A stretch of DNA of 64,000 nt from NCBI GenBank assembly GCA_965223265.1, contig OZ244999.1, forward strand, positions 6,240,001-6,304,000, given 5' to 3'. The stretch comes from Planctomycetota bacterium (GTDB lineage Bacteria; Planctomycetota; UBA8108; SXIK01). The notes beneath the pieces were generated by a model. The model did no database searches. It saw only the letters and a list, made by a program, of their open reading frames with translations, and had not been told where the DNA came from. Each line of letters opens with the position of its first letter. Positions within the stretch are counted from its first letter, which is position 1. The translations under genes and the position numbers were made by a program. Below, piece after piece: positions 1 to 64,000 of the stretch.

Positions 1-66
1 ATCGAGGTAAAACAGGAATGCCACGGCAGCGATGAGGACCGCGCCGATCACGATTCTCGTCTTCAT
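1..66 (-). CDS. cdsA: Phosphatidate cytidylyltransferase, N-terminal fragment (runs off window)
   Basis: Minus strand from ATG at 66 reads MKTRIVIGAVLIAAVAFLFYLD, a typical hydrophobic CdsA N-terminus; lies directly downstream of uppS (conserved uppS-cdsA order). Confidence 0.6.
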   Translation of the reverse strand, partial: MKTRIVIGAVLIAAVAFLFYLD

Positions 67-162
67 ACCCCAGACGACCCCGGAGTTGCCCGTCGACTCG
101 TGCTGAACCAGCTCTCAAGAACCATCATGAATTCGCTGCCACCATGAGTTCGCCGTCCACGT

Positions 163-969
163 TCAATCGCGACGAGTTCGAGCAGAACCCGACTTGGCGC
201 CGTCGCCGACGGCACCGTACTTGCGCTCTCGCGAGACGTAAGACTCCAAGGCCTGTTCAAAATCGACGACCTCGAACTCGGGCCACAGTGCATCAGTGGT
301 CCAGATCTCTGTATACGAACACTGCCAGAGAAGAAAGTTCGATAGACGAAACTCTCCAGCCGTGCGAATCAGCAAATCTGGATCCGTCATCGAAGGGTCG
401 TAAAAGTAGCGGCCGAAATCGTCTTCTCTCAGCTGGCGCGCAGCTTCGCAAGTGAGCTCTCCGGCACTGATCGCTGCGGCGACCCGCCCCACCGCACGCA
501 GGATCTCCTGGCGTGAGCCGTAGTTCAGCGCCAGGCGCAGCACCATCCCTTGATTCTGCGACGTCAGGCGCTCCGACTCCCGTAGTTCGGAAACCACACC
601 GGGCTCCAACGCGTCGACGTCGCCGATCGACTTCAACCGAATGCCATTCTCCATCATCTCGCCACGTTCGCCGACGAGGTAACGCCGCAACAGCCGCATC
701 AGAAAGCCGATCTCACTCGGTGGGCGGCGTTCGAAATTCTCCGTCGAGAGTGCGTAGAACGTCACCTCTTCGATGCCCAACCTGCGGGCGCAGCGCGTGA
801 TGCGGCGCAGAGAATCAGCGCCCTTCTCATGTCCTTTGAGGCGAATCAGGCCACGCCGGTTGGCCCAGCGTCCGTTGCCGTCCATGATGAACGCGACATG
901 ACGCGGCAGATCCTCCCGGCGCCACCGCTCGAGGTCGGGCGAGGCCGAAGAATTCGCTCGTTGGGTCAC
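163..969 (-). CDS. uppS: Undecaprenyl diphosphate synthase (isoprenyl transferase)
   Basis: Motifs PRHVAFIMDGNGRWA, YALSTENF, ALNYGSRQEI, DLLIRTAGEFRLSNFLLWQ; GTG start at 969 overlaps the purA stop (GTGA). Confidence 0.95.
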   Translation of the reverse strand: MTQRANSSASPDLERWRREDLPRHVAFIMDGNGRWANRRGLIRLKGHEKGADSLRRITRCARRLGIEEVTFYALSTENFERRPPSEIGFLMRLLRRYLVGERGEMMENGIRLKSIGDVDALEPGVVSELRESERLTSQNQGMVLRLALNYGSRQEILRAVGRVAAAISAGELTCEAARQLREDDFGRYFYDPSMTDPDLLIRTAGEFRLSNFLLWQCSYTEIWTTDALWPEFEVVDFEQALESYVSRERKYGAVGDGAKSGSARTRRD

Positions 970-2315
970 TTCGAACGAGGCTCCAAGCGTTTCTGACGTG
1001 AGCGCGCCCCACCCGTCGTCGGGTGGAGCCACGGGTCGAACGAAACAAGCTCTGAACGCTCCTGGCCGACGGAAACCATCGCGATCGGACAATCGGTCAC
1101 GTCCGCCAAGTACTGAAGGTATGCCATCGCGCCGCGTGGCAAGTCCGTCGGCTTCCTACACTTCACCGTACTGGCTTGCCACCCAGAGATCGTTTGGTAG
1201 CAGGGCGATACACCTGTGCGCAGTTCGGTCGGAAAACGATCGACGCGCCCACTGCCGTTGAGCTCGTAGCTGGTCGCCACCTTGATCTCTTCGAGGTCGT
1301 CCAAGACGTCGAGTTTGGTGATGACAAGAGCATCGACGTCACCCACTTCGATGGCATATCGAAGGGCAACAGTGTCAACCCAACCGCACCGCCGCGGTCG
1401 CCCGGTCGTGGCGCCAAACTCACCGCCCGTTTGACGAAGCTGTTCTCCGATCCCGCCCTCGATCTCGGTGGGAAACGGCCCCTCGCCGACGCGAGTCGAA
1501 TAGGCCTTGGCGATCCCCAGAACCGTGCCGACCTCTCGCGGCGAAAACCCCGTGCCTGGGCCGAGGCCGAGGAAGGAGGTGTTCGACGAAGTGACGTAGG
1601 GGTACGTTCCCAGATCGAGATCCAAAAGCACCCCCTGTGCGCCCTCGAACAGAATCCGCGCGCCTTGTCGATGTTTCTCCCACAAAGCTTGGGAAAGGTC
1701 GCGGACGAGCGGCTTGAGTCGTTGGCCATACTCCGTGTACTCGTCAACAAGAGCGTCGACCTCGAGCGCCTCTTCGCCGTAGATCTGGGTGATCTCCGCG
1801 TTCTTCTGGTCGAGGCAGGCTTTGAGTCGTTCGTGCAGTCGATCCGGATCGATCAAGTCCAGCATCCGAATCCCCTGGCGTGCGGTCTTGTCGGCGTAGC
1901 ACGGACCAATGCCGCGCAGCGTCGTCCCGATCTTGCTCGCCTCGCACGCGGCCTCGCGCGCGGCGTCGAGAACTCTGTGATAAGGCAACACGACGTGGGC
2001 GCGTTCGCTGATCCAGACGTTTGCTTCGTGATCGATGCCGGCGGTGGCGAGACCGTCAAGCTCCTCAATCAGCGCCCGCGGGTCGACGACGACACCGTTA
2101 CCAAGGGCACAGATGGTACCTTCCTGAAGAATCCCGGATGGGATCAGGTGGAACACGTACTGCTGATCGCCGATCTTCACCGTGTGGCCAGCATTCGCCC
2201 CACCTTGGTAGCGGACGACAACATCAAAGTCGTGCGTCAGGGCGTCGACGATCTTCCCTTTGCCTTCGTCGCCCCATTGGATTCCAACCACACAGAGGTG
2301 CTTGCTCGCGCTCAT
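966..2315 (-). CDS. purA: Adenylosuccinate synthetase
   Basis: QWGDEGKGK, GGANAGHT, EGAQG, GTYPYVTSS, GATTGRPRRCGW, TKLDVLD. Confidence 0.97.
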   Translation of the reverse strand: MSASKHLCVVGIQWGDEGKGKIVDALTHDFDVVVRYQGGANAGHTVKIGDQQYVFHLIPSGILQEGTICALGNGVVVDPRALIEELDGLATAGIDHEANVWISERAHVVLPYHRVLDAAREAACEASKIGTTLRGIGPCYADKTARQGIRMLDLIDPDRLHERLKACLDQKNAEITQIYGEEALEVDALVDEYTEYGQRLKPLVRDLSQALWEKHRQGARILFEGAQGVLLDLDLGTYPYVTSSNTSFLGLGPGTGFSPREVGTVLGIAKAYSTRVGEGPFPTEIEGGIGEQLRQTGGEFGATTGRPRRCGWVDTVALRYAIEVGDVDALVITKLDVLDDLEEIKVATSYELNGSGRVDRFPTELRTGVSPCYQTISGWQASTVKCRKPTDLPRGAMAYLQYLADVTDCPIAMVSVGQERSELVSFDPWLHPTTGGARSRQKRLEPRSK

Positions 2316-2473
2316 GTCAACTCGTCAAATCCTGCCATCCGGTGAAACAGAAATAGTCCCTCGCAACGCTCTCTGAAAAGGCTCTTTCGTCGGCTCCGCA
2401 CGCTTCGAGAATCGGACCCGGGAGTGGGCGCGAAGACCCGGTCTCTCGGTCGAATCGACTCTGCAGACGCTCG

Positions 2474-3655
2474 TTAGCCGAGCTGAGTCGCCAAGAGCGG
2501 CTTCTGATCACGGATCATCCTCGCATACTGGTCGAACAAAAGCGTGAAGTCGTTCGGGCCCGGTGCGGACTCCGGGTGAAACTGCACAGTGAAGAGCGGC
2601 AACTCTTCGTGATAGATGCCCTCAAGCGAACCGTCATTGAGGTTGACGAAGTAGGGCTTTGTCTTGCTGTCGAGAGACTCCGGCCGGATCGCGTAACAAT
2701 GGTTCTGCACAGAGATCTCGACTTTCCCGTTGAGCAAATTCTTCACCGGGTGGTTGCCACCGTGGTGACCGAACCTCAGCTTGTACGCCTCTGCGCCGAG
2801 GGCAAGTGAGGTCAACTGATGTCCAAGGCAAATGCCAAAGAGGGGGTAGCGCCCGATCAGCTTGCGCACAGTTTCGATGGCGTAGGGAAGCCCCTCTGGA
2901 TCTCCTGGTCCGTTGGAAAGAAAGACACCGTCCGGCTCCAGCCCTTCCACGTCCTCCACGGTCGCGTGCGCCGGTAGAACGTGAACCTCAAATCCCATCT
3001 CGCACAGAATGCGGAGAATGTTGAATTTGATCCCAAAATCAAACGCGACGATCTTGAGACCACTCCCCAACGCTTCAGCGTCGCAGTTGGCACGGAAGCA
3101 ATTGGCGAATGGCGTTGTGAATCCCTGCCGCCACTGATCCAACCGCGAGCAAGTCACCTCTGACACCATGTCAACGCCGTCGAGGCCGCTCCACGCCTTC
3201 GCCTTTTCGATCAGTGCGGCGTCAGACGCGAGATCGTCACCACACGCGACGACGCCCTTGAGTGACCCGGAGACGCGAATCAGTTTGGTCAAGGCTCTGG
3301 TGTCAACGCCCGCGATCCCGACGATACCGAATTTCTCCAGGTACTCGTCGAGCGGTCCGCGCGAACGGAAATTCGATGGCCTGCGGCTCAGTTCACGAAC
3401 AATCACGCCGCGCACGAACGGCCGGAATGACTCCTCGTCGTCGGGATTGATGCCGTAGTTTCCGATGAGCGGATTCGTCATAACGACCATTTGGCCGTTG
3501 TACGAAGGATCGGTGAAAATCTCCTGATAGCCGGTCAGCGAGGTGTTGAAGACCACTTCGCCCACCGACTCACCGGCCGCACCGATGCTCTCGCCATGGA
3601 GGACGGTGCCATCTTCGAGCGCAATCTTTGCGGGTGGTCTGGCCTTGTGGGGCAT
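2474..3655 (-). CDS. carA: Carbamoyl-phosphate synthase small subunit
   Basis: GEVVFNTSLTGYQE, TDPSY, SNGPGDP, GICLGHQ, QFHPES. Confidence 0.96.
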   Translation of the reverse strand: MPHKARPPAKIALEDGTVLHGESIGAAGESVGEVVFNTSLTGYQEIFTDPSYNGQMVVMTNPLIGNYGINPDDEESFRPFVRGVIVRELSRRPSNFRSRGPLDEYLEKFGIVGIAGVDTRALTKLIRVSGSLKGVVACGDDLASDAALIEKAKAWSGLDGVDMVSEVTCSRLDQWRQGFTTPFANCFRANCDAEALGSGLKIVAFDFGIKFNILRILCEMGFEVHVLPAHATVEDVEGLEPDGVFLSNGPGDPEGLPYAIETVRKLIGRYPLFGICLGHQLTSLALGAEAYKLRFGHHGGNHPVKNLLNGKVEISVQNHCYAIRPESLDSKTKPYFVNLNDGSLEGIYHEELPLFTVQFHPESAPGPNDFTLLFDQYARMIRDQKPLLATQLG

Positions 3656-3771
3656 GTGCTAGTTCTTTTCGTGATTCTGCGTCACTGCGTCGCGGCGCAT
3701 ATTATGGGCCGCACCGTGAGTGTTTTCCAGGAAGAAGCCCGCGGCCGAACGCTGACTCGAATGACGTCCAA

Positions 3772-5055
3772 TCAAGCCCCCTTGGGCTCGATGAACTCTC
3801 GACCGCCAAGGTATTTGCGGAGGACCTCAGGGATCCTGACGCGACCGTCAGCGAGCTGGTGATTTTCGAGCAGTGCGATCAAGACGCGCGGACTGGCGAT
3901 CGCGGTATTGTTGAGAGTATGGCAAAAGCGCACAGTGCCGGAGTCGTCGCGATAGCGCAGATTGAGACGGCGCGATTGGTAGTCGTAGAACCGCGACGCG
4001 CTGTGCGTCTCGCCATAGCCGCCACGTGACGGCATCCATGTCTCGATGTCGTACTTCTGAATCTGCGGCACGCCAAGATCGCCACCGCACACGTTGACAA
4101 CACGGTACGGAAGGTCCAACGCTTGCAGGATATTCTCCGCGTTCTCAAGGATGAATTGATGAAAACGCTTCGACTCCTCGACGTCGTTCTTGCAAACAAT
4201 GACCTGCTCGACTTTTGAGAACTGGTGGATCCGATAGAGTCCTTTCGTGTCACGCCCTGCAGCACCCGCTTCGCGCCGATAGCACGAAGAGTAGCCGGCG
4301 TAGAGTTTGGGGAGATCCGCCGCCGCCAGCATCTCGTCGCCGTGGTAGGCGGTCACCGGAACCTCGGACGTCCCGACGAGGTAGAGATCGTCGAGCTCGC
4401 ACTTGTACGCTTGGTCCTCGCCACCTGGAAAGTATGCCGTGCCGACGAGCGCGTCGCGCCGCACAAGTGTCGGCACAACCATCGGCGTGAACCCGATCTC
4501 GACTAGGCGCTCGAGTGTGAACTGCAGAACCGCCAACTCTAGCAGCGCTCCCTCATTCTTGAGCAGATACATGCGCGAGCCGGAGAGCTTTGCAGCGCGC
4601 TTCATGTCGATGAGATCGAGCTCTTCGCCGATCGTCAGATGGTCACGCGGCTCGAAATCGAATTTCGGTGGCTCGCCCCACTTCTTCAGCTCGACGTTGT
4701 CCGCGTCGTCGACGCCCTCGGGGACGTCAGGATCGGGTACGTTCGGGATACGAAGCAGCAGTTCGGACACTTCGGCTTCCACCTCGCCCAAGCGCACGTC
4801 GAGGCTCTTACGCCGCGCCGAAATCTCCTTCATCTTGGCGCCGAGCGTCGCCTTCTCTGGACCACTCAGCTGAGCGATTTCCTTGCCGGTCCGATTCTGT
4901 TCGGCCTTGAGCTCGTCGCGCTCTCGGACCACCGCGCGGCGTTCGTCATCGAGCGCGACGAAACGGTCGATGTCGTCATCGAGCGGCATGCGCTTCTTTC
5001 GCGCACCGGCCTTGACGGCATCCGGATCCTGCCGAATTTTCTTGGGGTCGAGCAT
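3772..5055 (-). CDS. serS: Serine--tRNA ligase
   Basis: MLDPKKIR start (ATG 5055), N-terminal coiled coil, GTSEVP, CYRREAG, RIHQFSKVE, HTLNNT. Confidence 0.96.
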   Translation of the reverse strand: MLDPKKIRQDPDAVKAGARKKRMPLDDDIDRFVALDDERRAVVRERDELKAEQNRTGKEIAQLSGPEKATLGAKMKEISARRKSLDVRLGEVEAEVSELLLRIPNVPDPDVPEGVDDADNVELKKWGEPPKFDFEPRDHLTIGEELDLIDMKRAAKLSGSRMYLLKNEGALLELAVLQFTLERLVEIGFTPMVVPTLVRRDALVGTAYFPGGEDQAYKCELDDLYLVGTSEVPVTAYHGDEMLAAADLPKLYAGYSSCYRREAGAAGRDTKGLYRIHQFSKVEQVIVCKNDVEESKRFHQFILENAENILQALDLPYRVVNVCGGDLGVPQIQKYDIETWMPSRGGYGETHSASRFYDYQSRRLNLRYRDDSGTVRFCHTLNNTAIASPRVLIALLENHQLADGRVRIPEVLRKYLGGREFIEPKGA

Positions 5056-5446
5056 GGCGGCCTCGGCGGTTGAGATTGCTGCATTTGACCGCACAGCTCA
5101 CCGCTGAGGCGCGACAGCGCCAGGGCGAGAAAAGCCAGTCAAACGCGCAGAACATAGTCCGCGGCCGATGACAACTCAAGACCTTTCTTGCGGGGCTCGC
5201 ACCCCCTGATTCCGACGCTCTCACGGGGCAGCGGGAGGCGCCGAAACGATCGCTGCCAAAAGGTTCGACGTCCGAGTCCAGGCTCAACGCGGCACGAAGA
5301 GCCGCGGGAAGAGCAGCCGTCCGCTGAGGGTGCGCGGCGCGTTCGTCCTCGCTCTCGTTTCGAACAGGAACCGCGCTCGACGAGTTGAGCCCTCTCGTGT
5401 CGAGCCTGGAAGCACCAGGCAGCCGCGCACCGAGCAAATTCGACCG

Positions 5447-6406
5447 TCAGACCAGAGTCATCGTGGCACCACTCTCGACACGCCTCTCCTCGCGGACACG
5501 GGGAGGACGAACCGTCAGTACCGGCACGGACGCTTGCCGCACGAACTTCTCGGCGACGCTGCCCAAGACCAGATGCTGAAAACCGGTCCAGCCGTGCGTG
5601 GAAATCATGGCGAGCTGGTAGCCGCCGTTCGCGGCGAGCCGCAAGATCTCGCTCGCCGGCGCCCCCTCGCCGATGAGAAACTCCGCGTCGACTCCTGGCA
5701 GTTCTTGCCGTCGAAGGCGCTCAAACTCCTCGTGCGCCCGGTCTGGGGCTTCAAAGAAAGCCTGCCTAACGGCGTGGTTGCCGAACGCTGCGGGCAGACG
5801 CCCGACAGTGTACGGAATCGGCGGCAAAACGTGAAAAAACGTGAACTGGCACCCGTACTCTCGCGCCCACAGTCGGACTGCCGGAAACACGGCTCGCGCC
5901 TGCTCCGAAAAATCGATCGGCACCAAGACGCGCTGACAGTGTCGCGGGAACTCCGTCGCGCCGCTCTTCGGGCAGACCAAGACGGGTACCGTGAGGACTC
6001 TCAACAGCTTCTCGGCGAAGCTCCCCAAGATGCAGTGACCAAGGCCGGTCCGGCCGTGCGTAGCAATCACCGCGAGATCGATGCTCTCTTCGTGAGCGAG
6101 ACGATTGAGCTCACCTTGCGGCGACCGGCCGCAAACGAGGCGCGGCGTTGCATTCGCCGCGCGCAGATCTGGGCGCTCTGCAGCTTCTCGAGTCAGTCGG
6201 CGCTCAAGATCATCGAGGTAGGCATCTTTCGGCACGTCGGTCACGACGCCTTCAAGGTTCATGTAGTAGAAAGGTGGCAGCGATTCCGCCGCATGGACAA
6301 CGTAAAGCTCGGCGCCAAAGCGTCCCGCAAGCTCGCCGGCGGGACCGTACGCGGTCGACGCAAGCTCCGAGAAGTCGGTCGTCACCATGACTCTGTTCAG
6401 TTCCAT
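5447..6406 (-). CDS. Tandem-domain universal stress protein
   Basis: Two USP domains (VMVTTDFS...ATHGRTGLGHCILGSFAEKL; VLVPIDFS...STHGWTGFQHLVLGSVAEKFVR); ATG 6406 with GAGGAGG RBS. Confidence 0.9.
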   Translation of the reverse strand: MELNRVMVTTDFSELASTAYGPAGELAGRFGAELYVVHAAESLPPFYYMNLEGVVTDVPKDAYLDDLERRLTREAAERPDLRAANATPRLVCGRSPQGELNRLAHEESIDLAVIATHGRTGLGHCILGSFAEKLLRVLTVPVLVCPKSGATEFPRHCQRVLVPIDFSEQARAVFPAVRLWAREYGCQFTFFHVLPPIPYTVGRLPAAFGNHAVRQAFFEAPDRAHEEFERLRRQELPGVDAEFLIGEGAPASEILRLAANGGYQLAMISTHGWTGFQHLVLGSVAEKFVRQASVPVLTVRPPRVREERRVESGATMTLV

Positions 6407-6473
6407 CGGTACCTCCTCTAACAGCCCTTTGAAGGAGTCATACGGCTGGGAAACCGGCCCCTTCACGCCCAGA

Positions 6474-6974
6474 TCAGCGCCCAGCGCCGTGGCCGTAGAA
6501 CTCTCCGTAGAAGTCGGGGTTTTCGAGCAGGCGGAGCAAGTCGAAGCTGGACAGCACCCCGATCGGACAACCGTCTTCGACAACAATGACACGGTGGATG
6601 CGCTGCATTCGCATCATCTGGACGACACTTCTCAGTGCGTCATACGGCGCCACGTAACGAACCTTGCGCTGCATAGTGTCACGTGCGGTGGAGTGGAAAA
6701 ACTCCTCTTCGAGCCGCTGTGCCCTATCGCTCGCCGACGCGGTCTTGCCATCCGCGGAGACCCCCGTTAGCGCATGCGACATACGACGCACGAGATCGGT
6801 CTGCGAGATTTCACCGACGAGGAATCCTCGATCATCGACGACCGGGACGCCCGAAATATCGTTCGCGGCCAGTACCTTGTTGACCTCACCTAGGGGAGTC
6901 GCCTCGTGAACTGAAACGACGCGATCGCGCTGAAGAACGTCGCTCACGCGCAGTCGTGTGACATTGGAAACCAT
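6474..6974 (-). CDS. CBS-pair domain protein
   Basis: ISGVPVVDDRGFLVGEISQTDL and IHRVIVVEDGCPIGVLSSFDLL. Confidence 0.9.
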   Translation of the reverse strand: MVSNVTRLRVSDVLQRDRVVSVHEATPLGEVNKVLAANDISGVPVVDDRGFLVGEISQTDLVRRMSHALTGVSADGKTASASDRAQRLEEEFFHSTARDTMQRKVRYVAPYDALRSVVQMMRMQRIHRVIVVEDGCPIGVLSSFDLLRLLENPDFYGEFYGHGAGR

Positions 6975-7091
6975 TGTCCGTTTCTCCGTGAGTCTCTGAG
7001 GCCGACGACGGCTTGTTCATCGTCAGCCAGCCTTCGGGGTCCTGCTCTCAACCGAACTGCGTTCACCGGCCTGGAAGTGTTCATAGGTCCC

Positions 7092-7135
7092 GTAAGGGCA
7101 GACGGGTAAGGGACAGACAAGTAAGAGACAGACAG
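7092..7135. repeat. Three imperfect 14-15 bp tandem repeats
   Basis: GTAAGGGCAGACGG / GTAAGGGACAGACAA / GTAAGAGACAGACAG read directly from the sequence. Confidence 0.75.
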
Positions 7136-7149
7136 CAAACAAGGTTCCA
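7134..7149 (-). promoter_or_regulatory. Sigma54 (-24/-12) promoter for the CBS-USP operon
   Basis: Minus strand TGGAACCTTGTTTGCT: GG-N10-GC spacing, one mismatch to TGGCAC-N5-TTGCW; a sigma54 activator is encoded next door. Confidence 0.75.
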
Positions 7150-7190
7150 CGCATGGATGCGGAGGCTGAATTTGCCGCAGGCGGATTCAA

Positions 7191-7367
7191 CAGCCTGTTG
7201 AAAGAGTGCTTCGAGCTGAAGACTCGTCGCTTCGCGTCCAGATCAGCCGCGGGGAAAGCAGGTAATCTCCGAGCCCTCTTCTACAAGACATACACGGCGG
7301 GGCTCGCCGCGGCTGATCTGGGCGTTAGAGGCGGGTTCGTCAGCCGAACGACTTTTTCAACGGGCTG
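7191..7367. mobile_element. 177-bp MITE-like non-autonomous element
   Basis: Terminal inverted repeats CAGCCTGTTGAAAGAGT / ACTTTTTCAACGGGCTG (15/17 match), internal inverted repeat 7235-7252 vs 7307-7324 (17/18), flanking 4-bp direct repeat TCAA (7187-7190, 7368-7371). Confidence 0.75.
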
Positions 7368-7436
7368 TCAAGCCTGAACGGGCGTTTCAAGACGCGGCGA
7401 GTTCCCGGATCAACCGGTGCTTCGACGTGCACCCCG

Positions 7437-7474
7437 GTGCGGATTTCTTCGCACTGCGGATAAAAATCCCGCAC
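7437..7474. promoter_or_regulatory. Putative tandem upstream activator (enhancer) sites for the sigma54 activator
   Basis: Two adjacent pseudo-palindromes GTGCGGATTTCTTCGCAC and TGCGGATAAAAATCCCGCAC (TGCG-AT-rich-CGCA), the form typical of NtrC/AtoC-family sites. Confidence 0.55.
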
Positions 7475-7504
7475 TGAATTCGCGCCTCGCGCCGGGCGCC
7501 AGAC

Positions 7505-8887
7505 TCACTCGTCGCCGGCTCGCGTGAGGCCGAACTTCTCGATGCGGTAACGGACCTGGTCTCGGTTGAGACCGAGCATCCGGCCAGCTTTGGTCTGGTT
7601 GCCCTTGGAAAGCTGCAGCGCTTGGCGCACGAGGTCCTTCTCGAGCTCTTCAAGGTTCACTCCATCGCGCGTGATCTGCAGACGGCCCGAACCCGCAGCC
7701 GCGTCGGCAGGCGAGTCGTCGAAAAGGTCGAGCGGTAAGTCGCTGCCGTCGAGCACCGGTCCACGACTCAGAATCATCGCACGCTCGATCGTGTTGCGCA
7801 GTTCGCGGATGTTTCCCGGCCAGTGATACTCCTGCAAGCGCCTCATGAGATCCGAACCGATCTTTTCGACGTTCTTCTTGAACTCGACGTTGTAGTGCGC
7901 GACGAAGTGCTCCACTAGACCGGGTATGTCGTCGTGTCGTTCACGCAGCGGCGGCAGGTGAATGGGAATCACTTTCAGGCGAAAATAGAGATCTTCCCGG
8001 AATTTGTTGTCGCGAACTAGCTGCTTCAGATTCCGATTCGTCGCGGCAATGACGCGCAGACTCACACGGTGATCACGATCGCCGCCAACGCGCCGAAACG
8101 TCTTCTCCTCGAGAAACCTAAGGATCTTCCCCTGCAGATACATACTCATGTCACCGATTTCGTCGAGAAAGAGGGTGCCGCCGTCAGCAAGTTCGACCAG
8201 GCCTTTCTTCTGTGTGCGCGCATCGGTGAACGCCCCTTTTTCGTGCCCGAAGAGCTCAGATTCAAGCAAAGTCTCGGGCAAAGCCGTGCACGTCACGTTC
8301 ATGTAAGGACCATCGCGCCGCGGGCTGTTGCGGTGGACATAGCGCGCCAACACGTCCTTCCCGGTCCCGCTCTCGCCCTCGATCAGAATGGTGGAATCGC
8401 CTGAGTCGAGAATGCGATCGACGAGAGCGAAAACCTTGCGAATCGCTGGCGAATTGCCGACGAAACCATCACCTCCGTTTCGTTCGCCAGCGCTCCTGAG
8501 GCGCATCAACTCGCGACGCATCCGGCTGTTTTCTAGGACTTTCGAGAGTCGCAGGAGGATGTCCTCGTTGCGAAACGGCTTGGCGACATAGTCGCTCGCG
8601 CCGGCTTTCATGGCATCGACCGCGTTCTCGACGTTCGAGTGCGCCGTGATCACGACTACCGGCACCGCAGCCAAGTGCTCTGCATGATCTCGAAGGAGAT
8701 CGAGTCCCGTCATGTCGGGGAGTTTGTAGTCGAGGAGGACCGCGTCGAACTCCTGCTCGCGGAGCGCCTGGAGTGCTTCCTCACCGCTCGCGGCTTCGCT
8801 CGCTTCGTACCCCGCCTGCTGGAGGCACTCGCGGAGCGTCCAGCGAATCAGTTTCTCGTCGTCGACAACCAGAACACTTTCGGTCAT
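7505..8887 (-). CDS. Sigma54-dependent response regulator (NtrC/AtoC family)
   Basis: Receiver domain ([15 protein letters not shown]), [32 protein letters not shown]-terminal Fis-type HTH. Confidence 0.95.
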
Positions 8888-10479
8888 GTTTCGCTCTCAA
8901 CAGCCAACGGTAGAGACATAAGAATCGTCGTCCCGCTTGAAGACGTCTGCTCAACGGACATCGAGCCACCGAAAAACTCCACCGCACGGCGAGCTACCGA
9001 GAGACCCAATCCGGTGCCGCGCGCTTTTGTTGTCACGAACGGCTCGAACAGCGTGCTCCGGACTTCCTCTGCAATCCCCGGGCCATTGTCAAAAAAACGC
9101 ACCTCACAAGCTTTCCCCCGACGCCCCGTCGAGCGCGACGCGACGACTCGGATTTCTCCACGCCCCTTCATCGCCTGGGCCGCATTCACCAGCACGTTGA
9201 GAATGACGGGACGCAGGATTTCAGCGTCACAGGCGACCAGAAGATCCGGCGACTCCACCGAGACTCTCAGCTGCGGGAATTCCGGATCGCTCTCGAGCGC
9301 CCGAACGGTATGCATGAGCAGCTCCCGAATCGGTACAGCGCTCGTGGTTGCCCGCAGCGGCCTGGCGAAGAACAAGAGGTCGTTGACGACGCGGTTGAGA
9401 TCTCCGAGGCGATCCATAATCTCGCCGATGACCGAGACGGTTTCGTCATCACCGGCGACGCGTTGGCGAATGATCTCGAGGGCGCCGCCAATTCCCGCGA
9501 TCGGATTCTTCACCTCATGCGCGACCATGGCGGCGAGCTTGCCGAGCTGCGCCAAGTTTTCGTGCTCGAGAAGCCGGCGATTCGACTCTTTCTGCAGCAC
9601 CGCCTCAGAAATGACGTTAGCGACGCTGACGAGGAACGTGGCGTCCTCCGGCGTGAAGCGCCCGGGTTGGCGCGAGTAGGCCGCAAGCACGCCAATCGGT
9701 TGATCGACGCCGAGGATGCACACAGCGACACCGCTGACGACTCCACACTGCCGCTGGGGTTCGGTGAGACGAAACGGAAGTGATTCGCTGGCGTCGTCGA
9801 ACAGCACGGTCTTTCGCTCTCGGAACGCATGAGCCGCGATTGAGGTCGCGTCAAGGCCGAGGTCCGCGCTGGGATACTGATCCTGCGCGGTCCAGCCTTC
9901 CGCAGAATGCACCACCAACCGGCCGTCATCGGGCGAGACCGCGAGCACTTCACTGTACTCGGCCTCGATTTGCGTCCGCACAACCCGTCCCGCCGTCACC
10001 ATCAATTCCTTCGGATCCGTGCCGCCAATCGCGTCGAGGCCGAGGCGGGCGACGGTCTGCTGCTGCAAAACCCGGCGGCGCATGAGTGCCTCGGCACGCT
10101 TGCGCTCGGAGATGTCGCGGATCACGCCAGCAAAGAGTGGCTGCCCACGAACCTGAACCTCGCTGACCGCCAGGTCGATCGGAAACGTGCTGCCGTCGCT
10201 GCGCTGACCTACAACCTCTCTGCCAATCCCAATGATTCGCGCCTCGCCGCTTTCACGGTAGCGACGCAGGTACTCATCGTGCTCGTTGGCATACTGCGGC
10301 GGCATGAGTGTGGCAACGTTCTTCCCAAGGACCTCGCTCGCCGTGTAACCGAAGATCCGCTCGAAGGCCGGGTTGACGAAGCATACATCGCCTTGGCCAT
10401 CGATGAGTACGATCGCGTCGACCGCCGCGGTAACGATCGCTTCCAGCCACGCTTCGGTCTCTTTGCGGCGGGGTTTCAT
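8884..10479 (-). CDS. PAS-GAF sensor histidine kinase with FixL-like heme-PAS domain
   Basis: LMPPQYANEHDEYLRRY...RIIGIGREVVGQRSDGSTFP (FixL-like), GAF region, AHEVKNPI, NAAQAM, DNGPGI, FEPFVTTK, GTGLGL; ATGA-coupled to the regulator. Confidence 0.9.
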   Translation of the reverse strand: MKPRRKETEAWLEAIVTAAVDAIVLIDGQGDVCFVNPAFERIFGYTASEVLGKNVATLMPPQYANEHDEYLRRYRESGEARIIGIGREVVGQRSDGSTFPIDLAVSEVQVRGQPLFAGVIRDISERKRAEALMRRRVLQQQTVARLGLDAIGGTDPKELMVTAGRVVRTQIEAEYSEVLAVSPDDGRLVVHSAEGWTAQDQYPSADLGLDATSIAAHAFRERKTVLFDDASESLPFRLTEPQRQCGVVSGVAVCILGVDQPIGVLAAYSRQPGRFTPEDATFLVSVANVISEAVLQKESNRRLLEHENLAQLGKLAAMVAHEVKNPIAGIGGALEIIRQRVAGDDETVSVIGEIMDRLGDLNRVVNDLLFFARPLRATTSAVPIRELLMHTVRALESDPEFPQLRVSVESPDLLVACDAEILRPVILNVLVNAAQAMKGRGEIRVVASRSTGRRGKACEVRFFDNGPGIAEEVRSTLFEPFVTTKARGTGLGLSVARRAVEFFGGSMSVEQTSSSGTTILMSLPLAVESET

Positions 10480-10777
10480 GGGCGCGCGGCCTCAGGGCTT
10501 CAACTGCTAATGAACTCGGGCGGCTTGCCGCGAACGTCAACGTCGGCAGCACCCGACATTCGACAGGGACTCAGAACTATCCTATCATAGTAGCCGTTCC
10601 ATAGATTGAGTTTGCCGTGTCTCGCGGCGCGCCACCGCCATCGAAACGTGTTGACCCGTCTGGCGCGACGATGGTCCGGGACATGAGCAAGTAGCGACGA
10701 CAGTGACGTGGGCACAACGCAGCCCTGCGGCGGCCCAAACCAGCTCTACCAGCACACTGCCCCGGGCGATCAACCAA

Positions 10778-12337
10778 ATGAGTAGCTTTCCACCGGCGCG
10801 TCACGGCTTGCGCATCGAGACGCCCTTGCACGGCTTCCCGGTTATTCTGAGAGTTCTTCTCAGAGTCCGCCTCAGAATCCTCTTCAGCCTGTTTCTTGCC
10901 CTGGCGACGACCTCGCCACTCATCGAGGCGAAAGAGCCTCTAGTGCTCCTCGTCGATGAGTGGCACCTCCTGTATCTCAGTGGCGTCCCGGCTGGCTACA
11001 CCCATTTTTCGATCCAGCCGACGGCGTCTGGCTACCGCACAACGACGCGTCAGACGATCAGCCTCAAGCGATCCGGGACAGCGATCAAGCTGGAAAGCAA
11101 CTGGACGATCCAGGAAGACTCGAGCGGGCGCGTCCTCTCCTTTGACAGCGTGCAGACCAACGCAGCCGCTCCGCTCCGCGCCACGGGGTCACGACAGGGC
11201 AACATTCTCGAGATCTCCGAATGGACCGATGGCTCAGCGCCGCAGCAAAAGAGGGTCGAGTTGGCCGACGACGTCGTTGGACCTGCATATTCCGTTAGCG
11301 CCATGAGGTCCCGGCTCCGCCGGCAGGGAGACGAGCTCACCTTGAACGTCTTCGCTCCCGAGTATCGCCGGGCGGTGAAGCAGTCGGCACGGCGTGGTGG
11401 TGAAGAAGAAATCGTCGTTCTCGACGGCGCAAGGAAACGATTCACGCGCTTGGAACTCAGCGTCGACGGCATTGCGATGACCCAATGGGTCGACGCCGAA
11501 TTCACGGCGCAAAGATCTGAAATGGTCTTGGCTGGGCTCAAGCTCGTCACCCACCTCGCGCAGCGCGAGCGCGTGCTGGCGTTCGATTTTTCGTCACCGC
11601 CGGAAGTCTTCGTGACGTCGTTCGTCCGGGTCAAACGTCCCGTCTCACCGCGGGCGCAGCGTGCTGAGTACATTCTGCGGCTGAAGCAAGGCACGTTCGC
11701 CCAGCACGACGACACCGGGCTGCTCGCCACGGCGGGACAAAAGCATACGATGGCGGCAGACAAGAAAAGCTTGACGTTACAAGTACGCCGCGTCGAGCTC
11801 GAGCAGCGGCGGACTCTACCCCTCCGGGTTCCAAGCGAGTTGCAAAATTACGTGGGTGGAAGCAGCTACCTGCAAACCGGCGACGACGAGCTCATCAAAC
11901 TGACCCGACGCGTCGTCGATACCGAGAGGGACGCACTTTCGGCGTGCGAACTTTTGGCACGCTGGGTCCACGATAACGTTGGCGAGAAGAACCTCGAGAC
12001 AGGTTTCGCGACAGCAAAAGAGGTGTACCTCGCACGCCGTGGCGATTGTACCGAGCACGCAGTGTTGCTAGCGGCGCTGTGTCGAATCGCGGGTGTGCCG
12101 TCGCGCGTCGTTGCCGGAATGACCTATCACCAAGAAGCGTTCATCGGCCACATGTGGACGGAAGTACACGTCGGCAAGTGGATACCGCTCGATGCGACTT
12201 CGCCGAGCCCACGCGTCGGCGCTGACCACATTGGGTTCTCGTCTTCGTCGCTCGAGACGGCAGGCTTCATGGACATCTTCCCTCACTTCGTCCACATCAT
12301 CGGCAATCTCGAAATCGAAGTGAAGGACGTTGAGTGA
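10778..12337 (+). CDS. Secreted transglutaminase-like (Cys-His-Asp) domain protein
   Basis: Hydrophobic signal-like N-terminus; GDCTEHAVL, GHMWTEV, WIPLDAT; start uncertain. Confidence 0.85.
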   Translation: MSSFPPARHGLRIETPLHGFPVILRVLLRVRLRILFSLFLALATTSPLIEAKEPLVLLVDEWHLLYLSGVPAGYTHFSIQPTASGYRTTTRQTISLKRSGTAIKLESNWTIQEDSSGRVLSFDSVQTNAAAPLRATGSRQGNILEISEWTDGSAPQQKRVELADDVVGPAYSVSAMRSRLRRQGDELTLNVFAPEYRRAVKQSARRGGEEEIVVLDGARKRFTRLELSVDGIAMTQWVDAEFTAQRSEMVLAGLKLVTHLAQRERVLAFDFSSPPEVFVTSFVRVKRPVSPRAQRAEYILRLKQGTFAQHDDTGLLATAGQKHTMAADKKSLTLQVRRVELEQRRTLPLRVPSELQNYVGGSSYLQTGDDELIKLTRRVVDTERDALSACELLARWVHDNVGEKNLETGFATAKEVYLARRGDCTEHAVLLAALCRIAGVPSRVVAGMTYHQEAFIGHMWTEVHVGKWIPLDATSPSPRVGADHIGFSSSSLETAGFMDIFPHFVHIIGNLEIEVKDVE

Positions 12338-13449
12338 ACTCGGGCATCGAAGACGCCGCTGCGGACCAGCCGGAGCCGTCCGACGTGAATCTCGCGGCTT
12401 ACTCGTTCGAGCTGCCACAGGAGTCGATCGCGCAGCAGCCCGCCGCGCGGCGCGACGGGTCGCGCCTTCTTGTGCTTCGACGCGCGACTGGCGAGATCGA
12501 GCACAAGACGTTTGACGCGCTGCCCGAGCTCTTCAGACCGAACGACGTCCTCGTGGTCAACGATAGCCGCGTCTTCCCTGCGCGCCTTCGCCTACGCCGC
12601 CTCAGCGGTGGGCGTGTCGAGCTGCTGCTCCTCGAGTACCTGGAGGAGCGAGGCTGTTGGCGGGCGATTGGTCGCCCTGGCAAGTCTCTCCAGCCCGGCA
12701 GCACACTCATGATGACGGACGAGACGACAGCGCGTGTAGTCGATCGCGAGGCGGACGCCGTGCTTGTCACATTCACGCGCGGGAGCAAGGCACTCACGCG
12801 TGAGGAGACGTTCCTGCTCTGCGAGCAGCTCGGTGAGGTCCCCCTACCTCCGTATATCCAGCGCCAAGACGACGACTCTCGCGCCGAGCTCGACGCTGAG
12901 CGATATCAGACCGTCTTCGCACAGTCGATCGGCTCCGCGGCCGCGCCGACTGCGGGCCTTCACTTTTCGCACGAACTGATTGCCGCCATCGAAGCTCGAG
13001 GGGTTCGGGTCGTGCCCGTGACGCTCCACGTTGGCCTTGGGACGTTTCGCCCCCTCACCACCGAGACGCTCCGCGGTAGCAAGCTGCACGAAGAGAGCTT
13101 CGTCCTGACGCGTGCTGCAGCCGACTGCATCCACGACGCCCGACAGCAAGGGGGGCGCATCATTGCTGTCGGCACCACGACATGTCGCGTTCTCGAGACA
13201 CTTGGCGAACGTTTCCACACCGAGGGATACCCTCCGCCCTATAGCGGCCGAACGTCGCTGTTCATCAAACCAGGGCACAGATTCGCGCTGGTCGATGCGC
13301 TGGTGACCAACTTTCACCTGCCGCGGACGAGCTTGCTCGTGTTGGTCAGCGCCATGGCGGGACGACAACAGGTCCTCGCAGCGTACAACACAGCGATCCG
13401 CGAAGGCTACCGCTTCTACAGCTACGGCGACGCCATGTTGGTGGTATGA
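12334..13449 (+). CDS. queA: S-adenosylmethionine:tRNA ribosyltransferase-isomerase
   Basis: IAQQP, VNDSRVFPARL, PLPPYI, YQTVFA, AAPTAGLHF, TLHVGLGTF, TNFHLP, YRFYSYGDAM. Confidence 0.97.
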   Translation: MNSGIEDAAADQPEPSDVNLAAYSFELPQESIAQQPAARRDGSRLLVLRRATGEIEHKTFDALPELFRPNDVLVVNDSRVFPARLRLRRLSGGRVELLLLEYLEERGCWRAIGRPGKSLQPGSTLMMTDETTARVVDREADAVLVTFTRGSKALTREETFLLCEQLGEVPLPPYIQRQDDDSRAELDAERYQTVFAQSIGSAAAPTAGLHFSHELIAAIEARGVRVVPVTLHVGLGTFRPLTTETLRGSKLHEESFVLTRAAADCIHDARQQGGRIIAVGTTTCRVLETLGERFHTEGYPPPYSGRTSLFIKPGHRFALVDALVTNFHLPRTSLLVLVSAMAGRQQVLAAYNTAIREGYRFYSYGDAMLVV

Positions 13450-13458
13450 TGGAACTCG

Positions 13459-14283
13459 ATGAAACCTGGTGTCTCCGGTTCCAACTCTCAGCCGACGGCA
13501 CGCTGCTGGTTTTGCAATCGGCTCTGGCCGAACAGCGAGATCGAAGCTGGCGGCATCCTCCGCAGTCGCGCCGAGCGGCAGGGTGGACCCTACCTGCTTC
13601 TCGTTTGCGACACCTGTCGCCGCGACAACCGTCTGGAGCAAACGCCGCGAGGGCGCTGGTTCGCCTCACCGGTTGGACGCCCGTCCGTCGTTGAGTACTT
13701 CTTCTCGCAACTGCTCGACACCGGGCCCGAAGACTTCATTTCCCTCGTGTCGTGGTATCGCGCCAACGAAGAGCGGCGCCGCTTCTTCTTCGAACGTGAT
13801 GGCGACGCGCGCTATTCGACGCCACAGCGCGCACGCGAGTTGATCGAAGAGAAGCCCGCAGGGAGCGTCTCGAATTCGAACCCGTCCAAGGGTACCAGGT
13901 CCAGGCCCAAGGGACGCGAAGCTGGGCGACGGACTCGCGGCCGCACCGACTCAAGAGCTAGATCCACCAACGGCGCGGCGGCGGCTGACGGGCGCCAAGG
14001 CGAAACGTCGGCGCGGCGGCCACAGAGTCGGACGCGGCGTCAAGTCACTTCCCAAGGCCACCCGCGCCTTCTCTCCCCACACGAGATTCTGGGTGTCGCA
14101 GAGTCCGCAAGCGTGGCCGAGATCAAGGCCGCATTTCGACGCTTGGCAAGACAGTATCATCCAGACAAGCTGTATCACCTCGGCGGTGACAGCCAACGCC
14201 TTGCGCACGAGAAATTCCACGCATTGTCCGCTGCCTTCGAGTCACTGCTCGCAGCGCGAAGCGCTCGACAGGATCACCCGTGA
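13459..14283 (+). CDS. J-domain protein (C-terminal DnaJ domain, N-terminal CxxC...CxxC)
   Basis: PHEILGV...EIKAAFRRLARQYHPDK; N-terminal CWFC and CDTC. Confidence 0.8.
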   Translation: MKPGVSGSNSQPTARCWFCNRLWPNSEIEAGGILRSRAERQGGPYLLLVCDTCRRDNRLEQTPRGRWFASPVGRPSVVEYFFSQLLDTGPEDFISLVSWYRANEERRRFFFERDGDARYSTPQRARELIEEKPAGSVSNSNPSKGTRSRPKGREAGRRTRGRTDSRARSTNGAAAADGRQGETSARRPQSRTRRQVTSQGHPRLLSPHEILGVAESASVAEIKAAFRRLARQYHPDKLYHLGGDSQRLAHEKFHALSAAFESLLAARSARQDHP

Positions 14284-14689
14284 GCGACAGCAGCAGATGG
14301 TGAAAGGCCATGCCCGATCACGGTGGAGTCGCGGTCCGCGGCACTTCGGTTACGTCTCGTTGAATTGTCGTTGACCCGAGCCAACACGGCAGCTAACGTC
14401 TCACATTCTCACGCTCTCGGCGATTGGAAGGTAGCAGGCAAGCGTCCGTTCGAAGCCAGCTCCAATACCGTCGCGACGCGCGGGTCATTCACGCCCAGCT
14501 CGGCCGTGCCAAGACTCAAAAATCCCAGAAATTGCCTGCGTTTGTCACAGCGGATCTAGGCGCGAATGACTCGGTGATCGACTCGAAGCACTTCCCAGCA
14601 GCCGCGAGGGCGACGCCTTACGAGGCGAGAACTCACACGTGGAGTCGAAAAAGACGAAGCCTCAACGCTAACGATCGGAGGACGAAATC

Positions 14690-15670
14690 ATGAGTGCCCC
14701 TGTAAGGGTCGCAGTCACCGGTGCTGCTGGCCAAATCGCCTACAACCTGCTCTTCTCCATCGCCAACGGCGACATGCTCGGCCCATCGCAGCCCGTCGCT
14801 CTCAACCTCGTCGAAATCCCAGCCGCCATGAACGCCCTCCGCGGCGTAGCGCTTGAGTTGGAAGATTGTGCCTTCCCTCTGCTCACAGACATCGTGCTGT
14901 CGAGCGAACCCGAAGTTGGTTTCAAAGACGTGAGCTGGGCGCTTCTCGTCGGCAGCAAGCCGCGCGGCAAGGGCATGGAACGCGGCGATTTGATCCGCGA
15001 GAACGGTCCGATCTTCGTCTCCCAGGGAAAAGCGCTCGAGAAGTCCGCCGCGGCAGACGTGCGGGTTCTGGTGGTCGGCAACCCTTGCAACACGAATTGC
15101 CTCATCGCGATGAACAACGCGCCGGCGATCCCGCGCGATCGCTGGTTCGCGATGACTCGCCTCGACCACAACCGCGCCTTAGCGCAGCTGGCGTCGAAAG
15201 CGGGGTGCGCGGTCACGGATGTGTCACGGATGACGATTTGGGGCAATCACAGTACGACCCAGTTCCCAGACTTTGTGCACGCCAAGATCAAGGGGCAGTC
15301 GGTGACCGAAGTCATCGATGATCGTACCTGGCTCGAAGGGGAGTTCCAATCGCGCGTCCAGAAACGCGGCGCCGAGATCATCGAGGCACGTGGCAAGTCG
15401 TCGGCAGCCTCAGCAGCTAACGCCGCTAAGGATCACGTCGCCACGTTCACCGGGTCGACAAAGGGTGACGATTGGACCTCGGCGGCCGTCTGTTCTGACG
15501 GTAGCTATGGCGTCCCCGAGGGCCTCATCTCTTCGTTCCCCGTACGAGTTAGAAATGGGGAGTGGGAAATCGTGCAAGGCCTCGAGCTCGACGACTACTG
15601 CCGCGGCATGCTGCAAAAATCGGTCGATGAACTGGAGTCTGAGAAGAGCGTCGTCAAGGACCTGCTATAG
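14690..15670 (+). CDS. mdh: Malate dehydrogenase (type 2)
   Basis: [47 protein letters not shown]; GGAGG RBS. Confidence 0.97.
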
Positions 15671-15672
15671 AA

Positions 15673-15693
15673 CTCGACTCGCTTTGAGTCGAG
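15673..15693 (+). terminator. Hairpin directly after mdh stop
   Basis: CTCGACTC-GCTTT-GAGTCGAG perfect 8-bp stem; no U-tract, so terminator function is uncertain. Confidence 0.35.
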
Positions 15694-15882
15694 AAGCACT
15701 CCACAGGGCCGGAAGGTGGAATCTGGCGAAGACAGCGACGAATCCCACGGTAGGTTTCCAAGCTTGCTGAACTCGTCCGTCGAGGCCAGCTTGACAGAGC
15801 GCAGCGCCAGAGCAAGACTCGCGCTGGACCGTTCTCTTGGGCGAAGAACCTGCCACGGCAAGATCCTCAGTTGGCGCAATAG

Positions 15883-16893
15883 ATGATTCAGTTCCTCGGA
15901 CTGCATGTCGACGACCACCAGGCCAGTACGATCGCTTTGGGGCGCGACCTGGAATGCTGGGCCGAGACCACAGCGCCCGTGGAGAACGTCATTGCGCTGG
16001 GCGACTCCGGGATCCGAGAGGTCGCGCCGCTGGAATGGACGCGCGCCGCGTGCTACGCCCTGGAGGAAACCTATCTGCACCTACCGACCAAAGCGCGCAA
16101 GGTGTGGGGGCTCGCCGTCACCGCACCGAGCGGCTGGATCGCTCTCGGCTTCGACTATGAACCGCTCTCTCGTCTGCGCTTCGCTCACGCGGACAAAGTG
16201 GCCAGTGATTTCGCGGCGTGGCGCCAGAACGACGCCCGCGTCGCCAGAAGAGTCGCCGCGCTGCTCACGCCTAAGGACTACATCCGTTTCGTTCTCAGCG
16301 GCAGCCTCGCCACTGACGTAACCGATGTTGACCGCATGAATCTCCTGGAAGCTGGCACGCTCTCGTGGTCCGAGGACAAGCTCCGCGACGTCGGCCTCGA
16401 TCGCAGCATCATGCCACCGATCTTCGACTCGCATGTGATGACTGGAAGGCTGAGCGAAGACGGAGTTCGAAAGAGCGGGATCCCGGGCGGAATCTGCGTA
16501 GTGGCCGGTGCACACGAGGAGGACTGCGCCCTAGCCGGCGTCGCAGACGTTTGTCGCTCGACGCTATGGCGCTACACTTCCCCTAGCGGCGAACCCGTCG
16601 CGGCGCTCGGCTTCGAGGGGGTCAGCCCGATCTCGCTACCTCCAGCCTGGAAGGCACGCCGGGCAGCGCTGGAAGGCTTTCAAGTCGCCGAGTGGCGTGG
16701 GCTCAAAGGAGGCGCGGCGATACAACTTGCCGAGGCTCAAGCGTCACTCAAAGAGTGCGAGCGACCCTGTGAAGACGCAGTCGACGTGCATCCGAACGCA
16801 CCCCTTGGCGCGGCGGCACTCGCTGCCGTTGGCTCGGGGCTCGTGAAGGGGTGGGATCCATACTACGAAGCTTTTGAGAGCCGGGAAACCTGA
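15883..16893 (+). CDS. FGGY-family (xylulokinase-like) protein, shortened and degenerate
   Basis: LLTPKDYIRFVLSGSLATDVTD, TGRLS, VVAGAHEED, terminal GAAALAAVGSGL; only 336 aa. Confidence 0.7.
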   Translation: MIQFLGLHVDDHQASTIALGRDLECWAETTAPVENVIALGDSGIREVAPLEWTRAACYALEETYLHLPTKARKVWGLAVTAPSGWIALGFDYEPLSRLRFAHADKVASDFAAWRQNDARVARRVAALLTPKDYIRFVLSGSLATDVTDVDRMNLLEAGTLSWSEDKLRDVGLDRSIMPPIFDSHVMTGRLSEDGVRKSGIPGGICVVAGAHEEDCALAGVADVCRSTLWRYTSPSGEPVAALGFEGVSPISLPPAWKARRAALEGFQVAEWRGLKGGAAIQLAEAQASLKECERPCEDAVDVHPNAPLGAAALAAVGSGLVKGWDPYYEAFESRET

Positions 16894-16918
16894 CGTGCAG
16901 TCTCCACGTGGCAATCCG

Positions 16919-17605
16919 ATGTCAACATCCCCGCGTCGCGTTTGGTCGACGCGAGCCGTTCGCGCCGCGTACAACGCCCAGTTTCGCTCGGCGCCGCTGG
17001 AGGACTCAGACCGTTACTACGATTGGCTAGCGCAGAAAGTCGTACGACATCTGCCCGACGCACAAGGCCACACGGCACGAATCGTTGACGTCGGCTGCGG
17101 CAGCGGACGCTTGCTGGCGGCCCTGGCGCGCCGTCTCGAAGACGCAGTACTCGTCGGCATCGACATCTCAGACGCCGCACTCGCGCTCTGTGGATGTCAC
17201 GCGCCCACCGCACAGCGCATGCTCGCGCAAGGAGAGTACGTGCCGCTCGCCGGCGACGTGTACGACGCGGTCCTCTGCTCCGGCAACCTCGAGCACTTCG
17301 TCGACCCGTCCCGGGGTGCCCAGGAACTCGCGCGCCTCTGTCGCCGCGATGGGACCGTGTGGGTGCTGCTGCCAAACAGTTTCTACTCCGGCGACATCTG
17401 GCGGGTGATTCGCGGTGGCTACGGCCCAAACCACCACCAAATCATCGACCGTTTCGCGACCGTCAACGAGTGGCGTGACCTTCTCGAGTCGAGCGGCTTG
17501 ACCGTTGACGGCATCACTCCGTACAACCGCTTCAAATGGTGGAAACGGTTACTGCCGCGCAACCTCGCCTACCACTTTCTCTACCGTACGCACCCAACGA
17601 CATAG
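16919..17605 (+). CDS. Class I SAM-dependent methyltransferase
   Basis: IVDVGCGSG, GIDIS, YDAVLCSGNLEHF. Confidence 0.9.
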   Translation: MSTSPRRVWSTRAVRAAYNAQFRSAPLEDSDRYYDWLAQKVVRHLPDAQGHTARIVDVGCGSGRLLAALARRLEDAVLVGIDISDAALALCGCHAPTAQRMLAQGEYVPLAGDVYDAVLCSGNLEHFVDPSRGAQELARLCRRDGTVWVLLPNSFYSGDIWRVIRGGYGPNHHQIIDRFATVNEWRDLLESSGLTVDGITPYNRFKWWKRLLPRNLAYHFLYRTHPTT

Positions 17606-17736
17606 GGGTGCCGGTTCACGCTGAAGGCCGTGCGCCAGACGCATTTGATGGTCAGTCAAAGCAAAGCAGGCGTCTGTAGCGCTGTCACTCTAGCGCTAGG
17701 ACCGACGTTGCCTGGCTGCGCTGGTGTCCCAGATCG

Positions 17737-18249
17737 TTAGGGAAGCAGCTCTGCCTCAGTCTCCCGAGAGGCCTCGTCGTTCAGACGTGCAGCTTGTAGC
17801 AAGATGCGCTCAATGTTCATCCCCTCCTGAGCTAGCATCTGGTTGTTCATTAGCCAATCTTTCTCGAAGTAGAAGATGCCCTTTTTCCACACGAGGAAGT
17901 CGGCAAAGACCCGAACGACATGTGGCTTCAGCACACCCTCGAGGTCCTCGGCACAGATGAGCCCCTTCTTCACGAGCAGCGTTCCAAGCGGTCGCTTGTC
18001 CTCTTTCTCGCGCTGCTCCTTTAAGACCTCATTCAGTTCGCGCAGCGAAACCAACCCCTTCTCGACCAGCGTGTATCCGAGTCGCTTGCGGAGATCCGAA
18101 CTAGCGTAGACCACTCGTCCACCGTTGAGCAGGATGCGCCCGCACCCCTCTCGCGAAATCAATGTCAAAACGCCGCTCCGCTTGCCCATACTCATCATTT
18201 GTAAAACGTCTGGGAGCGGGAGGTCTTCGATGTGTCCGAGTATGCTCAT
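17737..18249 (-). CDS. DUF4388 (PATAN-like) protein with MshEN-like motifs
   Basis: GHIEDLPLPDVLQMMSMGKRSGVL, GRILLNGGRVVYA, RLGYTLVEKGLV, WKKGIFYF. Confidence 0.8.
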   Translation of the reverse strand: MSILGHIEDLPLPDVLQMMSMGKRSGVLTLISREGCGRILLNGGRVVYASSDLRKRLGYTLVEKGLVSLRELNEVLKEQREKEDKRPLGTLLVKKGLICAEDLEGVLKPHVVRVFADFLVWKKGIFYFEKDWLMNNQMLAQEGMNIERILLQAARLNDEASRETEAELLP

Positions 18250-18515
18250 GCCGTCGTCTACGCTCGTTAAACACGTGAGAAGGATTCCTGCCTCACTCCT
18301 CTATCGGCGGGGTCGCCACCAACCTGTGATCCGCTTGCGTTTCCCGGCGGGATTGCGACCACGGCTTCTCCGCCGCAGCGAGTACGTTCCCGAAATGCTC
18401 GCGGAGGCCGCGTGAACCACGCCGTTATCGGCCAGCCAACATCCATTCGACGGGCCTGAGCGGTCACGGCAACCAGCCGCAGCGCACACACAGGACTCGG
18501 TAGATCCCGGGCGCT

Positions 18516-19679
18516 CTATGACGCCGGCTGTGCATCAACAGCCAGTTCGGGGAACCAGCTGGCGTACTGTCCCCGCACGCGCTCCGCCTGACGCGTCTGA
18601 GAAAAATCGGCGTGGGCTCGAGCGTGCGCGTTTTCGCCAAGCTGGCGACGCAGCGACACGTCGGTCGCAAGCTCCTTGACCGCGGCTGCGAGTGGTTCCA
18701 CCTCATCGTCAACGACGAGACCATCAACACGATGTCGAACGATCTCCGGCAGGAGCCCACGTCGCGACACGATCACCGGAATCCCCATGGCCATCGCCTC
18801 ACGCACCGCGCGACAGGTGCCATCACTTCCGGGGACCAGGAAGATCTTAAAATCGAACGCCCCGAGCGCCTCTTGGTACTCGTCGCCGCCGACGTAGCCC
18901 GGCAGGTGTGTGCGCGTCTCGATGCCCAGGCGAGCGACGCCGTCGTGAGCGATCTCCTTGGCGCGGGTGCCCCGACCCAGCACCAGGAGATGCAGCATCG
19001 GCACTTCCGCCATGACGCGTCGAAAGGCTTCGAAAAGGATCTCGTAGCGACGGTGCGGCTGGATTCTGGCGACAATCCCTCCCACGACGGCAGCGCTCGG
19101 AATTGAGAATCGCCGGCGCATCTCGTCGCCCTGCCGCGGATAGAAACGATCCGTCATGACCCCGCCATCGAGACGGCGGACCCGACTGCCTGGAAGTCCA
19201 AATCGCTCGATCAGTCCGGCGCACACATCCGCGCCGAAGACGAAGATACCGTCTGAGTCTTTCTGGTAGAGCCGGCGTTGATCGCGGTTGAACACTGGCA
19301 CTCGATCGTCATAGAGCGAGCGGACGATGTACGGACGCTGACCGGGTCCGAGCAAACGGCGGGCCCGCGACGCGATGCGATGAGCGTTGTCGAGATGAAC
19401 GTGCAGAATGTCGACGGGTGAGCCTCGAAGACGCTCCGCAAGGCGCCACGCATCGACGCGATTCGTCAGCAGTCGACGGTGCTTTGGCAGCCGAAAATCG
19501 CTGACCGGCTCGAGCCCTCGACCGCGGACCACGTCATCGAGGAATGCGGGACCAGACTGCGCGCGGCCTACAGCGACCTCGGAGTCCACATCTGTCCGAT
19601 CCAGCGCGACCCCGAGACAGATCGCCGGGTCGACGGGTCCAGTCAGTTTATGGTTGGAGACGAGGTGAAGGACTCTCAC
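18516..19679 (-). CDS. Glycosyltransferase family 4
   Basis: VRVLHL start (GTG 19679), GIVARI, EAMAMGIPVIVSRRGLLPEIV. Confidence 0.9.
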   Translation of the reverse strand: MRVLHLVSNHKLTGPVDPAICLGVALDRTDVDSEVAVGRAQSGPAFLDDVVRGRGLEPVSDFRLPKHRRLLTNRVDAWRLAERLRGSPVDILHVHLDNAHRIASRARRLLGPGQRPYIVRSLYDDRVPVFNRDQRRLYQKDSDGIFVFGADVCAGLIERFGLPGSRVRRLDGGVMTDRFYPRQGDEMRRRFSIPSAAVVGGIVARIQPHRRYEILFEAFRRVMAEVPMLHLLVLGRGTRAKEIAHDGVARLGIETRTHLPGYVGGDEYQEALGAFDFKIFLVPGSDGTCRAVREAMAMGIPVIVSRRGLLPEIVRHRVDGLVVDDEVEPLAAAVKELATDVSLRRQLGENAHARAHADFSQTRQAERVRGQYASWFPELAVDAQPAS

Positions 19680-20484
19680 CGCCTTCCTTTCTCCACTGCT
19701 CAGATCGAAGTTCCCAGAGCTTCGCATACTTCAAGAAAACGTAGTAGGCACCGAAGCACGCAACGATGAGTCCAACGACGCCGTCGCGAAAGCCACCCTG
19801 CAGAAAGTACATCTTGAGAAACTTGAAGGGCGGGTGCAAAAGCATTCGCAAAGTCGAAGCACTTTGATCGCGCTTCAGTTTCTCGCGGGCGGCGATATCG
19901 GTGAAGAAGTTAATGGTCCGCACATGGTGCTCGACGTCGCGGTAAGTGAAATGGAGCAGGTCGCCGCGAAGCGCCGCTACGGCGCCTTCCAAGTAGACGT
20001 GATCGTGGGGATTCGTGCCACCCCAACGCCCACGGCTGCGCCGAAACAGCCGCATCTTTCTGTCAGGATACCAGCCGCCGCCCTTGATCCAGCGACCGAG
20101 GTAGAACGTCCGGCGCGGCATGGTGTAGGCGTCGAACAGGGCTGACTTTGACCCCAGCGCGGCTTCGATCTCGCGTCGCAACTCGGGCGAAACGCGCTCG
20201 TCTGCGTCGATGCACAGTACCCAATCGTGCGTCGCGCAGTCGATCGCGAAGTTCTTCTGCTCGACGTGACCGGGCCAATCTCGCTCAACGACACGTGGAA
20301 CGACTTCAGCCCCAGCGCGGCTACGACACCGAAAGTCAGCTGCAATGCGGCGCGTTGCGTCGGTCGAGTGCGAATCGACGACGATGATCTCGTCGGCAAA
20401 ATCAACACTCTTCAGAGCTGCCGGCAGATTCGCTTGCTCGTTGAAGGTGATAATGCAGACGGAAAAAGGAGTGTAGGTCGACAC
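19648..20484 (-). CDS. Glycosyltransferase family 2 (KdtX/WaaE-like LPS core glucosyltransferase)
   Basis: SVCIITFNE, VVDSHSTD, QKNFA, WVLCIDADE, WYPD, YFLQGGFRDG. Confidence 0.9.
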   Translation of the reverse strand: MSTYTPFSVCIITFNEQANLPAALKSVDFADEIIVVDSHSTDATRRIAADFRCRSRAGAEVVPRVVERDWPGHVEQKNFAIDCATHDWVLCIDADERVSPELRREIEAALGSKSALFDAYTMPRRTFYLGRWIKGGGWYPDRKMRLFRRSRGRWGGTNPHDHVYLEGAVAALRGDLLHFTYRDVEHHVRTINFFTDIAAREKLKRDQSASTLRMLLHPPFKFLKMYFLQGGFRDGVVGLIVACFGAYYVFLKYAKLWELRSEQWRKEGGESPSPRLQP

Positions 20485-20531
20485 AATCGTGATGCTGATG
20501 ACCGCGTGCGACGCGGTGCCGCCTCAGCGCT

Positions 20532-21446
20532 CTAAAGACACGACAGATTCACAGGTGCCATACGCCTCAAGATCGTCGGCCCCAGAAAGCGAAGCTCTCT
20601 GGGTGCGTCAGAGGTCAATCCAGCTTCTGCCAGGAGCGAAAAATAGCGCAGCAAACCTTCGACTTGGGGCGTGCCAAGATCATAACCGATCCGGTGCGTT
20701 AGGTAGTTCCTACAGCGCGCCTCGCCGATCTGACGACTGCCAGGCCAACGCCGCACAATGTCATCAATTCGGCTCACGCCGTCGTGTCGAGCGCGTTCGA
20801 ACTGCTCTTGAAGATGCACCGGCGCCCGATCGCCGTGTCTCCAAACCCAGACGGCGTAGACGAGGGGCAGTCCGGTCCACCGAGTCCAAACCGTACCAAG
20901 GTCAAGCTGCTCCCAAGCCGAGGTGGTTTCCGGCTGCCGCAAGGCGACGTCCCCAATGAGAAGAGCTGCATCGACGTCGTCAAACGCGCCGTCTGCCGTT
21001 GTCGACGGGGCTGCGAGATACGACTCGATCGCCTGCGGCGACACATCGAGGAAGCCAGGGGAGCCTCCCCAGAGGCGACGAAACAATAGCTTCGTGAGCA
21101 TCGCCGAGGTTCGAGAGCTCGCATCCAGAGCGACATGGCGGACGTCTTCGAGCGGGCGCCGGAAGTAGAGCCGAATGCTTTCGACGGCACCGTAACTCGA
21201 GATACAAATCGGGCCGACGACCCGGTAGTTAGGCGAGCTTAGGTACTCGACTGCAGGTACCAGAGCAATGTCGAGATCGCCGTGCCGAAGCCCCGCCGCA
21301 AGCGCACTCGGAGCGAGATTCGTGATCTCGAATCGCGGTTGACCATTGAGCTCCAGAAACGCGGTCAACGGAAGGGCGTTCAAGTAGTCGATCCCGCCAA
21401 CCTGAATGATTTCGCTTCTCTTTGCTGTCTTTTCTCCCACGGTCAT
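20532..21446 (-). CDS. mqnA: Chorismate dehydratase (futalosine pathway)
   Basis: GGIDYLNALPL, GAVESI, SSRTSAML, LLIGDVAL, DLG..W..WTGLPLVYAVW. Confidence 0.9.
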   Translation of the reverse strand: MTVGEKTAKRSEIIQVGGIDYLNALPLTAFLELNGQPRFEITNLAPSALAAGLRHGDLDIALVPAVEYLSSPNYRVVGPICISSYGAVESIRLYFRRPLEDVRHVALDASSRTSAMLTKLLFRRLWGGSPGFLDVSPQAIESYLAAPSTTADGAFDDVDAALLIGDVALRQPETTSAWEQLDLGTVWTRWTGLPLVYAVWVWRHGDRAPVHLQEQFERARHDGVSRIDDIVRRWPGSRQIGEARCRNYLTHRIGYDLGTPQVEGLLRYFSLLAEAGLTSDAPRELRFLGPTILRRMAPVNLSCL

Positions 21447-21656
21447 CTTTCCGATATCTTCTCAATCCTTTCGTCGCGGCGCAGGCTCGTTCCTCGTGTT
21501 CCACCCGAGCCGCGCCTGCGGTTAGCGCGCTTGAAGGTCTTCTTCAAACGGTTTTTCGACTGAATCTCAACCGCAAGAAAAAGAGTTCTTTAACCACGGA
21601 GGACTGGCCGCGACAAGGAAAAAGCAACTGCGGGCGCCGACGGCCGATCTCACAGT

Positions 21657-22625
21657 TCAACCGTCTACACGCACGTCAGACCGCCAGAAAAGCCCCCGCA
21701 AGTTGAGCGCTAGCGCGCGGCGGCGGAAGTAACGTCGTGACGCCTCCAGGTCACGGGCACGCCGACCACGGAAGTATCCGCGCACGAATGCCTTGAGTGC
21801 TGCAGGTGCACTCGCCGCGCCGGTCGTGTTCACCGTGTCGATGCGACCGAGCTTGCGCCCTTTCTCCACCGAGCGCCACAACCGCACGAGATTGGCGTTC
21901 GGATTCCATGCCGCATGTCTCTGGACCGCCCGATCCCAGTCGATGATGTAAACGAGCGGCCGTGCACCCGCGAACCGAGCCACAATGTTGCCCAAATGCA
22001 AATCTGGATGATCGATCCGGGCTCGATGCATCCGCGCGACGAGCTCCCCGGCGGCGACGAAAAGATCCGCTTCGCTCGGGTGGCCAAAGAAATCTGACAG
22101 CGGCCGCACGTCGCCGAGATACCTTGACACCATCCAGGCTCGAAGCGATCCGTACCCGGCAGGCTCCAATACGAGGGCGAGCAGTTCCGGAGTCGCAACT
22201 CCCGCGGCACGCGCTACAGCGGCGATCGAGAGCTCTTGGAGAAACCGTTGCCGTCCCCAATATCGTGTTCCGTTGAGAAACCCCAGGGCGCCGCCGCGGT
22301 GATACGACTTCAACACCCAGGCGTCGTCCTCAACGCGCAGAAGCGCGTGCCGGGTGCGGCCGCCCGCAAGCCAATCGGTGACGAGCGGCCCGGCGACGAC
22401 ACGCCGTGGATCATGAATACCGATCTTGAGTAGTTTGTCGCGCACCGCGCTCCTGACGATGACCGTCTGCGCACCCGAGCCCGTGCGCGCCGGCGGCGCG
22501 TGGCGCTGTCGTGGAGCCCCGTCGCGATGCAGACGGACGAGTTCATAGCCGACAGGGAGCGGAAGAGGAGTTTCCTCCGCCTTGCCTGGTCGGGGTCGCG
22601 GACTCGATTCTAGTAGCGGTTTCAC
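21657..22625 (-). CDS. LPS kinase, Kdo kinase (KdkA)/InaA family
   Basis: VLKSYHRGG, RFLQEL, HRARIDHPDLHLGNI, YIIDWDRA, NLVRLWRS. Confidence 0.8.
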   Translation of the reverse strand: MKPLLESSPRPRPGKAEETPLPLPVGYELVRLHRDGAPRQRHAPPARTGSGAQTVIVRSAVRDKLLKIGIHDPRRVVAGPLVTDWLAGGRTRHALLRVEDDAWVLKSYHRGGALGFLNGTRYWGRQRFLQELSIAAVARAAGVATPELLALVLEPAGYGSLRAWMVSRYLGDVRPLSDFFGHPSEADLFVAAGELVARMHRARIDHPDLHLGNIVARFAGARPLVYIIDWDRAVQRHAAWNPNANLVRLWRSVEKGRKLGRIDTVNTTGAASAPAALKAFVRGYFRGRRARDLEASRRYFRRRALALNLRGLFWRSDVRVDG

Positions 22626-22922
22626 CGTCGAATAACCCGCAGCTCGTCTCTAACAGCCACCCGAGACAGTGCGATCACCCAGAACGAATGAGCCAAAAGG
22701 AAATAACGCGTTCCGCGAGAGCTCCCGTCGGCGACTCTTCGAGCCGCCTTCTGGTCGGTGCGCAACGGAGGACCGAGCGAATCGACAACCAGAGCTCACT
22801 CGTGGCTCGCCACACGGGGCGAAGGAGGAGCGCCTCCCCCACGCCCTCACTGTAGTCACGGGTGATTATATGAGGACCCGAAGCCCTTTGACAAGTTCGA
22901 GGCTCTCTTCGAGAATTCGGGA

Positions 22923-24002
22923 ATGCTCGAACTCAAGCCTGACGACATTCGCAGCGTGCTGATTGTCAAAATGAGCGCTCTCGGTGACGTCATCCACGCG
23001 CTGCCGGCGCTGACTGCCCTGAAGCGCCAGTTCCCCGCCGCCGAGATCGATTGGCTCGTTGAGCCGTTGGGCGCTGGACTGCTCGAGGCGCACCCGTCGC
23101 TGCGCCGAATCTTCGTCATTCCGCGCCAGGAGTGGAAACGTCGGATCGCCCGCGTCTCGGCCTGGGGTTCTGTGGTGCGCGACGTTGCTCGCTGCGCGCG
23201 CCCGCTTCGAGAACGACGCTATGATCTGATCCTTGACTTTCAGGGCAACACGCGTAGCGCAGTCGCGGTGCTCCTGGCGCGCGGCAAACACCGCGTTAGC
23301 TTCCACCGCCGGGATGTGCGCGAACGCGTTGCCTCCCTGGTTGCAACACACCACGTGGGCCGTCTGCCGTTACGAATGAATTCCGTTGAAAAGAACCTCG
23401 CGATCGTGCGCGAATTAGGCTATCAAGGCGCCTGCCCGCAAGGCGAGATCGAGATCGACGCCGCCAGTGACCAGTGGGCCGCTGGTGTTCTTGCTGGACT
23501 CCCAGGCAGCGGCCCGGTCGTTGCGCTGCACCCGGCCGTGAGCCCGTTCGGTGAAATCAAACGCTGGCCTGTGTCCCACTTTCGAGAGCTTGCCGACCGG
23601 CTTCACAGCCGCGGCGTCCGAACGCTCATCACTTGGGGACCGGGCGAGCTCGACCTTGCCCGAGCAGTCGGCCGGCCAACCGTCCTCAACGCCGAGTCGA
23701 GCCTCAAACAGTTTGCCGCGCTCCTTGCCAGGGTGGATGCCTTCGTTGCTGCTGACACCGGTGTGCTGCCACTGGCCGCCCTGCTCGGCGTTCCCACTGT
23801 CGGCCTCTACGGACCGAAAGATGCAGCAATCTACGAACCGTATCCGAATCGCGGCTCTATCGTGACGAGCCCTGCCCCGTGTAGCCCCTGCCTTCTGCGC
23901 CGCTGCGCTCATCGCATTTGTATGGCACTGATCTCGCCTGCCGTCGTGTGTCATGCAACGATCGAGGCTCTCGCATCCCGCGGCAAGGTTTCGGCGTCAT
24001 GA
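22923..24002 (+). CDS. LPS heptosyltransferase (GT9, WaaC/WaaF-like)
   Basis: LIVKMSALGDVIHALP, YDLILDFQG, KRWP, ADTGVLPLAA, VGLYGP. Confidence 0.9.
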   Translation: MLELKPDDIRSVLIVKMSALGDVIHALPALTALKRQFPAAEIDWLVEPLGAGLLEAHPSLRRIFVIPRQEWKRRIARVSAWGSVVRDVARCARPLRERRYDLILDFQGNTRSAVAVLLARGKHRVSFHRRDVRERVASLVATHHVGRLPLRMNSVEKNLAIVRELGYQGACPQGEIEIDAASDQWAAGVLAGLPGSGPVVALHPAVSPFGEIKRWPVSHFRELADRLHSRGVRTLITWGPGELDLARAVGRPTVLNAESSLKQFAALLARVDAFVAADTGVLPLAALLGVPTVGLYGPKDAAIYEPYPNRGSIVTSPAPCSPCLLRRCAHRICMALISPAVVCHATIEALASRGKVSAS

Positions 24003-24877
24003 GTGCCCCCAGCCCGTCGCGCAGCAAACGATTTCGCCGCCGAGTTCTACGCCCGCTGCGAAACGGTTGCGTCGGCGTCCTTGGCGCCCCCGCGCTCCGC
24101 CTCTGGCGCCGAGCACTCCGTGTGAGAATCGCAGGTCATGGTCGCTTCGGATTCGACCCGCAGGGACGCAGACGGCTGCTTTTCGACGCACCCGGCATCT
24201 ACGCCTTCTGGCACCAGCGTCTTCTGGGGTTGAGCATCGCGTCACCCGTCCCGGACATGAAAATCTTGATCAGCGCCCACGGCGACGGAGAAATGATTGC
24301 ACGCACAATCGAGCGACTCGGGATGAAGACCCTCCGGGGCTCGACGACTCGTGGCGGGACACGGGCGATACTCGGTGCCCTGAGGCAGAGTCGCCAGCAG
24401 TCGATCGGCATCACCCCGGATGGTCCCAAGGGACCTTCACAAGTCTTTCATCCAGGGGCGATCTACCTCGCCTCGCGCGCCCGCATGCCGATCTACCCGA
24501 TCACTTTCGCTTGTGGACGCTTCAGCCAGCTCCGAACCTGGGATCGCATGTTGATTCCCGCACCTTTCACCAGCAGTATCATTTGCTTCGGCGAGGTGAT
24601 CCGCGTGCCTCCTGATCTCGATCGAGACGCGCTGGAAGAGCACAGAGCCGCTGCCGAACAAACGCTGCGCGAGTTGACCCGGTCCACCGATGAGCAGTTC
24701 GAAGAGTTGTATCGGCAAGCGCAGCCGATTGCCCCGGCTTGGGTCTCGAGCTTTGAGAAGCACAGCTCCAACGGCGACGGCGCTAGTGGCGTCACCCAGC
24801 CGTCCTGCAGCGAGGCGAGGCCAGACGGTCCAGCCGCCCGCGTCGATCGAGACGACATCGACCCCACCACCGGATGA
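23999..24877 (+). CDS. DUF374 / lysophospholipid acyltransferase family protein
   Basis: YAFWHQR, ISAHGDGEMI, RGSTTRGG, ITPDGPKGP, WDRMLIPAPF; ATGA overlap with the GT9 gene. Confidence 0.85.
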   Translation: MSAPSPSRSKRFRRRVLRPLRNGCVGVLGAPALRLWRRALRVRIAGHGRFGFDPQGRRRLLFDAPGIYAFWHQRLLGLSIASPVPDMKILISAHGDGEMIARTIERLGMKTLRGSTTRGGTRAILGALRQSRQQSIGITPDGPKGPSQVFHPGAIYLASRARMPIYPITFACGRFSQLRTWDRMLIPAPFTSSIICFGEVIRVPPDLDRDALEEHRAAAEQTLRELTRSTDEQFEELYRQAQPIAPAWVSSFEKHSSNGDGASGVTQPSCSEARPDGPAARVDRDDIDPTTG

Positions 24878-24998
24878 CGAACGGACGAACGGGTCAACGC
24901 TCAGCGTCTACCGTCGCAGCACGTCGGCGATACGGTTTTGGCGCCAATGAAGCCAGCCTGTGCCCGTCCATGCGATCACTTGGCAGCCGGAAACGCTG

Positions 24999-26189
24999 TT
25001 ACCGTCGCCTCTCCGGCGCCCGTTGGGCTCGCATCTGCGACACCGCGGCCACAACGCTCTCGGCCGCCGCATCGACTTGTTCCACGGTTGTCGAGCGGCC
25101 AACGCCGAAGCGCAAGGTAGCGGCGGCGAGCCGATCCGCGACACCGAGTGCTTTGAGCACATGCGACGGCGACGTGCTGCCCGAGGCGCACGCAGATCCT
25201 GAGCTGACCGCGATGCCCTTGAGCGCGACGAGAAGGGCAGCACCGTCAACACCCTCAAAGCTCACGCTCGCCGTCCCGGGAAGTCCGGAGATCGGGTCGT
25301 GATGAAAGTGGAGCCCGTCGAGCTGCGCTTTGAGGTGGTCCACCAGGCGGTCGCGCAACGAACGAAGCCGCTCGCTCTCCGCTTCCAGCTCGAGAGTCGC
25401 CAAGCGAGCTGCCTCGCCGAGCGCCACAATCCCGGGGACGTCGAGAGTCCCTGGGCGCAAGGACCGCTCCTGACCGCCGCCATACGCGATCCCTGTGATC
25501 TTTGTCCGTGGTGTTCGCGTGCGGACGCAGAGGGCTCCAATTCCTTTGGGAGCGTAGAACTTGTGTCCTGAAAGAGCCAAGAGATCGATGTGCATCGAGC
25601 CGATATCGAGTGGGATCTTGCCTGCCGCCTGCGCCGCGTCAGTATGAAAGAGGACGCCCAGCTCCTCGCACACGGCCCCGATTTCCGCAATCGGCTGCAC
25701 GGTTCCAATTTCGTTGTTCGCCGCCATGATCGAAACGAGCACAGTGTCGTCGCGCATCGCGCCCCGGACATCGTCGGCTGTGACGAGCCCAGTTCGATCG
25801 GGCTTAAGGTACGTAACACGATGTCCACGCCGCTCAAGAGCGCGGGTCGTGTCCAGGACGGCGGGATGTTCGGTCGCTTGCGTGATCACATGCCGCGGGC
25901 GTCGCTCGGAGCGTCCCTCCTTCAAATAGTCGTAGTCGACGACCCCCGCCAGAGCGATGTTGTTCGACTCCGTGGCGCCGGCTGTAAAGACGATCTCGCG
26001 TGGACGTGCTCCCAGCAAGGTCGCGACATGCCCGCGCGCGGTTTCGACCGCCTCATTGGCTGTCCAGCCGTAAGCGTGATGCTTGCTCGAGGCGTTGCCG
26101 AATTGCTCGCGGAGAAACGGCAGCATGCATTCCAGGACGCGAGGATCGATGGGCGTCGTGGCGTTGTGGTCGAGGTAGATATCACCCAT
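24999..26189 (-). CDS. iscS: Cysteine desulfurase
   Basis: YLDHNATTP, TAGATESNN, EHPAV, HTDAAQ, SGHKFYAPKG, SSGSAC. Confidence 0.92.
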   Translation of the reverse strand: MGDIYLDHNATTPIDPRVLECMLPFLREQFGNASSKHHAYGWTANEAVETARGHVATLLGARPREIVFTAGATESNNIALAGVVDYDYLKEGRSERRPRHVITQATEHPAVLDTTRALERRGHRVTYLKPDRTGLVTADDVRGAMRDDTVLVSIMAANNEIGTVQPIAEIGAVCEELGVLFHTDAAQAAGKIPLDIGSMHIDLLALSGHKFYAPKGIGALCVRTRTPRTKITGIAYGGGQERSLRPGTLDVPGIVALGEAARLATLELEAESERLRSLRDRLVDHLKAQLDGLHFHHDPISGLPGTASVSFEGVDGAALLVALKGIAVSSGSACASGSTSPSHVLKALGVADRLAAATLRFGVGRSTTVEQVDAAAESVVAAVSQMRAQRAPERRR

Positions 26190-26316
26190 GAACGAACGCG
26201 CGTCTCCTTTCTTGCCTGCGGCTGCTCATCAACGCTGATGTTAGCGCACTCTAGCGGTAGATCGTCGGCTTTTTGCTGCCTCCCAACCAGCGGTCAGGCC
26301 GGCGCGAAGTGCCGCA

Positions 26317-28884
26317 TCAACCGCTCCGACGTCGAATCCGCAGGAACACGTCGGCGCCCTCTTCGAGGGAGAGATCACGGTGCTCGACGTTCCTCCCCGC
26401 TGTCGCCCCCAGCGACAATCGGTAATTACCCGGCGGCAGATCAGGAATCTCATAGTTTCCTAACTCGTCCGTCCACGCCACGCGCCGCACAAAGCCGCCA
26501 TCACTGATAACGAGCGGCTGACGCGCCTCAGGCTGAGCGGCGGCATTCACCACTGTGCCGGCGAGGTAAGCGCCGCGGCCGAGCAGAATCGGAAACGCGT
26601 TTTCGAGCGGTGGCTCGAAGGGCGGAGAAATGTACTCACCCCAACCCGGGGAGTGGACACGGATCCGGTAGCGCCCTGCCGGCACATCGTTGAACGAGAA
26701 TCGGCCGTCCGCCTGCGTCGTCGCGCGGCGAACCACTTTCGTCTGTAGGGGCACCCGAACGCCATGAATCGTCTCGTCGTCTAGTGGTGCTTGCGGGTCG
26801 AGCAGCAGTTCTACCGCTTGGTCAACCAGCCCACCGCGCAGCGTGCGGACGATGCCGAAAAGTTTAGTCCGAGGCTGGAGACGCACCAGAAGAGGCGGCG
26901 GGCTCGAGCGCCCGTCGAAGACGAACGTTTCTGAGTAGCCGAGCGCGCCGTCCGCTGACTCAGCGACGACGCGGTAAGTGCCAGGGTAGGGCGGTAAGCC
27001 GATCCGAAAGCTGCCTGGCTTAGGAACGTCCAGTGCTTGCCCGCGGTCCGGGCTGACTGAGTAGGCGTCTTCGCGCTCAATTTCTAACGCCGCGCGCCTC
27101 AACACCGCGCCGAGCCCGTCCAAGCGACGCACCGCTTGACCGCGCACCACCGGCGTCGGTCGCAGCGTCAGTTGAACGTCCGCAGCCACATTCGTCGACG
27201 CCGGATGATAGCCGGGGGCCTTAACCGCAATCGTGGCAAATCGTTTCGCCGGAATCGCGGTGAAGAGTTTGCCGAGATCGTCAGTCCACCCGAAGAACTC
27301 CTCGTCCCCGTTGGCAGCGCGTAACCACACTTCAGCGTCGGGGACAGGGTCCTGGCCTATGTCGCGCACGGCGATGCGAGACGCTGCGCCGCTCTTTAGT
27401 TCAATTTTTAGTTCGTGGTGCCACGTCAGGTTGGTCGGCATCGTCCTGAAGACCGGAAGAGAAGTCTCCTCCATGACAAGGAGCGACGCGCCGTCCGGCT
27501 GCAAAAGCCTACTCGTAAACTTGCCGGCAGCATCCGTGCGCACTTCGTGACGCCGGCCCCCTGAGCTCACCGAGACCCGCGCGCCGCGAACAGGGGCACC
27601 GAGGCGAGACACCGTGCCCCGAATCGTCTGCCCTGGGAGAAGAAGAATCTCCGGCAGCTGTAGCTCCGATCCCTCCTGCGGCTCGAAGCGTCCTCCCGTC
27701 TGGTGCCAAAGCCTCTCCAGCTCGCTGCGCGGCAGCTGGCGCGTCCAAAAGCGGGGATGCGACAGACGCACCTCACCAGTGCCCCACAACAGACGAAAAG
27801 ACCCGGTGGCGTCGGAGACCACTTCCTGCGAAGCGAACTTGACTCCAGCGCCGGCAACAGGACGCCCTAAAGGATCAACGATGCGGGCTCCAAAGCTGCG
27901 AGGGTCGATGGAGACGGTCGAGCTGATCGGTTCGGCGACGACACTCGGTTGTGACTGAGAAGAAGAAGGCACATTCCGGGAGGCGACGGCACTCCCGAGA
28001 GACGGCTCGTCTCTGCCTCGGCGCTTGCTGGAATTCTGCCCGTCGCGCAGTTGGTGCTGGAGGAGAAGAAGGAGCGCAACCAGCGCGACGAGGGTCCAAA
28101 TCACGTCACGGCGGGTGGCGCCAAAGCCGCGGAGTCGGCTGGGCAGAATCTCCGGCGCCTCCTCGTCGACGCGACGCTTCTGTCGAGCTGTCGCGACACC
28201 GTCGCTCTCGGTCGGCGCACTGGTGAGCGCGCTGGCATCGTCCGCCACGGCCCGGTCACGCGACGACGCCTCACTAGAACCCTCGGAAGCTCCAGAAGTC
28301 AGGCGCTGCGACGCCGGCTCTTGAGGCGCGGCGCCAAACAGCGCCGAGACGCCACGGTCCGGCAACTCGGCGTCGAGGGGCGTCATGCCCGGACGCGGGG
28401 TGCCGCGAAGCCGCGCCTTGCTGGCTGCAGCGGCCGGTGGCGTCTCCGCTTTGATGCCGCGAGTGCGTTTCACGGCGCGCGCTTTCCGCCAGCGACCGTC
28501 GGTGCTTCGACTTCTCGCAAGGTACTTCTCTTCGACTCTCTCTTCCTTCCGAACCGCCGTGATTATAGGTGGCGCGGCAGCGGCGGGCAAGGAGCGAACG
28601 TGCTTCCGTAGCAGGCTCCTCGACTGCGACCACGATCGGTCCGCTGGCAAAACGCGGCTCTTTCCCAGCGTTCGCATACCACCTCGAGTCAAGTCGCTGT
28701 ATACTCTTAGGAGATCACGAAGGTCGCGGTCAGGCGATGGCGGTGCTCGCAGCGCGGGAACACCCCTGCTGATCAACTGGCGCGACCAGACGGACACGCC
28801 AGAACAACCACAGCCTGAACAGATCACGTCCGGAATAGGGCTGCAGACCAAATCAGGCAAGACAGATACCCGTGAGACGGGCAC
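26317..28884 (-). CDS. Membrane-anchored protein with carboxypeptidase-regulatory-like repeats
   Basis: One TM segment (VIWTLVALVALLLLL) then repeats such as GRPVAGAGV, TDAAGKF, TQADGRFSFNDVPAGRY, TDELGNYEIPDLPPGNY; true start uncertain. Confidence 0.7.
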   Translation of the reverse strand: MPVSRVSVLPDLVCSPIPDVICSGCGCSGVSVWSRQLISRGVPALRAPPSPDRDLRDLLRVYSDLTRGGMRTLGKSRVLPADRSWSQSRSLLRKHVRSLPAAAAPPIITAVRKEERVEEKYLARSRSTDGRWRKARAVKRTRGIKAETPPAAAASKARLRGTPRPGMTPLDAELPDRGVSALFGAAPQEPASQRLTSGASEGSSEASSRDRAVADDASALTSAPTESDGVATARQKRRVDEEAPEILPSRLRGFGATRRDVIWTLVALVALLLLLQHQLRDGQNSSKRRGRDEPSLGSAVASRNVPSSSQSQPSVVAEPISSTVSIDPRSFGARIVDPLGRPVAGAGVKFASQEVVSDATGSFRLLWGTGEVRLSHPRFWTRQLPRSELERLWHQTGGRFEPQEGSELQLPEILLLPGQTIRGTVSRLGAPVRGARVSVSSGGRRHEVRTDAAGKFTSRLLQPDGASLLVMEETSLPVFRTMPTNLTWHHELKIELKSGAASRIAVRDIGQDPVPDAEVWLRAANGDEEFFGWTDDLGKLFTAIPAKRFATIAVKAPGYHPASTNVAADVQLTLRPTPVVRGQAVRRLDGLGAVLRRAALEIEREDAYSVSPDRGQALDVPKPGSFRIGLPPYPGTYRVVAESADGALGYSETFVFDGRSSPPPLLVRLQPRTKLFGIVRTLRGGLVDQAVELLLDPQAPLDDETIHGVRVPLQTKVVRRATTQADGRFSFNDVPAGRYRIRVHSPGWGEYISPPFEPPLENAFPILLGRGAYLAGTVVNAAAQPEARQPLVISDGGFVRRVAWTDELGNYEIPDLPPGNYRLSLGATAGRNVEHRDLSLEEGADVFLRIRRRSG

Positions 28885-28915
28885 CGTTTAGAACTCCCAG
28901 CGAGGTCATGCAAAC

Positions 28916-29257
28916 GTGGCGATCAAACTGACGGAAAAGGCAGTCGAAGAGCTCAAGAAGATCATGGATCAGGAAGTGGCGAGCGCGAATCTCGCCGAAG
29001 ACGCGGCCCTGAGAGTCATGGTCGTCGGTGGCGGCTGCTCCGGTTTCACGTACAAGATGGGTTTCGACGAGTCCATCAAGGACGAGGATTGCGTCGAAGA
29101 CATCGCCGGCGTCAAAGTCGTGGTCGACCAGAAGAGCCAGCTCTACCTCGATGGCGTTGAAGTCGATTTTCACGATGGCTTGATGGGACGCGGATTCGTC
29201 TTCAACAATCCGAACGCCACGGGAACTTGCGGCTGTGGCGAGTCATTCTCCGTCTGA
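28916..29257 (+). CDS. iscA: HesB/IscA-family Fe-S cluster carrier
   Basis: IKLTEKAV, GGGCSGFTY, FNNPNATGTCGCGESF. Confidence 0.9.
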   Translation: MAIKLTEKAVEELKKIMDQEVASANLAEDAALRVMVVGGGCSGFTYKMGFDESIKDEDCVEDIAGVKVVVDQKSQLYLDGVEVDFHDGLMGRGFVFNNPNATGTCGCGESFSV

Positions 29258-29819
29258 GTCGACTGAGCAGCGAGAGTTCGCGGTTCTCGTCGTTCTCGTT
29301 CCCCACGGCGGCGAGGAATGCGTGCTGCTGACGAAGCGCCCCGACCACCTGAAGCGATACGCGGGTCAGGTGGCGCTGCCCGGTGGTGCCTTTGAACCGA
29401 CGGATGAGTCTCTGCAGTTCACCGCGCTACGCGAGACGCACGAGGAGGTCGGGATCCCGCCCGAGGCCGTCGAGATCTACCGCGAACTCGACTGGCAGCG
29501 CACCACGCTGGGCCACGCGGTCAAGCCGTTCGTGGGGCGCGTCCGGCAACCAGTCACTTTGATCCCGGACGCCGACGAGGTGGAGACGATCCTCTATCTA
29601 CCCGTAGAGCGCATCTCGCCAAGGCTGTTCGAGGTGGGCGTCACACGCGGCGACGCGGCCACCGCGTCAGAGGTGCCACCTCGGCAACGAGCGCCCAGCC
29701 TCGCCTCCGAGTTCCTCCGCTTCTCGCTCGATGGACACGTCGTCTGGGGACTCACGGCTCGTATCCTCCACGCTGCGTTCATCGCTCAGGAGGACGGCTC
29801 CTGTGGTGCAGCAGGGTAG
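29235..29819 (+). CDS. Nudix hydrolase, CoA pyrophosphatase-like
   Basis: LLTKR, GQVALPGG, ALRETHEEVG, VWGLTARIL; start uncertain. Confidence 0.88.
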   Translation: MASHSPSESTEQREFAVLVVLVPHGGEECVLLTKRPDHLKRYAGQVALPGGAFEPTDESLQFTALRETHEEVGIPPEAVEIYRELDWQRTTLGHAVKPFVGRVRQPVTLIPDADEVETILYLPVERISPRLFEVGVTRGDAATASEVPPRQRAPSLASEFLRFSLDGHVVWGLTARILHAAFIAQEDGSCGAAG

Positions 29820-30022
29820 TCCGTTTCGCCGCGGGTGCACACGAAGGCCGGGCAAGGGATCGCCTGCCTCGCTCGGGTAGCTTGCGACTCCCAATACAGA
29901 TTGCAGATCACCCGCGACCAGCGGGAGAACTTGCAAGAATCCCGCTCAGTTTCTCTGGACTCGAGGCTATCATGGCGCCCCTTACAGGAACAGCGAACCG
30001 ACTTCCAGCGAGTTTCTGCCGC

Positions 30023-31345
30023 ATGTCCAAGAACGCGCCACGAATCCTCAAGGGGTTCCGAGACTACCTCCCGGAGAGAATGATCCCCCGGTCCAGGATG
30101 CTCGCCACGATCGAGGGCACCTTTCAACGTTTCGGATTTCCTCCGCTGGCGACGCCAGCGCTCGAGTATCTGGAAACGCTGACGGGCAAATATGGCGACG
30201 AGGGTGAGAACCTCCTCTATCGCTTTACTGACCACGGCGATCGCGAGGTCGCGCTGCGATACGATTTGACCGTACCTCTCGCCAGGGTCGTGGCTCAGTA
30301 CAACGTAACGCTACCTTTCCGCCGCTATCAGATCGCACCGGTCTGGCGCGCTGAGAAGCCACAGCGGGGTCGATTTCGAGAGTTTGTGCAGTGCGACGCT
30401 GACATCGTCGGTAGCTATGACATGACCGCGGACGCAGAGCTTGTCCAGCTCGCCTGTGAGCTTCTCTCTGCCCTGGGGGTCGATCAATTCGAGGTGCGGA
30501 TCAACAACCGCAAGATTCTGAGCGGCCTCATGGAAAGCATCGGTGTGACCGCGGCGAGCGTGGAGATGGGCATTCTCCGCACGATCGACAAACTGCCGAA
30601 GATTGGCCGCGACAAGACGGCGGCGCTACTCGAGAGTGAAAACCGGCTCACCGGCGAACAAATCGACAAAGTGTTCGAGTTTCTGGAACTCAGCGGGACG
30701 GCCGACGAAGTCGTCGCACGCCTGACGGCGCTCTTTCCGTCCGGCCCCGGCGCTGCCGGCGCCGCGGAGCTGCGCCAAGTTCTCGACATGGCCGCCGCCG
30801 CAGGGTCGGAGGGAAACGTCGTGATCGATCTCTCGATCGCGCGCGGACTCAACTACTATACCGGCACGATCTACGAGACCTTCCTGACCGATTTATCGGG
30901 GTTCGGAGCTGTCATGGGCGGCGGGCGCTACGACGGCCTCATAGGGCTCATGAAGTCCGAGGAGATCCCTGGCGTTGGCATCAGCCTTGGGATCGATCGC
31001 CTCCTCGAGGGCCTGGTGGAGCTGAAGTTGCTGCAAGAGTCTGAGGCGATCGCGGCGGTTCTGGTGACGTCGTTTGGTCCGGAAACGGCGACCTACACCA
31101 CCAAAGTGGCGAGTATGCTGCGGCGCGCCGGCGTCACGTGCGAAGTGTTTCCCAGTTACGCAAAGCTGGCCAAACAGTTCAAGTACGCCAATCGGCGCGG
31201 CCAAGTTTGGGTCGTCGTCGCCGGTCCAGAAGAAGCGGGGAAGGGTGAAGCGACGCTGAAAAACCTGACGACGGGCCAGCAGGAACCCATGCCGCTCTCG
31301 CAGCTCGTCGAGCGTCTCGTGCGCGAGACCGTCGAAACGGCGTAG
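30023..31345 (+). CDS. hisS: Histidine--tRNA ligase
   Basis: KGFRDYLP, ALRYDLTVPLAR, WRAEKPQRGRFREFVQCD, ARGLNYYTG, GGGRYD. Confidence 0.97.
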   Translation: MSKNAPRILKGFRDYLPERMIPRSRMLATIEGTFQRFGFPPLATPALEYLETLTGKYGDEGENLLYRFTDHGDREVALRYDLTVPLARVVAQYNVTLPFRRYQIAPVWRAEKPQRGRFREFVQCDADIVGSYDMTADAELVQLACELLSALGVDQFEVRINNRKILSGLMESIGVTAASVEMGILRTIDKLPKIGRDKTAALLESENRLTGEQIDKVFEFLELSGTADEVVARLTALFPSGPGAAGAAELRQVLDMAAAAGSEGNVVIDLSIARGLNYYTGTIYETFLTDLSGFGAVMGGGRYDGLIGLMKSEEIPGVGISLGIDRLLEGLVELKLLQESEAIAAVLVTSFGPETATYTTKVASMLRRAGVTCEVFPSYAKLAKQFKYANRRGQVWVVVAGPEEAGKGEATLKNLTTGQQEPMPLSQLVERLVRETVETA

Positions 31346-31467
31346 GGCATTCACAGCTGCTCGGGATCACGCCGAACGATCAGCCCTTGAGCCCGTCAAC
31401 CGCGCCGCTCTCGGCATCGGGAAAACCCGGATAGGCACGTCTGTGGCTAGGTGGTAGAGTTGCCATC

Positions 31468-32220
31468 ATGAACTCTCAAGTCACGGTTATCGCACATAGA
31501 GGGGCGTCCCGGAGGACTCCAGAGAACACGCTTGCTGCGATTCGCGCAGCGGTGAAAGACGGCGCCGACATGGTGGAAGTCGACGTCCAAATGACGCGGG
31601 ACCGCGCTCTCGTGCTGCTGCACGACAGCCGCCTCGAGCGCACGACCGACGGTGCGGGCTTCGTCGCTGGAATGTCGTCGTTCGACTTGGCGAAGCTCGA
31701 TGCCGGTGCCTGGAAAGATTTGAGATTCGCCGGCGAGCGCATTCCGCTGTTAGCCGAAGCCCTCGAGGCGACGCCGGATGGCGTACGGATCAATCTCGAC
31801 TTGAAACCGACATCCGAACGCGAAACGCTCCTCGAGGCGTTGCTCCCGATCGTCAACCGCGAGAACGTCAAGAAACGTCTACTGCTCGCCACATCTGATG
31901 CAGTCCTCCTTCGCGAACTCGTCCCGCTCGGATTCTCGACTGCGCTCATCACCGATCACCACGGTCATGGCCCACTTCGGACACGCGCGGCCGTCGAGTT
32001 GACGCGGGAAATCGGCTGCGTCGCGTGGCATCCCAACTGCGATACGCTGACCCCTGGCTGCGTTCGCTACGCCCATGCGTGCGGGCTCAAGGTGAACACC
32101 TGGACGGTCGACAACCCCATCGCCATGCTGCAGTTGCTGGCCTGGGGCGTCGACGGAATCTTCACGAACACCCCGCGCACGCTCAGGTCGATCCTTCAGC
32201 TCCGCCCCGGTCTGTCGTAA
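31468..32220 (+). CDS. glpQ: Glycerophosphodiester phosphodiesterase
   Basis: IAHRGAS, PENTLAA, EVDVQMT, HDSRLERTT, WTVD, GVDGIFTN. Confidence 0.88.
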   Translation: MNSQVTVIAHRGASRRTPENTLAAIRAAVKDGADMVEVDVQMTRDRALVLLHDSRLERTTDGAGFVAGMSSFDLAKLDAGAWKDLRFAGERIPLLAEALEATPDGVRINLDLKPTSERETLLEALLPIVNRENVKKRLLLATSDAVLLRELVPLGFSTALITDHHGHGPLRTRAAVELTREIGCVAWHPNCDTLTPGCVRYAHACGLKVNTWTVDNPIAMLQLLAWGVDGIFTNTPRTLRSILQLRPGLS

Positions 32221-32345
32221 ACGATCGCCGGTCCTCGCAGCTAGCCCGTCGTACCGTGTGCGACCGAGCACCGCGCGCTAACATCGCCCATCGCCGCAAA
32301 CGCGAATGCCGATTCGGCGGCGCCACGTGGCCGGAGACCGGGCTC

Positions 32346-33815
32346 TCACCCAGACACGTCGCTGTCGGCTATGCGGTGCAGCTTGATAAAGTTCGTGCCT
32401 CTCGACTCTTGAAGCGGCAAGCCTCCGGCGACGACGATGACGGCACCAGGTTTCACGACCTCTTCTCGGCGCAGCTGCGTCTCCGCCATGGCCAGGACGT
32501 CCTCGATGTGCTGCGGCGTCGCTGCACAAGCTCGGGCTTCGACACCCCAGCAGAGCGCTATCCGACGCAGGAGCGCTGGGTCGCTGCTGAACGCAAAGAC
32601 CGGGACACGCGGTCGCCCTGCAGCGATGAGGCGCGCTGTCGTGCCGCCTTGCGTGTAGACGACGATCGCGTCGGCACCGATGGACTCGCTGGCGAGTGCG
32701 GCAACCTCGCCCGTCGCCTCCGAGATCGACGGTGCCTTCGCCGAGACCGCAGTTTGCGGCCGCTGGCGGTGAATCTCATCCTCGACCTCAGCCAGAATGC
32801 GCGCGGCCATCGACACCGCTTCAAGAGGATACTTTCCGATCGCCGTCTCCCCGGAGAGCATGACGGCGTCGGTCCCATCATAGACGGCGTTGGCGATATC
32901 CGACGCTTCGGCGCGCGTCGGCACCGGCAGCTCGATCATGCTCTCAAGCATGTGCGTCGCCGTGATCACCGGCCGACGATACCGGCGTGCGAGCGCGATC
33001 ATGCGCTTCTGCGCTACGGGCACTTTCTCGGGTGAGAGTTCGACGCCCAAGTCGCCACGAGCGACCATGATGCCATACGCAACGTCGAGAATATTGCGGA
33101 GATCGTCGATCGCTTCAGGCTTCTCAATCTTGGCGATGAGGGGGATGTTGGCCCCAAGCGCCTCCTGGGCGCGTTGAGCGACCCGCAAATCGGACGCCGA
33201 TCGCACGAACGAGATGGCGATAAAATCAACTGCGTTGCGCACGCCAACTTCGAGATCGTGAAGATCCTTTGCGGTGAGCGCCGGGAGATCCGACGTCTGC
33301 GTGTCCGGCAGGTGGACACCCTTACGATCGCTCACCGTACCGCCGACCTCGACGCGCACCCGCCACGCATCGGCGCCGCGCTCGATGACTCGTAGCCGCA
33401 CCCGGCCGTCGTCGATCAGGAGGCGTTCATCTGTCGTCAGCTGGCTGAGAGCGGCTGGCGGCGTGATGCAGATACACTCCGACGTCGTGGGGGCATCTTG
33501 AGCCCGGACGAGGATCTCACCGCCGGTCGCCAGATCGACCGCACCGTCGGCACACTGAGTGGTGCGAATCTTGGTCCCCTGGAGATCCTGAAGTATCGCG
33601 ACGTGACGATCAAGCTCAGAAGAAACCTCGCGGACGAGAGTGATCGCCCTTTCATGTCCCTCTGTCGTACCGTGCGAAAAGTTGAGGCGAAAGACATCAA
33701 CCCCAGCTTCGATCAAACGCGCGACCATACTCGGCGACGAAGTCGCTGGCCCCAAAGTCGCGACGATCTTCGTGCTTTGTACCTCGGCGCTATCTCTCGC
33801 TCGACGCATGATCAC
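32346..33815 (-). CDS. pyk: Pyruvate kinase
   Basis: TKIVATLGPAT, RLNFSHG, IAKIEK, MVARGDLGVE, PTRAEASD, DAVMLSGETA. Confidence 0.97.
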   Translation of the reverse strand: MIMRRARDSAEVQSTKIVATLGPATSSPSMVARLIEAGVDVFRLNFSHGTTEGHERAITLVREVSSELDRHVAILQDLQGTKIRTTQCADGAVDLATGGEILVRAQDAPTTSECICITPPAALSQLTTDERLLIDDGRVRLRVIERGADAWRVRVEVGGTVSDRKGVHLPDTQTSDLPALTAKDLHDLEVGVRNAVDFIAISFVRSASDLRVAQRAQEALGANIPLIAKIEKPEAIDDLRNILDVAYGIMVARGDLGVELSPEKVPVAQKRMIALARRYRRPVITATHMLESMIELPVPTRAEASDIANAVYDGTDAVMLSGETAIGKYPLEAVSMAARILAEVEDEIHRQRPQTAVSAKAPSISEATGEVAALASESIGADAIVVYTQGGTTARLIAAGRPRVPVFAFSSDPALLRRIALCWGVEARACAATPQHIEDVLAMAETQLRREEVVKPGAVIVVAGGLPLQESRGTNFIKLHRIADSDVSG

Positions 33816-33848
33816 CCGAGCCTGACTTCTCTCCTCAAGCGGACGCTC

Positions 33849-34958
33849 TTACTTCCTACCATGATCTGGCGAGGAAGTCTCACCTTGAGGTGGAAGCAGA
33901 CCCAATTTGATCAGCACGTTCCTGAGACCTTCAACGCGCCGCGAGCGCTCCTCGTCGTCGATCTCCGGCGCCGCGACAGCAGAGAGGTTTCGAGCGACTT
34001 CCCGGTGGGCGTTAGGGAGGGACGCGTTAAGTCTCATCGATGGCCACGCGAGCCAGAGCGCAACGCAAGCACCAGCCGCGAAGCTGACGAGAGTGGCAAC
34101 AGGGAGCAGCCCAGCGCTCTCCCGCGCATCGCTCGGCGGCCGCTGCACACCATCGAGCGCTGCGTCGACATCGCTGGGCACCTCGACGCGAACGAGCACG
34201 GTCGTGATGTTGTCCGGTCCCCCCGCCGCTCTCGCGAGCTCGATGAGTTGACTGCAAGCACTTTCGAGATCGTCGTGATTTTCAAGAACCTCTTGGATCT
34301 GCGCGGACGAAACTTGCTCGTGAAGTCCGTCGCTCGAGAGCAGAAAAATATCGCCATGCCGTAGCCCCACAATTTCCAACAGATCCACTTCGACGTCCTC
34401 GCGTAGCCCTAGGCCACGCGTGAGAATATTGCGCTGAAAGGAGTACTGCGGCGAGTCTGCATCGATTTCCCCACGATCCAAGAGTTCGCGCACCAGCGAA
34501 TGATCACGCGTCACCTGCTCGAGGCGGCCTCCCGTGAGCATGTAGGCTCGACTATCGCCGACTTGAGCGACAACGGCACGCCGGTCAAGAATCGTCATCG
34601 CCGTGACGGTCGACCCCATCGGCTTGCCGGATCCACTCGTCGCCGCTTGCGCGAAAATCGCCGCGTTTGCCTCGATCGTAGCCGTCTCCAAGCTGACGCG
34701 GGGGCCAGAGCGGTACGAATAGTAGAGACGCCGAATCACATCCACGGCAGTCCGGCTGGCGTCACCGCCGCTGGCAAGCCCGCCCATGCCGTCTGCTACC
34801 ATCACGAGGCGGCCCTTGCGCGCGAGTTCCTCTTCGTCCTCAGGCTCGTAACACAAAAACGAGTCCTGATTCTCCTTCCGGACACAACCGACATCAGTTG
34901 CGCCGTGCATCTGAATTGTCGTGGAATTCATGGGAGCGGTTTGACTGCGTGTCGTCAT
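33849..34958 (-). CDS. PP2C-family Ser/Thr phosphatase with C-terminal TM helix
   Basis: TDVGCVRKENQD, VADGMGG, VGDSRAY, TRDHS, SSDGL, GGPDNIT; TM LLPVATLVSFAAGACVALWLAW. Confidence 0.92.
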   Translation of the reverse strand: MTTRSQTAPMNSTTIQMHGATDVGCVRKENQDSFLCYEPEDEEELARKGRLVMVADGMGGLASGGDASRTAVDVIRRLYYSYRSGPRVSLETATIEANAAIFAQAATSGSGKPMGSTVTAMTILDRRAVVAQVGDSRAYMLTGGRLEQVTRDHSLVRELLDRGEIDADSPQYSFQRNILTRGLGLREDVEVDLLEIVGLRHGDIFLLSSDGLHEQVSSAQIQEVLENHDDLESACSQLIELARAAGGPDNITTVLVRVEVPSDVDAALDGVQRPPSDARESAGLLPVATLVSFAAGACVALWLAWPSMRLNASLPNAHREVARNLSAVAAPEIDDEERSRRVEGLRNVLIKLGLLPPQGETSSPDHGRK

Positions 34959-35027
34959 CTCTGTGGTCGAAGCAAATATCCGCCGAACAACTGCATCACG
35001 CTGAGATTCGATCCAAACGGGCAGACA

Positions 35028-35612
35028 TCAATCCTCGATCGACCTGCCGGAATCCCAGAGAACATGACCGCGATAGCGACGTCTAGGAACAGGGGCCTTC
35101 CATCCTTCTTCGGATTGCGGCACGACTACCTGCAACCGAGTCTGCAGAGGGATCAATTCGGGCGGGATCGCGTGCTGAGAATCGTCCGGCGGGAAACGTT
35201 CTCGGCCCCACAGAATGGCGACTGCCGGCGCCCGGCTAACGCCCAATGTCAGGCTTCCATCGCGGTCGGGATGAAAAAGATAACCCGTCCAAAGCCGAGG
35301 CTCGTGACCCCACGTGGACCTCCACCAGGCGACGAACTCTTCGCGGCTTCCAGCGCCCCGACGCTGCGGCGCTGCGAGCTGGGCTTCGGCCTCCGATTCG
35401 GCGAGCAGTGGCGAGAGCCAACGCAGCGCAATGTCAGCGACGAGCTGATCACCGGCGATGCCCTTCAGTCGGTCCGTCTGTCGAGAGACGGCGCGAACCT
35501 GTTCGCTAGCGACCGAGAGTATCGGCTCTAAAAGCTCGGGATGCGCTCGATAATACGTCGGCAGAAGCGCACTGAGCCCAGCCTCGTTATCGGCGCTTCG
35601 TCTTTGAATCAT
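35028..35612 (-). CDS. Contractile-tail baseplate wedge protein, P2 gpI-like (diverged)
   Basis: LSALLPTYYR...LEPILS...TDRL...ALRWLS resembles the tail protein I N-terminus (LLP..YR...FL...IDRL...LPWLA); follows baseplate J. Confidence 0.55.
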   Translation of the reverse strand: MIQRRSADNEAGLSALLPTYYRAHPELLEPILSVASEQVRAVSRQTDRLKGIAGDQLVADIALRWLSPLLAESEAEAQLAAPQRRGAGSREEFVAWWRSTWGHEPRLWTGYLFHPDRDGSLTLGVSRAPAVAILWGRERFPPDDSQHAIPPELIPLQTRLQVVVPQSEEGWKAPVPRRRYRGHVLWDSGRSIED

Positions 35613-35702
35613 CTCCCACCACCTCGCGACAAGCGATCGGACCCACCCATTCGCGCGCGTCGCTCGCGACCGTTTTCGCTCGCCCTACTTTGTGACATGG
35701 CT

Positions 35703-38294
35703 TTACTCCGGCCCGTTTCCGGTAAAGACCAACTCTTCCAGGCGCGGAAAGAAAACGTAACCGTCGTCGACTCTTCCAGGCGAGCACCACGCGGGCGGCA
35801 CGGTCGCGCCTGGCACGCGCAACTCCGTCAACCACGCCGCGGCATCGAAACCTTCCAAGGCGCGGAGAATCGCGCCCCACTCCTCGACTCCCGGGCGCGC
35901 TCGACCTTCGCGGTGTCGAGGCAGCTGCGCGATCCAATCGCGGCGACAAATTCTTCCAAGCACGACACTCAGTCCTTCGTCGTCGAGCCATCCACGCGCC
36001 GGTAGACCAAGCCGGTCCTCACCGCCGGTCACTGGATCGAAGAATGCCTCAAGGCATGCAACCAGGGCTCGGCGTAGTGGGAGCGATGGGAGCTGTTCGC
36101 CCCCGGCAGGCGTCATCGACACCTCGACGGGCACGAAACCGGGTGCCGTCACCTCAACGAGCGTGCCCAGAGGCACCTTGCGGCCGAGTTCCTCAGCGAC
36201 ATCCTGGCGCAGACCAGGCGGCAACGGGCGGCGATCTCGACGCACGAGCGTGACGACAAGATAACCAAGTCGATCGCGCTGAGATGCCACTTCCACACGT
36301 GCCACTTCGGGGATGTACGCCTTGCAGAAGTGAGCAATATCCTCGGCGGTGACAACACGGCGAGACATTCTCAAGTCACAGACGGCGCGGCGGCGAAAAC
36401 ATTGACTCGACTCCGCATCTGCCCCACCGCTTGTCGCGAGCGGCTGCACCACCTGAGTCACACCCGGCAAATCACCCTCAAGAACTCGAATCGACTCAAC
36501 CGAACGGTTGCCAAGAGCACCTTGCGTCAGCAAAACGCGCGGCAATCGCAGCATCCGCCGGCCTCGCCACATCGCGCTCAGGTCGAGCTCGAGAGTGCCA
36601 TCGCGGCGGCGATGAAGTCTGAAACGGCCGCCACTCTGCGGAACCTCCGGCGTCGCGGGTTCATCTGTGTCGGCTGCGCCGGGAAGATCGCCAGCAGGGT
36701 CGACGTCGCCAGATCCCACAACGGTTTCGAGACGGTCACTAGCTCTTGGAATGCGCCGACAAGATCGCCACTCTCCTGTGTCGTCTTGAACGTCGATGAC
36801 GTCGAACTTGAGAGGCTGGCCGTCGTCGATCGGCAGAGTCACGCGGGCCTTGCCGCGCGCGTCGAGCTCAAGCTCGAATCGCACGTCGCGGTGCTCAGTT
36901 CGCTGCTGGACGACGGCCGCGTGGGGCAAAACGCGTCGCATACGGAGCGGCTCGCACACTGTCCCACCGACCCACCGCGCCCGGACCCAGACGAGTCGTT
37001 CGCCGTGAAGCTCGATCGGCGCCATATCCTCTTCCGCCGCCCAAGAGATCAAGCCCGGGCGCGAAAACCCCTGCGTGCCGTCACTGACGACGAATGGCTG
37101 GAAACCGTTGGGAGTGGAAATCTCCCACTTCAGCACGGCACCCCGAGTGAGCGCTCCATGCCAACCCGATGCACGCCCAACGTCGACGTAGACGCCAGCA
37201 GCGCAGCCGCGATCCCAACCGAAGTAGACGGCGGGGTCCTCGTCGTGAGGCAGCAGCGAAACGTCGAAGTGCCGCCGACCGAGGGAACCTGGCTGCGCTA
37301 CTAGTGAGGTCACCGAATGGTCTCCCCAAAGATCCTCATGGCACGTAAGGATTCTGACAACCGGCCGCGGGAACCGCCACGCACTGCTGTCGAGCTCTTC
37401 CACAGCGACAGGAGCTCCGCTCCCCGCCCATGACACCCACTGCGGCACAGTCAGCCGCACATCGCCGCGGTGCGGCAGCACGCATCGGATCCAGTACGAA
37501 GCCTGACAATCGACGGTGGCTTCGGTGAGGTCGAAGAGAGGGCCACACAGTTTCATGCGCAGCACCTTCTCCCCCCCGACGCCACGCGCTTCTTCCCATT
37601 CCACGGGGAGCGAACGCCAGCCACCTGTGGCGCTGAACTCCCACAACGCGCCGAGCAGCTGCTCACCGTCCATGCCCCACTCGAGCGTCAACTCCCCGAT
37701 GCGTGAACGGAGAATCGACAGGACAAGATCTCCAAGGTAAAGCCGTCGCTCATAGCTCTCCCGACCACCGAAGAGTTCGCATTCGCTTTCATTCCATCCG
37801 TGATGTGGATAGGGAATGATCTCGCGGCACGACTCGGCGCACGTCAGAACGACTCGCTTCAGCTCCGCGGTGCTGCACGGAGCGTCTGAGGTGGTAACGA
37901 AGGCCACATGAGGCTCCCCGGCAGCGCGAGCTGGAGCAACCATCGTTCCGGCCGGCACGTTGACTTCCCCCACCTCCTCGTCGACTCGAAAACAGACGAC
38001 ACCGTGTGCCGGCCGCGGTCCGAGAGGCTCCGCTCCGAGCAGTTCTAGAAGACGTGGATAGAGAGACTCTTCGATGGCGCCCGCCTCTGAGCTCAATCTT
38101 GCCAAGGATTCCGCGAAAACCTCCACGAGGACGCGGCGCGGATCATCTGGCCCGATCTCCGCCCAAGACGGGCTACGCTCCACGAGTCGCGATTCCATGT
38201 GCGCTAGAAACTCGCGCGCGGTGCTGGCGTCCAAGTCCGTCGAGAATTCCGTGGCACGCGGTGCGGCATGCGTTGGTCGCGGGTCAGAGGCCAT
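35703..38294 (-). CDS. Baseplate J-like assembly protein (Afp11/Pvc11-type)
   Basis: PSWAEIGPDDPRRVLVEVFA, LLELLG, VPAGT.V, WVRAR, TQGALGN, SGGADAES, RVVTAEDI, LEAFFDPVTGG. Confidence 0.85.
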   Translation of the reverse strand: MASDPRPTHAAPRATEFSTDLDASTAREFLAHMESRLVERSPSWAEIGPDDPRRVLVEVFAESLARLSSEAGAIEESLYPRLLELLGAEPLGPRPAHGVVCFRVDEEVGEVNVPAGTMVAPARAAGEPHVAFVTTSDAPCSTAELKRVVLTCAESCREIIPYPHHGWNESECELFGGRESYERRLYLGDLVLSILRSRIGELTLEWGMDGEQLLGALWEFSATGGWRSLPVEWEEARGVGGEKVLRMKLCGPLFDLTEATVDCQASYWIRCVLPHRGDVRLTVPQWVSWAGSGAPVAVEELDSSAWRFPRPVVRILTCHEDLWGDHSVTSLVAQPGSLGRRHFDVSLLPHDEDPAVYFGWDRGCAAGVYVDVGRASGWHGALTRGAVLKWEISTPNGFQPFVVSDGTQGFSRPGLISWAAEEDMAPIELHGERLVWVRARWVGGTVCEPLRMRRVLPHAAVVQQRTEHRDVRFELELDARGKARVTLPIDDGQPLKFDVIDVQDDTGEWRSCRRIPRASDRLETVVGSGDVDPAGDLPGAADTDEPATPEVPQSGGRFRLHRRRDGTLELDLSAMWRGRRMLRLPRVLLTQGALGNRSVESIRVLEGDLPGVTQVVQPLATSGGADAESSQCFRRRAVCDLRMSRRVVTAEDIAHFCKAYIPEVARVEVASQRDRLGYLVVTLVRRDRRPLPPGLRQDVAEELGRKVPLGTLVEVTAPGFVPVEVSMTPAGGEQLPSLPLRRALVACLEAFFDPVTGGEDRLGLPARGWLDDEGLSVVLGRICRRDWIAQLPRHREGRARPGVEEWGAILRALEGFDAAAWLTELRVPGATVPPAWCSPGRVDDGYVFFPRLEELVFTGNGPE

Positions 38295-38965
38295 CAGTCT
38301 TCCCCGTCTCGACCGCCGTCACTCGGCGATACCGGTCGATAGGATCGTCTCCGGCCCAAAGGCTGTTCTTCCGAGTCACCCCCGACTGAAGTCAGAAGTG
38401 GCAGTGAAAAAACCATCCTGCCTGCGACGCAGCTTAGAGAAACGCGAAGACGCCCGTCCGAGACGGGAGTCACCATCACGCGGCGGCAAAAGAGCTCCGG
38501 AACCCAGCGCTCCAACGCCTCTTCGATCAAAACAGCAGCCACCGCACGATCGTGTTTGCTCTCGACGCGCTGCATCTCGTGCACGCGGCAGCCAAACCCC
38601 GGCAGCAAGCGTCGCTCCCCAGTCGCAACCTCAAGAACCCCGCGGAGCCGCTGGATCACCTCGCGGTCGCCGCGCTCAGCATCGCCGAGAACGTTTCGAG
38701 GGACGACGCCGCGCAGCGCCTCCTCGAACGTCGATGTCACCGGGTCCAGGCGGTCGCGCGCTTCGTAGGTCGGTCCCGAACGATCGCGCTGAGAGGCTGA
38801 CGGTGCCGACACGACGTCTGCGGCATCATTGTCATTGATCCCGGGTGCTGGCTGAGGCCAAGACGCGTCGTGCGGCGCCTGACCCAAACGAACACCTGTT
38901 CCACGCGACACGCTGGAAGGAGTGTGAGTTGACTGATCCTCAGGCACTCTGCGCATAGCGCTCAT
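38294..38965 (-). CDS. GPW/gp25-family baseplate wedge (sheath initiator)
   Basis: IQRLRGVLEVATGERRLLPGFGC...IEEALERWVPEL matches gp25 (I..IL.T..GER.M.P.FG...I..AL..WEPRI); TGATG-coupled to baseplate J; start uncertain (38965, 38956 or 38740). Confidence 0.8.
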   Translation of the reverse strand: MSAMRRVPEDQSTHTPSSVSRGTGVRLGQAPHDASWPQPAPGINDNDAADVVSAPSASQRDRSGPTYEARDRLDPVTSTFEEALRGVVPRNVLGDAERGDREVIQRLRGVLEVATGERRLLPGFGCRVHEMQRVESKHDRAVAAVLIEEALERWVPELFCRRVMVTPVSDGRLRVSLSCVAGRMVFSLPLLTSVGGDSEEQPLGRRRSYRPVSPSDGGRDGED

Positions 38966-39746
38966 CGCCAAGCCTCTCAAACTCCACGGTGGTCGTATGA
39001 CCGCTCGCCTCAACGAAATGTAGGACGCGCAGAGCGCGAAACAGACCCCGCGCACCACGCACTGCTCCGACGAGCCGGAAGGGACGCAGTGGCGCCCAAT
39101 CCATGCGACCAACCACACGCATCTCGCCGTGTGTTTTTCCTCCCCTCATGCTGGAGAGTTGATAGGAGATCACGTCGCGACCACCGTTCACCGTCATCAA
39201 TCCACCGAGCGTCGGTAATCGTTCACCGAAATACAACTTACCACCGGCGACGGCGAAGGCGCAGCCACGACGCTGTGCCGCGGCGCGCACGTACGCCAGT
39301 GGATCGCCACGCACTTCAACGCGGCGGTGGATCGGACTTGGTCGCACGTCTGGGAGCCGATCAACGACCGGCACCAAACCGAGATCGACCGCCACCAGGC
39401 GAACGACATCTTCATCGGACACTTGAAAGAAGACTCTCTCGTATTCGACGCGGCAAAGGTGATAGTCGGAAACCGCGGCGCAGCGTAGGACATCACCGGT
39501 CACGTCGAGCACACAAGCGAACTCGTGCAGCCGTCCTCGAAAGAGAGTGCCACCACTGTTTCGGAGGCAAACGCGGTCCCCCGGCCGCAAATTTTCAGGC
39601 TTAAGGCTATGACTCACCATCTCCAGCTCAACCCTCATCGGTCGGTCGACGGCGTCGAAATGGTAGAGCCGCGTCAACTGCGGCCGAGCGTGAAATGCGA
39701 CACCGAGCTCGAGCGTCATCCCGCCTAGAACACTGCTTCGATTCAT
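38940..39746 (-). CDS. Phage late control D / gp27-like baseplate hub without a spike domain
   Basis: RVFFQVSDEDVVRLVAVDLGL, AQRRG.AFAV.GGKLYF, C-terminal LVGA...RGLFRA.RVLH....GHTTTVEFER; ATGA-coupled to the tube initiator. Confidence 0.7.
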   Translation of the reverse strand: MNRSSVLGGMTLELGVAFHARPQLTRLYHFDAVDRPMRVELEMVSHSLKPENLRPGDRVCLRNSGGTLFRGRLHEFACVLDVTGDVLRCAAVSDYHLCRVEYERVFFQVSDEDVVRLVAVDLGLVPVVDRLPDVRPSPIHRRVEVRGDPLAYVRAAAQRRGCAFAVAGGKLYFGERLPTLGGLMTVNGGRDVISYQLSSMRGGKTHGEMRVVGRMDWAPLRPFRLVGAVRGARGLFRALRVLHFVEASGHTTTVEFERLGDERYAQSA

Positions 39747-40174
39747 GGATCGACCGCTCCTTCGGCTCGCCACATCACGATGTCCAACCAGCCACGGATT
39801 GGTGTACCTTCGGAGTCGAACCGGGTCCACTCCTCGAATGCGTGCGCGAGATAACCTCGAAATCGAAAATCCCCCCAGGAAAACATGAGGCGTGGTGGTA
39901 GGCCTTGAGTCGACGGCTGCGACCACCGGGCAACGGCGTCAGACCATCGACGGACGTCAGACGCTCCGCTGGCCTCGTGCGTGGCGTCGAGGAAAAACCG
40001 CGTCGAAAGCCTTTCGGTATGACCGGAGCAAAATTGAACCGGCAGCTCGCTGGCACCGAGAACCTGCGGCACCGCGAACTGATTCGTTCGTTCGATGCGA
40101 TAACTCTGTGGGTTCCATAGCACGTCCAAACTCTCAAGTGATTCAAGGTCGGTCATAGCCGCTTTGACGAGCAT
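39743..40174 (-). CDS. CIS tube initiator (Afp7/Pvc7-like; no LysM seen)
   Basis: VLWNPQSYRIERTNQF...G....VQFCSG...LSTRFFLD, PPRLMFSWG.FRFRGYL, WTRFDSEGTPIRG. Confidence 0.85.
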   Translation of the reverse strand: MLVKAAMTDLESLESLDVLWNPQSYRIERTNQFAVPQVLGASELPVQFCSGHTERLSTRFFLDATHEASGASDVRRWSDAVARWSQPSTQGLPPRLMFSWGDFRFRGYLAHAFEEWTRFDSEGTPIRGWLDIVMWRAEGAVDP

Positions 40175-40181
40175 CTCGGAT

Positions 40182-40949
40182 CTAAAACCCCATCGACTCC
40201 CATGCACGAATCGCTTCGCCTCGCCGCTCGCGAATCAACAACTGCGCTTCGAAGAATCGCGCCGCAGTCGCGTCGTCATGCCCCTGAATCAGGCCAGCCG
40301 TGGTGAGAGGCGCCAGAGGGTTCGTTCCTGTTGGCTCGACCTCGGCGAACTCGTTTGCGACGAACGTGGAGACTCGTCGCGACGCTGCTCTGGGCTGCGG
40401 GGGAGAGGACCGAGTCCGTCGTCGCATAGAATCCGACTCGCTCCCGGATTGTGGTGCCGGCGGTGCGGCGCCCGATGCCATCGATTCAGCGCGACTGAGG
40501 GCGGACGCTTCCCCACTCGCCGCGGCGGTGACGGACGCCGCATCGGCCGGAGAATCCCGTTGCGCCGTCGAGAGACTAGCGGCTGCAACGCCTCGAACGC
40601 CGGATCGACGCGGGGCCGGCGGAGCGGCTACCGTCGACGGTTCAGACTCCGCCGCCTCGCGCGAAGGTGTGGCCGTAGGCGAGACGCGTGCGCTGGGGTG
40701 ATGCGACGCGACCGCTCCGCCCGCCGGCCGTCGGCGCGACCACGAAAAAAACTCGCCTGCGGGCAGCAATTCAAGAGACGATTCGAGGACCGCAGCGCTC
40801 TCCTGCCATCGCTGCGCGACGCTTTCGGCGAACACATCCGGACCGTAGCTCAGAGGCCTGGGCTCGAGCAAGGCGTACCATGCATCGGGTGCGTAACGCT
40901 CGTAGGCAGCCGCTGCCAGCTGGGAGTTTTCCCTCACGTTGATCGACAT
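40182..40949 (-). CDS. Hypothetical protein inside the CIS operon (Ala/Ser/Pro-rich core)
   Basis: Co-oriented 255-aa ORF that fills the gap between the second tube gene and the tube initiator. Confidence 0.6.
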   Translation of the reverse strand: MSINVRENSQLAAAAYERYAPDAWYALLEPRPLSYGPDVFAESVAQRWQESAAVLESSLELLPAGEFFSWSRRRPAGGAVASHHPSARVSPTATPSREAAESEPSTVAAPPAPRRSGVRGVAAASLSTAQRDSPADAASVTAAASGEASALSRAESMASGAAPPAPQSGSESDSMRRRTRSSPPQPRAASRRVSTFVANEFAEVEPTGTNPLAPLTTAGLIQGHDDATAARFFEAQLLIRERRGEAIRAWESMGF

Positions 40950-41380
40950 CGAATCCCCTCGTGGGCTATTTCAACCGCCTCGATCGCAGCGCCAGCAAAA
41001 TTCGCGTCGAGCCGCGGTCCTTCCCAAGCGCACGGCCACCCGGAAAGGAACTCCCAACGCATCCGTTCTTGACCGCGACGCGAGATCAAGACGATGGCAC
41101 CGTCGCGCCGATCGCCGCGTAAAAACCAATTGTAGAGCTCGCTCCCGACCGTCAAACCGCGCCGCATGACGAGAGGGCCGTAGCTGCGCTGACCCGCAAA
41201 GCAACTGGGCGACTCAGCACCTCCTTGCACATATTCGAACACTTCCACACGACCGCTGAGACCGCTGCAGCTGACAAACCCCGCAGCCGAAACGCCATCG
41301 ACCTCGAGGCAGAAACAATCGCTCGTGAGCAGGCGAGCCATGACTGGCCCCTTCCCAGCATCTGAGACGACTCGCTTCAA
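40934..41380 (-). CDS. Tail tube protein 2 (T4 gp19-like)
   Basis: FCLEVDGV..AGFVSCSGL, FEYVQGG, LVMRRGLT, LYNWF, RRDGAIVL, RWEF..GWPCAWEGP.LDA, AIEAVEIAHEG; start 41380 (TTG) or 41341 (ATG). Confidence 0.9.
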   Translation of the reverse strand: MKRVVSDAGKGPVMARLLTSDCFCLEVDGVSAAGFVSCSGLSGRVEVFEYVQGGAESPSCFAGQRSYGPLVMRRGLTVGSELYNWFLRGDRRDGAIVLISRRGQERMRWEFLSGWPCAWEGPRLDANFAGAAIEAVEIAHEGIRCRST

Positions 41381-41691
41381 GGAACCTCTCCTCGCGTCGA
41401 CGGGTAGTCATTGAGCTCGGCATACAAGTTCCCAAGGTAGCCGAAATCTTCATCCGTCAACTGCTGAAGCGTCTGCACGTCAGCGCTGTGAAAATCTCCT
41501 TGCGGCTCGATCGTCCGTGCCAGCATGAGCGTCAAGAACGCTTCCGGACGCAGATAGACGCGAAAATCTCGCAGCACAGCCATTTCGTCGCGCACCGTCG
41601 CTGCACGCAATACACCACGGCGAGCCGTGCGATCTGTTGGGTCGCGAACGCCATCGCGCAGTTCGAAAGAAACACACGTCCGCCGACTCAT
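41377..41691 (-). CDS. CIS-associated putative tail assembly chaperone
   Basis: FELRDGVRD...RRGVLRAATVRDE...DFRV...AFL..MLARTI...DFGYLGNLY.ELN matches the small conserved gene that follows the tube gene in Streptomyces/cyanobacterial-type CIS loci. Confidence 0.7.
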   Translation of the reverse strand: MSRRTCVSFELRDGVRDPTDRTARRGVLRAATVRDEMAVLRDFRVYLRPEAFLTLMLARTIEPQGDFHSADVQTLQQLTDEDFGYLGNLYAELNDYPSTRGEVP

Positions 41692-42155
41692 ACGCTCTCT
41701 TCACTTCGCGGTTGCACACGCTCGATGCGCTCGACACACAACTCCAGGGTTTCGACGCTGATCGCGGTATCAGCTGCGTTGAATTCCGGTGCCTCGTAGC
41801 GGCAAGGCCAGGCTTCGAAGAAATTCCAGCGCGCCTGTTCCTTCATTTCCCCGTCGAGAAGGACGACCGCACCGCAGCGCCGGTCATCCTCGCCACGCTC
41901 GATGCGCCGGCGCCACTCGTAAAGCTCGCCGGAGACGGTAGCCCCTTTACGCAGCACCACGTTGCCGTAGCGCAGCTTGCCGGGAATCTTGAACACCGCA
42001 TGGCTGCTGCCAACGCGATACTCGACAACATCGGAACTTGAGACCAGTCCACCGACCTCGGAAAACCCACCCACCACCGAACTTTGGTCGCTGGCGAAAT
42101 CTTCGATCTCGACCAGAAAGTTGAAGTTACCGAAAAACGGTACCGTACGTTTCAT
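41688..42155 (-). CDS. Tail tube protein 1 (T4 gp19-like)
   Basis: PFFGNFNFLVEI, GGFSEVGGL, VVEYRVG, KIPGKLRYGNVVLRKG, RWNFFEAWPCRYEAPEFNA, VETLEL; GAGGAG RBS before ATG 42155. Confidence 0.93.
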   Translation of the reverse strand: MKRTVPFFGNFNFLVEIEDFASDQSSVVGGFSEVGGLVSSSDVVEYRVGSSHAVFKIPGKLRYGNVVLRKGATVSGELYEWRRRIERGEDDRRCGAVVLLDGEMKEQARWNFFEAWPCRYEAPEFNAADTAISVETLELCVERIERVQPRSEESV

Positions 42156-42212
42156 GCTCACTCCTCGCCTCAGTCGATCACCCACCACTTGTCGAATGCG
42201 CGCGGCTCCCGC

Positions 42213-43595
42213 TCAGCGTTCGTGCCCCGATCGTGGCTTCTCCTCCACTCTCCTAGCCGGGCGTTCAAACCCAACCCCGTACGCATCCTGAGCGTAACCG
42301 TCAAACGGCGGCGCCAACTGCACGTCGACGCGGATATCAACACAATTGAGCTCGCCGCTGTCGGGATCGAGCCGACTCGCTGCGGGTGAGCACGTGACGT
42401 CGAAGCCGTGACGGGGCTCCCGCAAGAGTCCCCAGGCGGCGAGATGCCGCAAGAACGCTTGCACTTCTCGTTCCACACGCCGGCGCATCATCGGATGGTG
42501 CAGTTCCATGACAACCCACCTGGTCCCAAATTCGAGCGAGCGGCGAAGCCCTTCCCACCGGCGCCACGCCTCGAGAGCACGCAGCGCCGTGTCAGCCGCT
42601 CCAACCTTGGAGAGATCGGCGTCCCCAACCACGGCACGCGGAAAAGCTGCGGAGCGGTGCCGCGAGTACGAAAGTTCGTCACGAAAATCCGTCGACTCGA
42701 GCGCCGCACACAAAGCCCCCGGTCGCGTCCAAAAAGGGTTAGCAGCCTGCTGAAGCAGGTCCTTCGACCGCGAAGTTGGTCCCTTGACGCGCCACTCGCC
42801 GGCTGCGCCAGGACGGCCGCATGCCGCTGGCGGCCACAGCTCGATGGTATTGGGCCTCACCCAACGAAGCGATCCACCGAACTCTGCCGCAGCCTCCGCG
42901 GGGGGAAGCGGCCGAAGCAAGACGAAGAACTTGTCAGGACGGTCCTTCGCCAGCTCGACGACACGTTGACGCCGCGCACTCGAGAGCCCGCTCAGCACGA
43001 CGGTCGTGACCGCCTGAAGGTCGGCAAGCTGATACACGCCCGTGCGCAACCCGGGACGCTCTTCTTCCCCGATCCAATCGGACGTCGTCGCTGCGGCGCT
43101 TGCCAAGCGCGGTTCATCGAGAATCACCGCGCGCCGAGCGCCGCAGCGAAGAAAGTCGAAGAGCGGCTCAGAACCAGTCCAAAACCGCTGCCACTGCGTC
43201 GCAGCGTCGTTCGCCGGCTCGATCTCTATCTTCGCTTCCTCGTGAACCTCGCTGGCCGCGCCCAATTCCACCCCTTCACCACCGCCGCGGAGGGCGCTAC
43301 CGCTGAAACTCACGAGAAGCGGGACCACTGAACCGGACGCAGGATCGCGAGCCGCATCGCGCCCCGGATCGTCGTGCGATACGCTGCTCGGATGGTCGCC
43401 ACTACTGCCGGTCGCAGGAATGTCGAAACCGAAGTCCCCGGCGAACGCGGTATACCCGAGACCACGCCAAGCGAGGCGCGCGTCACGCTCCGTGTTGCCT
43501 CGGAGGCGGCCCACCGAAAGTGCGGCACCGAGACTGCAAAGCTCGCTCTCGCTAGTCGCGAGCAAAGAAGCGAAGAGTTGCTGCTGGGGTGTCAC
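42213..43595 (-). CDS. Highly diverged contractile tail sheath protein
   Basis: WIG....G.RTGVYQL..LQAVTTV and C-terminal RRSLEFGTRWVVMEL...RRVEREVQAFLRHLAAWGLL...FDVTC resemble sheath signatures; sits between the cap and tube genes. Confidence 0.75.
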   Translation of the reverse strand: MTPQQQLFASLLATSESELCSLGAALSVGRLRGNTERDARLAWRGLGYTAFAGDFGFDIPATGSSGDHPSSVSHDDPGRDAARDPASGSVVPLLVSFSGSALRGGGEGVELGAASEVHEEAKIEIEPANDAATQWQRFWTGSEPLFDFLRCGARRAVILDEPRLASAAATTSDWIGEEERPGLRTGVYQLADLQAVTTVVLSGLSSARRQRVVELAKDRPDKFFVLLRPLPPAEAAAEFGGSLRWVRPNTIELWPPAACGRPGAAGEWRVKGPTSRSKDLLQQAANPFWTRPGALCAALESTDFRDELSYSRHRSAAFPRAVVGDADLSKVGAADTALRALEAWRRWEGLRRSLEFGTRWVVMELHHPMMRRRVEREVQAFLRHLAAWGLLREPRHGFDVTCSPAASRLDPDSGELNCVDIRVDVQLAPPFDGYAQDAYGVGFERPARRVEEKPRSGHER

Positions 43596-44233
43596 GATGA
43601 AGGCCCCTTCTCTAGGACAACGCTACGCTCGTGAACTCGCTGTACGAGCTCGAAGCGCTCCGAGGCAATCGGGCACGGTACTTCGAACGACACCGTCACG
43701 CGGTGCTCAGGCAATCCGATCCGCCGCCAACCGTCCGCCTCAGCGACCAGCTCTACGGGCAAGCGATAGGTGGACGGCTCGGCCGGCGCGTCCGCGACGG
43801 AGACGTCGCTGGCATCCAGCTCAACACGATCGCCGTCGACAGTCAGTTCGACGCTGCCAGCATCGCGCAGCGACCGCAGTGCCCCAGCAAAGGCGACGAG
43901 CTGTTCCTCAAGGCCACCGCCCGCAAGGAGAAACATGTAGCCGGCCCGCACCCAGAGCGGTGGCGTGTGAAGTGGCTGTTCAAACGACGCCGCGCTCCCG
44001 GTCGCCGTGGTCTCAAAACCGTTCTGCCGCAGACGGAGATCCGGCACGACACTGTGCAAGTAAAGAATCCCGAAAAGGCCTTGGCCATCCGCTGGAGCCG
44101 ACTCGATCGCATCGAGTGGATGGCCGAAGAAGACAGGCACACGTGCGGCGTCCGGCTCTTGGAGGCCATCCTCCAACAGGCCGGAGAGCTTCTGGCTGAG
44201 CTCAAAGAGCACCCTCGATCCCACCGGCAGCAC
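43592..44233 (-). CDS. Pvc16/DUF4255-family CIS cap (tail terminator) protein
   Basis: ILYLHSVVPDLRLRQ, PPLWVRAGYMF, EEQL...GALRSLRD, V.FEVPCPI; GTGA-coupled to the sheath. Confidence 0.75.
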   Translation of the reverse strand: MLPVGSRVLFELSQKLSGLLEDGLQEPDAARVPVFFGHPLDAIESAPADGQGLFGILYLHSVVPDLRLRQNGFETTATGSAASFEQPLHTPPLWVRAGYMFLLAGGGLEEQLVAFAGALRSLRDAGSVELTVDGDRVELDASDVSVADAPAEPSTYRLPVELVAEADGWRRIGLPEHRVTVSFEVPCPIASERFELVQRVHERSVVLEKGPSS

Positions 44234-44382
44234 CTCACTTCACGACTCTTCACAAAAACGCGCTGGGACCCTCGGCCTTCCACACCATTGGATCAAGTCG
44301 GCCGGCCACGGCGTCTGGCAAAGCCCGGGAGACACCCGACGACGTCGGGCGACCTCGTGGCTCCTTTCCTCGTTCGACGGAG

Positions 44383-44411
44383 ACGGTAAGACATGCTCCG
44401 ATAAGTGTCAA
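44383..44411 (-). promoter_or_regulatory. Sigma70-type promoter upstream of the CIS operon
   Basis: Minus strand TTGACA-N17-TACCGT, about 150 bp upstream of the cap gene. Confidence 0.55.
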
Positions 44412-44530
44412 TGGTGCGAGCGTTTTTCCTCGCCGTGCGGCGCCGCCCAGGATTCCGCGTCCGGAAACAGAGTGACAGCGTAAGGCGCACCGCAGAAATC
44501 ACTTAGGAAGAGCGAAGGTACGGAGAAGAC

Positions 44531-45022
44531 TCAATCAGCGCCGACCTGCAGCAAGTAGTAGGCTCCGAGCTCGGCAGCCGACGAGAAACAAAACGCCCCT
44601 CGACCTCGCTGCCGACCGACCAGCTTGAGAATCGGCCGATACGTCCCCCAGTAGGGGTGCACCGCCAATAGATCGAAGACACCCGTAACTCCGGGTGCGG
44701 TGCGGTCTGAGGTCACCTCGATTGCGCCGCTCATGGTGTCGCGAAATCGTAGCCTACAGTTGGCACCGCGGAGCTCGAATTCGACACCCTGCGGATGCGA
44801 GTGTGGATCTGTAAGCTCGGCAGGCGACGCTTCGGATTCGGCGGTGTGGGCGCGTGGCGTGGAGCTAGGTGACGAAGACAAACGCTCGCGCAGCGTGGCG
44901 TGGAGATCGACAAAGAGGCGAGTCACCGCGGCCGCTCGACGAGTCTCGCTCGCAGCCTTCGGCATCTTCGCGGACGGTTCGTCAGCACCGGCGAATGCTC
45001 GGGCAGCTGTTTTGCGTAGCAC
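44531..45022 (-). CDS. Hypothetical protein
   Basis: 163-aa ORF with AGGAGGAGG RBS before the GTG start; co-oriented with neighbours; no motif recognised. Confidence 0.65.
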   Translation of the reverse strand: MLRKTAARAFAGADEPSAKMPKAASETRRAAAVTRLFVDLHATLRERLSSSPSSTPRAHTAESEASPAELTDPHSHPQGVEFELRGANCRLRFRDTMSGAIEVTSDRTAPGVTGVFDLLAVHPYWGTYRPILKLVGRQRGRGAFCFSSAAELGAYYLLQVGAD

Positions 45023-45161
45023 GCGGCCTCCTCCTGGTCATCGCATCGATCTCACGCTTGGCAGCCCGTCGCCGCGCGGCACTGACGATCCGAGCCTCGT
45101 CCCCGACGCGCGTCGCTCCAAGAACTCCACGATACAAGCGTAGCCCGGCGTCCGCGGCCGA

Positions 45162-47144
45162 TCACTCGCCTGGTTCCCTATCCAGCCTGCGGTCAACGCC
45201 GAGGTTCCGCACGACACCTTCAAGCTGCCTCTTCTGCGCAAGCAGCCGTGCCGCCTCATCCCCCATACGTCGCCGAGCCAGCGCACGCTCCTCGCGAATC
45301 AACCGATCCTTATCACGTACTTTCTGTTTGAGTTCTTCGACGTACGCCTGCATGACGACGACGTCACCTTGCAGCTGTGTAAACTCCGTGCGAAACGTTT
45401 CGAGTTCGAGAAGGTCGCTGGCGTGTTTTGCATGCGCTTCCTCGAGATCTGTTGAGAGCGATTCGACGACTGCCGCAAGCTTCTCCTCCTGCCCTTTGAG
45501 CTGCGCGGTCTCACTGCGCAGTTGCTCCTGCAGTCGTGCCGCACGTTGTCGTTCATCGTCCAGGGCGCTCTTGAGTTCGAGCGCACTCGCCTCTCGAGCT
45601 TCTGATCTAGTTTCAAGCTCACCAAGCCGGCGCCGAAGCGTCTCGAGCTCTTCCAGCGCTGCGTGTGAGCGGCGTGATGCTTCAGCGGCGTGACGCTGGG
45701 AATCCGCCAATTCACGCTCGAGAGCCGCGGTCTGCTGTGCGTGGCGCGATGCGGTCTCGCGCAGCCCGGAGCTCTGCACCTCAGCATCACGGGCTGCAGC
45801 CTCCGTCTCGGCGAGTTGGTGGCGAAGGGACTCCTCACCCGCCGTCAGACGCGCGCACTCGGTGCGCAGAGTCTCGAGCTCGTCGCGCAGCGCCGTGGCT
45901 TCCTTCTCAAGGCGGGCGCGATCATCCGCAGCCCGTTCGAAGCCGCGCATTTCGCTACGCAGGGAGTCGATTTCGAGGTCAGCCTCCTGCGAATGAGAAC
46001 GCAGCAGCATTGTTTCCTCAAGAAGCTCTTGAACCTTCTTCTCAAGCGACTCGCGGACGCCAAGCTCACTCTCCAGCTGCTCGCGCGCACGAGTTGCCTT
46101 CGCGGCGTTCTCAACTCCCTCGCGCACGGCGTCGAGAAGACGGGATTCGATCTCAGCGAGCTTCTGCTCCTTGGTCTCGGCAGACTGATGCTGGGTCGCG
46201 AGTTGCCGTTCAAGGAATGCCGTTTTGTGACGCTCAGTCTCCAGCGCCAGCTCCACCGCTTCCAGCTTCAGCCGCTCCGCCTGCGCCTCGAGCCGCCCAG
46301 AGCGCTCGACATCGACTTGCTGCCTTAGGCTTTCGAGCTGCTCCAGCGAACCGTTCGTCTCCCGCCGCACCCGCTCGAGATCCCGCTCACTCACTTGTAG
46401 CGCTAACGTCGTCTCACGCTTTTCCGTCTCGGATTTCGCCAGCGCCTCGTTCAACTGGTCCTTGTCGGCACGCAGCTGTTCGAGATCCTGACGCAATGCG
46501 TCGACTTCTTGGCGAGCACGTTCGACGTGCTCTCTCTCGCTCTGCGACATCGTCGCCACGGCGGACTCACGCCGACGAAGCTCCACGAGTTCCTTCTCCG
46601 AGGTTTGGAGTTTTCGCCGCAACTCGCGAACTTTCTTCTGAGCGCCGCTCTTTCCTTCTTGCGCTACGGCAAGCTGTTCCTCGATCTGGATCCGCTTCTT
46701 GTCCGCCTCCTCGGCGCGTCCGCGCCAGAGCTCTCGATCCGCTTCAGCACGCTCAGCGCGTTCTTTGAGCACGTCGGCGCCGCGCTGCAGCTCCGCCGCA
46801 GCCACGCCGAGGGGCGCCATCGATGCCGACGGCTCGGTAGCCGATCCCGGAAACTCACAGCGGATTTCGCTTCCCCCCACCGTCAACGTGTCGCCTGAGA
46901 GTAGCTGGCCACGTTCGATGCGAGCGCCGTTGACGCGCGTGCCGATGGCGCTGCCGAGATCTTCGACGAAGAGCTCATCACGCTCGAGCCAAATCTTGGC
47001 GTGATTCCATGACACCGCGGGATCACGAAGGTGGAGGCTGGCGTCGCGATTGCTCCCAATGGAGCATGGCGCAGCGGAAGAAATCTCGATCGCGTCGCCT
47101 TGTCGCGGCCCGCTGAGCACCACCAATCGCGGTCGCTGGTTCAC
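45162..47144 (-). CDS. FHA-domain protein with long coiled coil
   Basis: LVVLSGP..G...IGS...DPAVSWNHAKI...VEDLGSAIGTRVNG...LLSGD.L.VG, then ~530 aa of E/R/L/A-rich heptads; AGAGGAG RBS before GTG 47144. Confidence 0.88.
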   Translation of the reverse strand: MNQRPRLVVLSGPRQGDAIEISSAAPCSIGSNRDASLHLRDPAVSWNHAKIWLERDELFVEDLGSAIGTRVNGARIERGQLLSGDTLTVGGSEIRCEFPGSATEPSASMAPLGVAAAELQRGADVLKERAERAEADRELWRGRAEEADKKRIQIEEQLAVAQEGKSGAQKKVRELRRKLQTSEKELVELRRRESAVATMSQSEREHVERARQEVDALRQDLEQLRADKDQLNEALAKSETEKRETTLALQVSERDLERVRRETNGSLEQLESLRQQVDVERSGRLEAQAERLKLEAVELALETERHKTAFLERQLATQHQSAETKEQKLAEIESRLLDAVREGVENAAKATRAREQLESELGVRESLEKKVQELLEETMLLRSHSQEADLEIDSLRSEMRGFERAADDRARLEKEATALRDELETLRTECARLTAGEESLRHQLAETEAAARDAEVQSSGLRETASRHAQQTAALERELADSQRHAAEASRRSHAALEELETLRRRLGELETRSEAREASALELKSALDDERQRAARLQEQLRSETAQLKGQEEKLAAVVESLSTDLEEAHAKHASDLLELETFRTEFTQLQGDVVVMQAYVEELKQKVRDKDRLIREERALARRRMGDEAARLLAQKRQLEGVVRNLGVDRRLDREPGE

Positions 47145-47470
47145 GCCAACTCCTCTAACCACGAGAAAACGTGTAGCCCTCTAGGGCGGGGACCGATAGG
47201 TTCCCAACTCCCATTTCCCCGGGCCAGCACAAAGAACTTGGATTCCCAATGGCCAGCGAGTTTAACCGAATTCTTCTGCAAAACGGAGCCACAAAACATC
47301 CCGGTGATCACCGACGCGGGGCGAGCAAAAGCGGCGCCGTGGAGGGCACGATGTTTTCACAACACTCGTCTGTAGACACACGGCTTGCGGAGCGGTTGTA
47401 GAAACTGCTCGGAGACAGCCGGTAGAATCGCGCCTTTCCGTCGAAGTCTGAACAAACCAAGGTTGCGGCA

Positions 47471-48076
47471 ATGGTCCCGAAGCTCTCCTGCCCCAATTGC
47501 AACTCGCCGCTGACTGCAGAACCCGCCCACTGCGACGTTTGTGGTTATCGCACCGAACAAGCGGCCGAGTTTCTGTGGCTTTACCTTGGGGGAGCGGTGA
47601 TCACGCTACTCGGCTTTGGCTTCGGCGTGATCGCGGTGCTCAGCGAAGGTGCCGGGCTCGATCATTGGAGTCGGGAACTCCGCGGCTGGTACCCACTCGG
47701 GCCTATCGCTGGCGAATCCAACTGGCTGGCGTTTCTGATCACGGGAATCGCGCTCACCGTCGGTGGCCTCGGAATCACCCGCCGGAAACTCTCCGCCTGG
47801 TGGCTGCTTGTGATCCTGACGCTCTATCAGTTGATTTGGCCGCTGCTGCAAACGACGCAATCCTCGGCGACAAGCCTCCTGGCAATGGTGCTGACGGTGG
47901 GCCACTTGGCGATCGGTGCGCTACTGTTACGGGCGGGCGCGGCGCTGCGCCGCCTCCCAGCTCGTTCCGCAGAGGTAATGCAGCACCAGGCGCGCCGACT
48001 GCAGGGAGGAGCGGAGGCGACTGGAAGAAACTCCAACGCTCAGGAAACACCAGCCCAAGCACCTCCAGACAACTGA
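47471..48076 (+). CDS. Membrane protein with N-terminal zinc ribbon
   Basis: CPNC...CDVCG followed by about four hydrophobic helices. Confidence 0.7.
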   Translation: MVPKLSCPNCNSPLTAEPAHCDVCGYRTEQAAEFLWLYLGGAVITLLGFGFGVIAVLSEGAGLDHWSRELRGWYPLGPIAGESNWLAFLITGIALTVGGLGITRRKLSAWWLLVILTLYQLIWPLLQTTQSSATSLLAMVLTVGHLAIGALLLRAGAALRRLPARSAEVMQHQARRLQGGAEATGRNSNAQETPAQAPPDN

Positions 48077-48246
48077 GAGATGCGCGAAAGATGCTAAAAA
48101 GACGTTCCAGACGCGCTTCTCGGCGACGAGAGCTCGCGACAAAACGCTGCACGCGACGCCGTCGCCGCCGCGTACTCGGTCCGTTCATGCACGCGCTACT
48201 CAAAAAGCTTGCATGCACGACCGTTGCCCACGAAACTTAGGCGCTG

Positions 48247-48492
48247 ATGGAAATCACCGTACTCTTCTTCGCACGAGCCCGCGAACTCGCTGCGACTGAC
48301 ACTGTGTCAATCGAGCTACCTGAGTCCGCGCACGTCTCCGATGCGATCGGCGTTCTCGGTCAGCGCTTTCCTGAGCTCGGTCCACTGCTGGGAAGTTGCC
48401 GCACCGCCGTCGATGAAGAGTTCGCCGCATGCGAGGCACCGCTTCGCGACGGATGTGTCCTTGCGATCATTCCGCCAGTGAGTGGAGGTTAA
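48247..48492 (+). CDS. moaD: Molybdopterin synthase sulfur carrier subunit
   Basis: ITVLFFARARE, AVDEEF, C-terminal IIPPVSGG. Confidence 0.92.
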   Translation: MEITVLFFARARELAATDTVSIELPESAHVSDAIGVLGQRFPELGPLLGSCRTAVDEEFAACEAPLRDGCVLAIIPPVSGG

Positions 48493-48653
48493 GACCCGTT
48501 GCGCGAGTCAGCCGGACGCCGAACCAAGCCGATCGCTTCGGACACGAACGCCGCTTCGTCTCGCGACTTTCATACACCGACGCGCTCAGCGATCGATCTC
48601 TCGGGTCGATCCCGAATGCTGATTTCACCGCGTCTCAGGAGCTGACGATCGCC

Positions 48654-49061
48654 GTGGCAACCTTGGTCCATAGCCAGATCGATTCCCAAGCGATCGCTGC
48701 CCGCGTCGCAGGCGCCGACGCCGGAGCCGTTCTGACGTTCAGCGGCGACGTTCGCAATCACCACATGGGACGCGAAGTCACGGCGATTGACTATCACGCC
48801 TACGAAGCGATGGCACTCAAGGAAATCCATCGAATCGAGGAGCAAGCGCGATCCGAATGGCCCAACTGCCGCATTGAAATCGTGCACCGGCTTGGGTTCT
48901 TGGAGCCCGGCGAGACGAGCGTCTTTATCGCCGTGGCCTCGCCACACCGCAAGGAAGGGTTTGCGGCGCTCAGGTTCGCGATCGATCAGCTCAAGGAAAC
49001 GGTGCCGATTTGGAAGAAGGAGATTTACCCGGACGGATACGCATGGATCGAAGGCTCATGA
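48654..49061 (+). CDS. moaE: Molybdopterin synthase catalytic subunit
   Basis: GAVLTFSGDVRNHH, YHAYEAMA, HRLG, ASPHR, LKETVPIWKKE. Confidence 0.93.
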   Translation: MATLVHSQIDSQAIAARVAGADAGAVLTFSGDVRNHHMGREVTAIDYHAYEAMALKEIHRIEEQARSEWPNCRIEIVHRLGFLEPGETSVFIAVASPHRKEGFAALRFAIDQLKETVPIWKKEIYPDGYAWIEGS

Positions 49062-49510
49062 ACTCTACACCAAACGGAGGATGGATGTTGGCATCGCATC
49101 AGATTGGTCATCGCCATTGGAGAAAGTGGCCCCTTTGCCTCCTCGCGCTCTTTCTGCTGCCGAGCTGCGCGATTCTCGGACGACAACAAATCGATCAACG
49201 GCTCTCTACTGACGCGGTCAGTCAGGTCAAAAAAGGAATGACCAAAGAGGAGGTCGTCACCACTCTGGGAGCACCGCAGGAGATCATCTTCAGCAACAAA
49301 GATCATGATCCGTTACGGGAGCACGCATACGTCTACGAACATCAAACAACGCTCTACACGGCGATTTCCTTGGCGATCCTGACGTTCGGCAACATGGATC
49401 AAAAGAAGGATCGTGTCGTCGTTTTCTTCGGTGACGACGAAACTGTCTCGTTCGTGGGTGCCAGCCTCCACGCTCAAAACGCCGCCTACGGATTTCCGTT
49501 TGGCCGATGA
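49058..49510 (+). CDS. BamE/SmpA-like lipoprotein
   Basis: Lipobox LLPSC; VKKGMTKEEV...LGAP; VVFF..D..V; start 49058 or 49085. Confidence 0.7.
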   Translation: MNSTPNGGWMLASHQIGHRHWRKWPLCLLALFLLPSCAILGRQQIDQRLSTDAVSQVKKGMTKEEVVTTLGAPQEIIFSNKDHDPLREHAYVYEHQTTLYTAISLAILTFGNMDQKKDRVVVFFGDDETVSFVGASLHAQNAAYGFPFGR

Positions 49511-50619
49511 GAGGCGTGCCTTCACAGCGCCGACGCGAACATGGCGCCCCCAAAGCGAAGAGATTCCAAGCTAGCGCACAATGCCACTGGCGCCTGGCGG
49601 TGATTTTGAGTGCCAGTGCGTTCATCGCCGGCTGCCGAATCGACGTGCTGAGAGTGCGCACTGGCACTCCGATCGCCCAGAAGGAATTCGATGAACTCAA
49701 AACGGGCGAGACAACACTGGAGGAGAGCCTCGAGAAACTCGGCGCGCCCGACAGAGTCGACATTGAACCTGGCGATGATTTCCTCTGGTACGAGTACGGT
49801 GATCGACTCGACGTCGGAATCCGTTTTCGATTGCCAACACCGATTCCCTTCTATCAGCACAACTTCGTTCGACTCAACGAGATCTCCCAGGATCTCAACG
49901 CGATCCAACTCATCTTCGACGACGATGGAGTCTTGAAGGAAAAGAGTGTCCGCGTTTCGCCCGCGTACTCAGATGGCGCGAGCACGGGGCGCGGTTGGAA
50001 GCTCCACGTGATACCGCGCTTCTCACATTCGGTTCTCACTCTGGGAGACGCCGGCGTCGATGACTACGATGAACTCTTCGACGACGGCTTTCGAGCAGGA
50101 CTCGACCTCGGGTTCCAACCTGTGCCCGTGCTCAAGCTACTCGTCGGCGGGAGCTTTCAAGAGCATCAAGGTCGCACACGGATCTTAGGCGGCAATCGAG
50201 TGGCCTTCGACGACCTGCAGATGGTCGACGTCCACGCCGGCGTCCGCATGGCCGCGCCGGTCCAAGTATTCACCGCGTTCACCGACTTCGACTACGTCAA
50301 ACGGCTACTCTTCGATGAGAAGCTGAATCAACCGCAAGGCTTTCGCATCTACCTCGAGGGCACCACGGGTGCGACGTTTAGCTTCAACACCCCTGTCGCG
50401 ATCAACGGCGTGCGCGCTGGAAATTTCTACGACAATTCTGTCCAGACCTCTAGCACGGTGGGCCTCGGATTCGAATATGGCTGGAACTGGGGACTCGTCT
50501 ACCTGGGCGGTTCGTATCAGACGATCGACGCATTCGACGAGGGCAGCTCGCCCATCGATGACGACGCCGGCGGCTGGCAAGCGATCTTCGTCACCGGTGG
50601 ACTGGATTTGCGCTTCTGA
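49507..50619 (+). CDS. Lipoprotein with BamE-like domain fused to a putative outer-membrane beta-barrel
   Basis: Lipobox FIAGC; LKTGETTLEE.LEKLGAPD...WYEY...LIFDDDGVL; amphipathic strands ending GGLDLRF. Confidence 0.6.
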   Translation: MRGVPSQRRREHGAPKAKRFQASAQCHWRLAVILSASAFIAGCRIDVLRVRTGTPIAQKEFDELKTGETTLEESLEKLGAPDRVDIEPGDDFLWYEYGDRLDVGIRFRLPTPIPFYQHNFVRLNEISQDLNAIQLIFDDDGVLKEKSVRVSPAYSDGASTGRGWKLHVIPRFSHSVLTLGDAGVDDYDELFDDGFRAGLDLGFQPVPVLKLLVGGSFQEHQGRTRILGGNRVAFDDLQMVDVHAGVRMAAPVQVFTAFTDFDYVKRLLFDEKLNQPQGFRIYLEGTTGATFSFNTPVAINGVRAGNFYDNSVQTSSTVGLGFEYGWNWGLVYLGGSYQTIDAFDEGSSPIDDDAGGWQAIFVTGGLDLRF

Positions 50620-50665
50620 CTGGACGCTTTTGACGTAGCAGCTCGCGGTTGAGAGGCGAACGACT

Positions 50666-51358
50666 CTACGGCCTTTCAAGCACCCATAGAGAGAGGTCGG
50701 ACAAAGCGGTGGAGTGCAGTAAATACGTCACCTGCTGATCGATCGCCCGATCAATGGTCCCGCGCAGCAAGTCGTCGAGGCTCTTTGGCGTTTGTGTCGC
50801 GTTTCGTGCCACGTAACCCCACATGTGTTCAAGGGCGTTACGAAGACGACCCGTCGTCGGCGGTTGCCGCAGGATCAAGGACAATTCTGTCGTCAGATCG
50901 TCGAATCCAGGACCTCTGTTCAGTCTCGCCACCTTCCGGCCAATCGTGCGATACAGATTGGGATCCCGCGCCAGGACCGAATACTTGTGTTGTGCCCACA
51001 GCACATCCGCACGCCCCGGGAGCGGGATACGGCCGTGCTCACGATCAGTGTATTTCCGCCGTAGGATCCGAAACTGCTCCGACGGGCTGTCGACGAATTT
51101 GTCAGGCCAGCGGCCCGGTCGGCCCCGGTGTGTCACCGGGGATTGATGTCGATACCCGCGTAGTTTCATCTCGGCAACGATGGCGTCGTGTCTCCTCCTC
51201 GCTGCCCAAAGATGCCCCATCCACCGAACCGTCTCCGGGTGCCGCGAGTATCCCCGCTTCCGGTTCGCAAGAACCGAAATCATGCCGTGGATCTCGCGAT
51301 GTTCTCCGAGGAGACTCTGGCGGTTTAGGTAACCGGGATGGACGTCCCAGACTCTCAT
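50666..51358 (-). CDS. Pyrimidine-dimer DNA glycosylase (T4 endonuclease V-like) fused to DUF1722
   Basis: MRVWDVHPGYLNRQSLLGEHREIH, GYSRHPET.RW, EMKLRGY; C-terminal NALEHMWGY and YLLHST. Confidence 0.8.
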   Translation of the reverse strand: MRVWDVHPGYLNRQSLLGEHREIHGMISVLANRKRGYSRHPETVRWMGHLWAARRRHDAIVAEMKLRGYRHQSPVTHRGRPGRWPDKFVDSPSEQFRILRRKYTDREHGRIPLPGRADVLWAQHKYSVLARDPNLYRTIGRKVARLNRGPGFDDLTTELSLILRQPPTTGRLRNALEHMWGYVARNATQTPKSLDDLLRGTIDRAIDQQVTYLLHSTALSDLSLWVLERP

Positions 51359-51424
51359 GACACGACTCTCTGCGGGAAAAGTCTACACCGGTGAGCTACC
51401 GGAACGCGCGTCGAGGTACTCAGT

Positions 51425-53146
51425 TCAGCCGCGACGTCGGAAACGCTGCACGATCGGAAAGCGTCGGCCCGGGCCGAACGCCTTTGTCGTGATCCGTAAA
51501 CCCGGTGCTGCCTGTTTTCGCTTGTATTCGTTGCGATCGACCATACCAACGACGTCCGCGACGACCTCGGGATCGTATCCGCGCGCGACAAGCTGAGGTA
51601 CACCCTCGCCAAGCTCGACGTACCCTTCCAAGATGGCATCGAGGATGTCATAGGGTGGTAAACTGTCTTCATCCTTTTGGCCGGGACTCAGCTCAGCAGA
51701 AGGCGGTTTGTCGATGGTGTTCTGCGGAATCACTTCTCGGTCTCGATTGAGCCAGCGGGCGACACGGTAAACTAGCGACTTCGGGACATCTGAGATGACC
51801 GCAAGACCGCCCGACATATCGCCGTAGAGTGTGCAATAGCCCACCGCAAGCTCGCTCTTGTTGCCCGTCGTGAGTAAGAGCGCGTTGAATTTGTTCGAGA
51901 GCGCCATCAAGACCATACCGCGTGCCCGCGCTTGGAGGTTCTCTTCTGTGACGTCGGCATCGCGATCGCCGAAAACCGGTGCCAAACTTTCCAGAGCACT
52001 TTGAAAGATCGCCTCGATCGAGATGACGTGAAGCTCGATGCCAAGGTTTTGCGCCAGGACCTCGGCATCGCGGCGGCTGCCCGCCGACGAGTATCGCGAC
52101 GGCATAGCCACGCCAACGACGCTTTCTTTGCCGACAGCCGAAACGGCAATCGCCGCAGTGAGAGCTGAGTCGATCCCACCGCTTAAGCCGACCACGGCGC
52201 GCTGAAAGCCGCTCTTGTGCAGGTAGTCGTGCGTGCCTAGGACCAAGGCGCGGTAGACCTGTTCGGCCTCCGTGTCCCCAGCACTCTGGCCGGTGCCCAT
52301 GCCCTCGGCCTCCCTAGGCGCAGCGTCAGCAGAGGGAATCGTCGCCTCACGGCGCGAGGCGGGAGCGCTTCGGTCACTCGGATCAACCTCAAGGACAACG
52401 AAAGCCTCTTCAAAGCTCACGGCTTCGGCGAGCACGTTGCCGGAGGCGTCCAAGGCGAAGCTCGCCCCGTCGAACACCAGCGTCGTATTGCCGCCGACAA
52501 GGTTCGTGTAGACGACAGGAATCTCGATCCGGCGCACGGTCGCCTCGATCATCTCGCGGCGGAAGGCGCCGCGTCCAATGCTGAACGGCGAGGCAGCGAT
52601 ACCGACGAGCAACTGTGCCCCCTTCGCCGCCAACGTTTCGATGGGGTCTACGGTGTATCGCCGCCGAGCCCAGAAGAGCGGGTCGTTCCAGAAATCCTCG
52701 CAGATACCGATCCCGAGCTTGACGCCACGAAAATCGAACACCTCTTGACTCGCTGCGCCCCGAAAGTAGCGCCCTTCGTCGAAGACATCGTACGTCGGCA
52801 AGAGCGTCTTGTGCTGCGCGCCGACGATCTGTCCGTCGTCGATGAGTACGGCACTGTTGTAGATGGGGTTTCCGTCGCCGCTCGTTGCCCGAGTCAGCGT
52901 CCCCACGACCAGACCGAGCCCCGAGCTCGCTGCTACGAGATCGGTCAGCGCGTGCTCCGCTGCTTCGAGAAAATCTTCGCGCTCCAGCAAATCTTCGGCG
53001 GGATAGCCCGGCAGAGTCTGCTCCGGAAACACGACCAGGTCGACACCGAGGTCCCGAGCGCGAGCCAACGCGGCTCGCGCCTTCTCCAGATTACCGGGAA
53101 AATCCCCGACCGTCGTGTTGACCTGCGCCAATGCAACCTTCATCAC
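51425..53146 (-). CDS. nadE: Glutamine-dependent NAD+ synthetase
   Basis: Nitrilase domain (FPE, KTLLPTYDVFDE, ICEDFW) plus GLSGGIDS, ENLQAR, TGNKSE, YCTLYGD, PPSAEL. Confidence 0.96.
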   Translation of the reverse strand: MMKVALAQVNTTVGDFPGNLEKARAALARARDLGVDLVVFPEQTLPGYPAEDLLEREDFLEAAEHALTDLVAASSGLGLVVGTLTRATSGDGNPIYNSAVLIDDGQIVGAQHKTLLPTYDVFDEGRYFRGAASQEVFDFRGVKLGIGICEDFWNDPLFWARRRYTVDPIETLAAKGAQLLVGIAASPFSIGRGAFRREMIEATVRRIEIPVVYTNLVGGNTTLVFDGASFALDASGNVLAEAVSFEEAFVVLEVDPSDRSAPASRREATIPSADAAPREAEGMGTGQSAGDTEAEQVYRALVLGTHDYLHKSGFQRAVVGLSGGIDSALTAAIAVSAVGKESVVGVAMPSRYSSAGSRRDAEVLAQNLGIELHVISIEAIFQSALESLAPVFGDRDADVTEENLQARARGMVLMALSNKFNALLLTTGNKSELAVGYCTLYGDMSGGLAVISDVPKSLVYRVARWLNRDREVIPQNTIDKPPSAELSPGQKDEDSLPPYDILDAILEGYVELGEGVPQLVARGYDPEVVADVVGMVDRNEYKRKQAAPGLRITTKAFGPGRRFPIVQRFRRRG

Positions 53147-53237
53147 GAAAGTCCCCTCGCGCGTGCAAAGAAGTCGCGCGGCGAGACGCGGCAGTCGATG
53201 ACAACGCAGTGACCACCCGTGGCGCCCAGCCGCGACA

Positions 53238-54572
53238 TCAGGACGCCTCGAACAGTCCGCGATGCAAAGCGATGACGGCGTCGCGGACGCGATCTTTAGC
53301 GATGACGAAGCTCAGATTGTTCCGTGTCGCGCCGAAAGAAATCATGTCGATCCGCACGCCCAGATCCGCCACGATTTGGAAAATCTTGGCGGCAAAGTCG
53401 ACGTCAGCGGAGATCTGCTCGCCAACGATACTGATCTGTGACATGTCTCGCTGCACGGACACTTCACCAATCTTGCGCAAGTCGCTGACAACCGGGTCCA
53501 GTAGTGCACGGGAATCGGTCGTCATCGACACACTCACTTCGCTCGTCGCGATCATATCGATCACGACCTCATGCTGCGCAAAGATATCGGCGATACGGTC
53601 CATGAAGCCGTATTGCAGCAACATTGGTGGCGCGACGATGCTGACAATGCAGACCTCGTCCTTGCTGGCGATCGACTTGACCTTTCGTCGTCCGGCCGAA
53701 GTTTTCGGCTCCGGGACAATCACTGTTCCCTGAAAGTCAGGACGATAGCTGTTCAGAATCCGAAGCGGGATGTTCTTACGAACTGCTGGGATGATCGTCG
53801 CCGGGTGGATGACCTTCGCCCCATAGAACGCCAACTCGGCAGCTTCTGCAAACGACAGCTCTTCGAGAAAGCGCGCTTCCTTGACGATCCTCGGATCCAC
53901 CGTCATGACGCCGTCGACATCCGTCCAGATCTGAATCTCCTCGGCATCCAGCGCGGCACCGAAAATCGCCGCGGAATAGTCGCTGCCTCCCCGACCCAGC
54001 GTCGTGATGTTGCCGTTCTCGTCCTTGCCGATATAACCCGTGATCACAGGCACGCCCTGGACCTTCGCCAGCGCTTCTCGAATGTTGTCGTCAGCGTCGG
54101 GAAGTGGACGCGCCGCTCCGAAACGACCGTCCGTGATCAGTCCTATGTCGAATGCATCGAGAGCCTGTGCGGGGATGCCGCGACTCTCAAGGTGTGCCGC
54201 CAGAATGCGAACTGCAAGCCGTTCACCGAAGCTGACGAAGTAGTCCTTAGTGCGCGGGGTGCACTCGCGAATGAGGCGAATCCCTTGCACCAGCTCATGG
54301 AGCTCGTTCAGCAGCTCCGTGACTAAACCCTGCTCGAGGCCAAGCTCCTCGATGATCTTCTCGTGCGCGGCAGCTAAAGCGTCGAACTCGGCTTGCCACT
54401 CAGCCTGCTCCAGAGCCAGATCGACGACTTTGAAGAGACGGTTCGTGATGCCGCCCACAGCCGAAGAGACCACGACCGGGCGTCGCTCGAGACAAGATTC
54501 GATGATGCCACCGACGCGACGCATCTGCTCCGCACCGCCGACCGAAGTACCTCCAAACTTGAGGACGATCAC
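53238..54572 (-). CDS. lysC: Aspartate kinase
   Basis: VLKFGGTSV, SFGERL, TTLGRGGSDYSA, WTDVDG, GAKVIHP, ACT domains. Confidence 0.95.
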   Translation of the reverse strand: MIVLKFGGTSVGGAEQMRRVGGIIESCLERRPVVVSSAVGGITNRLFKVVDLALEQAEWQAEFDALAAAHEKIIEELGLEQGLVTELLNELHELVQGIRLIRECTPRTKDYFVSFGERLAVRILAAHLESRGIPAQALDAFDIGLITDGRFGAARPLPDADDNIREALAKVQGVPVITGYIGKDENGNITTLGRGGSDYSAAIFGAALDAEEIQIWTDVDGVMTVDPRIVKEARFLEELSFAEAAELAFYGAKVIHPATIIPAVRKNIPLRILNSYRPDFQGTVIVPEPKTSAGRRKVKSIASKDEVCIVSIVAPPMLLQYGFMDRIADIFAQHEVVIDMIATSEVSVSMTTDSRALLDPVVSDLRKIGEVSVQRDMSQISIVGEQISADVDFAAKIFQIVADLGVRIDMISFGATRNNLSFVIAKDRVRDAVIALHRGLFEAS

Positions 54573-54687
54573 AGAGTCGTCTCCTATCTTTTCTCCTATT
54601 CAACGGCGAAAAAACCAAGCCGCGATCGTATCACGATTTGTCGTGAAGAAAAGAGACTTCCAGCGTAACCAGTGCCGCGGAGCGTCT

Positions 54688-55773
54688 TCAGCTGAGAGGG
54701 ACCGGCAGGTCAACAACCTCGACCGCGACGGCACGGTCGCCCACGGCGATGTCGAATTGCTGCCGGTCGAAGAACTTGCGCAAGACGCTCGCCAGCGCAA
54801 TGCGGCGACCGAGTCGCGGCGAAGTGACGACGGACGTCACGACGCCGGCGTCGGCGCCATCCGAGCATAAAGGCGCACCAACCGCAATCGGAGCGTCCGG
54901 CGGGGCGATCAAACCGCGCAGCTTCCGGCTCACCTGTCCATAGGTACGCATGCGCGCAACGACTTCTTGGCCGACGTAGCACTTGTCGTACGTTAGCGCG
55001 TCGTCCCACCCAAACTCAGTAGGGAACGACGTGTCGTCGTAGTCGATGCCGTGGCGAGCCACGCCTGCTTCGACACGGAGGATTTCGGCAGCGTCAAATC
55101 CGACCGCACTCCCGCCGGCGGCTTTCACGGCCTCATGGAGGTGCGACCAGACGTCCTCGGCAGCGTCAAGCGGAGCGCGCAGCACGTAACCACCTTCCGG
55201 AGTCTCGCCGCCGCGAAACAGACGACATTGGGTGGGTCCGACGTCGATAGCCGTGAACTCAGGCGCGACGACAGAAGCAGCGGCGTCTCCACCCAGCCTC
55301 GCAACCACCGACTCTGGGTGCGGACCTTGGACAGCGAACGTGGCGTAGTCGCTTGAACAATCGTGCACCTCCACGTCACTCAGAAGGACATACTTGGAGA
55401 GAGCGACGACAAAAGGCTCGCGACTTGGCTCGGCGAGCAGTAGCGAGAAGCACTCCGCTTCATCGTGAAAGAGCTCGAATGCGCCGACGACCCGCCCCTT
55501 CGGTGTCAGAAGACAGCTGCGCTGAAGCTGCCCCACGGCCAGCCCCTTCACGTCGCTCGAAAGCACTGCATGCAAGGCGTCGACGACGCGCTCACCTCTC
55601 AGCGTCAGCACGCCACGATAACTCTGATCGACGAGCCCGACCGACTCGATCACAGCTCGAACCTCACGCTCTGCGGCGCCGTAGTGTCGTGGCAAGCGGC
55701 AACCACTCACCTCAGCAAACTCTGTGGCACCAAGCCGGCGGTGTGTACTCTCTAAGGGCAGCTGTCGCGTCAT
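54688..55773 (-). CDS. YgfZ/GcvT-family folate-binding protein
   Basis: GLVDQSYRG, LLTPKGR, VQGP, LRVEAG, KCYVGQEVVARM. Confidence 0.88.
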   Translation of the reverse strand: MTRQLPLESTHRRLGATEFAEVSGCRLPRHYGAAEREVRAVIESVGLVDQSYRGVLTLRGERVVDALHAVLSSDVKGLAVGQLQRSCLLTPKGRVVGAFELFHDEAECFSLLLAEPSREPFVVALSKYVLLSDVEVHDCSSDYATFAVQGPHPESVVARLGGDAAASVVAPEFTAIDVGPTQCRLFRGGETPEGGYVLRAPLDAAEDVWSHLHEAVKAAGGSAVGFDAAEILRVEAGVARHGIDYDDTSFPTEFGWDDALTYDKCYVGQEVVARMRTYGQVSRKLRGLIAPPDAPIAVGAPLCSDGADAGVVTSVVTSPRLGRRIALASVLRKFFDRQQFDIAVGDRAVAVEVVDLPVPLS

Positions 55774-55841
55774 GTCCGGTTCACATCTCCTTCACCTGCC
55801 GCGATGCGTTCATACGCAGCGCACGACCCGGTCTGCGCTTC

Positions 55842-57080
55842 CTACTGGTTCACAGCGCCAGCACCAGCTGTCGGCCGCTCGAGGCGCCCATACGCACCAT
55901 TTCGCAGGCAAGGGACGAAACCAGCCTCATCGATCGTGCGCCGCAGCACGTCCGCGGTTGCCTCGTTCTCGGCGCCAGCTGGGCGAATCACGTTTTCTTC
56001 GATCATCGTGCTGCCCAGGTCGTTCGCCCCAGCTCTCAGCCCGCGCTTTCCGACGTCGATCCCCTGCGTCAGCCAGGAGACCTGTAGATTCGAAACGTTG
56101 TCGAGGAAAAGACGAGAAACCGCCAACCAGAGCAGGTACTCCTCCGCGTCGACGCGATCGGAAACCACACGCCCGAGCGGTGTGTTGTCGGGTTGAAAGT
56201 TCCACGGAATGAAGGAGACAAACCCGCCGGTCCGGTCCTGGAGCGAACGAATCTTCTCGAGATGCTGCAGGCGGTGAATCAATCGCTCGCCATGCCCAAA
56301 CATCATCGTTGCCGTCGTCGCTAAGCCGACTTCATGGGCAACCTCCATGATCTCAAGCCACTCCAGCGAGTTCACCTTAGACCGTCGTTTACGCCTCACC
56401 TCATCAACGAGGATCTCTCCGCCACCGCCCGGCATGGAATCGAGACCAGCGCTCTTGAGCTCAAGCAGAACCTCCCGTGCGGAGAGGCCTGTTATCTCGC
56501 TGAGGCCATGGATCTCCGTCGGCGAAAAGCAGTGGAGATGGATGGTGTAACGCGATTTCAGCTGCTGCAGGAGCGTCGTGTACCACGCAAGCGGCAGATC
56601 AGGGTGGAGTCCGCCCTGGAGTAGAATTCCACTGCCCCCAAGCTCGATCGTCTCTTCGACTTTGCGAAAGATCTCGTCGTGCGTCAGGACGTAGCCGCCG
56701 TTCTCTCCGGGACTGCGATAGAAAGCGCAAAAATTACAGATCGAGGTGCAGACGTTCGTGTAGTTGATGTTGCGGTCGATGATGTAAGTGACGACGCCAT
56801 CGGGGTGAAGCTGCGCGCGGAAACGATCGGCGAGCTCGCCGAGCTCCTCGCGTTCAAGCGCCAAGTTGAGGCGATCCGGATGTTCCGAGGCGTCAACGTG
56901 GTCGCGCGGGTGAGCAGCGTTCTCAACACCGAGAAGCAGAGCCCACTCGCTGTAAGTCAAACGACAGCCAGGCGAAGCTCGCAGCCGCGCGGCAATTGTG
57001 GCCGGGGCCCCGGCGTCGCCGCGGCACTCTTTGAAAGCTTCCCCGGACGAGATCTCCGGTGTGACGGGGCGCTTCTGCAT
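55842..57080 (-). CDS. mqnC: Cyclic dehypoxanthine futalosine synthase (radical SAM)
   Basis: [66 protein letters not shown]. Confidence 0.9.
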
Positions 57081-57261
57081 GCGGATTCTCCGTGCGTACA
57101 GCCGTTGACATCCACCCCGCTCAAGTTCGGCATTCTACCGAACTCGTCGGCTGTGACAAGTAACCGCATGCGCCGTACGTCAGTTCACGAGCTTTCACCG
57201 CACCCACGCACGCCGCGACGCCCTGCCGGCCGTGAAGCGGCGCGCCGCTCACTGCTGCACC

Positions 57262-59526
57262 TCACCACCGACGGGTCGTGTCGAGCGCGAAGCTATCCTT
57301 CACGGCTTCGAAGTCGTCGCGGAACTTCTTCGTCTCGCCTGGGTTGGCTAGACAACGGATCACCGCCACACCATCCAGCTGGACCAGAAAATAATCAACG
57401 AACTCCTGTTCGACCTCGACGTAGTTCTTTTTCTTGGTGCGCTTCTTCTTTCGTTTCTTGCGCTTCTTCGGCTTTGAGTCTGAATCACCTTCGGCGAGGA
57501 GGCGATTCTCCGCGGCTTTTCCGCTGGCAGCTTCCTTCTCCGAATCGGCCGCGTCCTCCGCCGGTTTGGGTTTCACGTAGAGAGGAAAGCGCACCGGCCG
57601 TGAGTATCGGATACGAAACCCATCAAGATTCCCCACCTTCGTCTCAACGAGCTTCACCTTCTTGTACTTCATGCGGCGGTAGTGATTAACCTGGACTTTG
57701 ATGAAGTCATCGGCGTCCGATTTCTTGTAGTTGTTGAAGAAATAGATGCGGATCTCGGCTTCGTAGTCCGGCAACGCCAAGCCCAAGAGCATACGTTCAT
57801 CCTCAGAGTCGGTGAAAAACGACCACCGCTCGCTTGGCCTCTTGAGCATGAATCGAAACGGTTCACTGATGTAGTAGTCGCCCATGATCTCGCCAGCCGG
57901 AGGCGGTTCGATCGACGAGATGTACTCCAGATAACCCTTCTCGAGTTCCTCAAGGCTGCCGAAATAGCGGTTCGCGAGCGCCACGAAGTCGCTCTTCTTC
58001 GGTCGACGCACCCGAGCGATATCCCAATAGGCACGCATAAGCTTTGTGCCCTTGCTGCCGGTGTTGACGAGGTAGTAGATCAGAGCCCACGAATCGGCAT
58101 AGTGGTCCCCCCGAAACTGCCGTCGCGAGAGCGAGACAAGCTTGCCGATCTTCTCGTGGCGCTTCTTGCGGATCTTCTCCTGAATCGTCGTCAACCGATC
58201 TCGAGGAATCTTGCCGATCGTGATCTTCTGTTTTTCTGCGTCGAAGCGTGCACCATCACCGAAGTAGACGGCGAGTCCCTCGATCAGCCACGAGGGTGCG
58301 CTCATCATGTTCTTCAGCACAAGATCTTGGTAGTAATGCGTCCCTTCATGAGCGAGCGTGCCGAAGGTCGTGCCGGTGAAACCGAACGTGCCGTGAAACG
58401 TCGCGATCATTGGTGGCTGAGACGAGTAAAAGCCACCGAGACCCCATCCCGCTTCCCACTGATCGATTCCTAGCGCCTCCATGAATTCTTCTTGAGTCTT
58501 GAAAATGAAGACGGGCGTCCTGGTGTTTCGCTTGATCGGACTCTTGAACATGTCAGCGAGCTTCGCGCGGATGAGTTCCATCATCCTCCCGTAGCGTTTC
58601 GTGAGTTTCATCGAAGCGTTACAGTGAATCTCAAAGTGCCGCGTCTGGTGAACGATCCGATCCTCCCATTCGACGCCATCGACGAAGTCATGGATCTCAC
58701 TCGCGGCCTCAGCGTTTTCGAGGCGCTTGGCGTGCATGTCGCTGATGCGTTTGAGGCGGATCTTCGAAACGGACTCGCCCTCGAGCGGCTTGTACGTTGC
58801 GAAGAGCTTCGGCTTGACCGCCGTCTTCCGTTTCTTCTTCGCCCGGCCTTCCTTCGAACTCTTTCGCTCGCGGGGGCGCAGCTTACCCTTGACGAGCTTC
58901 ATCTCTTTCAAATCGGCAAGAGAGAACCACGCGCCCTCGTAGTAGAGGACATCGCGCAGCTGCGCTCGCGACTTGCGGTCCGGATCGAGCTCGTCGAGCG
59001 CACGCAGGGCTCGGCGCCGTTCTGGCGTCCAGTTTTGCCCGCTCTTTTCTTCGCGTCGCCGGCAGACCGAGGCGATGCTACGCAGTACGTCGGCGTCCTC
59101 GTCTTCGATCGCGGTCTCGATGCGCCGGACGATCTCAACCACTTCATCACCGACATCGCGCTCAATCTCGTCGACTTCGTCGCGATCCTTGGTGCGCCGC
59201 CGCAGCCCCTCGAGGTAGACGACTTTTTCATCGGTGACTTCGATCAGTCGGCACCAGACCTTGTCGCCTTCGGCCAAAGAGACCAAGTCAGTCTTGAGCG
59301 GAGACTTTGACTTCTCGCTCTCTACGTGCCGCGGGAAAAAACCAAAGGCAGCAGCAGCCAGTACGGCCACGAGGACGCTACCAACACCGTAGATCCGCCT
59401 TCGCGCACGCAACGAAGGACCGTGAAAGCGCGTCGTGCCAGCGCTACCCATCGCCGTCACCTCCAATTTGTGTCGGGTGATCGGACCGCCGGTGGCCGGC
59501 TCAAGCAAGGCTCTGACCTGCGGCAA
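57262..59526 (-). CDS. Membrane-anchored DUF1570-like zinc-metallopeptidase-type protein
   Basis: N-terminal TM; TLAHEGTHYY...PSWLIEGLAVYF (HExxH...E), YADSWALIYYL; start uncertain. Confidence 0.75.
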   Translation of the reverse strand: MPQVRALLEPATGGPITRHKLEVTAMGSAGTTRFHGPSLRARRRIYGVGSVLVAVLAAAAFGFFPRHVESEKSKSPLKTDLVSLAEGDKVWCRLIEVTDEKVVYLEGLRRRTKDRDEVDEIERDVGDEVVEIVRRIETAIEDEDADVLRSIASVCRRREEKSGQNWTPERRRALRALDELDPDRKSRAQLRDVLYYEGAWFSLADLKEMKLVKGKLRPRERKSSKEGRAKKKRKTAVKPKLFATYKPLEGESVSKIRLKRISDMHAKRLENAEAASEIHDFVDGVEWEDRIVHQTRHFEIHCNASMKLTKRYGRMMELIRAKLADMFKSPIKRNTRTPVFIFKTQEEFMEALGIDQWEAGWGLGGFYSSQPPMIATFHGTFGFTGTTFGTLAHEGTHYYQDLVLKNMMSAPSWLIEGLAVYFGDGARFDAEKQKITIGKIPRDRLTTIQEKIRKKRHEKIGKLVSLSRRQFRGDHYADSWALIYYLVNTGSKGTKLMRAYWDIARVRRPKKSDFVALANRYFGSLEELEKGYLEYISSIEPPPAGEIMGDYYISEPFRFMLKRPSERWSFFTDSEDERMLLGLALPDYEAEIRIYFFNNYKKSDADDFIKVQVNHYRRMKYKKVKLVETKVGNLDGFRIRYSRPVRFPLYVKPKPAEDAADSEKEAASGKAAENRLLAEGDSDSKPKKRKKRKKKRTKKKNYVEVEQEFVDYFLVQLDGVAVIRCLANPGETKKFRDDFEAVKDSFALDTTRRW

Positions 59527-59767
59527 CGCTTGACCCGACGGTCCTTGCAGCTTACGCCAAGCGTCCGCCCCCAGTCTTGGCCCTTTCCTGTAGCGCGCAG
59601 CGGAAGCCGCGCGCCCTTCGAGGCCTCCTGGGAACCCCTATAATACGCGAAAACACGACGTCGACTCGCTAGTTTCTTGTCGGTTTCGGCAAGGATCGCG
59701 GCTCCCGGCGGCGCAGCTGGGCCCAATGCACGACCGCGAACCGCCGGGAACCTCGAACCTTCGGCGA

Positions 59768-61987
59768 TCAGGACTTACGCAGGTTGTACTTGTGGCCCTG
59801 CTTTTTGGTGATCGTGATCGACTCGATCTCGTCACCCGCTTTCAGCTCGTCGACGATATCGAGCCCCTCAGTCACCTGCCCGAACACCGTCAGACCCAGC
59901 GTGTCGTAGTACGGGATCGAGTCCAAACAGATGATGAACTGGCTACCAGCACTGTCGGGCTCGAAGCGCTGCTCTGCGGGCAAGAATCGCTGCACCATCG
60001 AAAGCATCCCGCGAGTGTGCTTCTTCGTACTCGGCTCGCTCGGAATCGTATAGCCCGGACCACCTTCGGCATCGTTCGTCGGACTTCCAAGCTGCAGAGC
60101 CAAAGCCTCGCCAGCTGCACCTTTCAGCAAGTGGAAGAACGTTTGCTTCCCGCTTCCAGCCGCATCCTTGTCGTAGAATCCGTCTTCCACGAGATTGACG
60201 AAATTCGCAACCGTGTTCCTCGCCTCACGCTCGAACAGCCGCACGGTGATGGTGCCCTTTGCGGTCTTGATGACCGCTTCCGGGTCGCCGCGTACCACTT
60301 CCGGAGCTTGGACTGCAGGCCCCTGGTCCGACGCGCCGTCGGCCGCTTTTCCGTCGCCGAGGTCGGTGACGATCGTGACGTGTTCGAAACGGGAGACGCG
60401 GATCACGTTGTCGAGAATGCTGAGATCGGAAACCACCTTACCGAACGGGACATGGACCTCATCCCACTCGGGGTGATCCTTCAGTGTAACGAAGAAGATA
60501 CTGCCGATCTGTCCCCCTCGAACGGGGCCCTTACGGACGCGGCGGCCAACGAAGGAAACCGTACCACGCTCGTGCTTCAGACCGGCATCGTTGCGCGCCG
60601 TCGGCAGGCTCATGTTGGGTACACCCGCCGCTGCTTGCGTCGGACTTCCCGCCATGAAGTAGTCGCCCTGCTGCAGATCGAAGAGGCCGAGACCATCGTA
60701 GAACCCGCTCAGCGCTAGAAAGACGAAGTGCTTGACCCCCACGGTCTGCTTCTGATCGAGCTCGATGATGATCGGGTCGATTAACCCGGTCACCTTGATC
60801 TTCGCGTAGTAAGTCTTGGTCGGATCGATGGTGTCGAAGACTGAGACCGAGAGCGGTTCGCTGCCAAAAGTTTTTCGCGGCGACAGGCCATCTTGTGTTC
60901 GATCAACTTGGATCGTCGCCCCTCGCGTCAGCCTCATTTTTAGCTGCGCGTACCCGGGAAAGTCCTTCGCCTTCGGAAAAGACGACTCCAGGTTGGAGAA
61001 GAACGTGTCGCGGTTCCATAGAACGTGATAGCGGCCGATCTCGATCCCCTGGAAGTAGTCGTTCAGGCTGACCTCGACGCCACTGATCGCAAATGGAGCC
61101 ACGGAGGAGAAGAACTCCGCGGGAGCACTGATGGAACTAAAATCGGCGGTCAGCGACTTTTGCGTGCCGACAGGTCGCATTTCCAATCCGAGTGGCAGGA
61201 GAGACGGATCGAACACGGTGATCGCTTCGCTGCCCGCGTTTTTGGAGTAGATGTTCAACTCGAGCGGCTGGTTGGTGCGAAAGTTGAGCTGCTCGGGACG
61301 CGCCGAGCGTCGCAGCTTCGCGAGCTCGAGCGTGACGATGACCTTCTCCTTTGGTCGCGTTGTGCGCGGTGGCGCAGGACGCTCAACTTTCGTTGCGGCG
61401 CCAGTCTCACCGCTCGTCGCTGTTGTGGCCGCGTTGGAATCTCCCGCCGGCTTGTTCGCGTTCGTGGCACCCTGAGGATGGTCATGGCCATGGTCATGGT
61501 CATGGTCATGGTCATGGTCACCATGAGGATGGTCATGGCCATGGTCATGACCCCCATGATCATGGTCATGGGGCTCGTTCGTCGGCACGAGCGTGTCCTC
61601 CCGGCCGCGCCGCTCCTGGACGAAAATCAGATGCCAGCCGTCCGGCGTCTTCACCGGCTCCGAAACCACGCCGACGTCAAGCCCCAAGGCCGCGGCCTTG
61701 AACGGCTCGTGAAACTGTGTCGTCGAACTCACCCATCCGAGGCTGCCACCGAGACGCTTCGTCACTGCGTCCTTCGAATACTTCCTACACGCGGCGGTGA
61801 ACGCCTTCCTGTCCCCACCGGCCTTGGTGATTTCGTCGCGGATCTGAGCTGCCTCCGCCTCCGTAGCCACGAGGATGTGTTTGACCCGCGACTGCTCCTG
61901 GGCCGGTGCAAGACGCGTCGACAAGAGTGAGACGAGGAGTGTGGCGCCGCCAAGCGCTAGACATCGAAAATGCATACTACGCCTCAT
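59768..61987 (-). CDS. Secreted multidomain peptidyl-prolyl isomerase (parvulin + His/Asp tract + two cyclophilin-like domains)
   Basis: Signal peptide; VKHILV...YSKD...GGSLGW...F..AA..L..G.VSEPVKTPDGWHLI; two cyclophilin folds (HERGTVS..GSIFFVTL..FGKVV; TVANF..HTRGMLSM..SAGSQFII..TVFGQVTEGLDIVD). Confidence 0.88.
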   Translation of the reverse strand: MRRSMHFRCLALGGATLLVSLLSTRLAPAQEQSRVKHILVATEAEAAQIRDEITKAGGDRKAFTAACRKYSKDAVTKRLGGSLGWVSSTTQFHEPFKAAALGLDVGVVSEPVKTPDGWHLIFVQERRGREDTLVPTNEPHDHDHGGHDHGHDHPHGDHDHDHDHDHGHDHPQGATNANKPAGDSNAATTATSGETGAATKVERPAPPRTTRPKEKVIVTLELAKLRRSARPEQLNFRTNQPLELNIYSKNAGSEAITVFDPSLLPLGLEMRPVGTQKSLTADFSSISAPAEFFSSVAPFAISGVEVSLNDYFQGIEIGRYHVLWNRDTFFSNLESSFPKAKDFPGYAQLKMRLTRGATIQVDRTQDGLSPRKTFGSEPLSVSVFDTIDPTKTYYAKIKVTGLIDPIIIELDQKQTVGVKHFVFLALSGFYDGLGLFDLQQGDYFMAGSPTQAAAGVPNMSLPTARNDAGLKHERGTVSFVGRRVRKGPVRGGQIGSIFFVTLKDHPEWDEVHVPFGKVVSDLSILDNVIRVSRFEHVTIVTDLGDGKAADGASDQGPAVQAPEVVRGDPEAVIKTAKGTITVRLFEREARNTVANFVNLVEDGFYDKDAAGSGKQTFFHLLKGAAGEALALQLGSPTNDAEGGPGYTIPSEPSTKKHTRGMLSMVQRFLPAEQRFEPDSAGSQFIICLDSIPYYDTLGLTVFGQVTEGLDIVDELKAGDEIESITITKKQGHKYNLRKS
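61478..61570. repeat. CATGGT/ATGGTC hexamer repeat encoding a His/Asp/Gly tract
   Basis: Visible microsatellite; the minus strand encodes HDHDHGGHDHGHDHPHGDHDHDHDHDHGHDH. Confidence 0.9.
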
Positions 61988-62164
61988 GAAATGAAGGTCA
62001 TGAAAGGGTGGGATGTTTCCAGGGAGAAGACGCCGGGCGACAGGTGGTTACGTTCCATGCCAGTCAGTGACATGCCAAGTGAGCCACGTGCCGCAGCCAA
62101 CACTTAACAGCCTGCCGGAGTCAACCAAGAGGTCCCCGCCAATGAAAGATGTCGGAACTGGCGC

Positions 62165-62180
62165 GAATTCTTAAGAATTC
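62165..62180. promoter_or_regulatory. Perfect 16-bp palindrome, possible operator
   Basis: GAATTCTTAAGAATTC in the region upstream of the PPIase gene. Confidence 0.4.
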
Positions 62181-62225
62181 TCCGGTCTTTCTTCCCAAGA
62201 GAACGCTAACACGCGCCGAACGAGA

Positions 62226-62234
62226 ATTATAGCA
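62226..62234 (-). promoter_or_regulatory. Extended -10 promoter element for the PPIase gene
   Basis: Minus strand TGCTATAAT (TGn-TATAAT). Confidence 0.55.
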
Positions 62235-62422
62235 AGATCGACAACCCTGTCTATCCCGGTTTGAGGCCGGCTCTTCCACGAGTTCACGCCCTCACGCTCG
62301 AGATGGGTGCGGCGATGGCGCACTCAGCCTCTCAAGCGCCCTGAATGCGCTCTAAGGATTGCGCCACGCCAAAGCGATCGGGGCGCTGCCGGACACGCCG
62401 GCGAACAGCGCAAGCGGGAGGC

Positions 62423-63943
62423 TCAGCGACCAAGACGTCGAACGAGGTCGACCGCCAGCCGCACACCGACTCCCGTGGCGCCGGCGGCAGCGTGGGACTG
62501 GTCCCGATCGGACCACGCCGTCCCCGCGATGTCGAGATGACACCATGGCATGTCGTCGACGAAGTGTGCCAAGAAAGCGCCCGCGGTCAGTGCACCGGCG
62601 TCTCGGCCACAGGAATTCCTCAAGTCGGCGACCTGACTGCGCGTGGTCTCCATGAACTCCTCGTCGAGCGGCATACGCCAGACTCGGTCACCGCTAGCGT
62701 CACCAGCAGCGAGAACCTGCGCCGCGAGATCATCGCTGTTCGACATCACTCCGGTGATCTGCGAGCCGAGCGCAACGACGATCGCACCCGTCAGCGTAGC
62801 GAAGTCGAGGACAGCGTCGGGACGAAAACGCTTGGCGTAGTGTAGCGCGTCAGCAAGTACGAGTCGCCCCTCCGCGTCCGTGTTGATCACTTCGACTGTT
62901 TTGCCGGAGGCAGACTTGAGTATATCGCCCGGCCGCATGGCCGCGGCTCCGGTGAGATTCTCGCTGGCGGGAATCAGCCCGACGACGCGCGTCGTCGCCG
63001 GGGCGAGATCGGCGATCGCTCGCAGAGCGCCGATCACCGTAGCACCGCCGCACATGTCGAACTTCATCTCCTCCATCCCCTTGGCTGGCTTGATGCAAAT
63101 GCCACCGGAGTCGAACGTGATCGCCTTACCCACGAGCACCACGGTCTTACGAGCCTTGCGACGAGGCTGATACCGCATCTCGATGAGGCGAGGTGGGCGA
63201 CGGCTACCCTGCGCGACACCGAGAATACACCCCATCTTGAGACGTTTCAGCTCGGCGGGTCCCAAAACCTTGACGGCGAGGCGATGCGAACGCCCGACGC
63301 GACGCGCCGCAGCGGCTAGGGCCTCAGGATGAAGATCGTTCGCAGGTGTGTTCGAGAGATCTCGAGAAAAGTTCACGGCGTCTCCCAGAGAAACACCGCG
63401 GCGGGCGGCGTCCTGGAGTCGCCGTGCTGCAGGCGCCCCAATGCGTCCCGTAAGCAGGGCGACTTCAGGCGTCGGCTTGCTCGGTCGCTCTGTCTTGTAA
63501 TCGTCGAAGGTGTATCCACCGTAGCGCCACCCGGCTGCGAGTTCGGCGCCGACGACGTCAGCTCCCCACGTATCGACCAAACTCGACAGAGCTTCGCTGT
63601 CGACGGCCATCGCCACCCGACGATGCCGGCTCTTAGCGAGACGTCGAGCCAATGTGGCCGTTTCGCGCCAGAGCGTCGCCGCGGTGAACTTCTCCCGATC
63701 GCCGAGTCCCCACAGCCACACAGCGCCCACTTTTCCAGCTTGCGGCGGGAAGATCGGCACGCCCTCGCCTTTGTCTCCCGCAAACGCACCAGACTTGAGC
63801 AGTCGCTTCACCGTCGCTGTGAAACCTCCGGCCGCTCCCCCGTCCTCCAACTGTGCGCCCGGAAACGGCAACGACTTCTTGCCCTTGAACACGGGAAGAA
63901 CAACGGTTGTCCCAGAAGCCGTCACGCCGCGACTGACCTTCAT
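62423..63943 (-). CDS. pepA: Leucyl aminopeptidase (M17)
   Basis: LVGKAITFDSGG, MKFDMCGG, NTDAEGRL, ATLTGA, HLDIAG; GAAGGAG RBS before ATG 63943. Confidence 0.95.
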   Translation of the reverse strand: MKVSRGVTASGTTVVLPVFKGKKSLPFPGAQLEDGGAAGGFTATVKRLLKSGAFAGDKGEGVPIFPPQAGKVGAVWLWGLGDREKFTAATLWRETATLARRLAKSRHRRVAMAVDSEALSSLVDTWGADVVGAELAAGWRYGGYTFDDYKTERPSKPTPEVALLTGRIGAPAARRLQDAARRGVSLGDAVNFSRDLSNTPANDLHPEALAAAARRVGRSHRLAVKVLGPAELKRLKMGCILGVAQGSRRPPRLIEMRYQPRRKARKTVVLVGKAITFDSGGICIKPAKGMEEMKFDMCGGATVIGALRAIADLAPATTRVVGLIPASENLTGAAAMRPGDILKSASGKTVEVINTDAEGRLVLADALHYAKRFRPDAVLDFATLTGAIVVALGSQITGVMSNSDDLAAQVLAAGDASGDRVWRMPLDEEFMETTRSQVADLRNSCGRDAGALTAGAFLAHFVDDMPWCHLDIAGTAWSDRDQSHAAAGATGVGVRLAVDLVRRLGR

Positions 63944-64000
63944 TGACATCTCCTTCACTCCTTTCTCTTCTCTCAGCGCTTCTCTCTTCCCGTCCAAGTC

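What the first reader, a model, noticed from the sequence alone, without database searches (positions are those of the whole stretch)
35028..44233. Minimal, strongly diverged contractile injection system in a housekeeping neighbourhood
Seen: ten co-oriented ORFs without visible frameshifts, in the order cap, sheath, tube, chaperone, tube 2, orphan, tube initiator, gp27-like hub, gp25, baseplate J, followed by a gpI-like gene. Start/stop overlaps (43592-95, 41688-91, 39743-46, 38292-96) suggest translational coupling. There are no capsid, terminase, integrase or lysis genes and no T6SS membrane complex. Known: this order and the Pvc16-type cap mark eCIS loci (Afp/PVC and Streptomyces CIS families). 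Inference: not a prophage or T6SS but a stripped-down CIS whose tube proteins stay canonical while sheath, hub and wedge have drifted. It may be a domesticated tail machine with a new intracellular or structural role.
Basis: partly seen in the sequence, partly recalled or inferred. Interest (0 to 1): 0.82.

Follow-up and report, generated by a model that had tools for sequence, protein, structure and literature searches.

The report
Spike-less phage-tail machine in Planctomycetes
This is an intact, strongly conserved set of phage-tail-like (contractile injection system) genes that one order of Planctomycete bacteria has inherited vertically at a fixed chromosomal site. It lacks the usual piercing spike and assembly ATPase but is joined to phospho-signalling genes, so it probably serves a use other than ordinary toxin injection.

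Summary
Window 35028-44233 (minus strand) holds 11 co-oriented intact ORFs: Pvc16-type cap, small sheath, tube, chaperone-like protein, second tube, a conserved low-complexity protein, CIS_tube initiator, gp27-like hub, gp25, baseplate J and a small protein in the gpI position.

The unit is larger than reported. An FHA/coiled-coil gene and a 163-aa gene of unknown family lie upstream, and a PP2C phosphatase gene lies downstream. All three are conserved with the cluster.

- **Distribution:** a strong sheath ortholog is in 19 of 21 genomes of the window's order (Planctomycetota, three families). It was not seen outside that order in a 401-genome phylum sample.
- **Position:** the cluster sits between the same housekeeping genes in all three families.
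- **Selection:** dN/dS is 0.05-0.34 in unsaturated pairs, so it is not a relic.
- **Hub:** it is only the gp27-like half of Afp8/VgrG. No spike OB domain or PAAR was found in any of 10 genomes of one genus, 9 of which carry the cluster.
- **Missing from the cluster:** AAA+ ATPase, fibre and effector genes.
- **Closest solved relatives:** the Streptomyces cytoplasmic CIS and a haloarchaeal CIS.

I read it as a new reduced CIS lineage. It is probably cytoplasmic and regulated by threonine phosphorylation. Its function is untested.

The parts
45162..47162 (-). FHA-domain protein with a long coiled coil (666 aa); first gene of the conserved unit
   Evidence: Pfam FHA E 2.4e-13 and Yop-YscD_cpl E 7.6e-12. 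An FHA protein lies directly upstream of the 163-aa gene in 13 of 16 genome loci, plus one copy cut by a contig end. The other two loci end before that position.
44531..45022 (-). 163-aa accessory protein of unknown family ('up163')
   Evidence: Found upstream of the cap in 16 of 16 genome loci by profile. In 1.84 billion representative proteins the family has 99 hits at E<=1e-3, nearly all 145-200 aa. The AlphaFold model has pLDDT 83 and an alpha/beta sandwich fold; the best match is Z 8.8, of frataxin/Nqo15 type, and no CIS part matches. An N-terminal motif has R3 in 57 of 57 sequences and T or S at position 5 in 57 of 57.
43592..44233 (-). Tube/sheath terminator cap (Pvc16/Afp16 type)
   Evidence: Pvc16_N E 5.6e-4 for the window protein; 10 of 11 orthologs match, best E 4e-14. 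The profile hits chain 9gts_0A at E 4.8e-4. hhalign against the genome's canonical cap gives E 1.3e-3.
42213..43595 (-). Small contractile sheath protein (460 aa here, about 300-375 aa in most relatives)
   Evidence: Profile A1 against solved structures: 8bky/8bl4 at E 1.2-1.8e-14, 9ezm at 6.6e-14, Afp3/Afp2/Pvc2 at 1-3e-3. The N-terminal and C-terminal motifs are conserved.
41688..42188 (-). Main inner tube protein (tube1)
   Evidence: PF06841 E 7.7e-33, TIGR02241 E 3.7e-29. It is 49-73% identical across the order and forms one clade with 100/99 support.
41377..41691 (-). Tail-assembly-chaperone-like protein (104 aa)
   Evidence: phrog_508 E 2.8e-4; 3 of 6 orthologs match, best E 2.8e-5. Pfam gives 0 of 6. 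Present in 6 of 16 genome loci, always together with the low-complexity gene or a substitute for it.
40934..41380 (-). Second tube paralog (tube2, probable tube adaptor)
   Evidence: PF06841 E 1.4e-24. NCBIfam CIS5_fam adaptor E 1.1e-15, below cut-off.
40182..40949 (-). Conserved low-complexity protein (255 aa); tape-measure-like by inference
   Evidence: Five sequences share a conserved N-terminal stretch of about 50 aa and an invariant W and terminal F at the C-terminus, with a variable middle. No Pfam hit.
39743..40207 (-). Tube initiator (Afp7-type CIS_tube, no LysM found)
   Evidence: PF19266 E 7.7e-18.
38940..39746 (-). Central hub, gp27-like half only (268 aa), no spike domain
   Evidence: Profile against solved structures: 7aef_q E 1.2e-10, 9qgm_8A E 1.6e-10, Afp8 E 1.7e-5, matching only the first ~340 of their 529-581 residues. 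The AlphaFold model has pLDDT 85.2. Foldseek: 7b5h_AJ at E 1.5e-15 with TMq 0.72 and TMt 0.36; stand-alone hubs 3cdd and Mu gp44 at TMt 0.55-0.59.
38294..38965 (-). gp25-type wedge protein with an N-terminal low-complexity extension of about 100 aa
   Evidence: PF04965 E 1.3e-8 at residues 150-230 of the long ORF. The ATG at 38965 was read from the sequence. Orthologs are about 128 aa.
35703..38294 (-). Baseplate J (Afp11/Cis11 type, 863 aa)
   Evidence: PF04865 E 2.4e-12; TIGR02243 E 3.2e-29; solved chain 9gtp_1K E 1.8e-14.
35028..35612 (-). Small protein in the gpI position (194 aa); homology not shown
   Evidence: A profile finds it directly after J in 10 genome loci where sequence is available. 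It has no Pfam or solved-structure hit. hhalign against Tail_P2_I-positive proteins at the same position in canonical CIS loci gives E 0.035, probability 1.5%.
33849..34958 (-). PP2C phosphatase with a C-terminal hydrophobic segment; last gene of the unit in two of three families
   Evidence: PP2C_2 E 1.5e-11, PP2C E 3.2e-11. It lies directly after the gpI-position gene in 5 genomes of families f1 and f3, overlapping it by 4-10 nt in three of them.

Best explanation
The cluster is a functional, vertically inherited, reduced contractile-injection-system (CIS) operon specific to one order of Planctomycetota.

**Gene order.** FHA/coiled-coil protein, 163-aa accessory protein, cap, sheath, tube, (chaperone-like), tube adaptor, (tape-measure-like), tube initiator, spike-less hub, gp25, J and a gpI-position protein. 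A PP2C phosphatase follows in two of the three families.

**Shown here.**
- The homologies of each part.
- The fixed gene order and the fixed chromosomal site.
- Restriction to the order, within the genomes searched.
- Purifying selection on every gene tested.
- No recognisable spike, PAAR, ATPase, fibre or effector gene in the cluster.

**Inferred.**
- J, gp25 and the small protein form wedges around a trimeric gp27-like hub.
- The initiator and adaptor seed a tube of tube1 hexamers.
- The small sheath polymerises around the tube, and the cap ends it.
- The particle has no piercing tip and no genes for release, and its closest solved relatives include the Streptomyces cytoplasmic CIS. It therefore most likely stays in the cytoplasm and acts on the producer cell or its membranes, for example in stress-triggered lysis.
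- Assembly or firing is gated by threonine phosphorylation, read by the FHA protein and reset by PP2C. This parallels the Fha1/PppA control of the Pseudomonas H1-T6SS, which I recall and did not test here.
For: **Homology.** Searches support the part assignments.

**Conservation and synteny.**
- A strong sheath ortholog (E<=1e-51) is in 19 of 21 genomes of the order, across all 3 families.
- Ten related genome loci keep the same gene order.
- Sixteen metagenome loci are colinear as far as their contigs reach; one of them is the same contig as a genome locus.
- In a 401-genome phylum sample, only 8 genomes, all of this order, score >=318 bits. Every other genome scores <=64 bits.
- The flanks are the same in all three families: aspartokinase, NAD synthase and MoaE on one side, PP2C and pyruvate kinase on the other.
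- The tube1 tree groups sequences by taxonomic family.

**Selection.** dN/dS is 0.068-0.337 for 8 genes at dS 0.13-0.28, and 0.050-0.204 for 6 genes at dS 0.25-0.60.

**Missing spike.**
- The hub matches only the N-terminal hub part of Afp8-type proteins.
- Phage_base_V is found in 0 of 10 genomes of genus g5.
- PAAR is found in 0 of 10 genomes of genus g5.
- Nine of those 10 genomes carry the cluster, and none has a second sheath.

**Linked signalling genes.** The FHA gene and the 163-aa gene are present in every locus where upstream sequence exists. PP2C overlaps the last gene in three genomes.

**Closest solved relatives.** The sheath, cap and J proteins match the Streptomyces coelicolor CIS most closely (8bky/8bl4, 9gts, 9gtp; papers identified). 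That system is cytoplasmic and lacks a fibre, a typical tape measure and ClpV (passages of PMC10066040).
Against: - No expression data exist: no RNA run was listed for the region.
- No particle has been seen.
- Cytoplasmic location, contraction and phospho-regulation are all inferences.
- No Ser/Thr kinase gene lies next to the cluster in the loci scanned.
- The family f2 loci carry no PP2C gene.
- A spike or an ATPase too diverged for Pfam, or encoded elsewhere, cannot be excluded. AAA+ ATPases are too common for a genome-wide test.
- The window's own genome also holds a complete canonical eCIS, which could in principle lend parts there.
- Genus g5 genomes are 55-95% complete, so absences there are 'not found', not proven.
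Confidence: 0.6

Rival explanations
1. It is an ordinary extracellular CIS of lineage II that is released by lysis and injects other cells. Its spike, ATPase and cargo would be either too diverged to recognise or encoded elsewhere.
For: Seven of the eight subunit types common to eCIS loci are present at least in part (list from PMC6899500 passages). In subtypes IIa-c Afp8 is already split into gp27 and gp5 ORFs (same passages), so a separate spike gene could have moved. Nine of 21 genomes of the order hold a Phage_base_V domain somewhere.
Against: Phage_base_V and PAAR were found in 0 of 10 genomes of genus g5, of which 9 have the cluster. The genes are tightly packed and leave no room for a spike gene in family f2 loci. 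No effector, fibre or lysis gene lies beside the cluster; the flanks are conserved housekeeping genes. eCIS loci are usually patchily distributed, whereas this one sits at a fixed site across an order.
Confidence: 0.17
2. It is a membrane-anchored, T6SS-like system that fires outward, comparable to T6SS subtype iv or the haloarchaeal CIS. The FHA and PP2C proteins would act as a threonine-phosphorylation switch.
For: FHA (YscD-cytoplasmic-type) and PP2C genes are in the unit. The PP2C protein has a hydrophobic C-terminal segment (sequence; weak LapA_dom hit). The sheath profile also matches the haloarchaeal CIS sheath 9ezm at E 6.6e-14.
Against: No membrane-complex, anchor, ClpV or spike family was found among the cluster's ORFs. 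The FHA protein has no predicted membrane segment that I could see in its sequence. No effector or immunity genes are adjacent.
Confidence: 0.15
3. It is a decaying remnant of a prophage tail or eCIS with no present function.
For: Several parts (sheath, hub, cap, gpI-position protein) score poorly or not at all against public profiles when the window proteins are used alone. Several canonical parts are missing.
Against: All genes are intact in the window and in 10 related genome loci. dN/dS is 0.05-0.34 at unsaturated dS. Gene order and chromosomal site are conserved across three families.
Confidence: 0.02

Closest known systems
Streptomyces coelicolor cytoplasmic CIS (CIS-Sc, dbeCIS subtype IId)
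   Same: It is the closest solved relative by sequence for the sheath (8bky/8bl4, E about 1e-14), the cap (9gts_0A, E 4.8e-4) and baseplate J (9gtp_1K, E 1.8e-14). It also lacks a fibre, a typical tape measure and ClpV (PMC10066040 passages).
   Different: In subtype IId Afp8 is a single contiguous ORF covering the gp27 and gp5 parts (PMC6899500 passages), and the matching CIS-Sc chain 9gtr_q has 641 residues. Here the hub has 268 residues and no spike part. That CIS-Sc has a Cis15 ATPase is my recollection; no ATPase is in this cluster. FHA, the 163-aa protein and PP2C have no reported counterpart in the passages I read.
Extracellular CIS superfamily (Afp/PVC/AlgoCIS; dbeCIS of Chen et al. 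2019)
   Same: Shares tube, sheath, Afp7-type initiator, gp25, J and the Pvc16-type cap, as well as the tail-only gene content.
   Different: It lacks Afp15 (AAA+ ATPase), the gp5 half of Afp8, PAAR, fibre and effectors. It sits at a fixed housekeeping site and is inherited vertically across an order, rather than being patchy. The cap gene comes first in the order, not last.
Haloarchaeal CIS ('archaeal T6SS', Halogeometricum borinquense, 9ezm)
   Same: Its sheath is among the three best solved matches, at E 6.6e-14 (paper identified from the listing and abstract only).
   Different: It comes from a different domain of life and is reported as a contact-dependent antagonistic system. No further comparison was made here.
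Threonine-phosphorylation control of the Pseudomonas aeruginosa H1-T6SS (Fha1, PpkA, PppA)
   Same: An FHA protein and a PP2C phosphatase are encoded with a contractile sheath-tube machine.
   Different: This comparison is recalled, not tested. No kinase gene is adjacent here. The FHA protein here carries a coiled coil of about 550 aa. The machine is not a T6SS.

Membership tests
eCIS superfamily (eight subunit types present in >85% of loci, PMC6899500 passages) | Afp1/5 tube proteins | tested here: met
   Two PF06841 proteins, E 7.7e-33 and 1.4e-24.
eCIS superfamily | Afp2/3/4 sheath | tested here: met
   The profile of 11 orthologs hits solved CIS sheaths at E 1.2e-14 and Afp2/Afp3/Pvc2 at 1-3e-3. 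The window protein alone reaches only E 0.055 against Pfam.
eCIS superfamily | Afp7 tube initiator | tested here: met
   PF19266 CIS_tube E 7.7e-18. No LysM domain was reported.
eCIS superfamily | Afp8 VgrG-like hub plus spike (gp27 + gp5) | tested here: not met
   Only the gp27-like half is present (268 aa). No Phage_base_V appears in the cluster or in 0 of 10 genus g5 genomes.
eCIS superfamily | Afp9 gp25-like wedge | tested here: met
   PF04965 E 1.3e-8.
eCIS superfamily | Afp11 baseplate J | tested here: met
   PF04865 E 2.4e-12; 9gtp_1K E 1.8e-14.
eCIS superfamily | Afp15 AAA+ ATPase in the locus | tested here: not met
   No AAA family hit in any of the 14 ORFs from 33849 to 47162. The genome's other, canonical locus does have one. 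A copy acting in trans cannot be excluded.
eCIS superfamily | Afp16 terminator cap | tested here: met
   Pvc16_N in 10 of 11 orthologs, best E 4e-14.
Type VI secretion system (subtypes i-iii) | Membrane complex (TssJLM), TssB/C sheath pair, ClpV | tested here: not met
   None of these families appeared in the Pfam scans of the cluster and of ORFs at 18.5-64 kb. I ran no dedicated genome-wide search for them.
Prophage or R-type tailocin | Capsid, terminase, integrase, lysis cassette, tail fibres | tested here: not met
   No such Pfam or PHROG hit in the cluster or its flanks at 18.5-64 kb. Only 1 weak sheath match (37% identity over 65 residues) was found in the viral contig collection.
Cytoplasmic CIS (Streptomyces type) | Particles free in the cytoplasm that act on the producer cell | not testable with these tools
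   Needs imaging. The only support here is sequence nearness.

The most novel reading that the evidence does not exclude
The cluster encodes a domesticated, non-injecting tail-like machine. It would be a blunt sheath-tube-baseplate particle kept in the cytoplasm of these Planctomycetes since the origin of their order. An FHA/PP2C phospho-threonine switch and a dedicated 163-aa partner protein would control it. Its role would be in the cell's own biology, for example regulated lysis, membrane remodelling or cargo release inside the cell, and not in attacking other cells.
Probability: 0.3. Interest if true: 0.85.

Novelty: new variant of a known kind. Interest (0 to 1): 0.68.

Why it matters
Most contractile injection systems are treated as mobile weapons that vary from strain to strain. 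This one is fixed at a single chromosomal site, kept under purifying selection across a whole order, stripped of its piercing tip and assembly ATPase, and tied to signalling genes.

If it assembles, it would show how few parts a sheath-tube machine needs: in one genus, about ten genes with no tape measure, spike or ATPase. It would also give a second, independent case, after Streptomyces, of a phage tail turned to the cell's own use. That case would be in a phylum known for unusual cell biology, and the system is testable because the window comes from a closed 9.18 Mb genome.

Five literature searches found no paper in the held library that describes such a system in Planctomycetes. Chen et al. 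2019 does not mention the phylum in its main text. I did not see that paper's supplementary tables or the dbeCIS database, and either may list such loci.

Tried and rejected
- **Word-indexed protein search with the sheath profile:** it returned only 2 proteins because the candidate list was saturated, so it says nothing about distribution.
- **Binding test:** a complex prediction of the 163-aa protein with the FHA domain and the cap gave no verdict (score 0.00). It is not evidence either way.
- **RNA runs:** no RNA holder was listed for the region.
- **Protein Atlas:** no usable hit for the 163-aa protein, and only low-recognition hits to hypothetical proteins for the gpI-position protein.
- **Fold of the 163-aa protein:** Foldseek found no match at E<=0.001. 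VIA-align gave a best Z of 8.8 (Nqo15) and 7.2-7.6 (frataxins), within the range the tool calls common, so I draw no functional conclusion.
- **gpI-position protein:** no Pfam hit to Tail_P2_I in 0 of 6 orthologs, no solved relative, and hhalign E 0.035 over 39 columns. Homology to gpI is not shown.
- **Chaperone-like protein:** Pfam gave 0 of 6.
- **Recent duplication of the genome's canonical eCIS:** rejected. The tube proteins are only 26-31% identical and the sheaths match over only 83 residues.
- **'Stops inside' flags:** the window's own intact sheath gene is flagged in the same way. I read the flags as profile matches running past ORF ends, not as broken genes.
- **Metagenome scans with the 163-aa and hub alignments:** The sheath alignment was used instead.
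Full report
**1. What is in the window**

The minus strand between 35028 and 44233 carries eleven open, co-oriented ORFs.

Profile searches confirm five parts directly:
- two T4 gp19-type tube proteins, E 7.7e-33 and 1.4e-24
- a CIS_tube initiator, PF19266, E 7.7e-18
- a gp25 wedge protein, E 1.3e-8
- a baseplate J protein, E 2.4e-12; TIGR02243 scores E 3e-29, below its cut-off

Taken alone, the window's cap (Pvc16_N E 5.6e-4) and sheath (Phage_sheath_1C E 0.055) are below threshold, and the hub has no hit.

**2. Relatives settle the weak parts**

The sheath-like protein has orthologs in related genomes. Ten related loci carry the same genes in the same order.
- *Sheath.* An 11-sequence alignment shows conserved N-terminal and C-terminal motifs. 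Its profile hits solved sheaths at E 1.2e-14 (8bky/8bl4), 6.6e-14 (9ezm) and 1-3e-3 (Afp3, Afp2, Pvc2).
- *Cap.* Ten of 11 orthologs match Pvc16_N, best E 4e-14. The cap profile hits chain 9gts_0A at E 4.8e-4.
- *Hub.* The profile matches Afp8/Pvc8-type chains (7aef_q E 1.2e-10, 9qgm_8A E 1.6e-10, Afp8 E 1.7e-5), but only in the first ~340 of their 529-581 residues. The AlphaFold model (pLDDT 85.2, pTM 0.82) matches these chains with TM about 0.72-0.76 on the query and 0.36-0.41 on the target. It matches stand-alone hubs (MuSo2 3cdd, Mu gp44) over their full length, with target TM 0.55-0.59. The hub is therefore the gp27-like half only.
- *J.* The closest solved relative is 9gtp_1K, E 1.8e-14.

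The entries 8bky, 8bl4, 9gts and 9gtp belong to the Streptomyces coelicolor CIS papers, and 9ezm to a haloarchaeal CIS paper (listing and abstracts).

**3. The remaining small genes**

- *Chaperone-like protein.* The 104-aa protein matches PHROG 508 (tail assembly chaperone) in 3 of 6 orthologs, best E 2.8e-5. Pfam gives 0 of 6.
- *The 'orphan'.* It is a real gene. Five sequences share a conserved N-terminal stretch of about 50 residues, an invariant W and a terminal F, around a variable low-complexity middle.
- *Co-occurrence.* The two genes occur together. The chaperone-like gene is found in 6 of 16 genome loci. In five of these six, the space between tube2 and the initiator holds the low-complexity gene or room for it; its conserved ends were checked in the window and three of these loci. 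In the sixth (L020) tube2 instead carries a C-terminal low-complexity extension of about 220 aa. Both genes are missing where tube2 abuts the initiator. I infer a chaperone plus tape-measure-like pair. This is not shown.
- *gpI-position protein.* A profile finds it directly after J in 10 loci. It has no Pfam or solved relative. In canonical CIS loci of two relatives, small proteins at the same position are Tail_P2_I members (E 4.4e-6 and 4.3e-4). Even so, hhalign between the two groups gives only E 0.035 over 39 columns.

**4. The unit is larger than reported**

- *Upstream.* A 163-aa gene (44531-45022) lies before the cap and an FHA/coiled-coil gene (45162-47162) lies before that. The profile of the 163-aa family finds it upstream of the cap in 16 of 16 genome loci. 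An FHA domain protein sits directly upstream of it in 13 of the 16. One more copy is cut by a contig end, and two contigs end too early to tell.
- *Downstream.* A PP2C phosphatase follows the gpI-position gene in 5 genomes of families f1 and f3. It overlaps that gene by 4-10 nt in three of them. It is not at that place in family f2.
- *The 163-aa family.* It has 99 representatives at E<=1e-3 among 1.84 billion proteins, nearly all 145-200 aa. The model (pLDDT 83) is an alpha/beta sandwich with no convincing known relative. Its disordered N-terminus carries the motif M-[LI]-R-[RK]-[TS]-[VA]-A-[RK]-A-F, with R3 in 57 of 57 sequences and T or S at position 5 in 57 of 57. That this is a phospho-site read by the FHA domain is my speculation.

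**5. Distribution and inheritance**

Titles of relatives' records place the lineage in Planctomycetota.
- A strong sheath ortholog (E<=1e-51) is present in 19 of 21 genomes of the order, in all three families. The exceptions are one genome that is 80% complete, with only a weak hit to a canonical sheath, and one that is 92% complete, with none.
- In a 401-genome sample of the phylum, 52 genomes have a match at E<=1e-5. Only 8 of them, all of this order, score >=318 bits. All others score <=64 bits and look like ordinary sheaths.
- The flanking genes are shared across families: aspartokinase, NAD synthase and MoaE on one side, PP2C and pyruvate kinase on the other.
- The tube1 tree forms one clade (100/99) with subclades matching families f2 and f3.
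- Sixteen metagenome loci are colinear as far as the contigs reach. One of them duplicates a genome contig.
- The viral contig collection gave a single weak sheath match.

**6. Selection**

For the two closest genome pairs, Nei-Gojobori dN/dS is 0.068-0.337 (8 genes, dS 0.13-0.28) and 0.050-0.204 (6 genes, dS 0.25-0.60). Comparisons with the window itself are saturated (dS 1.3-5, or undefined). The neighbouring pyruvate kinase is only 50-54% identical within the family, so much of the apparent 'drift' reflects the depth of the lineage. Even so, the sheath (35-44%) and hub (31-35%) have diverged more than tube1 (70-72%).

**7. What is missing**

- No AAA+ ATPase, spike OB domain, PAAR, fibre, effector or lysis family appears among the 14 ORFs from 33849 to 47162.
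- Across the order, Phage_base_V is found in 9 of 21 genomes and PAAR in 2 of 21, always on other contigs or loci.
- In genus g5 both are found in 0 of 10 genomes. Nine of those 10 carry the cluster, and none has a second sheath. These genomes are 55-95% complete, so this is 'not found', not proven absence.
- The window's genome also has a complete canonical eCIS about 5.9 Mb away: a 670-aa sheath, tube, Pvc16 cap, AAA ATPase, Phage_base_V, gp25 and J. Its tube is only 26-31% identical to those in the window, so the window cluster is not a recent copy of it.

**8. Comparison with known systems**

Chen et al. 2019 report that more than 85% of eCIS loci encode Afp1/5, Afp2/3/4, Afp7, Afp8, Afp9, Afp11, Afp15 and Afp16. 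They also report that Afp8 is split into gp27 and gp5 ORFs in subtypes IIa-c, and that Afp6, 12, 13 and 14 are absent or highly divergent in lineage II (PMC6899500, passages). The present cluster has six of the eight in full, half of Afp8, and no Afp15.

The Streptomyces CIS (subtype IId) is cytoplasmic and lacks Afp13, a typical Afp14 and ClpV (PMC10066040, passages).

The pairing of FHA and PP2C with a sheath-tube machine recalls the Fha1/PpkA/PppA pathway of the Pseudomonas H1-T6SS. That comparison is recalled, not tested. No kinase gene is adjacent here.

**9. Verdict**

The cluster is a real, intact, selected and order-wide CIS-derived operon with an unusual, reduced part list and its own conserved accessory genes. 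I file it as a new variant of a known kind.

Mechanism beyond the part list is inference: cytoplasmic location, contraction and phospho-control. Five literature searches found no description of it. I did not see the supplements of the eCIS surveys or the dbeCIS database. The first 18.5 kb of the window were not annotated.

Noticed in passing
G000:C1:301501-331297 (loci L005, L006), outside the window: The same genome holds a complete canonical eCIS: a 670-aa sheath, tube, Pvc16 cap with a TIG domain, AAA ATPase, Phage_base_V spike, gp25, J, a 916-aa protein and a DUF6519 protein.
   Followed up: partly
L030 (G001:C4:2085001-2103000) and L028 (G025:C2:69001-89000): A third CIS type occurs in relatives. 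It has a sheath of about 400 aa and a J of about 885 aa, followed by a small Tail_P2_I protein and a PKD (and PASTA) domain protein.
   Followed up: partly
L053 9491-12514 (G001), between the 163-aa gene and the cap: In one relative a 1007-aa FG-GAP repeat gene on the opposite strand is inserted inside the otherwise contiguous unit.
   Followed up: no
L020 2540-3643 (G007): Here tube2 is a 367-aa ORF: a tube domain followed by a tail of about 220 aa that is rich in E, T and P and then basic. It occupies the place of the separate low-complexity gene.
   Followed up: no
L053 185-3559 (G001): A 1124-aa protein combines a TIR domain with a C-terminal FGE-sulfatase domain, a few genes upstream of the unit.
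   Followed up: no
window 18516-24877: An LPS-core-like gene group: two glycosyltransferases, a Kdo/WaaP-family kinase, a heptosyltransferase and a DUF374 protein.
   Followed up: no
window 38700-38965 and 42900-43420: The window's gp25 and sheath both carry low-complexity insertions (about 100 aa and about 80 aa) that most orthologs lack.
   Followed up: partly
L038 16365-18401 and L036 14313-16349: In family f2 loci the gene after the unit, on the opposite strand, is a 678-aa protein with thrombospondin type 3 repeats. It stands where the PP2C gene lies in the other families.
   Followed up: no
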